DNA from: Escherichia coli
Lineage (GTDB): Bacteria > Pseudomonadota > Gammaproteobacteria > Enterobacterales > Enterobacteriaceae
Assembly (NCBI RefSeq): GCF_003018255.1
Contig: NZ_CP027440.1
Strand: one strand, 5' to 3'
Length of the DNA stretch: 64,000 nucleotides
Below the pieces are notes generated by a model. It did no database searches. It worked only from the letters and a program-made list of their open reading frames with translations, and was not told the DNA's origin. Both the position numbers and the translations under genes were made by a program. Positions 1 through 64,000 of the stretch are shown one piece after another; the first letter of the stretch is position 1; every line of letters starts with the position of its first letter.

Positions 1-454
1 GAAAACAGAGCAATATGCGGTGCGTCCGCAGCAAATTAAATTTGAAGTGACTGAACATGCATTTCTTGATGTCGACAAAATGACGCCGATTATTCTGGCT
101 TTCCGCCAGGCTGGTTACGAAGTGGCAATTGATGATTTTGGTATTGGCTACTCTAACTTGCATAACCTTAAATCATTGAATGTCGATATTTTGAAAATCG
201 ACAAATCGTTTGTTGAGACGCTGACCACCCATAAAACCAGTCATTTGATTGCGGAACATATCATCGAGCTGGCGCACAGTCTGGGGTTAAAAACGATCGC
301 TGAAGGCGTCGAAACTGAGGAGCAGGTTAACTGGCTGCGCAAACGCGGCGTGCGCTATTGTCAGGGATGGTTCTTTGCGAAGGCGATGCCGCCGCAGGTG
401 TTTATGCAATGGATGGAGCAATTACCCGCGCGGGAGTTAACGCGCGGGCAATAA
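1..454 (+). CDS. pdeC: c-di-GMP phosphodiesterase, C-terminal EAL-domain fragment (5' end outside window)
   Basis: Open frame from window edge to stop at 454; translation has EAL-domain signatures (DDFGIGYSNL, KIDKSFV). Position upstream of soxS fits yjcC/pdeC. Confidence 0.8.
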   Translation, partial: KTEQYAVRPQQIKFEVTEHAFLDVDKMTPIILAFRQAGYEVAIDDFGIGYSNLHNLKSLNVDILKIDKSFVETLTTHKTSHLIAEHIIELAHSLGLKTIAEGVETEEQVNWLRKRGVRYCQGWFFAKAMPPQVFMQWMEQLPARELTRGQ

Positions 455-456
455 AA

Positions 457-780
457 CTACAGGCGGTGGCGATAATCGCTGGGAGTGCGATCAAACTGCC
501 GACGGAAAACGCGGGAGAAGGTCTGCTGAGAGACATAACCCAGGTCCATTGCGATATCAAAAATCGGACGCTCGGTGGTGCGCAACTCAACGGCGGCCAG
601 TAACAGGCGGCGTTGGCGAATGTAATCACCTAGTGTCTGATGCGTCACAGTACGGAACATCCGCTGTAAGTACCACTTTGAATAGCCTGATTTTTTTGCG
701 ACGACATCAATGTTAAGCGGCTGGTCAATATGCTCGTCAATCCATGCGATAAGATCCTGAATAATTTTCTGATGGGACAT
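457..780 (-). CDS. soxS: SoxS superoxide-response transcriptional activator (AraC/XylS family)
   Basis: 107-aa ORF recognised as SoxS; divergent from soxR with the SoxR operator between them. Confidence 0.95.
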   Translation of the reverse strand: MSHQKIIQDLIAWIDEHIDQPLNIDVVAKKSGYSKWYLQRMFRTVTHQTLGDYIRQRRLLLAAVELRTTERPIFDIAMDLGYVSQQTFSRVFRRQFDRTPSDYRHRL

Positions 781-836
781 AAATCTGCCTCTTTTCAGTG
801 TTCAGTTCGTTAATTCATCTGTTGGGGAGTATAATT

Positions 837-854
837 CCTCAAGTTAACTTGAGG
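837..854. promoter_or_regulatory. SoxR operator within the soxS promoter spacer
   Basis: Perfect 18-bp palindrome CCTCAAGTTAACTTGAGG between divergent soxS and soxR; matches the SoxR site as I recall it. Confidence 0.75.
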
Positions 855-865
855 TAAAGCGATTT

Positions 866-1330
866 ATGGAAAAGAAATTACCCCGCATTAAAGCGCTGCT
901 AACCCCCGGCGAAGTGGCAAAACGCAGCGGTGTGGCGGTATCGGCGCTGCATTTCTATGAAAGCAAAGGGTTGATTAGCAGTATCCGTAATAGTGGCAAT
1001 CAGCGGCGATATAAACGTGATGTGTTGCGATATGTCGCAATCATCAAAATTGCTCAGCGTATTGGCATTCCGCTGGCGACCATTCGTGAAGCATTTGGCG
1101 TGTTGCCCGAAGGGCATACATTAAGTGCGAAAGAGTGGAAACAGCTTTCGTCCCAATGGCGAGAAGAGTTGGATCGGCGCATTCATACCTTAGTGGCGCT
1201 GCGTGACGAGCTGGACGGATGTATTGGTTGTGGCTGCCTTTCGCGCAGTGATTGCCCATTGCGTAACCCGGGCGACCGCTTAGGAGAAGAAGGCACAGGC
1301 GCACGCTTGCTGGAAGATGAACAAAACTAA
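866..1330 (+). CDS. soxR: SoxR redox-sensing MerR-family regulator ([2Fe-2S])
   Basis: 154-aa ORF; N-terminal MerR-type HTH and C-terminal [12 protein letters not shown] cysteine cluster. Confidence 0.95.
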
Positions 1331-1355
1331 AGCGCCACAAGGGCGCTTTAGTTTG
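1323..1355. terminator. Bidirectional rho-independent terminator at soxR 3' end
   Basis: Inverted repeat AAACTAAAGCGCC..GGCGCTTTAGTTT straddling the soxR stop, with T-runs on both strands. Confidence 0.6.
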
Positions 1356-1465
1356 TTTTCCGGTCTTTGTCTTTCTCTCTATCCCGCTGGTACACAGGAG
1401 GGTTTCCCCCGACGTCAACACACCTCATTCGAGCACGTGGTGGAGGTTCCGGTTGGTGTTGATGC
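1325..1465 (-). ncRNA. ryjA: Candidate small RNA RyjA (convergent with soxR)
   Basis: Positional inference only: K-12 has a ~140-nt sRNA on the opposite strand ending at the soxR terminator. No sequence-intrinsic proof; boundaries approximate. Confidence 0.3.
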
Positions 1466-1875
1466 TTTAATTGTATGTCACCGGCGTTTCTTCGCCAGTG
1501 TAAAAGTACACTTTTTAGCCGCAATATTTTTGTCATCTCAGACGATTTTTTATCGCAATCCTGAACGGTATACGGCTCGATAACGCTGCAATCTTGCGCA
1601 TCGACGATAACGTTTGCGCATCAATTGCCTGGTTTTTCATCGTCAAGACAATAAAAGAGAAAAAAGCAGCAAACTTCGGTTGAAAAAGCCGCTATGATCG
1701 CCGGATAATCGTTTGCTTTTTTTACCACCCGTTTTGTATGCGCGGAGCTAAACGTTTGCTTTTTTGCGACGCACCAATTTGTCGCAAACCTGGAGCAGGA
1801 AGATAACGTTTCGCTGGCAGGGGATTGTCCGCCACGCATCTTGACGAAAATTAAACTCTCAGGGGATGTTTTCTT

Positions 1876-3225
1876 ATGTCTACGCCATCAGCGCGTACCG
1901 GCGGTTCACTCGACGCCTGGTTTAAAATTTCACAACGTGGAAGCACTGTCCGTCAGGAAGTGGTTGCCGGGTTAACAACATTTCTGGCGATGGTCTACTC
2001 GGTTATCGTCGTTCCAGGCATGTTGGGTAAAGCAGGCTTCCCGCCTGCGGCAGTTTTCGTTGCGACCTGTCTGGTTGCCGGACTCGGTTCTATCGTGATG
2101 GGTCTGTGGGCTAATCTGCCGTTGGCGATTGGTTGCGCCATCTCCCTGACGGCGTTTACCGCATTCAGTCTGGTGCTGGGGCAACATATTAGCGTACCTG
2201 TCGCGCTGGGTGCCGTGTTCCTGATGGGTGTGCTGTTTACGGTCATTTCTGCCACGGGTATCCGTAGCTGGATTTTGCGCAACTTGCCGCACGGTGTGGC
2301 GCACGGCACGGGGATTGGTATCGGTCTGTTCCTGCTGCTGATTGCTGCTAATGGTGTCGGTCTGGTGATTAAAAACCCACTTGATGGTCTGCCCGTCGCG
2401 CTGGGGGATTTCACGACCTTTCCGGTGATGATGTCGTTGGTGGGGCTGGCAGTGATTATCGGCCTGGAAAAACTGAAAGTCCCTGGTGGCATTCTGCTGA
2501 CCATTATCGGTATCTCAATTGTCGGTTTGATCTTCGATCCTAACGTCCATTTCTCCGGCGTTTTCGCCATGCCTTCATTGAGCGATGAAAACGGCAATTC
2601 ACTAATTGGCAGCCTGGACATTATGGGCGCGCTGAATCCTGTAGTCCTGCCAAGCGTTCTGGCGCTGGTGATGACGGCAGTATTTGATGCCACCGGAACT
2701 ATCCGTGCCGTCGCCGGCCAGGCGAACCTGCTGGATAAAGATGGGCAGATCATCGACGGCGGGAAAGCACTGACCACTGACTCCATGAGCAGCGTTTTCT
2801 CTGGCCTGGTGGGTGCAGCTCCGGCAGCGGTATACATCGAGTCTGCGGCGGGTACGGCGGCGGGCGGTAAAACCGGTTTGACGGCTATCACCGTTGGCGT
2901 GCTGTTCCTGCTGATTCTGTTCCTCTCTCCGCTCTCTTACCTCGTTCCGGGGTATGCAACGGCTCCGGCGCTGATGTACGTTGGCCTGCTGATGCTGAGT
3001 AACGTGGCGAAAATCGACTTTGCTGATTTTGTTGATGCGATGGCGGGTCTGGTTACGGCGGTATTCATCGTGCTGACCTGTAACATCGTAACAGGCATCA
3101 TGATCGGCTTCGCGACTCTGGTGATTGGTCGTCTGGTTTCCGGCGAATGGCGCAAGTTGAACATCGGTACGGTCGTTATCGCTGTGGCGCTGGTGACCTT
3201 CTATGCGGGTGGCTGGGCTATCTAA
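1876..3225 (+). CDS. ghxP: Guanine/hypoxanthine permease (NCS2/AzgA family)
   Basis: 449-aa polytopic membrane ORF; position after soxR matches yjcD/ghxP. Confidence 0.9.
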
Positions 3226-3375
3226 TCTTTCATATGATTCTGAAAACGGGTGGCAATGGCTGCCCGTTTTTATTTTCTCCGCACATTGTGTGAGCTTTTG
3301 CGATATTCTGAAAAAATGAGAATTCAGGCATAACGCCTTTCTCAGATCATAAAAAACATCGCAAACAGGGAACGC

Positions 3376-5025
3376 ATGGAAATCTTCTTCACCATACTGA
3401 TAATGACCCTCGTGGTCTCGCTGTCCGGGGTGGTCACTCGTGTCATGCCCTTTCAGATCCCGCTTCCGCTTATGCAAATCGCCATCGGTGCGCTACTGGC
3501 GTGGCCGACGTTTGGTTTGCATGTGGAGTTTGATCCTGAACTCTTTTTAGTCTTGTTTATCCCGCCGTTGCTGTTCGCTGATGGCTGGAAAACGCCGACC
3601 CGTGAATTTCTCGAACATGGTCGAGAGATTTTCGGCCTCGCGCTGGCGCTGGTGGTGGTCACCGTGGTCGGCATTGGCTTTCTTATTTACTGGGTGGTGC
3701 CGGGCATTCCGCTGATCCCCGCCTTTGCGCTGGCGGCGGTGCTTTCTCCGACCGATGCTGTGGCGCTCTCGGGGATTGTTGGCGAAGGGCGCATCCCGAA
3801 AAAAATCATGGGCATTTTGCAGGGCGAAGCGTTGATGAATGACGCCTCCGGTCTGGTGTCGTTGAAGTTTGCCGTGGCAGTGGCGATGGGGACGATGATC
3901 TTCACCGTCGGTGGTGCGACGGTCGAATTTATGAAAGTGGCCATTGGCGGTATTCTCGCCGGTTTTGTGGTGAGCTGGCTGTACGGTCGCTCGCTGCGAT
4001 TCCTCAGCCGCTGGGGCGGTGATGAACCCGCGACGCAGATCGTCCTGCTGTTCCTGCTGCCATTCGCTTCTTATCTGATTGCCGAACATATTGGCGTTTC
4101 CGGTATCCTCGCTGCGGTTGCCGCCGGGATGACCATCACCCGTTCCGGTGTGATGCGCCGTGCGCCGCTGGCAATGCGCCTGCGCGCAAACAGTACCTGG
4201 GCGATGCTGGAATTTGTCTTTAACGGCATGGTATTCCTGCTGTTAGGTCTGCAGCTGCCGGGTATTCTGGAGACGTCGCTGATGGCGGCAGAAATCGACC
4301 CTAACGTCGAAATCTGGATGCTGTTTACCGATATCATTCTGATTTATGCGGCGCTGATGCTGGTCCGTTTCGGCTGGCTGTGGACGATGAAAAAGTTCAG
4401 CAACCGCTTCCTGAAGAAGAAGCCGATGGAGTTTGGTTCGTGGACCACACGAGAAATCCTGATCGCGTCTTTCGCCGGGGTGCGTGGGGCGATCACTCTG
4501 GCTGGTGTGCTCTCAATCCCGCTGCTCTTGCCGGATGGTAACGTCTTCCCGGCGCGCTATGAGCTGGTGTTCCTGGCGGCTGGTGTCATTCTCTTCTCGC
4601 TGTTTGTCGGCGTGGTGATGTTGCCTATTCTGCTACAACACATTGAAGTCGCGGACCATTCGCAACAATTGAAAGAGGAACGTATTGCGCGAGCGGCAAC
4701 GGCAGAAGTGGCGATTGTGGCGATCCAGAAAATGGAGGAGCGTCTGGCGGCGGATACCGAAGAGAATATCGATAACCAGCTGCTCACAGAGGTTAGTTCT
4801 CGCGTCATTGGTAACCTGCGTCGTCGCGCCGATGGACGTAACGACGTTGAAAGTTCCGTGCAGGAAGAGAACCTTGAGCGTCGCTTCCGTCTGGCGGCAT
4901 TGCGTTCTGAACGTGCTGAACTGTACCACCTGCGCGCCACGCGGGAGATCAGTAACGAAACGCTGCAAAAATTACTGCACGATCTCGATTTGCTTGAAGC
5001 GTTGCTGATTGAAGAGAACCAATAA
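3376..5025 (+). CDS. yjcE: Putative Na+/H+ exchanger (CPA1 family)
   Basis: 549-aa ORF with N-terminal multi-TM domain and charged C-terminal tail. Confidence 0.85.
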   Translation: MEIFFTILIMTLVVSLSGVVTRVMPFQIPLPLMQIAIGALLAWPTFGLHVEFDPELFLVLFIPPLLFADGWKTPTREFLEHGREIFGLALALVVVTVVGIGFLIYWVVPGIPLIPAFALAAVLSPTDAVALSGIVGEGRIPKKIMGILQGEALMNDASGLVSLKFAVAVAMGTMIFTVGGATVEFMKVAIGGILAGFVVSWLYGRSLRFLSRWGGDEPATQIVLLFLLPFASYLIAEHIGVSGILAAVAAGMTITRSGVMRRAPLAMRLRANSTWAMLEFVFNGMVFLLLGLQLPGILETSLMAAEIDPNVEIWMLFTDIILIYAALMLVRFGWLWTMKKFSNRFLKKKPMEFGSWTTREILIASFAGVRGAITLAGVLSIPLLLPDGNVFPARYELVFLAAGVILFSLFVGVVMLPILLQHIEVADHSQQLKEERIARAATAEVAIVAIQKMEERLAADTEENIDNQLLTEVSSRVIGNLRRRADGRNDVESSVQEENLERRFRLAALRSERAELYHLRATREISNETLQKLLHDLDLLEALLIEENQ

Positions 5026-5043
5026 CGCTTTGGCGGTGTAATC

Positions 5044-5076
5044 GGTAAAAAGGTGCAGTACATCGCACCTTTTTAC
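5044..5076. terminator. Bidirectional hairpin terminator between convergent yjcE and actP
   Basis: GGTAAAAAGGTGC-AGTACATC-GCACCTTTTTACC: stem flanked by A-run and T-run. Confidence 0.65.
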
Positions 5077-5107
5077 CGTTGGTCAGGTGACCAGAGGCTA
5101 GTGGAGA

Positions 5108-7068
<1,961 letters not shown>

Positions 7069-7149
7069 CACAGATTCTCCAGAGGTAATGTAGGGATTGT
7101 TTTAATTCCCGCTCCCTTATGGGAGAAGGTTAACGCTTGGGTAACCCTT

Positions 7150-7416
<267 letters not shown>

Positions 7417-7449
7417 AACCGTTACCGACTCGCATCGGGCAATTGTGGG

Positions 7450-9408
<1,959 letters not shown>

Positions 9409-9659
9409 GCTTTTGTTCTCCTTGTAGGATGTTAATAATATGTGGCATAAGCGTTAAATGTAGGGGTATTGGCAGTTTTGTTTAGTATTTGGGCGACAGA
9501 TCACGCAAAAGTAGAATTGTGCAAATAAACGGCAGGGTAATTTTTGAAGGTCAGCAACAAAAGTTGATTAATTCTTTGAGGAACATGCAGTTATGCATGC
9601 TGTTGAAAAAGAGGAAGATACTGACTAACTCTAAAGTGGTATTTTACATGCACTTACAA

Positions 9660-9673
9660 TTGATTAAAGACAA
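9660..9673. promoter_or_regulatory. Candidate FNR half-palindrome in the nrfA promoter region
   Basis: TTGATTAAAGACAA resembles TTGAT-N4-ATCAA; lies ~140 bp upstream of the nrfA start. Site assignment is inference. Confidence 0.3.
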
Positions 9674-9758
9674 CATTCACAGTGTGGTTATTTGTTACAC
9701 ATAGGGGCGAGCAATGTCATGACAGTGTAGGTGCGGTTACTGTCGTGAAAAACAATAA

Positions 9759-11237
<1,479 letters not shown>

Positions 11238-11281
11238 CCCCGTTCCGCCTCGCAAGGGGCGGAAAACACAATGGAGTGAAT

Positions 11282-11848
11282 ATGAGCGTATTACGTTCGT
11301 TATTAACTGCCGGGGTGCTGGCGTCGGGCCTGTTGTGGAGCCTGAACGGAATTACCGCTACCCCTGCGGCGCAGGCATCTGGTGATCGCTACGAAGTTAC
11401 CCAGCAGCGTAACCCGGATGCCGCCTGTCTGGACTGTCATAAGCCAGATACCGAAGGTATGCATGGCAAACATGCTTCCGTTATCAACCCGAATAACAAA
11501 CTGCCGGTCACCTGCACCAACTGCCACGGTCAGCCATCACCGCAACACCGCGAAGGGGTGAAAGATGTGATGCGCTTTAACGAGCCGATGTACAAGGTTG
11601 GAGAGCAGAACAGCGTCTGTATGTCCTGCCATCTGCCGGAACAGTTGCAAAAAGCGTTCTGGCCACACGATGTCCACGTAACCAAAGTGGCGTGCGCCAG
11701 CTGCCATTCCCTGCATCCACAGCAAGATACGATGCAGACGTTAAGTGACAAAGGACGGATTAAGATTTGCGTCGATTGCCACAGCGATCAGCGCACCAAT
11801 CCGAACTTTAACCCGGCGTCTGTTCCGTTGCTTAAGGAGCAGCCATGA
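11282..11848 (+). CDS. nrfB: Pentaheme cytochrome c NrfB
   Basis: 188-aa ORF with five CXXCH motifs (CLDCH, CTNCH, CMSCH, CASCH, CVDCH). Confidence 0.9.
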
Positions 11849-12516
11849 CCTGGTCTCGTCGCCAGTTTCTCACCGGCGTCGGCGTGCTGGCAGCCGTCAG
11901 CGGCACCGCAGGGCGCGTGGTGGCGAAAACGTTGAATATCAATGGGGTGCGTTACGGCATGGTGCATGACGAGTCGTTATGCATCGGCTGTACCGCCTGT
12001 ATGGATGCTTGTCGGGAAGTGAACAAGGTGCCGGAAGGCGTCTCGCGCCTGACGATTATTCGTAGCGAGCCGCAGGGCGAATTTCCTGATGTGAAATATC
12101 GCTTCTTCCGTAAGTCTTGCCAGCACTGCGATCATGCGCCGTGCGTTGACGTCTGCCCGACCGGTGCGTCTTTTCGTGATGCCGCTAGCGGGATTGTCGA
12201 TGTTAATCCTGATCTCTGCGTCGGTTGTCAGTACTGCATCGCCGCCTGTCCGTACCGCGTGCGCTTTATCCATCCGGTCACGAAGACGGCGGACAAATGC
12301 GATTTCTGCCGTAAGACCAATTTGCAGGCCGGTAAGCTGCCCGCGTGCGTTGAAGCTTGCCCGACCAAGGCACTGACGTTTGGCAATCTGGACGATCCCA
12401 ACAGTGAGATTTCGCAACTGCTGCGCCAGAAGCCCACTTACCGCTACAAGCTGGCGCTGGGAACCAAACCGAAGCTGTACCGCGTACCGTTTAAATACGG
12501 GGAGGTGAGCCAATGA
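11845..12516 (+). CDS. nrfC: NrfC 4Fe-4S ferredoxin-type subunit (Tat signal)
   Basis: 223-aa ORF; N-terminal RRQFLTG twin-arginine motif and multiple CxxCxxCxxxCP clusters; start overlaps nrfB stop. Confidence 0.9.
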
Positions 12517-13469
12517 TGCAGACTTCCGCATTTCATTTTGAATCGCTGGTGTGGGACTGGCCGATTGCCATCTACCTGTTTTTGATTGGTATTTCTGCCG
12601 GTCTGGTGACGCTGGCCGTGCTGTTACGTCGCTTCTACCCGCAGGCGGGCGGTGCAGACAGTACGTTGCTGCGCACCACGCTAATTGTCGGGCCTGGCGC
12701 GGTGATCCTCGGTCTGTTGATCCTCGTCTTCCACCTGACAAAGCCGTGGACCTTCTGGAAGCTGATGTTCCACTACAGTTTTACCTCGGTGATGTCGATG
12801 GGGGTGATGTTGTTTCAGCTCTACATGGTGGTGCTGGTGCTGTGGCTGGCGAAAATCTTTGAACATGATTTGCTTGCCCTGCAACAACGCTGGTTGCCGA
12901 AGCTGGGGATCGTGCAAAAGGTTCTGAGCCTGCTGACGCCCGTTCATCGCGGACTGGAAACATTGATGCTGGTGCTGGCGGTGCTGCTGGGGGCTTATAC
13001 CGGCTTTCTGCTGTCGGCGCTGAAATCGTATCCGTTCCTCAATAACCAGATCCTGCCGGTGCTGTTCCTCTTCTCCGGCATCTCGTCCGGTGCGGCGGTA
13101 GCGCTGATCGCCATGGCGATACGCCAACGCAAAAATCCGCATTCCACGGAAGCGCACTTTGTTCACCGTATGGAAATCCCTGTGGTATGGGGTGAAATCT
13201 TCCTGCTGGTGGCGTTTTTTGTCGGTCTGGCGCTGGGCGATGACGGTAAAGTGCGTGCGCTGGTGGCGGCATTAGGTGGCGGTTTCTGGACGTGGTGGTT
13301 CTGGCTTGGTGTCGCCGGGCTGGGGCTGATTGTGCCAATGTTGCTCAAACCGTGGGTCAATCGCAGTTCCGGCATTCCTACCGTGCTGGCGGCGTGTGGG
13401 GCCAGTCTGGTCGGCGTGTTGATGCTGCGCTTTTTCATTCTCTACGCCGGACAGTTGACGGTGGCGTAA
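12513..13469 (+). CDS. nrfD: NrfD integral membrane quinol-interacting subunit
   Basis: 318-aa polytopic ORF overlapping the nrfC stop. Confidence 0.9.
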   Translation: MMQTSAFHFESLVWDWPIAIYLFLIGISAGLVTLAVLLRRFYPQAGGADSTLLRTTLIVGPGAVILGLLILVFHLTKPWTFWKLMFHYSFTSVMSMGVMLFQLYMVVLVLWLAKIFEHDLLALQQRWLPKLGIVQKVLSLLTPVHRGLETLMLVLAVLLGAYTGFLLSALKSYPFLNNQILPVLFLFSGISSGAAVALIAMAIRQRKNPHSTEAHFVHRMEIPVVWGEIFLLVAFFVGLALGDDGKVRALVAALGGGFWTWWFWLGVAGLGLIVPMLLKPWVNRSSGIPTVLAACGASLVGVLMLRFFILYAGQLTVA

Positions 13470-13524
13470 GCCAGAAAAGAGGTGGTTTCTGGACGTATTC
13501 CTTCCTGAAGTCGGTTTTCTGGCG

Positions 13525-15207
13525 TTGTTGTTAAGTCTCGGGGTCAACGTGTTGACCCCGTTGACGGCCTTCGCGGGAGTGCGGTTGCGCTGGCCTGCCA
13601 TGATGCGACTCACTTGCATCGGCATTCTGGCGCAGTTCGCGCTCCTGCTGCTCGCCTTTGGCGTACTGACGTATTGTTTTCTCATCAGCGATTTCTCGGT
13701 CATTTATGTCGCCCAACATAGCTACAGCCTGCTGTCGTGGGAACTCAAACTGGCGGCGGTGTGGGGCGGTCATGAAGGTTCGCTGCTGCTTTGGGTGCTG
13801 CTGCTTTCCGCCTGGAGCGCGCTGTTTGCCTGGCATTATCGGCAGCAAACCGATCCGCTATTTCCGCTAACGCTAGCCGTTTTATCTCTCATGCTCGCCG
13901 CACTGCTACTGTTTGTAGTGCTGTGGTCCGATCCCTTCGTGCGGATATTTCCACCAGCAATCGAAGGCCGCGATCTCAATCCGATGCTGCAACATCCCGG
14001 TCTTATCTTTCATCCACCGCTGCTTTACCTTGGCTATGGCGGTTTGATGGTGGCGGCGAGCGTGGCGCTGGCGAGTTTACTGCGCGGCGAGTTTGATGGT
14101 GCCTGCGCCCGAATTTGCTGGCGCTGGGCGTTACCTGGCTGGAGTGCATTAACGGCTGGGATCATCCTCGGTTCCTGGTGGGCCTATTGCGAACTGGGCT
14201 GGGGCGGCTGGTGGTTCTGGGATCCGGTGGAAAACGCCTCTTTATTACCCTGGCTTTCTGCCACTGCGCTGCTGCACAGTTTGTCCCTGACACGCCAGCG
14301 GGGGATTTTCCGCCACTGGTCGCTGCTGCTGGCGATAGTTACTCTGATGCTGTCGCTGCTGGGCACCTTAATTGTCCGTTCTGGCATTCTGGTTTCGGTT
14401 CATGCGTTCGCACTGGATAACGTCCGCGCCGTGCCGTTGTTCAGCCTGTTTGCACTGATTAGCCTTGCGTCTCTGGCTCTGTATGGCTGGCGAGCGCGGG
14501 ACGGTGGCCCGGCGGTGCGTTTTTCGGGGTTATCGCGGGAAATGTTAATCCTCGCTACGCTGTTGCTGTTTTGCGCAGTGCTACTGATCGTGCTGGTGGG
14601 AACGCTTTATCCGATGATTTACGGTCTGCTGGGCTGGGGACGCCTCTCCGTTGGCGCGCCGTATTTTAACCGCGCGACGTTACCGTTTGGTCTGTTGATG
14701 CTGGTGGTGATTGTGCTGGCGACGTTTGTCTCTGGCAAACGCGTGCAGCTTCCGGCGCTGGTAGCTCATGCTGGCGTGCTGTTATTTGCCGCGGGGATCG
14801 TGGTTTCCAGCGTCAGTCGTCAGGAGATCAGCCTGAATTTACAGCCGGGTCAGCAGGTGACGCTGGCAGGATACACCTTCCGTTTTGAGCGACTCGATCT
14901 GCAAGCCAGAGGCAATTACACCAGCGAAAAAGCGATAGTGGCGCTGTTTGACCATCAGCAACGCATTGGTGAACTGACGCCGGAGCGGCGTTTTTATGAA
15001 GCACGCCGTCAGCAAATGATGGAACCGTCAATTCGCTGGAACGGCATCCATGACTGGTATGCGGTCATGGGCGAGAAAACCGGAGCGGATCGTTACGCTT
15101 TTCGTTTGTATGTACAAAGCGGTGTGCGCTGGATCTGGGGGGGAGGATTGTTGATGATTGCGGGCGCATTGTTAAGCGGATGGCGGGGGAGGAAGCGCGA
15201 TGAATAA
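13525..15207 (+). CDS. nrfE: NrfE heme lyase (CcmF-like)
   Basis: ~552-560-aa polytopic ORF with Trp-rich segment (WGGWWFWDPVEN); exact start uncertain. Confidence 0.85.
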   Translation: MLLSLGVNVLTPLTAFAGVRLRWPAMMRLTCIGILAQFALLLLAFGVLTYCFLISDFSVIYVAQHSYSLLSWELKLAAVWGGHEGSLLLWVLLLSAWSALFAWHYRQQTDPLFPLTLAVLSLMLAALLLFVVLWSDPFVRIFPPAIEGRDLNPMLQHPGLIFHPPLLYLGYGGLMVAASVALASLLRGEFDGACARICWRWALPGWSALTAGIILGSWWAYCELGWGGWWFWDPVENASLLPWLSATALLHSLSLTRQRGIFRHWSLLLAIVTLMLSLLGTLIVRSGILVSVHAFALDNVRAVPLFSLFALISLASLALYGWRARDGGPAVRFSGLSREMLILATLLLFCAVLLIVLVGTLYPMIYGLLGWGRLSVGAPYFNRATLPFGLLMLVVIVLATFVSGKRVQLPALVAHAGVLLFAAGIVVSSVSRQEISLNLQPGQQVTLAGYTFRFERLDLQARGNYTSEKAIVALFDHQQRIGELTPERRFYEARRQQMMEPSIRWNGIHDWYAVMGEKTGADRYAFRLYVQSGVRWIWGGGLLMIAGALLSGWRGRKRDE

Positions 15208-15583
15208 AGGACTTCTCACGCTACTGCTGTTATTTACCTGTTTTGCGCGCGCTCAGGTCGTAGACACCTGGCAATTCGCCAATCCGCAACAACAGCAACA
15301 GGCGTTAAATATTGCCAGCCAGTTACGTTGTCCGCAGTGCCAGAATCAAAACTTACTGGAATCCAACGCGCCGGTGGCGGTCAGTATGCGCCATCAGGTT
15401 TACAGCATGGTGGCGGAGGGGAAGAACGAAGCTGAAATCATCGGCTGGATGACCGAACGCTACGGAGATTTTGTTCGCTATAACCCACCGTTAACGGGCC
15501 AGACGCTGGTGTTGTGGGCGCTGCCAGTGGTGTTGTTACTGCTGATGGCACTGATCCTCTGGCGAGTGAGGGCGAAGCGATGA
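15200..15583 (+). CDS. nrfF: NrfF (CcmH-like thiol-disulfide protein)
   Basis: 127-aa ORF with signal peptide and CPQC motif. Confidence 0.88.
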
Positions 15584-16176
15584 AACAGTCACAAATACCG
15601 GTGAAAATGCTGACAACACTCACGATTTTGATGGCATTTCTCTGTATCGGCAGTTATCTGTTAAGCCCAAAATGGCAGGCGGTACGTGCGGAGTATCAGC
15701 GTCAGCGCGATCCGCTGCATCAGTTTGCCAGCCAGCAAACCCCAGAAGCGCAGCTTCAGGCATTGCAGGATAAAATCCGCGCTAATCCACAAAACAGCGA
15801 ACAGTGGGCGTTACTGGGCGAGTACTATCTGTGGCAAAATGATTACAGCAATTCGCTGCTGGCGTACCGTCAGGCGTTGCAACTACGTGGTGAGAACGCT
15901 GAACTGTATGCGGCGCTGGCGACGGTGCTTTATTACCAGGCCAGCCAGCATATGACCGCCCAGACACGCGCAATGATCGATAAAGCCCTCGCGCTGGACT
16001 CTAACGAAATCACCGCTCTGATGCTGCTGGCTTCCGATGCGTTTATGCAGGCGAATTACGCGCAGGCCATCGAACTATGGCAAAAAGTGATGGATCTCAA
16101 CTCACCCCGGATCAACCGGACACAGCTGGTCGAGTCGATTAATATGGCGAAATTGTTGCAGCGGAGATCAGATTAA
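15580..16176 (+). CDS. nrfG: NrfG TPR-repeat heme lyase accessory protein
   Basis: 198-aa ORF from [14 protein letters not shown] overlaps nrfF TGA; TPR-like repeats. Confidence 0.85.
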
Positions 16177-16517
16177 TCATCTGGTGATGAAGATTATGTT
16201 ATTGAGCTGCATAAAAAATAATCGAATGAACATATGCCAAAAATAATCACCAATCAGTATTATTGCAGATTAAACAAATAAAAATCTTTCCATAACAAAT
16301 GGTTATTCATTAATCCTGCCATAAACTCGCGTTATTATGCATTAATGCAGCGAAAAGCTCTGTTGTTAAAGGGTTGCGCAACATACCGCGCAAATGATAC
16401 TGATCATAAGCGTTAAAAAAATCTACAAACCAACGCAACACAATTCATGCCCTGGCAGTATGTCACGTTCTCGCGTTTCTGAACGGGGAACGGCGCTCCA
16501 TTGAGGAAGTTATTCTG

Positions 16518-17831
16518 ATGAAAAATATAAAATTCAGCCTGGCCTGGCAGATTCTGTTTGCTATGGTGCTGGGCATTCTCCTGGGAAGCTACCTGCACTA
16601 CCATAGCGACAGCCGCGACTGGCTGGTCGTCAATTTGCTCTCTCCGGCGGGTGATATCTTCATCCATCTGATCAAAATGATTGTTGTGCCGATTGTGATC
16701 TCCACGCTGGTGGTGGGTATCGCGGGTGTTGGTGATGCCAAACAGCTCGGGCGTATTGGCGCGAAAACCATTATTTACTTCGAGGTGATCACCACCGTCG
16801 CCATCATTTTGGGGATCACTCTGGCGAACGTCTTCCAGCCCGGTGCCGGGGTGGATATGTCGCAGCTGGCGACCGTCGATATCTCGAAATATCAGAGCAC
16901 TACGGAAGCGGTACAAAGCAGTTCCCACGGCATTATGGGCACGATTTTGTCGCTGGTGCCGACGAACATTGTGGCGTCGATGGCGAAAGGCGAAATGCTG
17001 CCGATCATCTTCTTCTCGGTGCTGTTTGGTCTGGGGCTTTCATCCCTGCCCGCGACGCATCGTGAACCGCTGGTGACCGTTTTCCGCTCCATCTCTGAAA
17101 CCATGTTTAAAGTGACTCACATGGTGATGCGTTATGCGCCGGTGGGTGTGTTTGCGCTGATTGCGGTGACGGTGGCTAACTTTGGTTTCTCGTCTCTGTG
17201 GCCACTGGCGAAACTGGTGCTGCTGGTGCATTTCGCCATTCTGTTCTTCGCGCTGGTAGTGCTGGGAATTGTGGCGCGCCTGTGCGGGTTAAGCGTCTGG
17301 ATCCTGATTCGTATTCTGAAAGATGAGCTGATTCTGGCGTACTCCACTGCCAGCTCTGAAAGCGTGCTGCCGCGAATTATTGAGAAGATGGAAGCCTACG
17401 GAGCACCGGCGTCGATCACCAGTTTCGTGGTGCCGACCGGTTACTCTTTTAACCTTGATGGTTCGACGCTGTATCAAAGTATTGCCGCTATTTTCATCGC
17501 GCAGTTGTATGGCATTGACCTGTCCATCTGGCAGGAAATCATTCTGGTGCTGACGCTGATGGTGACCTCGAAAGGGATTGCTGGCGTGCCGGGCGTGTCG
17601 TTTGTGGTGTTGCTGGCAACGCTGGGTAGCGTAGGTATTCCGCTGGAAGGTCTGGCGTTTATTGCCGGTGTTGACCGTATCCTCGACATGGCGCGTACTG
17701 CGCTGAACGTGGTGGGTAATGCGCTGGCGGTGCTGGTGATTGCCAAGTGGGAACACAAATTTGACCGTAAGAAAGCGCTGGCTTATGAGCGCGAAGTGCT
17801 GGGCAAATTTGATAAAACTGCGGATCAATAA
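16518..17831 (+). CDS. gltP: Glutamate/aspartate:proton symporter (DAACS family)
   Basis: 437-aa polytopic ORF recognised as GltP. Confidence 0.92.
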   Translation: MKNIKFSLAWQILFAMVLGILLGSYLHYHSDSRDWLVVNLLSPAGDIFIHLIKMIVVPIVISTLVVGIAGVGDAKQLGRIGAKTIIYFEVITTVAIILGITLANVFQPGAGVDMSQLATVDISKYQSTTEAVQSSSHGIMGTILSLVPTNIVASMAKGEMLPIIFFSVLFGLGLSSLPATHREPLVTVFRSISETMFKVTHMVMRYAPVGVFALIAVTVANFGFSSLWPLAKLVLLVHFAILFFALVVLGIVARLCGLSVWILIRILKDELILAYSTASSESVLPRIIEKMEAYGAPASITSFVVPTGYSFNLDGSTLYQSIAAIFIAQLYGIDLSIWQEIILVLTLMVTSKGIAGVPGVSFVVLLATLGSVGIPLEGLAFIAGVDRILDMARTALNVVGNALAVLVIAKWEHKFDRKKALAYEREVLGKFDKTADQ

Positions 17832-17871
17832 TTGAAGATTGCCGGGGATATCCACCCGGCAATATGTGGAT

Positions 17872-18247
17872 GCCTGATGCGACGCTTACCGCGTCTTATC
17901 AGGCCTACGCCAGACTGCGCAATAGCTTGATTTAGGGTGATTTTGTAGGTCGGATAAGGCGTTTACGCCGCATCCGACATCAATATCTGATGCGACGCTT
18001 GCCGCGTCTTATCAGGCCTACGCCAGACTGCGCAATAGCTTGATTTAGGGTGATTTTGTAGGTCGGATAAGGCGTTTACGCCGCATCCGACATCAATATC
18101 TGATGCGACGCTTACCGCGTCTTATCAGGCCTACGCCAGACTGCGCAATAGCCTGATTTAGCGTGATTTTGTAGGTCGGATAAGGCGTTTACGCCGCATC
18201 CGACATCAATGCCTGATGCGACGCTTACCGCGTCTTATCAGGCCTAC
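17872..18247. repeat. BIME/REP array, three full units plus one partial, 113-bp period
   Basis: CTGATGCG motif recurs at 17874, 17987, 18100, 18213 (exact 113-bp spacing); units contain REP palindromes; fills the gltP-yjcO spacer. Confidence 0.85.
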
Positions 18248-18248
18248 C

Positions 18249-18938
18249 TTAACCGTTAGTTAATTTTTCAAACTCTTCACACCCGGTATCAAACCCTTCC
18301 ATACAGCTCAGATTTAACCAGTGCAGCGCCTTTTGTTTGTTCTTCTCGATAAAACCTTCTTCACCGTTTAAGAACATCATTCCCGCCCAGTACTCGGAAT
18401 AACCGGTTCGGGAAATCGCAGAGCTGCGTTTGAAATACCAGGTTGCCTTGTCATCGTCGGCCTTAATGCCCACGCCGTTGGCGTAAATCAAACCAAGCAG
18501 CATTTGGGCATCGACGGCAGAGTCGTTCTCCAGATCTTCCGAGGCGTTTTCTAACAGCGAAATTGCCTTTGGATAATCCGGTTTACCCGCTTGCGTATTT
18601 ACCAGAATATGCGCCAGCGTTACTTCACCTTCTTTACTGCCCGCTTGCGCCGCTTTCTCTGCAAGAACTTTTGCTTGTGGATAGTCCAGACTGACCGGAT
18701 TGGTGATTTTGATCTGCGCTAACAGCGCGCAGGCATCAGCATCACCGCTGTCGGCGGCTTTCTGTGCCCAATATTCGGCTTTGCTCAAATCGCCGGAGCT
18801 AAACCAGCTGTCGGCAAGAAAATATTGTGCGCGTCGGTCCCCTGCCTCTGCTGCCTTTAAATACTGGCTGCCAGGCTCGGAGTCGTTCGCGTGGGCAAAG
18901 AATGTCAAAAACAACATCAATGCGATAATTTTTTTCAT
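18249..18938 (-). CDS. yjcO: Sel1-repeat periplasmic protein
   Basis: 229-aa ORF with signal peptide and Sel1-like repeats. Confidence 0.8.
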   Translation of the reverse strand: MKKIIALMLFLTFFAHANDSEPGSQYLKAAEAGDRRAQYFLADSWFSSGDLSKAEYWAQKAADSGDADACALLAQIKITNPVSLDYPQAKVLAEKAAQAGSKEGEVTLAHILVNTQAGKPDYPKAISLLENASEDLENDSAVDAQMLLGLIYANGVGIKADDDKATWYFKRSSAISRTGYSEYWAGMMFLNGEEGFIEKNKQKALHWLNLSCMEGFDTGCEEFEKLTNG

Positions 18939-18989
18939 TTTGATAATACGATTGGGTAGGGAGTAACCAGTATAAAGAGTTCGAATGGA

Positions 18990-19018
18990 TAAAAAAACAG
19001 CCTCCGAAAGGAGGCTGT
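18990..19018 (-). terminator. Rho-independent terminator downstream of fdhF
   Basis: Hairpin CAGCCTCC-GAAA-GGAGGCTG followed by a T-run on the minus strand. Confidence 0.6.
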
Positions 19019-19031
19019 AGAAAGGACTGTA

Positions 19032-21179
19032 TTACGCCAGTGCCGCTTCGCGCAGGCGAGTTTTCAACTTGTTGTACTCGTCAATCACGTACTGCTCGGC
19101 GGCGCGCTGATCGGCGATCGGCTCGACGCGCACGGCGCAGTATTTGTATTCCGGCGTTTTCGTAATCGGGCTTAAGTTTTCGGTCACCAGCTCGTTACAG
19201 GCACCAATCCACCACTGGTAGGTCATGTAAATCGCCCCTTTGTTCGGACGATCGCTGACCTGCGCACGGGTGATAATTTTGCCTTTACGCGAGTGCACCC
19301 AAACCAATGCCTCATCTTCAATACCCAGACGTTTGGCGTCTTCGGTATTGATTTGTGCGTAGCCAGGTTCATCAGCCAGCGCCGCCAGTGCCGCACAGTT
19401 ACCGGTCATCGAACGGCAAGAGTAGTGACCAACTTCACGCACCGTTGACAGTACCATCGGGTATTCGTCGGTGAGTTTGTCGATTGGCGCTACCCAGTCG
19501 CAGGTGAAGAACTGCGCCAGACCGTTCGGGGTATCAAACTTCTCTTTAAACAGATAAGAAGTCCCCTGATCGGCATCTGAAGTATCGCGGCAAGGCCACT
19601 GAATGAAGCCCAGTTCGCCCATTTTCTCGTAAGTCGCACCGTAGAAATCCGGGCACAGATGACGCAACTCGTCCCAGATCTCCTGGGTGTTGTTGTAGTG
19701 CATCGGATAACCCATACGAGTGGCAATTTCACTGATGATTTGCCAGTCCGTTTTCAGATCCCACTTCGGCTCAACCGCCTTGAAGAAACGCTGGAAGCCA
19801 CGGTCAGCCGCAGTAAACACGCCTTCATGCTCGCCCCACGACGTTGACGGTAAAATGACATCCGCCGCCGACGCGGTTTTGGTCATAAAGATGTCCTGAA
19901 CGATAACCAGTTCCAGATCTTCAAAGGCTTTACGTACTGCCGACAGTTCCGCGTCAGTTTGCAGCGGATCTTCGCCCATAATGTACGCCGCTCTCACTTC
20001 ACCATGCGCCACGCGGTGCGGCAGCTCGCTGATGCGATAGCCGGTATGAGCAGGCAGGCTTTCCACGCCCCAGGCTTTGGCGAATTTCTCGCGGTTAGCC
20101 GGATCTTTCACGTACTGATAGCCCGGATACGTATCCGGCAGCGCGCCCATATCGCAGGCACCCTGCACGTTGTTCTGACCACGAACCGGGTTTACACCCG
20201 CATGTGGCTTACCGAGGTTACCGGTCAGCATCGCGAGGCTGGTCAGAGAACGCACGGTTTCCACGCCCTGATAGAACTGGGTTACCCCCATGCCCCACAG
20301 GATGGCGGCGCTTTCTGCCTGGGCATACATCCGCGCCGCCTGACGAATCTCACTGGCGCTGACGCCGGTGATATCTTCAACCGACTCCGGCGTGTAGCCT
20401 TCAACGATTTTACGATACTCTTCAAAGCCTTCTGTACGGGAAGCGACGAACGCTTTGTCGTACAGATTTTCTTCAATAATGACATGGCCCATCGCATTCA
20501 ACAGCGCGATGTTCGAGCCGTTTTTCAATGCAATGTGCATGTCAGCAATGCGCGCGGTTTCAATTTTACGCGGATCGCAGACGATAATTTTCGCCCCGTT
20601 ACGTTTAGCGTTAATTACGTGATTCGCCACGATTGGGTGGGAATCCGCCGGGTTATACCCGAAAACGAACACTAAATCGGTATTATCAATTTCGTTAATA
20701 GCATTGCTCATTGCGCCATTACCGACCGATTGGTGCAGACCTGCAACCGATGGGCCGTGTCAGACACGAGCGCAGCAGTCAACGTTATTGGTACCAATAA
20801 CGGCGCGCGCAAATTTTTGCATTACATAGTTGGTTTCGTTACCCGTACCGCGCGAGGAGCCGGTCGTCTGGATGGCATCCGGACCGTACTTCTCTTTGAT
20901 GGCGCTCAGGCGCTCGGCAACGTAATTCAGTGCCTCATCCCAGGAAACAGGTTCGAGTTTGCCGCCACGCTGGCGACGGATCATGGGGGTTTTCAGGCGC
21001 GGGGTCAGGATCTGGGTATCGTTAATGAAGTCCCAGCCATAATAACCCTTCAGACACAGGGTACCCTGGTTGGTTTTCCCCTGCGCTGCCTCCGCCCGGA
21101 CGATTTTGCCGTTATCGACGACCAGGTTGATTTTGCAACCTGATGCGCAATAGGGGCAAACCGTGACGACTTTTTTCAT
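19032..21179 (-). CDS. fdhF: Formate dehydrogenase H, selenocysteine-containing (UGA recoded)
   Basis: 139-aa and 559-aa track ORFs are in frame across a single TGA at 20757..20759 (..CCARV-U-HGPSVAG..); total 715 codons; N-terminal CPYCASGC cluster. Confidence 0.92.
20715..20756 (-). other. SECIS hairpin immediately 3' of the fdhF UGA codon
   Basis: Sequence CACGGCCCATCGGTTGCAGGTCTGCACCAATCGGTCGG directly after the in-frame UGA can form the stem-loop expected for bacterial Sec insertion. Confidence 0.7.
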
Positions 21180-21230
21180 CGGTCTCGCTCCAGTTAATCA
21201 AATCACGCATACGCGCTCTCGACTACAGTA

Positions 21231-21246
21231 TGCATCTTTTATGCCA
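21231..21246 (-). promoter_or_regulatory. Sigma-54 (-24/-12) promoter of fdhF
   Basis: Minus-strand TGGCATAAAAGATGCA matches the TGGCAC-N5-TTGCA spacing (GG and GC 10 nt apart), ~50 bp upstream of the fdhF ATG. Confidence 0.6.
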
Positions 21247-21376
21247 CATTTTATTTGGGGTCATTCCCTGATATTACGGGCACTATTTATTCAAAACTCT
21301 GACGAAAAACAGGCTGTCGTCAGTTTTGACGTGACGAAACGAAATACCGCGTGACAGCCATCACGCGGTAGACATT

Positions 21377-22843
21377 TTATTTTTTCTCGACGATGGGAGC
21401 TGCCTGATACCCGCCGCCCAGCGATTTCATCAACTGAATGCTTTGGATCACCCGGCGGCTGTCCAGCATCAGTAATGACATCTCTTCGGCAAGCACTGGC
21501 AACCGGGCTTCGGTGGCCTGTAAGCGGCTGGTTAAGCCGCGCTGATAGGCGGCCTCGGCTGCGCGCTGGGCGAAGCGCGTTGCTTCCACGCGTTCCGCCT
21601 GCATCTCTCGCTCGTCGTTGAGGGTTTGCAGACGTGTGCCGTTGACGGCAATGTCACGCACCGCGTTCAATACTGACTGGTTGTAACGTTCAATCATCAT
21701 GTTGCTGGCGGTGCGAGTGCCTTCGAGATTGGCATTCAACCGTCCACCGTCAAACAGCGGCAATTTCAGACCCGGGATGAAGTTGAACTGGCGACTGGTT
21801 TTTTTGAATAAGGTATCCAGGTGGATGGAGTCCAGACCGAAAAACGCTTTGATATCAAAGCTCGGGTAGAACAGCGCCCGCGCGGAATCCACCTGATCTA
21901 ATGACGCCTGAACATACCAGCGCATGGCTTGCAGATCCGGGCGTCTGGCGAGCAACTCATAAGAGAGCGTTGCCGGAATGCCGGTCTGTACTCGTGGTAA
22001 TGCCACCGGTTTGATCTCCGGCATATCGCTGGCTCCCGCGCCAATCAATGCACGCAGAGATTCTCGCGTTTCAGTGATTTGCCCTTTGACGGCAGCAATT
22101 TGTTTATCGACCGCCAGAATCTGTGCCCGCGCGCCGTGGAAAGGCACTTGCGCTTCCAGACCGTGCGCCACTTTACTCTGGTGCGCTTTCACCGCGTAAT
22201 CAATCACATCGCGAGTTTGTTCTAACAGATCGAGCATCTGATAGCTGGCCTGCATACTGTAATAAAGCTGCGCTACGCCCGTGGTCAGCGATAGCTCTAC
22301 TGCTGCGGTTTCTGCCAGCGCGGCATTATGCGCGCCAATGGCGGCAGCAACCGCTGAGCGATGCACACCCCACAAATCGAGATCCAGTCCGGCAAACAAA
22401 CCGACTGTGGCTTCCGTATAGTACGGCCCGTCCATACCCAGTGCTGGCGCATCCATCGCATAAGGGCTTAAAAAGCCGTTCGCCGAGACGCGTTGGCGGT
22501 TGAGCATCCCTAACGCTGCGACCTGTAATTGTGAACCGGCATCTAACAAATCGGCCTGGGACTGCGCTTTTTCTTCCCGCAGTTTCGCTTCGGCGAGGGT
22601 GTGTGAACCACTTAGCGTCCGTTGGATCAGCGCATCCAGCTGCGGGTCATTGAGTTGTTTCCACCACTGCGCCTGCGGCCAGCCGGAGCTGGCAAGATGA
22701 ATATCATCGGCCAGTTTGATTTGTTCCGGTTTGAGCTGTTGATGAGGCGCAGAATCCTTACGTACCAGGGCACAGCCGGAAATCAGCGTCGTGCTGCCGA
22801 GAATGCTGCACAACAGCAGGCGTGAAAGTTGACGATTGATCAT
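21377..22843 (-). CDS. mdtP: Outer-membrane efflux lipoprotein (TolC-like OMF)
   Basis: 488-aa ORF with lipobox (LISGCA); overlaps the mdtO stop. Confidence 0.88.
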   Translation of the reverse strand: MINRQLSRLLLCSILGSTTLISGCALVRKDSAPHQQLKPEQIKLADDIHLASSGWPQAQWWKQLNDPQLDALIQRTLSGSHTLAEAKLREEKAQSQADLLDAGSQLQVAALGMLNRQRVSANGFLSPYAMDAPALGMDGPYYTEATVGLFAGLDLDLWGVHRSAVAAAIGAHNAALAETAAVELSLTTGVAQLYYSMQASYQMLDLLEQTRDVIDYAVKAHQSKVAHGLEAQVPFHGARAQILAVDKQIAAVKGQITETRESLRALIGAGASDMPEIKPVALPRVQTGIPATLSYELLARRPDLQAMRWYVQASLDQVDSARALFYPSFDIKAFFGLDSIHLDTLFKKTSRQFNFIPGLKLPLFDGGRLNANLEGTRTASNMMIERYNQSVLNAVRDIAVNGTRLQTLNDEREMQAERVEATRFAQRAAEAAYQRGLTSRLQATEARLPVLAEEMSLLMLDSRRVIQSIQLMKSLGGGYQAAPIVEKK

Positions 22844-24891
22844 TGCGTGGCTCCTTGTGCCTGTTCCGTGGCGGGCGTTAATGCCGGGGCTGTCCAGTCT
22901 GGCAAGCGGGCGAAAAGCTGGCAGACGTGTTGCTCCTGTTTTAATAAGGTCGGCAGGATGGCCTGCGAGGCGGGTGTTTCTTCAAGCGTTATTTGAGGAG
23001 AATGACTGAGTGCGGTAGCTACACCGGCGGCGTATTTCTCCAGGGCGTCGGCAAACTGACCTGCTCTGTCCGGCTGTAGTGCGTTATCCAGCGCCTGCGC
23101 CGAGTTCCAGGTAACATCCCAGGCGTGAAGAATATCGCGGCCCTGACGAATAACCGTTTGCGAACGTTCAATCAGTAATGCGCGTTCTTCGCTGTCCAGT
23201 TGACGCTCCAGCACCACGCGTTGGCACATCTCTTCACAGGCATTAAACGCCGCATGCAGACCTATGCGAATTTGCAGATAAGTGCGCAGAGCCGTGACTT
23301 CCTGCTGGCGTGGGATCCGCATTACTTTACTCAACATACCCAGCGCGCCAGCCAGTTTTTGCGGCAGCGTGCGCGCTTCGCTTTCAGGCCAGACAAAGGT
23401 GTAAATCACCGCCGACACCACGGTACCAATGATGATACCCAGAGCGCGATCGCGAATTTCCACCAGGTCGTACACCGGGCCAAAAACGTTTTCGAGCGTG
23501 GCGAGCGCGAAGGTGACCACCATCTGTGTGCCGATATAAGAAGAGCGTTCAGAGCTGGTGGCAATCCATGCGCCCAACAGGAAAATCGGTGCCAGCACAA
23601 ACAGCAATTCGACAATATTGTCCAGCCAGGGCATGACCAATAACGTGAATAACAGCGCCAGAATCGCGCCGCAAAAGGCCCCGCCAAAACGCAGCACCAT
23701 CTTCTGGTACGACGAACCGACATTGGGATTAGCGACGATCACGCAGGTCAGCATACAGGTGTGAATGCCTTCCCAGTCCACGCCGCTGTAGAAGGTGTAA
23801 CAGATCAAACAGGCGAGCAGCGTTTTTACCGCGTAGCGCATATAGTCTGGATTGGTAAAAGCGTCGGCGACCATTGATGGCGGTTTGGTGGCGGGCGTTG
23901 GCGGCGTATTCGGGTCCATCTGACCCAGTTGCAATAACGTCTGGCAGATATTCTCCAGGTTACATTCCCGTGCCGCCATCGCTTCACTTTCAGTGATCCG
24001 CCAGTCGCTTTGCCAGCACTGACCTTCGGCAATGGCATGCTGCAGCTTGTTGATTTCTGAGGCTAATTTTTGCCGAAATTCAATAATTGCCTGAGAATCA
24101 GCAAAAGAGGTGGGATCGTAGCGATTCAGCGTCGAGTAAATGTAGGTTACCGTTGCCACGCAGCTTTGCCACCATGCGCTCTGAGTTCGCCAGTTGGCAT
24201 CGTCCGCGAGGCAAAAGACATTGAGTTTTTGCAGCGCCAGCGCCTCTCTTTCAATCCGCGTTTCGGGTAGCGGTGCGAGGCTGTCCGTCAGGTGGCTAAT
24301 GGCATCATCAAGCCGATCATTAAGCGCCTGATGCATCTGCGTGATAGCGCGGCTGGGAAACCACAGCACGCCGATTAACGTCATCAGCAAGGTTGGATAG
24401 AGGCCGACAACGATACACCACAGGGTTAAGCGCACGACCACTTCCGGATAGTCGAGCATGGCGGGGAAGGTTTGCCCGTAAATAGCGACTATGGCGACGG
24501 CGAAAAAGACCAGCCCCAACCGATGGGTGCGCATCAAAAACATACAGCCCATCAGGATCGGTCCGGCGATGATCAATCGGATCAACGGTTCGCCGTATGA
24601 CCATTTGTAGATCAAAAACAGGCTGCCGATCTCCAGCACCGTGGCAACCACAAACAAGATCGCGACAAATTTGGTGTAAAACGCGTTCGACTGAATACCG
24701 TAAAACAGCACTGCCAGCGATAACGCCACAAAAGGGATCTCAAAGGTCATCGAGATCAGAATTACCAGCAGGCAGCCTACCCAGAGTTGCACGGTCTGCG
24801 GCACGCGACCTGGCCGCCGCTCGCTTAACTCTTCATGAAAGAACGCCAGCAGCCTGACCACCGGTAATGGCAGGGAGTTGAGCGCGCTCAT
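22840..24891 (-). CDS. mdtO: Inner-membrane efflux component (FUSC/PET family)
   Basis: 683-aa ORF with N- and C-terminal hydrophobic blocks; overlaps the mdtN stop. Confidence 0.88.
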   Translation of the reverse strand: MSALNSLPLPVVRLLAFFHEELSERRPGRVPQTVQLWVGCLLVILISMTFEIPFVALSLAVLFYGIQSNAFYTKFVAILFVVATVLEIGSLFLIYKWSYGEPLIRLIIAGPILMGCMFLMRTHRLGLVFFAVAIVAIYGQTFPAMLDYPEVVVRLTLWCIVVGLYPTLLMTLIGVLWFPSRAITQMHQALNDRLDDAISHLTDSLAPLPETRIEREALALQKLNVFCLADDANWRTQSAWWQSCVATVTYIYSTLNRYDPTSFADSQAIIEFRQKLASEINKLQHAIAEGQCWQSDWRITESEAMAARECNLENICQTLLQLGQMDPNTPPTPATKPPSMVADAFTNPDYMRYAVKTLLACLICYTFYSGVDWEGIHTCMLTCVIVANPNVGSSYQKMVLRFGGAFCGAILALLFTLLVMPWLDNIVELLFVLAPIFLLGAWIATSSERSSYIGTQMVVTFALATLENVFGPVYDLVEIRDRALGIIIGTVVSAVIYTFVWPESEARTLPQKLAGALGMLSKVMRIPRQQEVTALRTYLQIRIGLHAAFNACEEMCQRVVLERQLDSEERALLIERSQTVIRQGRDILHAWDVTWNSAQALDNALQPDRAGQFADALEKYAAGVATALSHSPQITLEETPASQAILPTLLKQEQHVCQLFARLPDWTAPALTPATEQAQGATQ

Positions 24892-25922
24892 TATTGCGGC
24901 TCAAGATTAGCGACTGCCGAAGCGCCGATGCGGAACATTTCCGGGTCAGGTTTATCGACCATGATTTTGACCGGAAAACGCTGGGCAACGCGGACCCAGT
25001 TAATAGAACGAGACACTTTCGGCAGGCCGCCCAGCACCAGGCCGCCGTCATCCGGTAGCACGCCGTAGCCAATCGAATCCACTTTACCCTCGAAGGTTTT
25101 GCCGCTGTCGCTCATCAGGCGAATGGTTGCGGGTGTACCTGAGCGAATATTTTTCAGATCGGTTTCGCGGAAGTTGGCGATCACGTACCAGTGACGAGTG
25201 TCGATTAGGGTAAAAATAGGGCGCATGGCAGAAGCAAATTGCCCGACGGAGGTTTTGAGGGAAATGACCCGGCCATCAAACGGCGCGCGAACGGTCGCCA
25301 TTTCCAGATGCAGTTTGGTCAGGGCAATATCCGCTTCGACCGCCGCACGTTGCGCCACCAGCGCATCGATGCCGCTGACGGCGCTGGCGGCTGACTGCGC
25401 CTGTAACAATACGGCATTAAGATCCGCTTCTGCGGCGCGCTGCGCAGTTCTTGCACGGTCAACGTCTTCCGCTGAGACAAAACCTTCTTTCAGTAATGGC
25501 TCGGTGCGGCGTAATGTATCTGTGGCCTGTTTCGCGGCGGCACGGGCTTTTTCTACCGTGGCATTAACCGAGTCGGCACCAAACTGTTGCGCGTCAACGC
25601 TACGCTGGGTGAGCATAATTTGCTTATCCAGCGCCGCGAGGGAGGCTTCGGCTTTCGCCAGATTGGCTTCGTATGGGCGTGGGTCGATGCGGAATAGCAA
25701 ATCACCCTGTTTCACCGCCTGGTTGTCGGTGACCGCCAGTTCTACAATGCGACCGCTGACTTCCGGCACCACATCAATGGTATCTGCTGACGCGTAAGCG
25801 TCATTAGTTGATGGCGCACTGTCTACGCGCCAGATAACGAAAACAAGGGCAACCAGCGCCAACGCAACCACTAACAGAGCAGGGAATTTACTGCGAGGAG
25901 CTTTTTTCGGCGTACTTTCCAT
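24891..25922 (-). CDS. mdtN: Membrane fusion protein (HlyD family)
   Basis: 343-aa ORF with N-terminal anchor and coiled-coil region. Confidence 0.88.
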   Translation of the reverse strand: MESTPKKAPRSKFPALLVVALALVALVFVIWRVDSAPSTNDAYASADTIDVVPEVSGRIVELAVTDNQAVKQGDLLFRIDPRPYEANLAKAEASLAALDKQIMLTQRSVDAQQFGADSVNATVEKARAAAKQATDTLRRTEPLLKEGFVSAEDVDRARTAQRAAEADLNAVLLQAQSAASAVSGIDALVAQRAAVEADIALTKLHLEMATVRAPFDGRVISLKTSVGQFASAMRPIFTLIDTRHWYVIANFRETDLKNIRSGTPATIRLMSDSGKTFEGKVDSIGYGVLPDDGGLVLGGLPKVSRSINWVRVAQRFPVKIMVDKPDPEMFRIGASAVANLEPQ

Positions 25923-25940
25923 GAGCGCGTCTCAAATAGA

Positions 25941-26216
25941 TTAGAAAAATGCCAGCCAGAACAGCATGGCGTAGAGAGCAAAAAGGGCGGTATAAATAAT
26001 TCCGACAAATGCCAGATTGATATTTGCCCGCTGAATAATTCGCCTCGTGATGAGCGTCAAAATAAGGCTGGCAATGGCGCAGAAAAACCAGCCGGGATAA
26101 TAAGCGCCGATCACCGGGATTGCCGGAGATAATGAGCATCCCGAAACCATGAAGACGGGAATTATCCAGGCTGTTTTTTTGAGTTGCATCGCCATGCGAG
26201 AGAGAACTGTTGGCAT
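25941..26216 (-). CDS. ytcA: Small lipoprotein/membrane protein upstream of mdtN
   Basis: 91 codons from MPTVLSRMAMQ; lipobox-like VSGCS and hydrophobic C-terminus. Confidence 0.7.
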   Translation of the reverse strand: MPTVLSRMAMQLKKTAWIIPVFMVSGCSLSPAIPVIGAYYPGWFFCAIASLILTLITRRIIQRANINLAFVGIIYTALFALYAMLFWLAFF

Positions 26217-26387
26217 ATTAAATACATCCTGTCTGCTGCGAACAATATCTGTAGTGAATATCAATATCCATTGAAGGCGTCAGTATGGCTATTTTCTCGA
26301 TGAATAAAAATAGATTTATTCAGCCACCGCATTCATAACTTATATGTTTTATGTATTAATTTGTTGTATATATTTTTAAAATAAATG

Positions 26388-26418
26388 CTTTTGGGGGCTT
26401 AAGCGCCCCCAAAAGTGA
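26388..26418. terminator. Hairpin terminator downstream of yjcS
   Basis: TTTTGGGGGC-TTAA-GCGCCCCCAAAAG perfect stem with flanking T/A runs. Confidence 0.6.
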
Positions 26419-26424
26419 GTAGCA

Positions 26425-28410
26425 TTAATTTGGGGTTACGATATTCACCCACAAATCGAAATTATCCAGACAGGCAATAATTTCTTCCAGTTTCGCGCCA
26501 TTGCCAATAATTTTGGCTTTCTTCGCTTTTACCAGATCCACCATTTTGACTTGTCCGGTCAGCACGGCATGCAGGTCTTCACGGCTGATGTAGAAAGAGG
26601 CGTTGGCTTCAGGTTGCAGCGTTTTACGGTAGTTAAGCACGCTATCGTTCAGCGTCAGGTTGAGGTTATCGCCGTTGCTCATATTGAAGTTCAGGCTGAT
26701 ATTTTTACCCGCGGCTTTCGCACTATCGAGGCGAACGGACATAAAGTCGAACAGCATTTCGACCGACATTCCGCGAATGGTGTCCGGGGAACCGGTGGTG
26801 CCGTGGCTGAACTTATGTACCCCTTCGCGCAGCTCTTTCGCGCCGGTCAGGTAGAAACCGCGCCATGTGGCGGACTCGGCCTGATAGCCCAGCTGTTCAA
26901 AGTTATCCGCTTGCAGATTCTTCGCGACCTGGTCACCAGGGTTGGCGGCAATCACCTGTTTCAGCAGTTCTGCCGACCAGCGGTAATCACCTTGCTTGTT
27001 CGCTTCTTTCGCCAGGTTGATGACGCGGGCAGAACCGCCCAGAGCTTGCACGTAACGTTTACCCATCTCCACCTGACCATACGGATGCAGGTTAGCCGGG
27101 TTACCGTCGTAATAGCCAAGATAGAAGTTATACACCGCGCGGGCGTTGTGGCTGACAGAACCGTAATAGCCGCGGCTGGCCCAGTTATTGGCAAGCGCAG
27201 GCGGCAGCTTAATCATGTCGCCGATTTCATTCATGGTGTAGCCCTGGTTCGCCAGGTGCAGGGTCTGGTCGTGAATGTACTTGATGGTATCGCGATATTT
27301 ACCAATATAATCATTGATATGCTTATTGCCCCAGACCGGCCAGGTGTGCGGCATAAACAGTACTTCCGCGTCGTTACCCCACATATCCAGCGTTTCGTTC
27401 AGGTACTCGGTCCACTTGCTGGTATCGCGGGTTTTCGCGCCGCGCAGAGTGTAGAAGTTGTGCAGGGTATGCGTGGCGTTCTCGGCGGTACACAGGGCTT
27501 TCAGGGCCGGAATATAGAAGTGCATTTCGGCTGGCGCTTCGCTACCCGGAGTCATCAGGAAGTCAAATTCCAGGCCGTCGATAATCATCTTCTCGCCAGT
27601 TCTGACGATAGTTTTAGTCGGTGCAATAATGCTCGGGTCGCCCGTTGCCAGCGTCACGCCCAGGCCGTTGCCCACGTTGCCTTGCGCGTTGTGCGGCAGT
27701 AACAGACCGTAAGAGTAGAGCGCACGGCGGCTCATGATGTTACCCGCCAGCACGTTTTCGCTGATGGCTTCGTCCATAAAGCCTGCCGGAGCAATCACCT
27801 GCACTTTGCCGGATTTAACATCGGCTTCAGAGATAATACCTTTCACGCCGCCATAGTGGTCGGCGTGGCTGTGAGTGTAGATAACGGCAACAATCGGTTT
27901 TTGCGGACGATGCTGGAAGTAAAGATCAAGTGCGGCTTTTGCTGCAGGCGGCGTCACCAGCGGGTCGATAACAATAATGCCTTTCTCGCCCTCAACGAAC
28001 GTAATGTTAGAGATATCCTGGCCGCGCACCTGATACATTTTATCGGTGACTTTGAACAGGCCTGAAATGCCGTTGATCTGCGACTGACGCCACAGGCTGG
28101 GGTTTATGGTTTCCGGCGCAGCGGCATTAATATCAAATTTGTAATCATTCGCGCGGTAGTAAATTTTACCGTTCGCATCACGCAGAATACCTTCATCCAG
28201 CAGCGGAGCGATAAATCCACGCTGAGCATCGTCAAAATCCTGACGATCGCTAAACGGTAATGATTTGGCGTAATTCTGATTAACCTGTTGGGTATATTGA
28301 GTGGCGGCTTTCGCTTCATCTGTTGCATTAGCGGTATTTACCATCATGCTGCTGGCGGCAGTTAACGCAATAACAATCCTGCTCAAACGGAATAACCGAG
28401 AGTTATTCAT
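26425..28410 (-). CDS. yjcS: Periplasmic alkyl/aryl-sulfatase (metallo-beta-lactamase fold)
   Basis: ~661-aa ORF with signal peptide and [11 protein letters not shown] motif. Confidence 0.85.
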
Positions 28411-28682
28411 ATAAATCTCCATTTATCATTTATGTCGTAAATATGTAATCCATGCAAAATACGTCATTTAAAGCTGGCGTTATCATAATTGGGAAATTGC
28501 GACTTTAATAAGTAGAAGTGTGAGCGGAACGAGCCATTTTATTAGGCATTTGTGCTGAAGAGGGAAAAGTACAGTAGAACTATCATTGCTGGGAATAATA
28601 TGGGCTGTTTTATGTAATTATTATATATATTGTACCTGTCGTTGGCACAGCGGGACATTGCGCTACTGTGCCAACGCTTTAC

Positions 28683-30291
<1,609 letters not shown>

Positions 30292-30301
30292 GTTCAATTC
30301 C

Positions 30302-31282
30302 TTACTTACTGATAAGACGGTCAAGGGCGACAGCCGCGATAATTAATCCGCCCATCACCACCAGTTGGTAATAGGTTTGTACCTGCAAAATATTCAGACC
30401 GTTGTTGATGGTGCCGATGATCAACCCGCCAATCACCACAGAGAAAATGCGCCCCTTGCCGCCGAAGAAACTGGTGCCGCCAATGATGGCGCTGGCAATG
30501 GCATAGGTTTCAAAACCCATACCGGCAAGCGGTTCTGCGGCACCGAGTCGTGCAGTTGAGACGACGCCTGCCAGACCTGCACAAACACCGGAGATGATAA
30601 ACACCACCAGGATGTGGAATTTCACGTCAATCCCGGAATAGAACGCCGAGTTTTTGTTGCCGCCCAGTGCGTAGATGTTGCGCCCGAGCCGCATACGCGT
30701 TGTCAGAAACCAAAGGATGAGCGCGACAATTAGCGAGAAGATAACGGGGACAGGTATCCCAATTACGCTGGCGGCAAAGAAGTTCACGAAGTCAAATGAG
30801 AAGCCGTATACCGAGTTGGCATCGGAGATCACCAGCGTGATCCCACGGAAAATAGCGTTGGTGCCAAGGGTGATAATGAACGGGTGTAGTCCCGTCCAGT
30901 TGACCAGGCAGCCGTTGATCGCCCCCAGTGCGCCGCCAACCAGTACACCGCCAATTAGCGCCGCGAGAAACGGATCAATACCTGCCAACATCAGTTTAGC
31001 GGTCACCATACCGGAAAGCGCCAGAATCGCGCCAACCGAAAGGTCGATACCGGCGACCAGGATAGCGAAGAATTCCCCCATGCCGATCAGTACCGTCACG
31101 GAGCTTTGCACAAAAATCTGGGTAATATTATTGGTGGTCAGAAAATATTCTGGCGACAGCGAACCAAAAATGGCGACGATGATCGCCAGGATAAAAAAAG
31201 TACCGTATTTATCCCAGAACAGCGCAAAGTTGAACGGTTTCTTCTCGCTCGCTTCGCTTTTTACTCGTGTGGTAAAGCCCAT
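30302..31282 (-). CDS. alsC: Allose ABC transporter permease
   Basis: 326-aa polytopic ORF. Confidence 0.88.
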   Translation of the reverse strand: MGFTTRVKSEASEKKPFNFALFWDKYGTFFILAIIVAIFGSLSPEYFLTTNNITQIFVQSSVTVLIGMGEFFAILVAGIDLSVGAILALSGMVTAKLMLAGIDPFLAALIGGVLVGGALGAINGCLVNWTGLHPFIITLGTNAIFRGITLVISDANSVYGFSFDFVNFFAASVIGIPVPVIFSLIVALILWFLTTRMRLGRNIYALGGNKNSAFYSGIDVKFHILVVFIISGVCAGLAGVVSTARLGAAEPLAGMGFETYAIASAIIGGTSFFGGKGRIFSVVIGGLIIGTINNGLNILQVQTYYQLVVMGGLIIAAVALDRLISK

Positions 31283-32793
31283 GCCATAATCTCCTCTTCG
31301 CTCATGTCATCGCGATTGGTCAGGATTTGCGTCAGTCGTCCTTCGCAGAACACGGCGATGCGGTCGCAGACGGTGATAATTTCAGGTAGTTCAGATGACA
31401 CCATCAGGATGACTTTTCCGTCGTCCGCCAGTTGGCGCATCACTTTGTAAATTTCGGCTTTCGCGCCAACGTCGATGCCACGGGTAGGTTCATCGAAAAT
31501 GATCACTTCCGGGTGACAGCACAGCCATTTGGAGATCAGGACTTTCTGCTGGTTACCGCCGGAGAGTTCAGTGATGTTCTGGTTTACCGAATGACATTTC
31601 AGCGCCAGCAGTTCGCGCTGGGCTTCAGCGGTACGTTGCTCGTCAACTTCATGAAACAACCCCATCGCGCCTTTATAGCCGCCGTCTTTCAGACTGCGGC
31701 TGATAGCTATGTTCTGAGCGATAGAAAAGTTGGGGAAAAAGCCGTTATCCCGGCGGCTTTCAGTGATGTAAGCCATCCCTTTTTTCACGGCATCCAGGGG
31801 AGAACGTGGAGAGATATCTTTGCCATTAAGACGGATTTCTCCGCCAGCGCGTTTATCAACGCCAAACAGGCAGTTCATCAGTTCAGTACGTCCGGAACCG
31901 ACCAGTCCGGCAAAGCCTAATATTTCTCCCCGGCAGACGCTAAATGAGATATCCCGGACCTTTTTTCTGTCACGGCTGGTGACGTTGCGCACCTCAAAAA
32001 CCGTATCGTGCGCAAGGTTGCTGACATTCTCCTTCATCGCGTTAAAACGGTTTTGCAGTTCGCGACCTACCATCAGACGGACGATATCGTCATTTGACAC
32101 ATCGCTCACCATGCCGCTGCAAACGCTGCTGCCGTCTTTCATCACCGTATAGCGGTCGCAAATACGGCGAATTTCCGCCAATTTATGCGAGATATAGACG
32201 ATGGCCGTACCCTCCTTACGCAACTGATTCATGATCAGAAACAAATAGTCCACCTCTTTATTAGTGAGTGAGGAGGTGGGTTCATCCATGATGATGACTT
32301 TGGCGTCGAGCATCAGCGTTTTGGCAATTTCCAGCATCTGCTTGTGGCTGATAGATAAATTCGCCACTTTCTCATCTAAATCAACTTTCAAGCCCACGCG
32401 TAATAACATCATGGCGGCGCGGACACGCATTTCTCGCCAGTCGATAATATTGACGCCACAGATTTTTTTCGTCAGATGACGACCAATATATAAATTTTCC
32501 AGTACGGTTAATTCATCAATAACGCTGAGTTCTTGATAAATAATCCCGATGCCGAGTTGTGCCGCTAATTTATGATCCAGTTTGTTATAGTTAATGTTAT
32601 TAATGGTAATGGTGCCTTTGGTCGGCTCATGTATTCCGGATAAAACTTTCATTAGCGTGGATTTACCCGCGCCATTTTCTCCTAGTAATGCATGTATTTC
32701 ACCAGGATAAACCGTTAAATTAACCGACTTTAATGCGTGAACCGGACCAAAGGACTTGCCGATCCCCGCCATCGATATATATGGCGTGGCCAT
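31261..32793 (-). CDS. alsA: Allose ABC transporter ATPase (duplicated ABC domains)
   Basis: 510-aa ORF with two Walker A motifs (GENGAGKST, GLVGSGRTE). Confidence 0.9.
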   Translation of the reverse strand: MATPYISMAGIGKSFGPVHALKSVNLTVYPGEIHALLGENGAGKSTLMKVLSGIHEPTKGTITINNINYNKLDHKLAAQLGIGIIYQELSVIDELTVLENLYIGRHLTKKICGVNIIDWREMRVRAAMMLLRVGLKVDLDEKVANLSISHKQMLEIAKTLMLDAKVIIMDEPTSSLTNKEVDYLFLIMNQLRKEGTAIVYISHKLAEIRRICDRYTVMKDGSSVCSGMVSDVSNDDIVRLMVGRELQNRFNAMKENVSNLAHDTVFEVRNVTSRDRKKVRDISFSVCRGEILGFAGLVGSGRTELMNCLFGVDKRAGGEIRLNGKDISPRSPLDAVKKGMAYITESRRDNGFFPNFSIAQNIAISRSLKDGGYKGAMGLFHEVDEQRTAEAQRELLALKCHSVNQNITELSGGNQQKVLISKWLCCHPEVIIFDEPTRGIDVGAKAEIYKVMRQLADDGKVILMVSSELPEIITVCDRIAVFCEGRLTQILTNRDDMSEEEIMAWALPHE

Positions 32794-32826
32794 AAATAAC
32801 CTCTCTGCACGAAATATCGTATTATT

Positions 32827-32912
32827 GCCTGATGGGCTACACTTATCAGGTCTACGTTCAGGTTATTTTGTTGGCCGGATAAGACACTTCATTAGCATCA
32901 CCATCCGGCATC
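32827..32912. repeat. REP elements between alsB and alsA
   Basis: GCCTGATGGGCTACACTTATCAGG and GCCGGATAAGAC..CATCCGGC palindromes of the REP type. Confidence 0.7.
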
Positions 32913-32920
32913 ATTTAGTT

Positions 32921-33856
32921 TTATTGAGTGACCAGGATTGAATCGACCAGTTTAAATTCCGGTGCTTTATCCAGCGGGATAACCTTGCCGGATTTTTCAG
33001 CGTCAACCATCAGCTTCAGACCCGTTGCGCCGATATCCGCCGGGTTCTGGGCAACCGTCGCGGTCATTTGTCCGGCTTCCACCATTTTGCGGGCTTCCGG
33101 AATGCCATCTGTACCGACGACCAGCACTTTTCCCGTTTTTCCGGCGTTTGCGACAGCCTGAGCAACACCCATTGCCATCGTGTCATTCGCGCAATAGATC
33201 GCTTTAATATTCGGATTACGTTGCAACACGTTAGTGGCGACATCCAGTGCTTTAATACGGTCCCAGTCGGCAGGCTGGCTGGCGACAAGCTTGATCTGGC
33301 TTGCTTTTTTGAAGGCTTCGGTGGCACCATTACGACGCGCTTCACCGGAGGCGTTACCGGCTTTACCCTCAATGATTGCGACTTCACCCCCTTCGGCACC
33401 CAGCTTGTCAATAATGAATGACGCGCCTTTCGCCCCGACGGCAACATTATCGGTGGTGACAAAACCTTCCACATTACCGCCTGCTTTTTTCAGATTATCC
33501 ATGTCGATTTTTTCATCGAGATTGACCAGATAAATGCCTTTTTTCCATGCGCGGGCGACAGGCATGACCAGGTTCACTGAGGATAATGGTGCGAAGGCGA
33601 TACCTTTGTAATTTTTATTACTGAGATCTTCAAATAACTGCAATTGAGATTGAAAATCGCCTTCTGAAGGAGAGGCAAAAATATCAACGCTGACGCCCAG
33701 CGTTTTTGCTTCATCTTCAATGCCTTTTTTCATATCTACCCAAAATGGATTGGAGAGTGTTTTCAATACGACGGCATATTCGGCGGCAGCAAAAGCGCTG
33801 GTTGACAACATTAAGCCCACGAGTGTGCCGCTGAAATATTTCAGATATTTATTCAT
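32921..33856 (-). CDS. alsB: Periplasmic D-allose-binding protein
   Basis: 311 codons from MNKYLKYF; signal peptide ending AFA. Confidence 0.9.
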   Translation of the reverse strand: MNKYLKYFSGTLVGLMLSTSAFAAAEYAVVLKTLSNPFWVDMKKGIEDEAKTLGVSVDIFASPSEGDFQSQLQLFEDLSNKNYKGIAFAPLSSVNLVMPVARAWKKGIYLVNLDEKIDMDNLKKAGGNVEGFVTTDNVAVGAKGASFIIDKLGAEGGEVAIIEGKAGNASGEARRNGATEAFKKASQIKLVASQPADWDRIKALDVATNVLQRNPNIKAIYCANDTMAMGVAQAVANAGKTGKVLVVGTDGIPEARKMVEAGQMTATVAQNPADIGATGLKLMVDAEKSGKVIPLDKAPEFKLVDSILVTQ

Positions 33857-33914
33857 AATCATGTTCTCACGGTAAGGGGATAGGTAACTCCGCGATGGCG
33901 GAATTACCTTTTTC

Positions 33915-34805
33915 TTATTTCAGCGCGCCTGGTGAGAAGAAATCAACAATTGCGCCGGTTTTTTGCATATTAATATTAGCTTGTTCAATGTTGAGCTGGG
34001 CGACAGAGACAAAAAACGCGTCCAGCAAAGTTAGTTGTAATATTCTTGCCGAGGCATTACGACCTAATAACGGTGTTTCCGGGGCCGGTGAGCAAATAAT
34101 ATAATCGGCCAGCTTCGCTATCGGTGAATGGTAGCTATGCGTTATACAAATAATCTTTGCCCCGTTCTTTTTTGCCAGTTCTACAGCCGCTTTTACATCA
34201 CTGGTTCGCCCGGAATGGGTCACCACCAGCACCACATCTCCTTCCTGTAACAACGAAGCAGACATCATCATGATGTGAGCGTCCGGATAGGCCTGGCAGC
34301 GTACGCCAATGCGCAAAAACTTGTGCTGTACATCAGCACAGATTGCATTTGATCCTCCGGCACCGTACAAATCCCGCTGTCTGGCCTGATAGAAAAAGCG
34401 GGCGGCACGGTGGATCTCATCAACGTTGACGATCGACTGACCTTCCATAATGGTGCGTAAAGTGATGTTAAATACCTTATTCACCACATCCTGCGGCGCT
34501 TCATCAAAAGCCAACTCGGAAGGCAATACTTGTTCTGACTGAGAAAAATAATCTTCCAGCGCACTGCGTAAGTTACGAAAGCCGCTAAACCCCAGCAGCT
34601 TTGATACCTTAACGATCATCGCTTCAGATACCGCCAGAGCTTCTGCGACATCTTTAATTGCGGGTGCACAACTCAGGTTACCGGGTTTGAGTAACCACTC
34701 CACGATGCGGCTTTCGTTTTCTGTCATTCCTTCCTGCTTCATTCGCAGGTAAGGCGCTAACCCGATACCGTTCGGAAGCGCTGAATCAAACTCTGACTGG
34801 CTCAT
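33915..34805 (-). CDS. rpiR: RpiR/AlsR transcriptional repressor (HTH + SIS domain)
   Basis: ~296-aa ORF, divergent from rpiB. Confidence 0.85.
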   Translation of the reverse strand: MSQSEFDSALPNGIGLAPYLRMKQEGMTENESRIVEWLLKPGNLSCAPAIKDVAEALAVSEAMIVKVSKLLGFSGFRNLRSALEDYFSQSEQVLPSELAFDEAPQDVVNKVFNITLRTIMEGQSIVNVDEIHRAARFFYQARQRDLYGAGGSNAICADVQHKFLRIGVRCQAYPDAHIMMMSASLLQEGDVVLVVTHSGRTSDVKAAVELAKKNGAKIICITHSYHSPIAKLADYIICSPAPETPLLGRNASARILQLTLLDAFFVSVAQLNIEQANINMQKTGAIVDFFSPGALK

Positions 34806-35162
34806 CACGTTCTCTTGTCCTTGAATTGAAGACGCCACTATATCACCACAGCAAGAACAGAAAAGATGCTGGCAACTTCACAAAAAAATAAAATTTATAA
34901 AGTTTGTTTTGTTGTGAATAATGGAGAGTGGCTTAAAATTTCATTTCATTTAATCACTTTAAAAACATGATGTTATTGTTTTCCTGGTTTATTAGATGAT
35001 AGATGTTGCTGGATAGTGAGTGTCTTTAACGCTATTGCGCTGCCAGATGTAACTCTGTAAAACAGATCGGGAAGGCGGATTTCATCGATTTTGGGTGTTT
35101 TTAATTCATTTACATCACAAATGTTTTTTGATTGTGAAGTTTTGCGCGGGCGGGGAAGATGA

Positions 35163-35612
35163 ATGAAAAAGATTGCATTTGGCTGTGATCATGTCGGTTT
35201 CATTTTAAAACATGAAATAGTGGCACATTTAGTTGAGCGTGGCGTTGAAGTGATTGATAAAGGAACCTGGTCGTCAGAGCGTACTGATTATCCGCATTAC
35301 GCCAGTCACGTCGCACTGGCCGTTGCTGGCGGAGAGGCTGATGGCGGGATTTTGATTTGTGGCACTGGCGTCGGTATTTCGATAGCGGCGAACAAGTTTG
35401 CCGGAATTCGCGCGGTCGTTTGTAGCGAACCTTATTCCGCGCAACTTTCGCGGCAGCATAACGACACCAACGTGCTGGCTTTTGGTTCACGAGTGGTTGG
35501 CCTCGAACTGGCAAAAATGATTGTCGATGCGTGGCTGGGCGCACAGTACGAAGGCGGTCGTCATCAACAACGCGTGGAGGCGATTACGGCAATAGAGCAG
35601 CGGAGAAATTGA
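35163..35612 (+). CDS. rpiB: Ribose-5-phosphate isomerase B / allose-6-phosphate isomerase
   Basis: 149-aa ORF of the RpiB/LacAB family. Confidence 0.92.
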   Translation: MKKIAFGCDHVGFILKHEIVAHLVERGVEVIDKGTWSSERTDYPHYASHVALAVAGGEADGGILICGTGVGISIAANKFAGIRAVVCSEPYSAQLSRQHNDTNVLAFGSRVVGLELAKMIVDAWLGAQYEGGRHQQRVEAITAIEQRRN

Positions 35613-35680
35613 GATTCGTCCACTACTTGCATGGATGAGTAATGACTAATGTGGATAGAGTTTCTTTTTGAGGTTGGCTA

Positions 35681-36010
35681 ATGAAACGCTTTCCGCTATT
35701 TCTTTTATTCACCCTGCTCACGCTGTCCACCGTTCCGGCCCAGGCCGATATTATCGACGACACCATTGGCAATATTCAGCAGGCGATTAACGACGCTTAT
35801 AACCCTGACCGTGGGCGAGACTATGAAGATTCGCGCGACGACGGCTGGCAGCGTGAAGTGAGCGACGATCGGCGCAGACAATATGATGACCGCCGCCGCC
35901 AGTTTGAAGATCGCCGCAGGCAGCTGGACGATCGCCAGCGCCAGCTTGATCAGGAGCGTCGGCAACTGGAAGATGAAGAGCGGAGAATGGAAGATGAGTA
36001 TGGGCGTTGA
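35681..36010 (+). CDS. yjdP: Small secreted protein with charged DDRRRQ-type repeats
   Basis: 109-aa ORF: signal peptide (..VPAQA) then tandem D/E-R-R-R-Q repeats. Confidence 0.75.
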   Translation: MKRFPLFLLFTLLTLSTVPAQADIIDDTIGNIQQAINDAYNPDRGRDYEDSRDDGWQREVSDDRRRQYDDRRRQFEDRRRQLDDRQRQLDQERRQLEDEERRMEDEYGR

Positions 36011-36037
36011 TATAGGGGCCGGCGCGGGTATTTTCCC

Positions 36038-36796
36038 TCACGCCACCTCAATCTCCATCCCATCAAACCCCGCCTCAAACCCCGATGGTAGCGCGTTTTC
36101 CATCAGCCACGCATCAAACTGATGGCTGATATGGGTCAGAATCACCCGCGGCGAGCGGATAACCTGATTCAGCGCAAGCACGGTATTTAAATCACAGTGA
36201 TTACGCGGTGCATCCTCGCGCGGCGGGTGGCTGCAATCAATCACCATTACCTGCGGCTGATTATTGCGTAAAAATTTCAGCGTTTTTTCCGGCAGGCCTG
36301 CGGTGTCAGATAGCCACGCCACCCGGCTGTGCGCCGTTTCCAGTAAATAGCCGAAAGTGAGTTTTGAGTGGTTGAGCGGTAGCGGCGTGACCTGTAATCC
36401 CTGCAAATCAAACATCACAAATGGCTCCACCGTGTGGCTGAAATCAAGCAGGCCCGAATGTTTGAATAGATCGTCGCAGCCCTGTTCATCCGGCGGGCCG
36501 TAGACCGGGATCTGATCGCCCACGCCCCAGCGCAGCGGAAACAGCCCCTGCACGTGATCCATATGGTAGTGCGTCAGCAAAAACTGCTGGAACGATCCGG
36601 GCGACCAGCGATCGGCGAGATCGTGCCGCCCGGCGTCGATCAGGGTGATCGCGTCGTTAAACTTCACGACGCCGCTGCATGGCTGGCGGCGATACTGCGG
36701 TGAGCGCCGCGCTCTGACGCAGGCCACGCACTCACAGCCCCATGCGGGAACGCCCTGTGCGCCGCCAGTGCCAGTAAGTGTGAGGGTCAGGCTCAT
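36038..36796 (-). CDS. phnP: Phosphoribosyl 1,2-cyclic phosphate phosphodiesterase
   Basis: 252-aa ORF with metallo-beta-lactamase motif HYHMDH; last gene of the phn operon. Confidence 0.9.
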
Positions 36797-36797
36797 G

Positions 36798-37232
36798 TTA
36801 CAGCACCTTGGTGAAGCGGAAGTGGCTCTGCTCGTAGCCTTCGCGCAGGTAAAATCGGTGCGCGTCGTGGCGCTTCACGTTGGTGGAAAGCTCAGTCATT
36901 TCGGCCCCGGCCTGGCGGGCTTCTTCTTCTGCCCATGCCAGTAATTTGCTGCCGACATTCAGACCGCGCGCCTGCGGCATCACCACCAGTTCCTGAATTT
37001 CGCCGATCCAGTTGACATGATGCAGATGAAACTGCAAATGCAGGCCGATCATGCCGACAACTTCGCCATCCAGCAGCGCCAGTTGGTAGCGCATGTTCGG
37101 ATCGCGCAGATTGGCGTTAAACCCCACGCGAAACGCCTGGTGGTCAAACTCCGCCTGTTTTAGCTCACAAATCAGCGCGTAAACTGCGTCGGTGTCGTAC
37201 TGCGTAGCCGGGCGAAGCTCACAAGCAGGCAT
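36798..37232 (-). CDS. phnO: Aminoalkylphosphonate N-acetyltransferase (GNAT)
   Basis: 144-aa GNAT-fold ORF. Confidence 0.9.
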
Positions 37233-37776
37233 GGTGTTTCTCCTTCTGATGAATCAGCGTCAGCAACTTGTCGACCGACTGGCGCAGGCTGCCGTCATTA
37301 TTGAGCGTAAGACAATCCTGAGGAGTATAGCGGGCAGCGCGCGCCAGCCGGGCGTTAATTTCACTGGCATTTTCACGACCACGGTTTTCCAGGCGCTGGC
37401 GCAGGATCTCTGGCGAAACCTGTAAACAAACGGGCAGCAGCGCCGATTGATAGCGCGCCCGCGCCTGCGGCAGATGGGCGCGTGAGCCGTTGACCACCAC
37501 GTCAAATCCAGCGTGCAGCCAGAGGTCAATCTCGACGCCGACGCCATAATACAGACCGTTAGCGTGCCAGCTTAAGGCCAGAAGGTTCTGCCCCGCGCGG
37601 GTAAAAAACTCCTGCTCGCTCAGGGCGATATGGTTTTCACTTCCGGCGCTGGCGGCGCGCGTGATGTAGCGATGCGCTACCAGTAGCTGAGTTTGTTCCC
37701 GCTGGCGGAGTTCCGTCAACAGACTGTCTTTTCCGGAGCCAGAGGCCCCCATTAACCAAATCAGTTTTCCCGTCAT
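37219..37776 (-). CDS. phnN: Ribose 1,5-bisphosphate phosphokinase
   Basis: 185-aa ORF with P-loop GASGSGKDS. Confidence 0.9.
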
Positions 37777-38912
37777 CAGAACACCCTTTTACCCTGACGC
37801 CAGACGTGGTCGATATGAATGTGATTGCCCTTGCGATGCGCCAGCACCAGGTCGGCGCGTTTGCCCTCGCCAATCACCCCGCGATCCTGAAGATTAAGCG
37901 CCTGCGCCGGATTTTTAGTCACCAGCTTCACCGCCTGCGGCAGCGTAAAGCGGTTGCTCTCGTCATCGGCGACGCGAAATGCCGCATCGAGCAGGCTGGC
38001 GGGGTAGTAGTCGGAAGAGAGGATATCCAGCAGGCCAAGCTGCGCCAGTTCACTGGCCGCCACGTTGCCGGAGTGCGAACCGCCGCGCACGATATTCGGT
38101 GCGCCCATCAGCACGTTCATGCCATGCTTGCGCGAGGCTTCTGCCGCTTCGAACGTGGTGGGAAATTCGGCGATTACGCTGCCAAGTTGGTGAGATTCAG
38201 CAACGTGGGCGTGCGTGGCGTCATCGTGGCTGGCGAGCGCAATGTGTCGCGCGCGGCACATTGCGGCGATGGTTTCGCGATTTGGCTGCGACCAGCGTGC
38301 GGCGAGCGCCAGCTGCTCTTCTTCATACTGCTGCATCTGCGCTTCGGTGAGCGAGTATTTGCCCTGATAATATTCGCGATACTTCTCGCGGTTAGCGAAC
38401 TGGCGCTGGCCCGGCGAGTGATCCATCAGCGACACCAGCGTCACCGGTTCGCGCTGCACCAGTTTTTCAAACAGCGGCAGCGTGGTGTGATGCGGCAGTT
38501 CGCAGCGCAGATGCAGACGGTGCTCGGCGCGGTTGACGCCGCGTTTCTGCGTCTCTTCGATGGCGTTGATCATCTTCTCCAGATTCTCCAGCCGATCGCC
38601 GCCGTCGCGCACGTCGCCAATCGCCACCGCGTCCAGCACGGTGGTGATGCCGCTCGCCACCATCAGCGCGTCGTGGCTACTCATTGCCGAGTGGGCGGGC
38701 CAGTCCACTTTTGGACGCGGGGTGAAGAATTTATCCAGATTATCGGTATGCAGCTCAATCAGCCCCGGCAGCAGCCAGCCACCTTCGCCGTCCATCGCTT
38801 CCGGCTGGCGGCTCTGGCTTTCGGCAAAGGCGCGAATTTTGCCATCCTGTACTTCCAGTGAACCGTGCACCACTTCGTTTTCCAGCACCAGTTTGACGTT
38901 ATTGATAATCAT
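37776..38912 (-). CDS. phnM: Amidohydrolase-family triphosphate diphosphatase
   Basis: 378-aa ORF overlapping phnN start and phnL stop. Confidence 0.9.
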
Positions 38913-39589
38913 GAAGAGACTCCCATTGGGTGCAGGCGGTCGGCGACGTCATTGCGTACGGCTTCGTCATGGAAGATACCGACGATGGCCGCGCCACGGG
39001 CTTTGGCTTCGCGAATTAATTCCACCACCGCGGCGCTGTTTTTAGCGTCCAGCGAGGCGGTGGGTTCATCCAGCAGCAGAATCGGATAGTCGACGATAAA
39101 GCCACGGGCGATGTTGACGCGCTGCTGTTCGCCGCCGGAGAAGGTCGATGGTGCCAGGTGCCACAGGCGTTCAGGCACGTTCAGGCGCGTCAGTAATCGG
39201 GCGGCTTTAGCGGCGCAGGCTTCACGCGGTACGCCGGTATCGAGCAGAGGCTGCATCACCACTTCCAGTGCCGAAATACGCGGGATGACGCGCAGAAACT
39301 GGCTCACCCAGCCGATGGTGGTTTTGCGGATCTCCACCACTTTGCGGGCTGGCGCGGTGACCAGGTCTACCCATTCCTCACCGTGTTTGATCTGGATTTG
39401 CCCTTCGTCGGGCAGATAGTTGGCGTACAGCGAGCGCAGCAGGGTTGATTTTCCGCTGCCGGAGTGGCCGTGAAGCACCACGCATTCGCCTGCGTTGACG
39501 GTGAGCGAGGCACGTTGTAAGACGGGCAGGCGCACGCCGTTTTGCTGATGCAGGATGAAGGTTTTACTGACGTTTTGTACGTTAATCAT
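38909..39589 (-). CDS. phnL: C-P lyase ABC-ATPase-like subunit
   Basis: 226 codons from MINVQNVSK; Walker [10 protein letters not shown]. The track ORF extends upstream into the REP spacer. Confidence 0.88.
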
Positions 39590-39610
39590 TTTTCGCCTCG
39601 TGGTTCGGGT

Positions 39611-39697
<87 letters not shown>

Positions 39698-39699
39698 GC

Positions 39700-40458
39700 T
39701 CAATTCTGCAAAACCGATGACACCAGCAGTTGTGTATACGGATGGTGCGGGTCGTCGAGCACGCGGTCGGTTAACCCACTCTCCACCACTTTCCCTTGCT
39801 TCATTACCAGCAAACGGTCCGCCAGCAGACGGGCGACGCCTAAATCGTGGGTGACAATCACTACCGCCAGGTTAAGCTCCATCACCAGACCGCGGAGCAG
39901 GTCCAGCAGGCGCGCCTGTACCGACACATCCAGCCCGCCAGTGGGTTCATCCATAAACACCAGCTTCGGATGCGTCACCAGGTTGCGGGCAATCTGCAAA
40001 CGTTGCTGCATGCCGCCGGAAAAGGTGGTCGGCAGGTCGTCGATCCGGTTGGCGGGAATCTCCACCTCTTCCAGCCATTTCTGCGCGGTGGCGCGAATAT
40101 CGCCGTAATGACGCGCTCCGGTTGCCATCAACCGTTCGCCGATATTGCCGCCTGCCGACACCTGGCGGCGCAGGCCGTCAAGCGGATGCTGATGCACCAC
40201 ACCCCATTCGGTGCGCAGCAGGCGACGGCGGTCGGCCTCGCTCATCGCGTACAGCGAACGGTTCTCGTAGCGAATTTCCCCTTGCTGTGGTGTCAGGCGG
40301 GCGGAAATTGATTTCAGTAGCGTGGTCTTCCCGGAACCGGACTCCCCAACAATGCCCAGAACTTCTCCCGGCCATAAATCAAAAGAGACATCGCTAAAGC
40401 CTTTGCCCGGCGCGTAAAGGTGGGTCAGGTTATTGACCGAAAGTAACGGTTGATTCAT
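39700..40458 (-). CDS. phnK: C-P lyase ABC-ATPase-like subunit
   Basis: 252 codons from [11 protein letters not shown]; Walker [10 protein letters not shown]. Confidence 0.9.
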
Positions 40459-41300
40459 TGGTTTTTTGCCTCGCTCTGTTGGCGGCAATAATCGGTATCG
40501 GAGCAGACAAACATGCGGTTTCCGGCGTCATCCAGCACCACTTCATCAAGATAGCTGTGGGTCGATCCGCAGATGGCGCACGGCTCATTCCACTGCTGAA
40601 CGGTGAACGGGTGATCGTCGAAATCGAGGCTTTCCACGCGGGTAAACGGCGGCACCGCATAGATGCGCTTCTCGCGCCCCGCGCCGAACAGTTGCAGGGC
40701 GGGCATCATGTTCATTTTCGGGTTATCAAATTTCGGGATCGGCGACGGGTCCATTACGTAGCGCCCGTTTACCTTCACCGGATAGGCGTAGGTGGTGGCG
40801 ATATGACCGAAGCGGGCGATATCTTCATACAGCTTCACCTGCATCACGCCGTACTCCTCCAGCGCGTGCATGGTGCGGGTTTCCGTTTCGCGCGGCTCGA
40901 TAAAGCGCAGCGGTTCGGGGATCGGCACCTGGAAAATAATGATCTGATCTTCGGTCAGCGGCGTTTCGGGGATGCGGTGGCGCGTCTGGATAAGCGTCGC
41001 ATCGTCCGTACGTTCAGTGGTGTTTACCCCGGTCACGCGCTTAAAGAAGTTACGGATCGACACCGCGTTGGTGGTGTCGTCCGCGCCCTGGTCAATCACC
41101 TTCAGCACATCGCTTTCGCCAATCACGCTGGCGGTAAGCTGTATGCCGCCGGTTCCCCAGCCGTAGGGCATCGGCATCTCGCGCCCGCCAAACGGCACCT
41201 GATAACCGGGGATCGCCACCGCTTTTAAGATGGCGCGGCGGATCATGCGTTTGGTCTGCTCGTCGAGGTAGGCAAAGTTGTAGCCGCTCAGATTAGCCAT
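40455..41300 (-). CDS. phnJ: C-P lyase catalytic subunit (radical SAM-like)
   Basis: 281 codons from MANLSGYNF; C-terminal cysteine cluster CAICGS..CSDTDYC. Confidence 0.9.
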   Translation of the reverse strand: MANLSGYNFAYLDEQTKRMIRRAILKAVAIPGYQVPFGGREMPMPYGWGTGGIQLTASVIGESDVLKVIDQGADDTTNAVSIRNFFKRVTGVNTTERTDDATLIQTRHRIPETPLTEDQIIIFQVPIPEPLRFIEPRETETRTMHALEEYGVMQVKLYEDIARFGHIATTYAYPVKVNGRYVMDPSPIPKFDNPKMNMMPALQLFGAGREKRIYAVPPFTRVESLDFDDHPFTVQQWNEPCAICGSTHSYLDEVVLDDAGNRMFVCSDTDYCRQQSEAKNQ

Positions 41301-42357
41301 GGTTCTGCTCCTGTTGCAGACGTTTGAGTAGCTCCAGTTCGGCCTGGAAATCGACGTAGTGCGGGAGTTTAAGGTGCGAGACAAAGCCTGCGGCTTCGAC
41401 GTTGTCGGCATGCGCCAGCACGAACTCTTCATCCTGCGCCGGGCCTGTCGCGTGCTCGCCGTACTCCGGGGCTTGTAGAGCGCGGTCAACCAGCGCCATC
41501 GCCATCGCTTTGCGCTCGCTCATGCCGAACACCAGCCCGTAGCCGCGCGTGAAGTGCGGCGGCTCATCCGGCGGGTCGATAAAACCGTTGACCATTTCAC
41601 ATTCGGTCATCAGCAGTTCGCCGACGTTCACCGCAAATCCCAGCTCTTCCGGCACAATCGACACGTCGATATAGCCGCTGCGGATTTCGCCTGCGAACGG
41701 ATGATTGCGTCCGTAACCACGCTGGGTGGAGTAGGCCAGCGCCAGCAAATAGCCTTCGTCGCCGCGCATTAATTGTTGCAGGCGGGAGGAGCGTGAGCAG
41801 GGGTAAACCGGCGGCGTGCGGGTGATGTCGTCCGGCTGTGCGCCGCTATCTTCTTCAAACTTCGCCAGCCCCTGACGCGCCAGCAGGCTGAAAACGTGCG
41901 GCGACGGCTGTTGTTCGCTGTCGGCTGTGGTCAGCGTCGGCGCTTCGCCGTTTGCCAGCAGGGTGAAATCGAGCAGGCGATGGGTGTAGTCGTAGGTTGG
42001 GCCAAGCAGCTGGCCGCCGGGAATGTCTTTATAAACCGCCGAAATACGGCGTTCGAGCCGCATCTCCGTGGTGTCGAGCGGCTCGCTCACCGCCAGCTTT
42101 GCCAGCGTCGTGCGGTAGGCGCGCAACAGGAAAATCGCTTCAACGTTATCGCCGCTGGCCTGTTTCAGCGCCAGTGCCGCCAGCTCACGGTCGGCAATGC
42201 CGCCTTCGGTCATCACGCGATCTACCGCGAGGTTAAGCTGCTGTTCAATCTGGGCGACGCTCAGTTCGGGTAAATCGGTATCGCCCCGGCGTCGGCTCTC
42301 TTGCAGGGCGTGGGCGGCGTCGATCGCCTTCTCGCCCCCTTTCACGGCAACGTACAT
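41293..42357 (-). CDS. phnI: C-P lyase core complex subunit
   Basis: 354 codons from [13 protein letters not shown]. Confidence 0.9.
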   Translation of the reverse strand: MYVAVKGGEKAIDAAHALQESRRRGDTDLPELSVAQIEQQLNLAVDRVMTEGGIADRELAALALKQASGDNVEAIFLLRAYRTTLAKLAVSEPLDTTEMRLERRISAVYKDIPGGQLLGPTYDYTHRLLDFTLLANGEAPTLTTADSEQQPSPHVFSLLARQGLAKFEEDSGAQPDDITRTPPVYPCSRSSRLQQLMRGDEGYLLALAYSTQRGYGRNHPFAGEIRSGYIDVSIVPEELGFAVNVGELLMTECEMVNGFIDPPDEPPHFTRGYGLVFGMSERKAMAMALVDRALQAPEYGEHATGPAQDEEFVLAHADNVEAAGFVSHLKLPHYVDFQAELELLKRLQQEQNHG

Positions 42358-42941
42358 CAGCACACCTCCACATGAGTGGTTCGCGGGATAGCCAGCAGGC
42401 GCTCGCCGCAGGTCAGGATCAGGTCGATGCCGAGCGGGAACGGGTGCGGGCGCTCGGTAAGTTCGTGCAGAATGCACTCTGGCAGCTGCGGGGCGATCAT
42501 TCGTTCTTCGGCAATACCCGCGCCAGTAAGGCGCAGCATGCGCCCGCCGCTCAGGCTGACGACCTGTAAAATCAGCGTCGCGCCCGCTTCTGGCGCAACA
42601 GCGGTGCCGCTGGAAAGGGCGTTAAGCTGTTCGCTGGAAATCGCCTCATCCGTTACCGCGAAGGTCGCCAGTTCCGGCTGATTGACCAGCGGCGCGTTGG
42701 TATGAAAACGCAGGCTCTGGCTGACGATATCGTTACTTAATGGCGCAGAAAGCCACACCGGCGTGTCGTTATCGGCCAGCGTCAGCAGCACGCTGGTGGT
42801 GGCGATATTCAGCGGCTGCCAGCCGCGTTTGAGCTGATGCAGGGCGACAATCACGCCCGGCTCGCTCATGGCTTTTAACAGGCGACGAAAACTGTGCTGG
42901 GCATCCTGCACGGGAAGCATAAAAGCGGTTTCCAGGGTCAT
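42357..42941 (-). CDS. phnH: C-P lyase core complex subunit
   Basis: 194-aa ORF. Confidence 0.9.
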
Positions 42942-43390
42942 GCGTTATCTCCGCGAACCATCGTAAAGAAGTCGACCCGGCTGGCGTTTACTTCGGCCTG
43001 GCGTGCGGCAATGCGTGCCATACGGTCAGCGTTCAGCGGGGCAATAAGAGTTTCTGATAAGTTTTGAAAATGGCGGGTTTGCTGCATCAGCGCGTCAATC
43101 AGCGCGCAGCGTTCGGCGTGCTGTTTGTCGCGCCCCAGCACCCAGCTGTAGCCGAGCGTGCCGTCAGTCAGGCGTACGGCGGCGCGGGTGAGCGTGGCGT
43201 CGCCAGCAAAAAAGCGTTCGCCGGTGCCACCCATCCGCGCCTGAATCTGCACCAGGCCGGTTTCAGCGGCGCGGATTACTTCATAGTCGGCAGTGATGTT
43301 CAGCGCCTTCAGGCGGGCTGCCAGTTCAGCCGGTTGGCTGTGTGCCAGTATGGACATCCAGTGCTGGCGGGTCGCGGTATCTGCGTGCAT
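42938..43390 (-). CDS. phnG: C-P lyase core complex subunit
   Basis: 150-aa ORF. Confidence 0.9.
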
Positions 43391-44116
43391 TCAGTGCTCC
43401 ATAGTGAATTCAATCATGTCGGCGCGCGTCAGGCTGACGGAGTACTCCGCCGGGCTGCTTTCACCGTCACGGTGGTTAAGGGTGCGCACGCACAGCAGCG
43501 GCGACATATTCGGGATTTCAAGACGCTGGCACTCTTTGGCCTGGGCGCGGCGGGCGCTGATCCGCGTCTGGCTGCGGCGCAGCGCAATCCCCGTTTGCTC
43601 GCGCAGAAAATCGTGCAGCGAGCCGCTGTCGAAGCGTTGCAGCGTCGGCCAGAGGGTGAGGTCCGCAAAGTAGTGGTCGATTAAACAGAGCGCGACGCCG
43701 TTGACCCGGCGCAGGGTGCGCAGGTGGATAACGTTCTCGCCCTCGGTTATCCCCAGCGCGTCAGCGACGTGACCGGAGGCCGGGCGCAGCACAGACAGCA
43801 GTTTTTCGCTGGTGGGATGGCTGCCCTGATCCAGCAGGTTCTGGCTAAAACGCGCCTGGGCGTTGAGCGGGTAATCGAACGGGCGCATCAGCACCAGCAC
43901 GCCGACGCCCTGACGGCGCTGTACCCAGCCTTTTTCCACCAGTTGGTCGATGGCGCGGCGCAGGGTGTGGCGGTTCACCTCAAAGCGCGCCGCCAGTTGC
44001 TGCTCGGCGGGAAGATAGTCGCCGCAGCGGTAGTGTTGACGAAGCTCCTGCTCAAGTTTTGCGGCTATCTCCTGATAGCGTGTTGGGTAGCTGGTCGGAT
44101 GTGTAGACAAGTGCAT
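43391..44116 (-). CDS. phnF: GntR-family repressor of the phn operon
   Basis: ~241-aa ORF with N-terminal HTH and UTRA-type C-terminus. Confidence 0.88.
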   Translation of the reverse strand: MHLSTHPTSYPTRYQEIAAKLEQELRQHYRCGDYLPAEQQLAARFEVNRHTLRRAIDQLVEKGWVQRRQGVGVLVLMRPFDYPLNAQARFSQNLLDQGSHPTSEKLLSVLRPASGHVADALGITEGENVIHLRTLRRVNGVALCLIDHYFADLTLWPTLQRFDSGSLHDFLREQTGIALRRSQTRISARRAQAKECQRLEIPNMSPLLCVRTLNHRDGESSPAEYSVSLTRADMIEFTMEH

Positions 44117-44136
44117 AGATATCAATGCCTCGCTTA

Positions 44137-44916
44137 TCAGATAAAGTGCTTACGCAACCGTTGAGAGAGGAAATCCAGCAGGCTGACCGTGACGATAATC
44201 AGCACCATCAGGGCGCAGGTTTGCTGGAACTGGAAACCGCGAATCGCTTCCCACAGGGTGACGCCGATCCCGCCCGCGCCGACCATGCCAACAACGGTGG
44301 CCGAACGGACGTTGGATTCGAAGCGATAGAGGGAGTAGGAGATCAGCAGCGGCATCACCTGCGGCAGCACGCCGTAGAGGATCTCTTCGAGCTTGTTGGC
44401 ACCAGTGGCGCGAATACCTTCCACCGGGCCGGGTTCAATTGCTTCTACCGCTTCGGAAAGCAGTTTGGAGAGCACGCCGGTGGTGTGGATAAACAGCGCC
44501 AGTACGCCAGCGAACGGACCGAGACCGACGGCGACCACGAACAGCATGGCGAAGACCATCTCGTTAATGGCGCGGCAGGCGTCCATCAGGCGGCGAACGG
44601 GCTGATACACCCACCACGGCACCAGGTTTTCAGCGCTCATCAGGCCGAAGGGGATGGAGAGAACGACTGCCAGCGCGGTGCCCCAGACGGCGATTTGCAG
44701 CGTGACGGCCATTTCGGTGAGGTAATCCTGCCATTGGCTGAAATCGGGCGGGAAGAAGTCGGCGGCGAAGGTTGCCATGTTGCCGCCGTCTTTGATCAGC
44801 GTAAGCGGGGCCATTTCCGCGCCCTGCCACGAGACGACCAACACGGCGAGAACAATGGCCCAGCTCAGAAGCGAGAACCAGCTGCGCTTGGGTGGGGCGA
44901 TGGTGATGGTTTGCAT
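44137..44916 (-). CDS. phnE: Phosphonate ABC transporter permease (intact allele)
   Basis: Single continuous ORF (259 aa from MQTITIAPP; 280 aa from an upstream in-frame start), with no frameshift. Confidence 0.85.
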
Positions 44917-44931
44917 GTTTGGCTCCGGTCT

Positions 44932-45018
44932 GTAGGCCGGATAAGGTGCTTGCACCGCATCCGGCATCAACGTCTGCACATTGTCGGATGCGACGCCGGG
45001 GCGTCTTATCCGACCTAC
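44932..45018. repeat. REP pair inside the phn operon (phnD-phnE spacer)
   Basis: GTAGGCCGGATAAGGTGCTTGCACCGCATCCGGCA and GTCGGATGCGACGCCGGGGCGTCTTATCCGACCTAC. Confidence 0.8.
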
Positions 45019-45021
45019 GAT

Positions 45022-46038
45022 TTACTGCACCGCTTTACTCACCGAACTCATCGCGCTTAACGCGTTGTTCAGGCGGTCCAGGTCATCCAGTTGCGCCTGA
45101 ATGGCGCTGGTTTTTGCCAGCTTGTCCTGCTCATTCAGCCCTTTATTGCCTTTCACGCCCTGCATCTCTTTAAACAGCGCGAGCTGGCGAATCGGCACCA
45201 GTTGCAGGTCGCTGGAGGCGCGGAACGGGGCCCAGCCCAGGCGTTCCAGCACCGCTTTCTCTTCCGGCGTTTTGCCGTAGTTCATAAAGAAGTCGTAGAT
45301 CTTGTCTTTGGTGGTTTCGGACAGATTTTTGCGCCAGACGATCGGATCGCCTGGGATCAGCGGCGATTTCCAGATCACCTTCAGTTCTTTGAGCTTCTCC
45401 GGTGCGGAGGTTTTCAGCTTGTCGAGGTTTTCGGTGTTGTTGGTCGCCACATCCACCTGTTTGTTGGCGACGGCCAGCGCGTTGGTTTCATGCCCGGCGT
45501 TGACGGTGCGCTTGAAGTCGCTGGCGGAGATATTGTTTTTGGCGAAGACGTAGTAGCCGGGGACGAGGAAGCCAGAGGTGGAGTTAGGATCGCCATTGCC
45601 AAAGGTGAGATCTTTACGCTTCGCCAGCAGATCGTTCAGGTTGTTGATCGGACTGTCTTTGTTGACGATCAACACGCTCCAGTAACCTGGCGATCCATCC
45701 GCCGCGACCGTCTGGGCGAAGACCTGACCGTTGGCGCGATCCACCGCTTCCATCGCCGACAGATTGCCGTACCAGGCGATATCCACTTTGTTGAAGCGCA
45801 TTCCCTGGATAATGCCCGCGTAGTCCGGGGCAAAGAAGGCGTTGACCTTTACGCCCAGCTTCTTCTCCATATCCTGTAAGAACGGCGTCCATTGCGGTTT
45901 CAGGTTTTGCTGTGATTCCGTTGAAATAATGCCGAAATTCAGCGCCTTTTCCTGCTCTTCGGCGTGCGCCGGGCTTAACAGGGTGCTGAGGCTGAACATG
46001 CTGGTGAAGGCCAGCGAGGCAATTATCTTAGCGTTCAT
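45022..46038 (-). CDS. phnD: Periplasmic phosphonate-binding protein
   Basis: 338-aa ORF with signal peptide. Confidence 0.9.
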   Translation of the reverse strand: MNAKIIASLAFTSMFSLSTLLSPAHAEEQEKALNFGIISTESQQNLKPQWTPFLQDMEKKLGVKVNAFFAPDYAGIIQGMRFNKVDIAWYGNLSAMEAVDRANGQVFAQTVAADGSPGYWSVLIVNKDSPINNLNDLLAKRKDLTFGNGDPNSTSGFLVPGYYVFAKNNISASDFKRTVNAGHETNALAVANKQVDVATNNTENLDKLKTSAPEKLKELKVIWKSPLIPGDPIVWRKNLSETTKDKIYDFFMNYGKTPEEKAVLERLGWAPFRASSDLQLVPIRQLALFKEMQGVKGNKGLNEQDKLAKTSAIQAQLDDLDRLNNALSAMSSVSKAVQ

Positions 46039-46062
46039 TCGTTTTCCTCAATGATGGGGATG

Positions 46063-46851
46063 TCAGGCAGCTTTCGCGTTCTCTTCAATGCGATTAATGC
46101 TGCGGTAGAGATGGTCAAAACGTTCGTTATCAAACAGTTGGCTGCTGCCGTCGTAAAAGACGTGCCCCTGACGCAGGGCGACGATGCGTTCGCAGTAGCG
46201 CAGGGCGTAATCCACCTGATGTAGCGTGACGACCACGGTGATGCCGTCGTTCTGGTTGATGTCGCGCAGGGTGTCCATCACGATGCGCGCCGATTCCGGG
46301 TCCAGCGAGGCGATGGGTTCGTCCGCCAGAATCACCTTCGCCTGCTGCATCAGCGCGCGGGCAATCGCCACACGCTGTTGCTGTCCGCCGGAGAGGGTGG
46401 AAACGCGCTGATGGGCAAAGTGCACCATGCCAACGCGGGTCAGCGCCTGTAACGCGCGCTGTTTCTGCTCGCGGGTGAAGTAGCTAAAACAGGTGCGCCA
46501 GAATGGCGTGCTGCCGAGCGCGCCAATCAGCACGTTCTCCAGTACGCTCAGGCGATTCACCAGGTTGAATTGTTGGAAGATGTAGCCGGTATTGGCGCGG
46601 CTTTTGCGGATATCGCGGGCCAGGCGGCCTTCGCGCTGGACTGTGCGGCCCAGCAGCTCGATATGGCTACCGGCAGATTTATCGCCGGTAATCAAACCGC
46701 TTAAGTGACGTAAAAGGGTGGATTTGCCGGAACCCGACGGCCCAAGCAGAGCCACCATTTCACCGTGATGAATGTTCAGATCAACCGCGTGCAGCGCCTG
46801 ATGCTGATTGAAGGTTTTGGCGAGCTTCTCGACACGGATAATCGTTTGCAT
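46063..46851 (-). CDS. phnC: Phosphonate ABC transporter ATPase
   Basis: 262-aa ORF with Walker [10 protein letters not shown] and LSGGQQQR signature. Confidence 0.92.
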
Positions 46852-46889
46852 GATGCAGCCTCCCTAAAAAAGTGGCTCCATCGTGGCGG

Positions 46890-46930
46890 ATTATTGTGAC
46901 GATTTTGTTAACTAAAAGTGACTAACGGAT
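46890..46930 (-). promoter_or_regulatory. Pho box (PhoB site) of the phnC promoter
   Basis: Minus-strand CGTTAGTCACTTTTAGTTAACAAAATCGTCACAAT, ~45-80 bp upstream of phnC; resembles the CTGTCAT-type pho box. Confidence 0.55.
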
Positions 46931-46983
46931 GAAGAGTTAACGAGATTTCGATGACAGTGCGGGAGGGCGGCCCTCCCGGCGGG

Positions 46984-47427
46984 TTAGTGCGTTGGTTGTT
47001 GTTTGACGACATTAATCATCCACGGTACGCCAAATTTATCGGTGACTTTGCCGAAGCCATGCGCCCAGAAAGTTTCCTGCCAGGCCATTTCGATTTTTCC
47101 GTTAGCTGCAAGGTTATCAAACCAGCGTTTTCCTTCTTCGACCTGTTGCGAATCGAGCACTAGCGTAAAGCCGGAGTAGCTGGCTTTTCCTGACGGTATA
47201 GCATCGCTCATCATGATGTCGCTTCCTGCAATGCGCACGTTGGCATGAGCGATGGCGGTATCGGGAAATTGCATTCCGGAAGGGCAGTTCTCGGCGCTGT
47301 CCTGCGCTGATTTCGGCATTTCGCCGAAGCTGATTTTATAGAGCAGTTCCGCGCCCAACGTACGTTGATAATAGGCAATCGCGTCGGAACAGTTACCGGC
47401 AAAAGAGAGGTAGGGACTTAACGGCAT
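46984..47427 (-). CDS. yjdN: VOC/glyoxalase-like protein
   Basis: 147-aa ORF; position matches yjdN (phnB). Confidence 0.8.
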   Translation of the reverse strand: MPLSPYLSFAGNCSDAIAYYQRTLGAELLYKISFGEMPKSAQDSAENCPSGMQFPDTAIAHANVRIAGSDIMMSDAIPSGKASYSGFTLVLDSQQVEEGKRWFDNLAANGKIEMAWQETFWAHGFGKVTDKFGVPWMINVVKQQPTH

Positions 47428-47471
47428 GATGGTGACCTCAGTTAAGAGAAGCCCGTTAAGTGTAGTTCGAA

Positions 47472-47580
<109 letters not shown>

Positions 47581-47586
47581 ATACAA

Positions 47587-47922
47587 TCAGTTCTTTTTCA
47601 CAAACTCAGACTTCAGTTTCATCGGACCAAAACCGTCGATTTTGCAATCGATGTTATGGTCGCCTTCAACCAGGCGGATGTTTTTCACTTTGGTGCCAAT
47701 TTTCAGCATCGAAGAGCTACCTTTCACTTTCAGATCTTTAATGATGGTAACGCTGTCGCCGTCAGCCAGCAGATTGCCGTTAGCATCTTTAACGATCAGC
47801 TCGTCGCTTTCCTGTGCAGGTTCTGCGTCGTTCCATTCGTAGGCACATTCCGGGCAGATGTACATGCCGTTATCTTCGTAGGTGTATTCGGAGTTGCATT
47901 TTGGGCAGTGTGGTAATGACAT
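47587..47922 (-). CDS. yjdM: Zinc-ribbon protein PhnA/YjdM
   Basis: 111 codons from [21 protein letters not shown] zinc ribbon. Confidence 0.85.
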
Positions 47923-48323
47923 GTGGATTTCCTCAAAAGTCAGCAGGGCAAAAGCGCCAAAAAACGGCAGATTGCCGAAAAAGGCCGCAATTATACACAA
48001 AATCCCTGAGTTTGTCGGGGGTACTGCTGATTTTAGACGACGATCGTTTTCATTTGAAAGGAAACGCAAAAAGAAAATAATCTTTTTGCCTCCATTTATT
48101 ATTTAAGATAAGGTTAATGCTCTACTCGTTCTTTTTTTAATTCACATGATGTTTTTATCTTTCTGACGTTTTAAACGTATTGGAAGATGTTATTTGTTCT
48201 AATAAAAAACAACACGCTAAATATAAAATTATTTCCTGCAGTAATTATAAAAGCCGAAAACAGAACTCAAAAACAATCTGGCTAAATAAAAGTAATAAAA
48301 TTTGCTTTAAGGAAGAATATTCT

Positions 48324-50552
48324 ATGTATACACAGACCCTGTATGAGTTAAGTCAGGAGGCTGAACGCCTGTTACAGCTTTCTCGCCAACAGTTGCAGTT
48401 ACTGGAAAAAATACCTCTCTCTGTACCCGGAGACGATACGCCACAACTGGCTTTACCCTGGAGTCAGCCTAATATCGCCGAACGTCACGCGATGCTGAAT
48501 AATGAGTTGCGTAAAATTTCCCGGCTGGAAATGGTGCTGGCGATTGTCGGTACCATGAAAGCAGGGAAATCAACCACCATTAATGCCATTGTTGGTACGG
48601 AGGTTCTGCCTAATCGTAATCGCCCAATGACTGCGCTGCCAACGCTTATTCGCCATACGCCCGGGCAAAAAGAACCGGTACTGCATTTTTCACATGTCGC
48701 GCCAATCGACCATTTAATTCAACAATTACAACAGCGCCTGCGTGATTGCGATATTAAGCATCTGACCGATGTGCTGGAAATAGATAAAGATATGCGTGCG
48801 CTTATGCAGCGGATTGAAAATGGCATCGCTTTCGAAAAATATTATCTGGGTGCTCAACCTATTTTTCATTGTCTGAAAAGTTTGAATGATTTGGTGCGAC
48901 TGGCGAAGGCGCTGGACGTCGATTTTCCTTTTTCTGCTTACGCCGCCATTGAGCATATTCCCGTGATTGAAGTGGAGTTTGTCCATCTGGCGGGGCTGGA
49001 GAGTTATCCCGGTCAGTTGACGTTACTGGATACCCCCGGGCCAAATGAAGCCGGGCAACCGCATCTGCAAAAAATGCTTAACCAGCAGCTGGCACGCGCC
49101 TCGGCGGTACTGGCGGTGCTGGATTATACGCAACTGAAATCGATCTCCGATGAAGAGGTCCGTGAGGCAATTTTGGCGGTGGGGCAATCGGTGCCGTTGT
49201 ATGTGCTGGTCAATAAGTTCGATCAACAGGATCGTAACAGTGACGACGCCGACCAGGTGCGGGCACTGATTTCCGGGACGCTGATGAAAGGTTGTATTAC
49301 GCCACAGCAGATATTTCCGGTGTCGTCGATGTGGGGCTACCTGGCGAATCGGGTGCGCCATGAGTTAGCCAACAACGGTAAGTTACCACCGCCAGAGCAA
49401 CAACGCTGGGTGGAAGATTTTGCCCATGCCGCGCTCGGCAGGCGCTGGCGTCATGCCGATCTGGCGGACCTCGAACATATTCGTCATGCTGCCGATCAGT
49501 TGTGGGAAGATTCGCTGTTCGCCCAGCCAATTCAGGCGTTGCTTCATGCCGCTTACGCTAACGCCTCGTTGTATGCTCTGCGATCTGCCGCGCATAAACT
49601 GTTGAATTACGCGCAGCAGGCGCGGGAATACCTGGATTTTCGTGCGCACGGGTTAAACGTCGCTTGTGAACAATTGCGGCAAAATATCCATCAGATCGAA
49701 GAAAGTTTGCAGCTATTGCAACTCAATCAGGCGCAGGTGAGCGGCGAGATTAAACATGAAATCGAGCTGGCCCTGACCTCCGCCAACCACTTTCTGCGTC
49801 AACAGCAAGATGCGCTGAATGCGCAGTTAGCCGCCTTGTTTCAGGATGATTCAGGGTCATTAAGCGAGATTCGTACCTGCTGTGAGACACTGTTACAGAT
49901 GGCGCAGAACACCATTAGTCGCGACTTTACGCTGCGTTTTGCCGAGCTGGAATCCACCCTTTGCCGGGTGTTAACCGATGTTATTCGCCCCATTGAGCAA
50001 CAAATCAAAATGGAATTGAGCGAGTCAGGGTTTCGTCCTGGGTTTCATTTTCCTGTTTTTCACGGCGTAGTTCCCCACTTCAACACTCGCCAGCTGTTCA
50101 GTGAAGTCATTTCGCGCCAGGACGCAATGGACGAGCAGAGCACGCGTTTAGGCGTTGTGCGTGAGACTTTTTCGCGCTGGTTGAATCAGCCCGACTGGGG
50201 ACGGGGAAATGAGAAATCCCCGATAGAGACGGTTGATTACAGTGCGTTGCAACGAGCATTAAGCGCAGAAGTCGATCTTTATTGCCAACAAATGGCTAAA
50301 GTTCTGGCAGAGCAGGTCGATGAATCTGTTACGGCAGGCATGAATACTTTTTTCGCTGAGTTCGCTTCATGTTTGACGGAATTACAGACGCGTTTACGCG
50401 AAAGTCTGGCTCTGCGTCAACAAAATGAATCGGTGGTCAGGCTGATGCAGCAGCAATTGCAGCAGACTGTGATGACTCATGGCTGGATTTACACCGACGC
50501 TCAGCTGTTACGCGATGATATTCAAACACTTTTCACGGCAGAACGATATTGA
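48324..50552 (+). CDS. crfC: Dynamin-like large GTPase
   Basis: 742 codons from MYTQTLYELS with RBS AAGGAAG upstream; P-loop GTMKAGKST near N-terminus; long helical C-terminal region. Confidence 0.85.
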   Translation: MYTQTLYELSQEAERLLQLSRQQLQLLEKIPLSVPGDDTPQLALPWSQPNIAERHAMLNNELRKISRLEMVLAIVGTMKAGKSTTINAIVGTEVLPNRNRPMTALPTLIRHTPGQKEPVLHFSHVAPIDHLIQQLQQRLRDCDIKHLTDVLEIDKDMRALMQRIENGIAFEKYYLGAQPIFHCLKSLNDLVRLAKALDVDFPFSAYAAIEHIPVIEVEFVHLAGLESYPGQLTLLDTPGPNEAGQPHLQKMLNQQLARASAVLAVLDYTQLKSISDEEVREAILAVGQSVPLYVLVNKFDQQDRNSDDADQVRALISGTLMKGCITPQQIFPVSSMWGYLANRVRHELANNGKLPPPEQQRWVEDFAHAALGRRWRHADLADLEHIRHAADQLWEDSLFAQPIQALLHAAYANASLYALRSAAHKLLNYAQQAREYLDFRAHGLNVACEQLRQNIHQIEESLQLLQLNQAQVSGEIKHEIELALTSANHFLRQQQDALNAQLAALFQDDSGSLSEIRTCCETLLQMAQNTISRDFTLRFAELESTLCRVLTDVIRPIEQQIKMELSESGFRPGFHFPVFHGVVPHFNTRQLFSEVISRQDAMDEQSTRLGVVRETFSRWLNQPDWGRGNEKSPIETVDYSALQRALSAEVDLYCQQMAKVLAEQVDESVTAGMNTFFAEFASCLTELQTRLRESLALRQQNESVVRLMQQQLQQTVMTHGWIYTDAQLLRDDIQTLFTAERY

Positions 50553-51427
50553 CCAAGACGTTACTGGACGGCCCCGGTCGCGTGCTGGAGTCGATTCATC
50601 CCCGCTTTTTAGTGGATCTGGCGCAGGGCGATGATGCCCGCCATCCACAAGCCCATCAGCAGCAGTTTCGTGAACGACTGATGCAGGAACTTCTTGCGCG
50701 TGTGCAGCTTCAGGCATGGACGAACGGCGGGATGTTAAATGCGCCGCTTAGCCTGCGTCTGACATTGGTGGAAAAACTGGCGTCGATGCTGGATCCCGGT
50801 CATCTGGCGCTGACGCAGATCGCGCAACATCTGGCGCTGCTGCAAAAAATGGATCACCGCCAGCACTCTGCTTTCCCTGAGCTCCCCCAGCAAATTGCCG
50901 CCTTGTATGAGTGGTTTTCAGCCCGTTGTCGCTGGAAGGAAAAGGCGTTAACGCAACGAGGCCTACTGGTGCAGGCGGGTGAACAGAGCGAGCAAATTTT
51001 TACCCGCTGGCGTGCTGGGGCGTACAACGCCTGGTCGTTGCCTGGGCGCTGTTTTATCGTTCTGGAGGAGTTGCGTTGGGGGGCATTTGGCGATGCCTTT
51101 CGTCTGGGAAGCCCGCAAGCGGTGGCGTTGTTGCTGGGTGATTTGCGCGTGAAAGCGACACAACATCTGGCAGAGAGTATCAATGCGGCCCCGACCACGC
51201 GTCACTATTACCATCAGTGGTTTGCCTCTTCGACCATTCCGACGGGCGGGGATCATGCTGATTTTTTAAGTTGGCTGGGAAAGTGGTCCACGGCAGATAA
51301 ACAACCCGTTTGCTGGTCAGTGACCCAACGCTGGCGAACTGTCGCACTGGGGATGCCACGACTCTGTTCAGCGCAGCGTCTGGCGGGGGCAATGGTCGAG
51401 GAAATCTTCTCTGTAAATTTGGTGTAA
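50549..51427 (+). CDS. yjcZ: Protein of unknown function, coupled to crfC
   Basis: 292-aa ORF whose TTG start overlaps the crfC TGA (TTGA); no recognisable motif. Confidence 0.75.
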   Translation: MTKTLLDGPGRVLESIHPRFLVDLAQGDDARHPQAHQQQFRERLMQELLARVQLQAWTNGGMLNAPLSLRLTLVEKLASMLDPGHLALTQIAQHLALLQKMDHRQHSAFPELPQQIAALYEWFSARCRWKEKALTQRGLLVQAGEQSEQIFTRWRAGAYNAWSLPGRCFIVLEELRWGAFGDAFRLGSPQAVALLLGDLRVKATQHLAESINAAPTTRHYYHQWFASSTIPTGGDHADFLSWLGKWSTADKQPVCWSVTQRWRTVALGMPRLCSAQRLAGAMVEEIFSVNLV

Positions 51428-51690
51428 ATAATCAGTTACATCAATGAGTCCTAAACGAAATCCATGTGTGAAGTTGATCACAAATTTAAACGCTGGTAGG
51501 GTAAAAAGGTCATTAACTGCCCAATTCAGGCGTCAACTGGTTTGATTGTACATTCCTTAACCGGAGAGTGTAAGCAAACCCGCTACGCTTGTTACAGAGA
51601 TTGCATCCTGCAATTCCCGCTCCCCTTTTGCGGCCGTCGCGCTGATTTTTCTGGCGTTTGCGGAAATGGGCCAACTCTGCGAGGAAAGCT

Positions 51691-53193
51691 ATGCTGAAAA
51701 GGAAAAAAGTAAAACCAATTACCCTTCGTGATGTCACCATTATTGATGACGGTAAACTGCGTAAAGCCATTACCGCAGCATCACTGGGTAATGCAATGGA
51801 ATGGTTTGATTTTGGTGTTTATGGTTTTGTTGCTTACGCATTAGGTAAAGTTTTTTTCCCGGGGGCTGACCCCAGCGTGCAGATGGTTGCTGCACTTGCC
51901 ACTTTCTCCGTTCCCTTTCTGATTCGACCGCTTGGTGGACTCTTCTTTGGTATGTTGGGCGATAAATATGGTCGCCAGAAGATCCTCGCTATCACTATTG
52001 TGATTATGTCGATCAGTACGTTCTGTATTGGCTTAATACCGTCCTACGACACGATTGGTATTTGGGCACCGATTCTGCTGTTGATCTGTAAGATGGCACA
52101 AGGTTTCTCGGTCGGCGGTGAATATACCGGGGCGTCGATATTTGTTGCGGAATACTCCCCTGACCGTAAACGTGGCTTTATGGGCAGCTGGCTGGACTTC
52201 GGTTCTATTGCCGGGTTTGTGCTGGGTGCGGGCGTGGTGGTGTTAATTTCGACCATTGTCGGCGAAGCGAACTTCCTCGACTGGGGCTGGCGTATTCCGT
52301 TCTTTATTGCTCTGCCGTTAGGGATTATCGGGCTTTACCTGCGCCATGCGCTGGAAGAGACCCCGGCGTTCCAGCAGCATGTTGATAAACTGGAGCAGGG
52401 CGACCGCGAAGGTTTGCAGGATGGCCCGAAAGTCTCGTTTAAAGAGATTGCCACCAAACACTGGCGCAGCCTGTTGACATGTATTGGTCTGGTAATTGCC
52501 ACCAACGTGACTTACTACATGTTGCTGACCTATATGCCGAGTTATTTGTCGCATAACCTGCATTATTCCGAAGACCACGGGGTGCTGATTATTATCGCCA
52601 TTATGATCGGTATGCTGTTTGTCCAGCCGGTGATGGGCTTGCTGAGTGACCGTTTTGGCCGTCGTCCGTTTGTGCTACTTGGTAGTGTTGCACTGTTTGT
52701 GTTGGCGATCCCGGCGTTTATTCTGATTAACAGTAACGTCATCGGCCTGATTTTTGCCGGGTTACTGATGCTGGCGGTGATCCTTAACTGCTTTACGGGC
52801 GTTATGGCTTCTACCTTGCCAGCGATGTTTCCGACGCATATCCGTTACAGCGCGCTGGCGGCGGCATTTAATATTTCGGTGCTGGTTGCCGGTCTGACGC
52901 CAACACTGGCGGCCTGGCTGGTCGAAAGCTCGCAGAATCTGATGATGCCTGCCTATTACCTGATGGTAGTGGCGGTGGTTGGTTTAATCACCGGCGTAAC
53001 CATGAAAGAGACGGCAAATCGTCCGTTGAAAGGTGCGACACCGGCGGCGTCAGATATACAGGAAGCGAAGGAAATTCTCGTCGAGCATTACGATAATATC
53101 GAGCAGAAAATCGATGATATTGACCACGAGATTGCCGATTTGCAGGCGAAACGTACTCGCCTGGTGCAGCAACATCCGCGAATTGATGAATAA
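51691..53193 (+). CDS. proP: Proline/glycine-betaine:proton symporter (MFS, osmosensing)
   Basis: 500 codons from MLKRKKVKPITL; 12-TM MFS core and C-terminal coiled-coil. Confidence 0.92.
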   Translation: MLKRKKVKPITLRDVTIIDDGKLRKAITAASLGNAMEWFDFGVYGFVAYALGKVFFPGADPSVQMVAALATFSVPFLIRPLGGLFFGMLGDKYGRQKILAITIVIMSISTFCIGLIPSYDTIGIWAPILLLICKMAQGFSVGGEYTGASIFVAEYSPDRKRGFMGSWLDFGSIAGFVLGAGVVVLISTIVGEANFLDWGWRIPFFIALPLGIIGLYLRHALEETPAFQQHVDKLEQGDREGLQDGPKVSFKEIATKHWRSLLTCIGLVIATNVTYYMLLTYMPSYLSHNLHYSEDHGVLIIIAIMIGMLFVQPVMGLLSDRFGRRPFVLLGSVALFVLAIPAFILINSNVIGLIFAGLLMLAVILNCFTGVMASTLPAMFPTHIRYSALAAAFNISVLVAGLTPTLAAWLVESSQNLMMPAYYLMVVAVVGLITGVTMKETANRPLKGATPAASDIQEAKEILVEHYDNIEQKIDDIDHEIADLQAKRTRLVQQHPRIDE

Positions 53194-53243
53194 GCTGAAA
53201 CGGATGGCCTGATGTGACGCTGTCTTATCAGGCCAATTGAACT

Positions 53244-53260
53244 CTTAAGGTTCACTTAAT
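53244..53260 (+). promoter_or_regulatory. BasR/PmrA box upstream of pmrR
   Basis: CTTAAG-GTTCA-CTTAAT, ~45 bp upstream of the pmrR ATG. Confidence 0.6.
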
Positions 53261-53304
53261 CTCTGACGCGCATACTCTCCTCCAGGTTAACGGAGGAGAG
53301 TGCA

Positions 53305-53394
53305 ATGAAAAACCGTGTTTATGAAAGTTTAACTACCGTGTTCAGCGTGCTGGTGGTCAGCAGCTTTCTTTATATCTGGTTTGCCACGTTCTGA
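53305..53394 (+). CDS. pmrR: PmrR small membrane peptide (29 aa)
   Basis: ATG preceded by GGAGGAG RBS; encodes MKNRVYESLTTVFSVLVVSSFLYIWFATF. Below the ORF-track length cut-off; overlaps basS 3' end antisense. Confidence 0.7.
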   Translation: MKNRVYESLTTVFSVLVVSSFLYIWFATF

Positions 53395-54470
53395 TCTTTC
53401 TTCAGCCGTACCCAGGCCCGCGTGCCGGAAGTCTCTTGCCGGTTTTGCAGGAAAAACTGCCCGTGATGCAACTGTGTAATGCGGCTGACAATACTTAACC
53501 CCAGACCAATCCCGCCATAACGGCTGTCCATACGTACAAACGCTTTACTCAACTCCCCGCATTTACTCTCATCAATACCCGGTCCTTCATCTTCAACGGC
53601 CATGACCGCTCCGCCATCTTCTTGCAGCTTAATCATAATGTTGCTGCCTTGCGGGCTGTAACGATGGGCGTTTTCTACCAGGTTTCGCAATAACATCCGC
53701 AGCAGGGTTGCATCACCCTGAACGGTGATGTCGGCGGCGCTCTCTGGCAATAGCAGGTTTTGCTGTCGCTGGTCGAGCATGGTACTGAGTTCGTCATACG
53801 AGGGGAGAATGACATCTTCCAGCAGTTTTACATGTTGATAATTACCGGAAGAAAATGACTGTCCGGCACGCGCCAGTTGCAGCAGCTGGGAGACACTCTC
53901 CATCATCTGATCAAGTCGAGCCACTAACGGTGCTACATCAATGTGATGCGTTTTCGCCAGCAGTTCCAGATGCAAACGCACCCCCGCCAGTGGCGTTCGC
54001 AGTTCGTGCGCGACGTCAGCGGTAAACAACCTTTCGTTATCCAGCGTGCTGGTCAGGCGACTGACCAGATCGTTCAACGCCGAAACCACCGCTTCGATTT
54101 CGAGGGTGGCGCTGTGAATGGCAATAGGCGTTAAGTTGTCGGCGGTGCGCGCTTCCAGCTCTTTTTGCAGCTCCGCCAGCGGCCGGGTGATGCGGCGTAC
54201 CGCCTGATAGCAGATAAATAGCGTCAGGCTGACCATAAAGACGCCGGGGACGATCAGGCTGGCGACCGCCTCGCGGATCTCACGCATGATGTGGCGATCG
54301 TTGTTGCGATTGTCGCGTAGCGCCTGCTCAAACAGCTGAATCTGCTCGGTACTTTCATGCCATAGCCAGAAGACGCTGATCAGCTCAAACACCAACAAAA
54401 TGGCCCCAATGGTCAATATCAGCCGTTGGCGCAGCGATATTGGTCGGCGCAGAAAACGCATCAGATTCAA
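53370..54470 (-). CDS. basS: Sensor histidine kinase BasS/PmrB
   Basis: ~363-aa ORF with H-box ADVAHELRTPL; exact start uncertain. Confidence 0.9.
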   Translation of the reverse strand: MNLMRFLRRPISLRQRLILTIGAILLVFELISVFWLWHESTEQIQLFEQALRDNRNNDRHIMREIREAVASLIVPGVFMVSLTLFICYQAVRRITRPLAELQKELEARTADNLTPIAIHSATLEIEAVVSALNDLVSRLTSTLDNERLFTADVAHELRTPLAGVRLHLELLAKTHHIDVAPLVARLDQMMESVSQLLQLARAGQSFSSGNYQHVKLLEDVILPSYDELSTMLDQRQQNLLLPESAADITVQGDATLLRMLLRNLVENAHRYSPQGSNIMIKLQEDGGAVMAVEDEGPGIDESKCGELSKAFVRMDSRYGGIGLGLSIVSRITQLHHGQFFLQNRQETSGTRAWVRLKKDQNVANQI

Positions 54471-55139
54471 TTAGTTTTCCTCATTTGCGACCAGCATATA
54501 GCCAAAGCCGCGCACGGTGCGGATACGGGCTTTGCCCACTTTGTCGCGCAGATTGTGGATATGCACTTCCAGGGTGTTGGTCGAGGGTTCATTGTCCCAG
54601 TTATAGATGTCGTTGTAGAGAATTTCCCGATGCACCGGACTGCCTGCTTTGAGCATTAACCGTGACAGCAGAGCATATTCTTTGGGCGTCAGAATCAACT
54701 CTTCACCGCCCATCCATACCTGACGGCGACCCATATTCAGCGTCAGATTGCCAACAATCAGCTCACTTTCGCCCTGATTATTATGGCGTCGTAGCAGGGC
54801 GCGGATACGGGCGTGTAACTCTTCCAGCGCAAAAGGCTTCACCAGATAGTCATCGGCACCGACATCCAGCCCGGCGATTTTGTCGGTCAGCGTATCGCGA
54901 GCGGTGAGGATCAGTACCGGCAGGGTGTATTTTTTCTGCCGGATACGGGCGAGAAAATGCAGTCCATCTTCGTCGGGTAACCCTAAATCCAGTACCACCA
55001 GGCTGTAATGACCGGCCTCAAGGCTTTGTTCCGCCATCCGCGCGGTTGTCACGCCATCGCACGCGTAGCCTTCGGTTTGCGCCGCCAGAATTAATCCCTG
55101 CAATAACAGCGTATCGTCTTCAACAATCAGAATTTTCAT
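54471..55139 (-). CDS. basR: Response regulator BasR/PmrA (OmpR family)
   Basis: 222-aa ORF; start overlaps eptA stop. Confidence 0.92.
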
Positions 55140-56779
55140 TCACTCACTCTCCTGCAAGTTTGCAGAATATCATCCGCAGCCTGGTAATACTTCGTCTCAA
55201 CGCCAGTTAATCCCAATAGCGTGGAGAATAAATTATCTTGTGAATAGTGTTGCGTTTGCGCCTGTTTTTGCAGGCAGTTCTGGTCAACCTGATACCGTTT
55301 TTGATAATCCTCCGACAGCCACAGCAGCATCGGCACCTGTTTTTGGCTATCCGGGGCGATGGCATAAGGCAGACCGTGCAGATAGATGCCATTTTCACCT
55401 AACGACTCACCGTGGTCAGAAAGATAAACCAGGCTGGTGGTAAATTTATCCTGATGTTCTTTCAGCAGATTAATCGCTTTATCAACAATATAGTCGACGT
55501 AAACCAGCGTGTTGTCGTAAGTGTTCACCAGTTGCTCTTTGGTACAGGTCTGGATCTCGTTAGTGTCACAGGTTGGGGTAAATTTCCTGAACTGCGGCGG
55601 ATAGCGGTTGTAATAGGTCGGACCGTGGCTGCCGATGGTGTGTAAGACAATCACGCCATCACCCTGCAGGTTATTGATGTACTCTTCCAGCCCGTGGAAC
55701 AGCACTTCGTCATAGCATTCGCCGTTGATGCACTGACCTGGCAGATTCAGCGCGGTGACGTTCTGGTGAGGTACGCGATCGCAAACGCCTTTACAGCCGC
55801 CATCGTTGTCATTCCACAGCACGTTGATGCCCGCTCGCTGAATGATATCCAGCACGCCTTCCTGGTGCTGTGCCAGCTCTTCTTTGTAGTGCTCACGCGG
55901 CATATCCGAGAACATGCATGGTACTGAAACTGCCGTTGCCGTGCCGCAAGAGGCGGTATTAGGGAAATAGACCACGTTATCTTTTGCCAGACGAGGATTG
56001 GTTTCGCGTGGATAACCATTCAGCGAGAAATTCTCTGCGCGCGACGTTTCTCCGACGATCAAAATGGTCAGGTTTTTACGTTTCCCATTTTGCATTAATG
56101 GGTTGCGGTGAGCATCTTCACCAATGCGTATCAGTGGCAGGTTGGCTGACCGCTGGTGAGAGTACCACGACCAGCTAGCAACAATGCTGTTGGACGGGCT
56201 TAAGGATTTCACCAGCTCTTTGTTGTTGCGAAACAGCGAGGCATAGTCTTTGTAGAACAGTGCGGCAACCAGCAGAATCAGCAGTACAGAAATCAGGATG
56301 TTGGCCCCGCGGAAAAGAACGCTGCGCAGGCGTGAGGTGGTGGGGGTGATTTTGATCCAGCAGGCAATAATCGCGGCTAACACGCCACTTAACCCCAGCG
56401 TTAATAACATTCGTGGCGTCATCAGGGCATAACTTTCCGCCGGCGTAGTATCAATGATATTGGTGATCATTGAACGGTCGATGACGATGCCATAGGTCAT
56501 GATGAAATATTGTGCAGCCGCACCGACCAGAATAAACAGGCAGGCGAGTGGACGATTAAGCCATAAGAAAGAGCCTAGTGTCAGGACAATATTAATCACG
56601 CTGAATGCGACGACCGGCATCGACAAGAAAACCAGCACGTTATGCAGTGAATCCAGCGGTAACACCTGTAGCACCTGTTTAAAAAAGGCGATATTCAGGC
56701 AGACTGAGATATAAAAAGTAGCAAGTAATAACCAGGAGAATAAATTTAAAGAGGGTCTTTTTAGTAGGCGCTTCAACAT
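55136..56779 (-). CDS. eptA: Lipid A phosphoethanolamine transferase
   Basis: 547 codons from [13 protein letters not shown]-terminal 5-TM domain plus sulfatase-like domain. Confidence 0.9.
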
Positions 56780-56824
56780 CACGGTGTTTCCATCGAACAA
56801 AGTGCGCATATGCTCGCAAAGCAA

Positions 56825-56841
56825 AATTAAGCCAACCTTAA
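56825..56841 (-). promoter_or_regulatory. BasR/PmrA box upstream of eptA
   Basis: Minus-strand CTTAAG-GTTGG-CTTAAT, ~45-60 bp upstream of the eptA ATG. Confidence 0.6.
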
Positions 56842-56857
56842 GTTCTTAAGGTTGGCT
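56829..56857 (-). terminator. Hairpin downstream of adiC (overlaps the PmrA box)
   Basis: AGCCAACCTTAAG-TTCT-TAAGGTTGGCT inverted repeat with T-rich flank. Confidence 0.45.
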
Positions 56858-56882
56858 TTTATGTTTGCTTGATTAAGGGGAA

Positions 56883-58220
56883 TTAATCTTTGCTTATTGG
56901 TGCATCTAAGGGATACGGGTTTTTATGCAGCCGGTTGTAATTCAGCGCATACATGGCGGTGATTACCATCAGAGTGACAAATGACCACATAACCTCTTTC
57001 GCGCCGGACCCTACCACGGCCCAGATGCAGTAGAGGAAGGCAATGGTAGTCACTGCCAGGTATGCCGGGCGTGCTTTACCAAAGTGACCGTGGCCGAGCA
57101 GTAGTAACGCCGCACAGGTGTAAAGATATGGCACCAGTGTAAAGATGACCGACACGGAAGAAACCAGACCGAATTCTTTGGTCGCGTTTGGCGAAATGCT
57201 ACTGAGCTGGAAGATGGTCATCAAAATACCGACGATAATCAGCCCCGCCACTGGCGTGCCCGCTTTATTAACACGGGCAAAAATCGGTGGGAACAGTCCG
57301 TCATCGGCAGCGGCTTTCGCCGTTTGACCCGCCAGCAACGTCCAGCCGCCCAGTGAACCTAAGCAACCCGCAGCTGCGCAGAAGGAAACAATGGCCCCGG
57401 CGGTGTCACCCAACGCCATCCGTGCGGCATCACCGAATGGCGAAGCAGAAACGCGCAGTGCGGCATTAGGGATCATCCCCATAATCGCGGTGGTAGAAAG
57501 TACATAGCAAACGGCAGCAATCAATACCCCGCCAATGGTGGCGATAGGGACGTTGCGTTTCGGGTTTTTCACCACACCTGCGGCAACGGAGGCACTTTCC
57601 ACACCGATGAACGACCACAGCGTAACGTTAAGGGTACTTTGAATCGCACCGAAGGTGCCCAGACCGCTGACGTTCCATGCCGCCATATAGGTTTCACCAC
57701 GGAACCAGAACCAGCCAAATACGGCAATCCCGACGATGGGGATCAGCGCCAGCACGGTAGCAACGGCCTGTACGCGGGTGATCATTTTCGGACCGACAAT
57801 GTTCAGCAGGACGAAGATCCACAGCACCACGACGCAGGTGATGGTTAATACCAATGGGTCTTTCAGAATCGGGAAGAAGTAACTTAAATATCCTACGCCA
57901 ATGACCACCATGGCGATATTGCCGATCCAGCAGGCCAGCCAGTAGAGGACGTTGGTTTGATAACCGAGAAACGGGCCAAAGCAGCGGCGGGCGTAAGCGT
58001 AAGAACCACCAGGACTTGGGTCGAGGAACGACATTTTGGCGTATACCATCGAGAGCCCCAGCGCACCGATAATCGTCACCAACCATCCATAAATGGCAAT
58101 CCCGCCAGTGGAGGCCAGGTTTGCAGGTAACAGAAAAACACCTGACCCCATAATATTCCCCGACACCATCAGGGTGACGGGGATTAAGCCCACTTTGTGA
58201 GCATCAGCATCCGAAGACAT
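56883..58220 (-). CDS. adiC: Arginine:agmatine antiporter (APC family)
   Basis: 445-aa 12-TM ORF. Confidence 0.92.
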
Positions 58221-58356
58221 AATTAAACTCCTGCGAAGGCGAGCTTCGTGACAATAAATTACGTCGTATCATACGCCTGCATTCGATAGTTGAATTATTA
58301 TCGGCCGGGTTATCGCTGATGCCGTTATTAATATAGCTCTTCGTTAAGGTTAAAAA

Positions 58357-59118
58357 TCAGGCGACAGTGCGTTCTCTGTGCTGACTAACATAATGCAGCG
58401 GCGTCATACCGTAGAAGTCTTTAAAGACAGAAATAAAGTACGACGTACTGTTGTAGCCGCAGGACTGTGATACCTGAGAGATATTTTTACCGTCCATCAT
58501 TAATTCATTTACGGCATAGCGCATGCGGCAGGTGGTGATTATTTGGCTATAACTGGTGTTTTCGCTTTTCAGCTTTTTCTTTAACAGACTTGGGCTAAGA
58601 CATAAACAACTGGCTACCATACTAAGATTCCAGTCTTTGTGGATATCGCTTTCAATAATTTGATAAACGCTGTCACTTACACAATTACGTAACATATACA
58701 TCATTAGTGAAAGGAATTTTTTACTGTCGAGAAAACGGGATAGCACAGTGAATAATAATGCACGTGTTCGTTCCTTTTCTGACTCAGTTTCAGCGGGCAT
58801 CATGCTATGTTGCGCGGCAACGCGAAAGACGTCTGGCGTCAGGCATGGAAGGGTGAGGATGGGCGTAGCGCTACGTTGCCATACTGGTATTTGCGAGAGA
58901 TCTTTATTCAGAAACCGGAGGTAATCTTTGATGATGTCGTGACTAATATGAGCAACCAAAGTGTTATTAAGAGAGGAGACGTCGATAATATTATTTTCAC
59001 AATTTAATAACGCCATATGGTTAGCTTTAAGGCTAATAGGTTCTTTCCCATTCACCCTTATCCAGACATCTTTTTCAGTCAATAAAACAATACAAGGTTG
59101 GTCGCTGCAAATCCTCAT
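58357..59118 (-). CDS. adiY: AraC-family regulator AdiY
   Basis: 253-aa ORF with C-terminal AraC-type HTH; AT-rich coding and flanks. Confidence 0.88.
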   Translation of the reverse strand: MRICSDQPCIVLLTEKDVWIRVNGKEPISLKANHMALLNCENNIIDVSSLNNTLVAHISHDIIKDYLRFLNKDLSQIPVWQRSATPILTLPCLTPDVFRVAAQHSMMPAETESEKERTRALLFTVLSRFLDSKKFLSLMMYMLRNCVSDSVYQIIESDIHKDWNLSMVASCLCLSPSLLKKKLKSENTSYSQIITTCRMRYAVNELMMDGKNISQVSQSCGYNSTSYFISVFKDFYGMTPLHYVSQHRERTVA

Positions 59119-59312
59119 ACATGTACTCCTGAGTGCGAATAAAAGACCAGTTCTCGCTAAAGCGAAGCGATACCGGGAAATGGTTATATAATTGTATGAT
59201 GAATATAAACATGCATAAAAATAACGAGTTTTACTAATATTACAAATTTTTATAGTAATTTCTCATGTACATATTTTTTTACAGGCTAAAAAAAGGATAA
59301 ATAACAGGCAAA

Positions 59313-59340
59313 AAAAAAGCGCGGGGTGGGACCGCGCAAA
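59313..59340 (-). terminator. Rho-independent terminator downstream of adiA
   Basis: Minus-strand GCGCGGTCCCACCCCGCGC followed by TTTTTTTTT. Confidence 0.7.
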
Positions 59341-59454
59341 AAGTATGACATTTTTTGTTTGCAGCAATTTTTATGAAAACGTTGCCATACTTAAAAGGCC
59401 TCAAGCCAGGCGGCGTAATGTTATTTAACAATTACGCCTTCAGCGGAATAGTGG

Positions 59455-61722
59455 TTACGCTTTCACACACATAACGTGGTAAATACCGTCAATAATTTCT
59501 GTCCCTTCTGTTTCGTGTTCAAATCCAGGGAAATGATGGTCCCAGGATTGCAGCGAGCGTAAATAACTTACTTGCGGACTGTTTTTATCGCCGAAGTTTT
59601 CACCAGACAGCAGCATCGGGATTCCTGGCGGATACGGGATAACTGAGTTTGCCGCGATACGTCCTGGCAGATTTTCAATGGATACCAGTTCGACATTGTT
59701 GTCGACAATCGCGTTGTACGCTTCACGCGGGGTGATTTCCGCCACCGGCAGGCCGGAATAGGCTTCGTTCAACCGTGCGCCAGGGTTGTTTTCTTTCAGC
59801 CAGGCAAACATGGTGTCACCCAGATCGTGAATCCCCATGTTCGCGTAAGTGTCAGGATATTGTTCAACAAGTTCCGGCATCACCTGCGCCAGCGGTGTGT
59901 TGGCGTCATAGTGGCGTTTGAAGGAGCAAAGGGTGTTAACCAGAGTCCCCCATTTCCCACGGGTTACGCCCATAGAGAACAGGAACATAATTTGGAAGTC
60001 AGTGGTGCGGGTAGGCACAATGCCGTGGCGACCAAGCCAGGCAGTGACCAGCGCCGCCGGAACACCGGTTTCTTCCAGTTCACCATCTTCACCCATTCCC
60101 GGAGCAAGGATGCTGACTTTAATCGGGTCGAGCATACTCCAGTTATCCGGAATATCTTTGAAGCCGTGCCAGCTTTCGCCCGGATGCATTACCCAGCAGT
60201 CCTGAACGGTGGTCAGCAGTTTGGTTGGTGCGTCAGCAAAGTCATAGGTTTTGCCGGTTTGTGGGTCGGTGACGACTTCTTTGTTCCACGGTTTGAAGAA
60301 CCAGCTACCGTCAGCGGTGAACTCTTTATACAGCCGCGCCATCGCCTGACGAAAATCAACCGCTTCGTCGATCACTTCCTGCGTCAGTGACAGGCCGCTG
60401 TTGCCGTCCATCATCGACACCGCCACGTCGTTGGATGCGCAGATGGCATACAGCGGGGAGGTGGTGGCATGCATCATGTAGGCCTGGTTGAAGCGGGAGA
60501 AGTTAATCGCCCCACGACCTTCACGTACATGAATATAAGAGGCCTGTGACAGTGCATTCAGCAGTTTGTGGGTGGAGTGGGTGGCGAAAACGGTAGGACC
60601 GTTGTGATCGCCAGGTTCGCCGCGCATGGCATAGTGATCGGCATAGATCGGGTTGAAACGTGCATAGCCGTACCAGGCTTCGTCAAAGTGCAGACGATCG
60701 GAGGTTTTTTCCAGCAGATCCTGCGCTTCTTTAGCGTTATAACACACGCCGTCATAAGTACAGTTGGTCACCACGCAGTAAGACGGTTTTTGCCCGGCTT
60801 TGTCTTTAGTCAGCGGGCTTTCACTGATTTTCTTCTGCAAGGTTTCAGGTTGCATTTCCTGCGGATAGATTGGCCCGATAATGCCGTAGCGGTTGCGGCT
60901 TGGCACCATGTAGACCGGTTTCGCGCCTGTCAGCATCAAGCCTTGTTCGATGGATTTATGGCAGTTACGGTCAACGACCACGACATCGTTATCGGTCATG
61001 CAAGCCTGCATGATAGTGCGGTTAGAGCCGGAAGTACCGACGACTACCGACCAGGAGCGATCGGCACCAAATACGCGTGCGGCATATTTTTCGCTTTCGC
61101 CAAATGCGCCAGTATGGTCAAGCAAAGAACCGAGGGAAGTGCGTTCGATGCCCATGTCGGTGCGGAACAGATTTTCACCATAGTAGTCATGGTAGAAACG
61201 TCCGGCGGGTGTTTTGGTAAAACCAACGCCACCCTGGTGGCCTGGCGCTGCCTAGGAATATTCATGGATGTCGCTATATTTCATCAGCGCGCTGAACAGT
61301 GGCGGCAACAGTTGCTGGCGGTAGCGGGTCATCGCGGCAACGGCGCGTCCGGCGATAAAGTCGGCGGTATCTTCCAGAATCCAGGCGAATTCATCGACAA
61401 GCTCCAGCAGATCCCGGTCCATTGCGGCGAGGGCTTTTTCCCGATCGCCCAACAGGAAGACCGGCACGTTTTGTTGGCGCTCATGAAGCTTACCGATCAA
61501 TTGTCTGACGTTTTGATGTTCGTCCGGATGTTCCATTTGATAGCTGAACATCAGGCAGTCAATGGCTTCGTTTGAAGAGAGAATGGCAAAACCATCATCA
61601 AAGGAGGTGGATTTAATCACGGTAACATTTTGCTGGCTTAAAGCATCTGCCAGACGCTCAACGGCGTTACCGACCCAGGTGTCTTGATGGAGAAACTCGC
61701 TTTCAACAATTAATACTTTCAT
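59455..61722 (-). pseudogene. adiA: Biodegradative arginine decarboxylase interrupted by an in-frame amber codon (TAG at 61252..61254)
   Basis: Track ORFs of 157 aa and 566 aa are in the same frame, separated by one TAG; translation reads ..KYSDIHEYS-stop-AAPGHQGGVGFTK.., where intact AdiA has Trp (TGG) as I recall it. Everything else is in frame for the 755-codon gene. Confidence 0.8.

Positions 61723-64000: not shown

Follow-up and report, generated by a model that had tools for sequence, protein, structure and literature searches.

The adi locus and the interrupted adiA frame

The window discussed here, by which we mean the whole stretch of 64,000 nucleotides of Escherichia coli DNA that was analysed, carries the locus order melR-adiA-adiY-adiC-eptA, which matches annotated E. 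coli genomes. The frame of adiA, the gene for the biodegradative arginine decarboxylase, lies at 59455..61722 on the minus strand and comprises 755 codons plus a stop codon, with one interruption in its translation. An alternative ATG is found at 61725 on the same strand, one codon 5′ of the ATG at 61722 (the product then beginning MMKV). The 755-residue numbering of RefSeq and PDB 2VYC, which we use unless otherwise stated, equals the numbering from this upstream ATG minus 1, such that W157* and W158* denote the same allele. From the ATG at 61725 or 61722, the frame runs to its natural stop at 59455-59457 and contains a single internal stop, an amber TAG at 61252..61254 (minus strand) in place of Trp157 (residue 158 counted from the upstream ATG). 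The 157-codon open reading frame at 61252..61725 and the 566-codon open reading frame at 59455..61155 belong to this one frame.

Between 61266 and 61240, the minus strand reads CAT GAA TAT TCC TAG GCA GCG CCA GGC, which confirms the in-frame TAG (as TAT TCC TAG GCA GCG) described in the initial annotation. That annotation had also attributed the stop to a single TGG-to-TAG transition, and the comparison with the closest allele from a complete genome, that of E. coli 2017.09.02CC (NZ_AP025214.2), is in agreement with this, as the two genes have one difference in 2271 nt, namely A for G on the gene strand at gene position 473 (window position 61253). The TGG to TAG change in adiA is thus a C to T change on the plus strand, with T at 61253 in the window and C in all close relatives. 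Since the amber codon is a single point difference, asking whether it exceeds chance is not the right test, and what matters is that intact alleles have TGG. The expectation of Trp at this codon holds on alignment, with TGG at codon 157 in every intact adiA allele examined and Trp at the corresponding position of the E. coli AdiA crystal structure 2VYC (context HEYSWAAPGH), to which the product with TGG restored is identical at 754 of 755 residues.

The two genes that accompany adiA were described in the initial annotation as intact, and they are: adiY, encoding an AraC-type activator (58357..59118, minus strand), and adiC, encoding the arginine:agmatine antiporter (56883..58220, minus strand), are both full length, with protein sequences identical to those of the relatives. 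Together with 55 further genes, this gives 57 other genes in the window that are full length in our comparisons, and no IS element and no other pseudogene were found in the 64 kb (58 genes checked). The only other in-frame stop among these 58 genes is a TGA at 20760-20762, codon 140 of fdhF (19035-21179, minus strand), which is no mark of a pseudogene but the codon known to specify selenocysteine in formate dehydrogenase H.

Several other features of the window are recorded here in their own right, with comparison loci designated by the letter L and a number. A 113-bp tandem repeat (3.3 copies, 97% matching) occupies 17874-18247 between gltP and yjcO, contains REP-like palindromes (GCCGGATGCG-type), and varies in copy number among the loci of the relatives. 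REP-like sequence (CAACGCCGGATGCGA) also surrounds position 7201, where the window has G and both E. coli JNE strains have T, and which may be a further SNP private to the window. The window is a mosaic in comparison to AP045069.1, being 99.98% identical over 1-19408 and 99.15% identical over 38324-60552. In the phnD/phnC region, 24 SNPs fall within ~800 bp (45445-46258) relative to the otherwise near-identical L028, and this cluster resembles a short patch of recombination. The window ends within melA, and past its right end the closest relatives (L001, L024, and L028-L032) have yjdF abutting melA, with melB absent; melB is retained in Shigella-type loci.

Domain loss and the expected phenotype

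AdiA is an acid-induced enzyme of the Orn/Lys/Arg decarboxylase family, with the type I fold of PLP enzymes. When TGG is restored, Pfam assigns three domains to it: OKR_DC_1_N (the wing domain) at residues 18-134, the major, PLP-binding OKR_DC_1 domain at 140-589, and a C-terminal domain at 615-742. All three are encoded in the DNA, and the stop at residue 157 parts the wing domain from the rest, so they are not encoded as one polypeptide. The N-terminal remnant (61252..61722, minus strand) has 156 residues, in line with the truncation point of ~156 residues given in the initial annotation (in the 755-residue numbering), and consists of the wing domain plus 17 residues from the start of the major domain. 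As the remainder of the major domain and the C-terminal domain follow the stop, the catalytic part is downstream of it and in the same frame, as had been claimed. The truncation is therefore predicted to leave the wing domain and to remove nearly all of the PLP catalytic domain. Compared to the known E. coli AdiA (2VYC) of the adiA-adiY-adiC acid-resistance system, the gene in the window is alike in its 754/755 residues after restoration, its three Pfam domains, and its neighborhood; unlike a working AdiA, its frame is cut at residue 157, which makes it a pseudogene allele. From what is established about the functions of AdiA and AdiC, the strain would be expected to have lost arginine-dependent acid resistance, a phenotype that is reasonable to predict from the gene sequence.

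This expectation would fail if adiA still gave rise to an active enzyme, whether by amber suppression through a supE-type tRNA, by natural readthrough, or by re-initiation at Met190. No other stop interrupts the frame before or after the amber, and the downstream open reading frame (566 codons from Met190, 59455..61155, minus strand) retains most of the major domain and provides the only possible restart. Its ATG at 61155 is, as the initial annotation had supposed, the first in-frame start after the stop. However, it lies 97 nt past the stop, no Shine-Dalgarno-like sequence is present in the 12 nt before it (ccgcaccgac ATG), and a product restarted there would lack the wing domain as well as the initial 50 residues of the major domain. 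The 64-kb window contains no tRNA gene, and hence no suppressor tRNA. Furthermore, one of the genomes that carries the same amber codon (L006, CP026845.1) shows a later frameshift and many further stops in adiA, as well as a shortened adiC, and such added damage to adiA is what one would expect of a gene that is already dead. Conservation of the stop, as a test for recoding, was not seen: the close relatives have TGG, TAG is also absent from all 5,426 complete E. coli genomes of RefSeq, and the position is thus no conserved recoding site. Taking these points together, we regard continued production of active enzyme as very improbable.

Dcm context and recurrence of the amber codon

The C to T change fell on the inner cytosine of what was a Dcm site, at 61252..61256 on the plus strand, ancestrally CCAGG and now CTAGG. 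CCWGG is the recognition site of Dcm, which 5-methylates the inner cytosine; deamination of 5-methylcytosine gives thymine, a change that Vsr very-short-patch repair normally counters. The genes dcm and vsr are both located beyond the window. In the scheme that we propose, a C to T change on the plus strand at 61253 struck this cytosine, which Dcm would have methylated at position 5 and which spontaneous deamination would then have turned into thymine, such that on the gene strand the TGG of Trp157 would become the amber TAG, and translation would stop after 156 residues. With only the wing domain left at that point, no PLP catalytic domain would be made. On balance, we find it somewhat probable that adiA in this window is a real null allele, recently arisen by such a C-to-T transition at a Dcm site.

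Coulondre and Miller are said to have described, in 1978, amber hotspots in lacI at Dcm sites. In natural E. coli, the C-to-T rate at the inner C of CCWGG is ~8-fold that at other cytosines, according to the work of Cherry (2018) as it is summarised in PMC9520237. The adiA change resembles these deamination hotspots in that it is a C to T change at the inner cytosine of CCAGG that creates an amber codon, and in that it recurs independently in different lineages (see below). It differs from the lacI hotspots in that it affects a Trp codon (TGG), read from the opposite strand, where those affect a Gln codon (CAG), and from Dcm hotspots in general in that we infer both the methylation of the site in this host and deamination as the cause of the change from the sequence.

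The gene offers many such targets, with 16 CCWGG sites in adiA (167 in the whole window), 10 of which would give an amber codon upon deamination. Two further Dcm sites lie close to the amber, at 61233..61245 on the minus strand (gene positions 481-485 and 489-493), the second of which has undergone a Gln-to-amber change in other strains. A CCTGG site at 61381..61385 (minus strand) covers Trp codon 115 in upstream-ATG numbering; it is intact in the window, and the codon is amber in L014, L019, L022, and E. coli H22. The tetramer CTAG, of which the adiA mutation makes one copy, occurs 9 times in the 64-kb window against ~248 expected from base composition, and this low count agrees with the known depletion of CTAG in E. 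coli. Elsewhere in the window, position 13830 is the inner C of a CCTGG Dcm site; three other loci checked also have C there, and the close relative L052 (AP045069.1) has T. The window and L052 differ at only 4 places in 19.4 kb, of which this is one, and very close genomes here show, whether through mutation or sequencing error, a Dcm-site transition for the second time.

The amber allele of the window is also present in other genomes. The identical 157-residue remnant product is found in 282 blocks of public assemblies, which include three complete Shigella-type chromosomes (CP026836.1, from Shigella boydii, CP026845.1, and CP026877.1) and many draft assemblies, and the NCBI names attached to this product are those of S. 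boydii. All of the stop alleles read at codon 157 (13-14) are TAG, and TGA was not seen. The other TAG alleles sit on adiA haplotypes that are 19-27 nt from that of the window and that also differ among themselves. On a neighbor-joining tree of 32 full-length adiA alleles, built with nonsense sites masked, the TAG state requires 8 changes as counted by the Fitch method. Three sets of TAG/TGG twins are only 0-1 nt apart (the window with L001/L028, L018 with L020, and L004/L009 with L044), and all four gametes are present between site 473 and markers 59 bp upstream and 22 bp downstream. As the same amber is found on several adiA haplotypes, including that of S. boydii, W157* has arisen repeatedly, and the haplotype distance of 19-27 nt and the differing flanking markers indicate that the copy in the window is an event independent of the Shigella-type TAG.

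These data also bear on whether the amber codon reached the window by homologous recombination with a Shigella-type adiA in which TAG was already present. Such alleles are common in Shigella-type haplotypes, and the region is mosaic elsewhere, as in the SNP cluster at 45445-46258 relative to L028. However, gene positions 414 and 495 are G and C in all other TAG alleles, but A and T in the window, as in its TGG relatives, and the adiA of the window is otherwise identical to that of L001 across the whole gene. Given the four gametes with markers 59 and 22 bp away, an imported tract would need to be shorter than 81 bp. We thus reject import on the basis of the flanking markers at 414 and 495, and consider it very improbable.

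In comparison to the W157* adiA of S. boydii and other Shigella-type genomes, the window shares the identical nonsense substitution and the 157-residue remnant. It is unlike them in that some of these genomes have decayed further in adiA, adiC, or melA (L006 and L008), whereas the window is without another damaged gene. A Shigella origin of the window is likewise unsupported, as it has no IS element and no damage in its other genes, and is most closely related to E. coli drafts and the E. coli JNE strains. No description of an adiA nonsense allele in Shigella or E. coli was found in the literature searched.

Other lesions in adiA limit what this recurrence can be taken to mean. In upstream-ATG numbering, the other nonsense alleles are W115* and Q164*, which are at Dcm sites, and Q137* and Q138*, which are not. 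Loci L014, L019, and L022 carry a double amber (W115* with Q164*), and L015 and L021 have an 8-bp deletion between the two CCAGG repeats at gene positions 481-485 and 489-493; as a separate observation on this locus, the adiC gene is deleted in L027. Three of the four Dcm ambers that are possible in the first 190 codons of adiA were seen, and Q137* and Q138* occur as well, with the counts of truncated products confounded by contig-end fragments and clonal sampling. A comparison based on counting the contigs for each truncated AdiA product (Dcm vs non-Dcm) was dropped for the same reasons: it failed because many of the short "products" are open reading frames ended by contig ends, as in five of the six places for the 137-residue product and in the single 156-residue match (L003), which are contig-end cuts and not stops. 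The proposition that all adiA nonsense lesions fall at Dcm sites was withdrawn, since Q137* and Q138* are real alleles that sit on several haplotypes, and for this reason recurrence alone is no proof of a Dcm-specific excess. For adiA knockouts as a whole, we accordingly make no claim that Dcm sites are the sole source.

Among the 5,426 complete RefSeq E. coli genomes, 5,406 of which have adiA at >80% coverage, W158*, Q164*, Q137*, and Q138* (upstream-ATG numbering) occur in none and W115* in one. Within this allele sample, adiA knockouts are seldom seen in E. coli proper and often in Shigella-type genomes. One could go further and suggest that selection has favoured the loss of adiA function time after time in Shigella and some E. 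coli lineages, that its cluster of in-frame Dcm sites (Trp115, Trp158, and Gln164, again in upstream-ATG numbering) act as ready-made off-switches from which identical amber alleles keep arising, and that the window is a fresh independent case in an otherwise intact genome, but we consider this broader reading unlikely.

Base-call error or real mutation, and what a loss would mean

The window has very close relatives, against which its individual bases can be read. L025 aligns over 22.2 kb with 0 mismatches and one indel, L035 over 22 kb with one SNP, and L028, which matches the adiA side, has TGG at the amber codon. Of these three, L025 and L028 extend across adiA, with 755 residues encoded in both. 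The near-identical relatives L025, L028, and L030-L032 all have an intact adiA of 755/756 residues with TGG. Over the 51 kb compared with such relatives, the only differences private to the window are the TAG codon and one additional base in a homopolymer. The latter lies in the intrinsic terminator of adiA (59310..59337, minus strand), in which a GC hairpin is followed by a T run (59310-59318). The run has 9 bases in the window; 28 other loci have 8 and three have 7. This A/T9 run is the only homopolymer of at least 8 bases in the 51 kb compared, and it holds the only indel of the window relative to its near-identical relatives. Neither the window haplotype with TAG nor the TAG 41-mer has a match in JGI metagenome contigs or in GTDB species representatives, and this, together with the absence of the amber from the complete RefSeq E. 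coli genomes noted above, indicates that the amber is, as far as these sequences reach, private to this strain.

The nature of the two private differences raises the possibility that the genome in fact has TGG, that a 5-methylcytosine within a Dcm motif was misread as T at 61253, and that the extra base in the A/T9 run is a second error, of a type that is common. According to Wick et al. 2019 (PMC6591954), ~70% of nanopore consensus errors lie in Dcm motifs, with homopolymer lengths next, and thus both private differences in 51 kb belong to the two leading classes of nanopore consensus error, which is what makes an artefact a serious rival. All close relatives have TGG and A8, and the haplotype with TAG has been found in no second sample. 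Against this, all but one of the 136 CCWGG sites and all but one of the 53 homopolymers of at least 6 bases agree with the relatives over the 51 kb, and there is no frameshift in the 57 other genes compared, whose full length indicates that the assembly is not generally error-ridden. Dcm sites and homopolymers are also the most mutable classes in real genomes, and the same TAG is genuine in many assemblies of other lineages. We regard a base-call artefact as quite possible but short of an even chance. The initial annotation had cautioned that the stop could be a sequencing error, a caveat that is justified, and all the more apt as the base in question sits within a Dcm methylation motif. Our verdict is that the adiA amber is either an ordinary null allele or a base-call error.

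If we proceed from the preferred reading, that of a real null allele, the loss can be set beside known losses of decarboxylases in enterobacteria: Shigella and EIEC have lost cadA/cadC (the cad locus), and in Salmonella Paratyphi C adiA is a pseudogene (PMC3143133). The case in the window is similar to such losses in host-adapted enterobacteria in that the gene of an inducible decarboxylase is inactivated and its neighbors persist. It differs in that the window is without IS elements or other pseudogenes and gives no sign of an invasive or host-restricted strain or of an adaptive loss. The signs of gene loss of the Shigella/EIEC type, namely IS expansion and decay of the surrounding genes, were absent from the window, with its 57 other genes intact. 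Nothing in the window points to a decaying or invasive genome.

The allele W157* of adiA is thus a nonsense pseudogene allele of a well-characterised gene, formed at a well-known type of hotspot, already present in Shigella genomes and apparently undiscussed in the literature searched. What the present analysis adds to the initial annotation is the Dcm-hotspot context of the change, its recurrence in Shigella and other lineages, and its private status in this strain. For annotation, it serves as a caution, as a stop made at CCWGG lies where long-read assemblies err, and because of such long-read errors, pseudogene calls of this kind need verification before they are interpreted. If the amber is real, the strain would be without one system for survival in extreme acid while keeping the regulator and the antiporter; the loss of an acid-resistance system bears on phenotype prediction, and is a routine kind of strain-level variation. 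More generally, a recurrent amber at a presumably methylated cytosine would show, as a modest point and in natural genomes, Dcm methylation biasing which knockouts arise.
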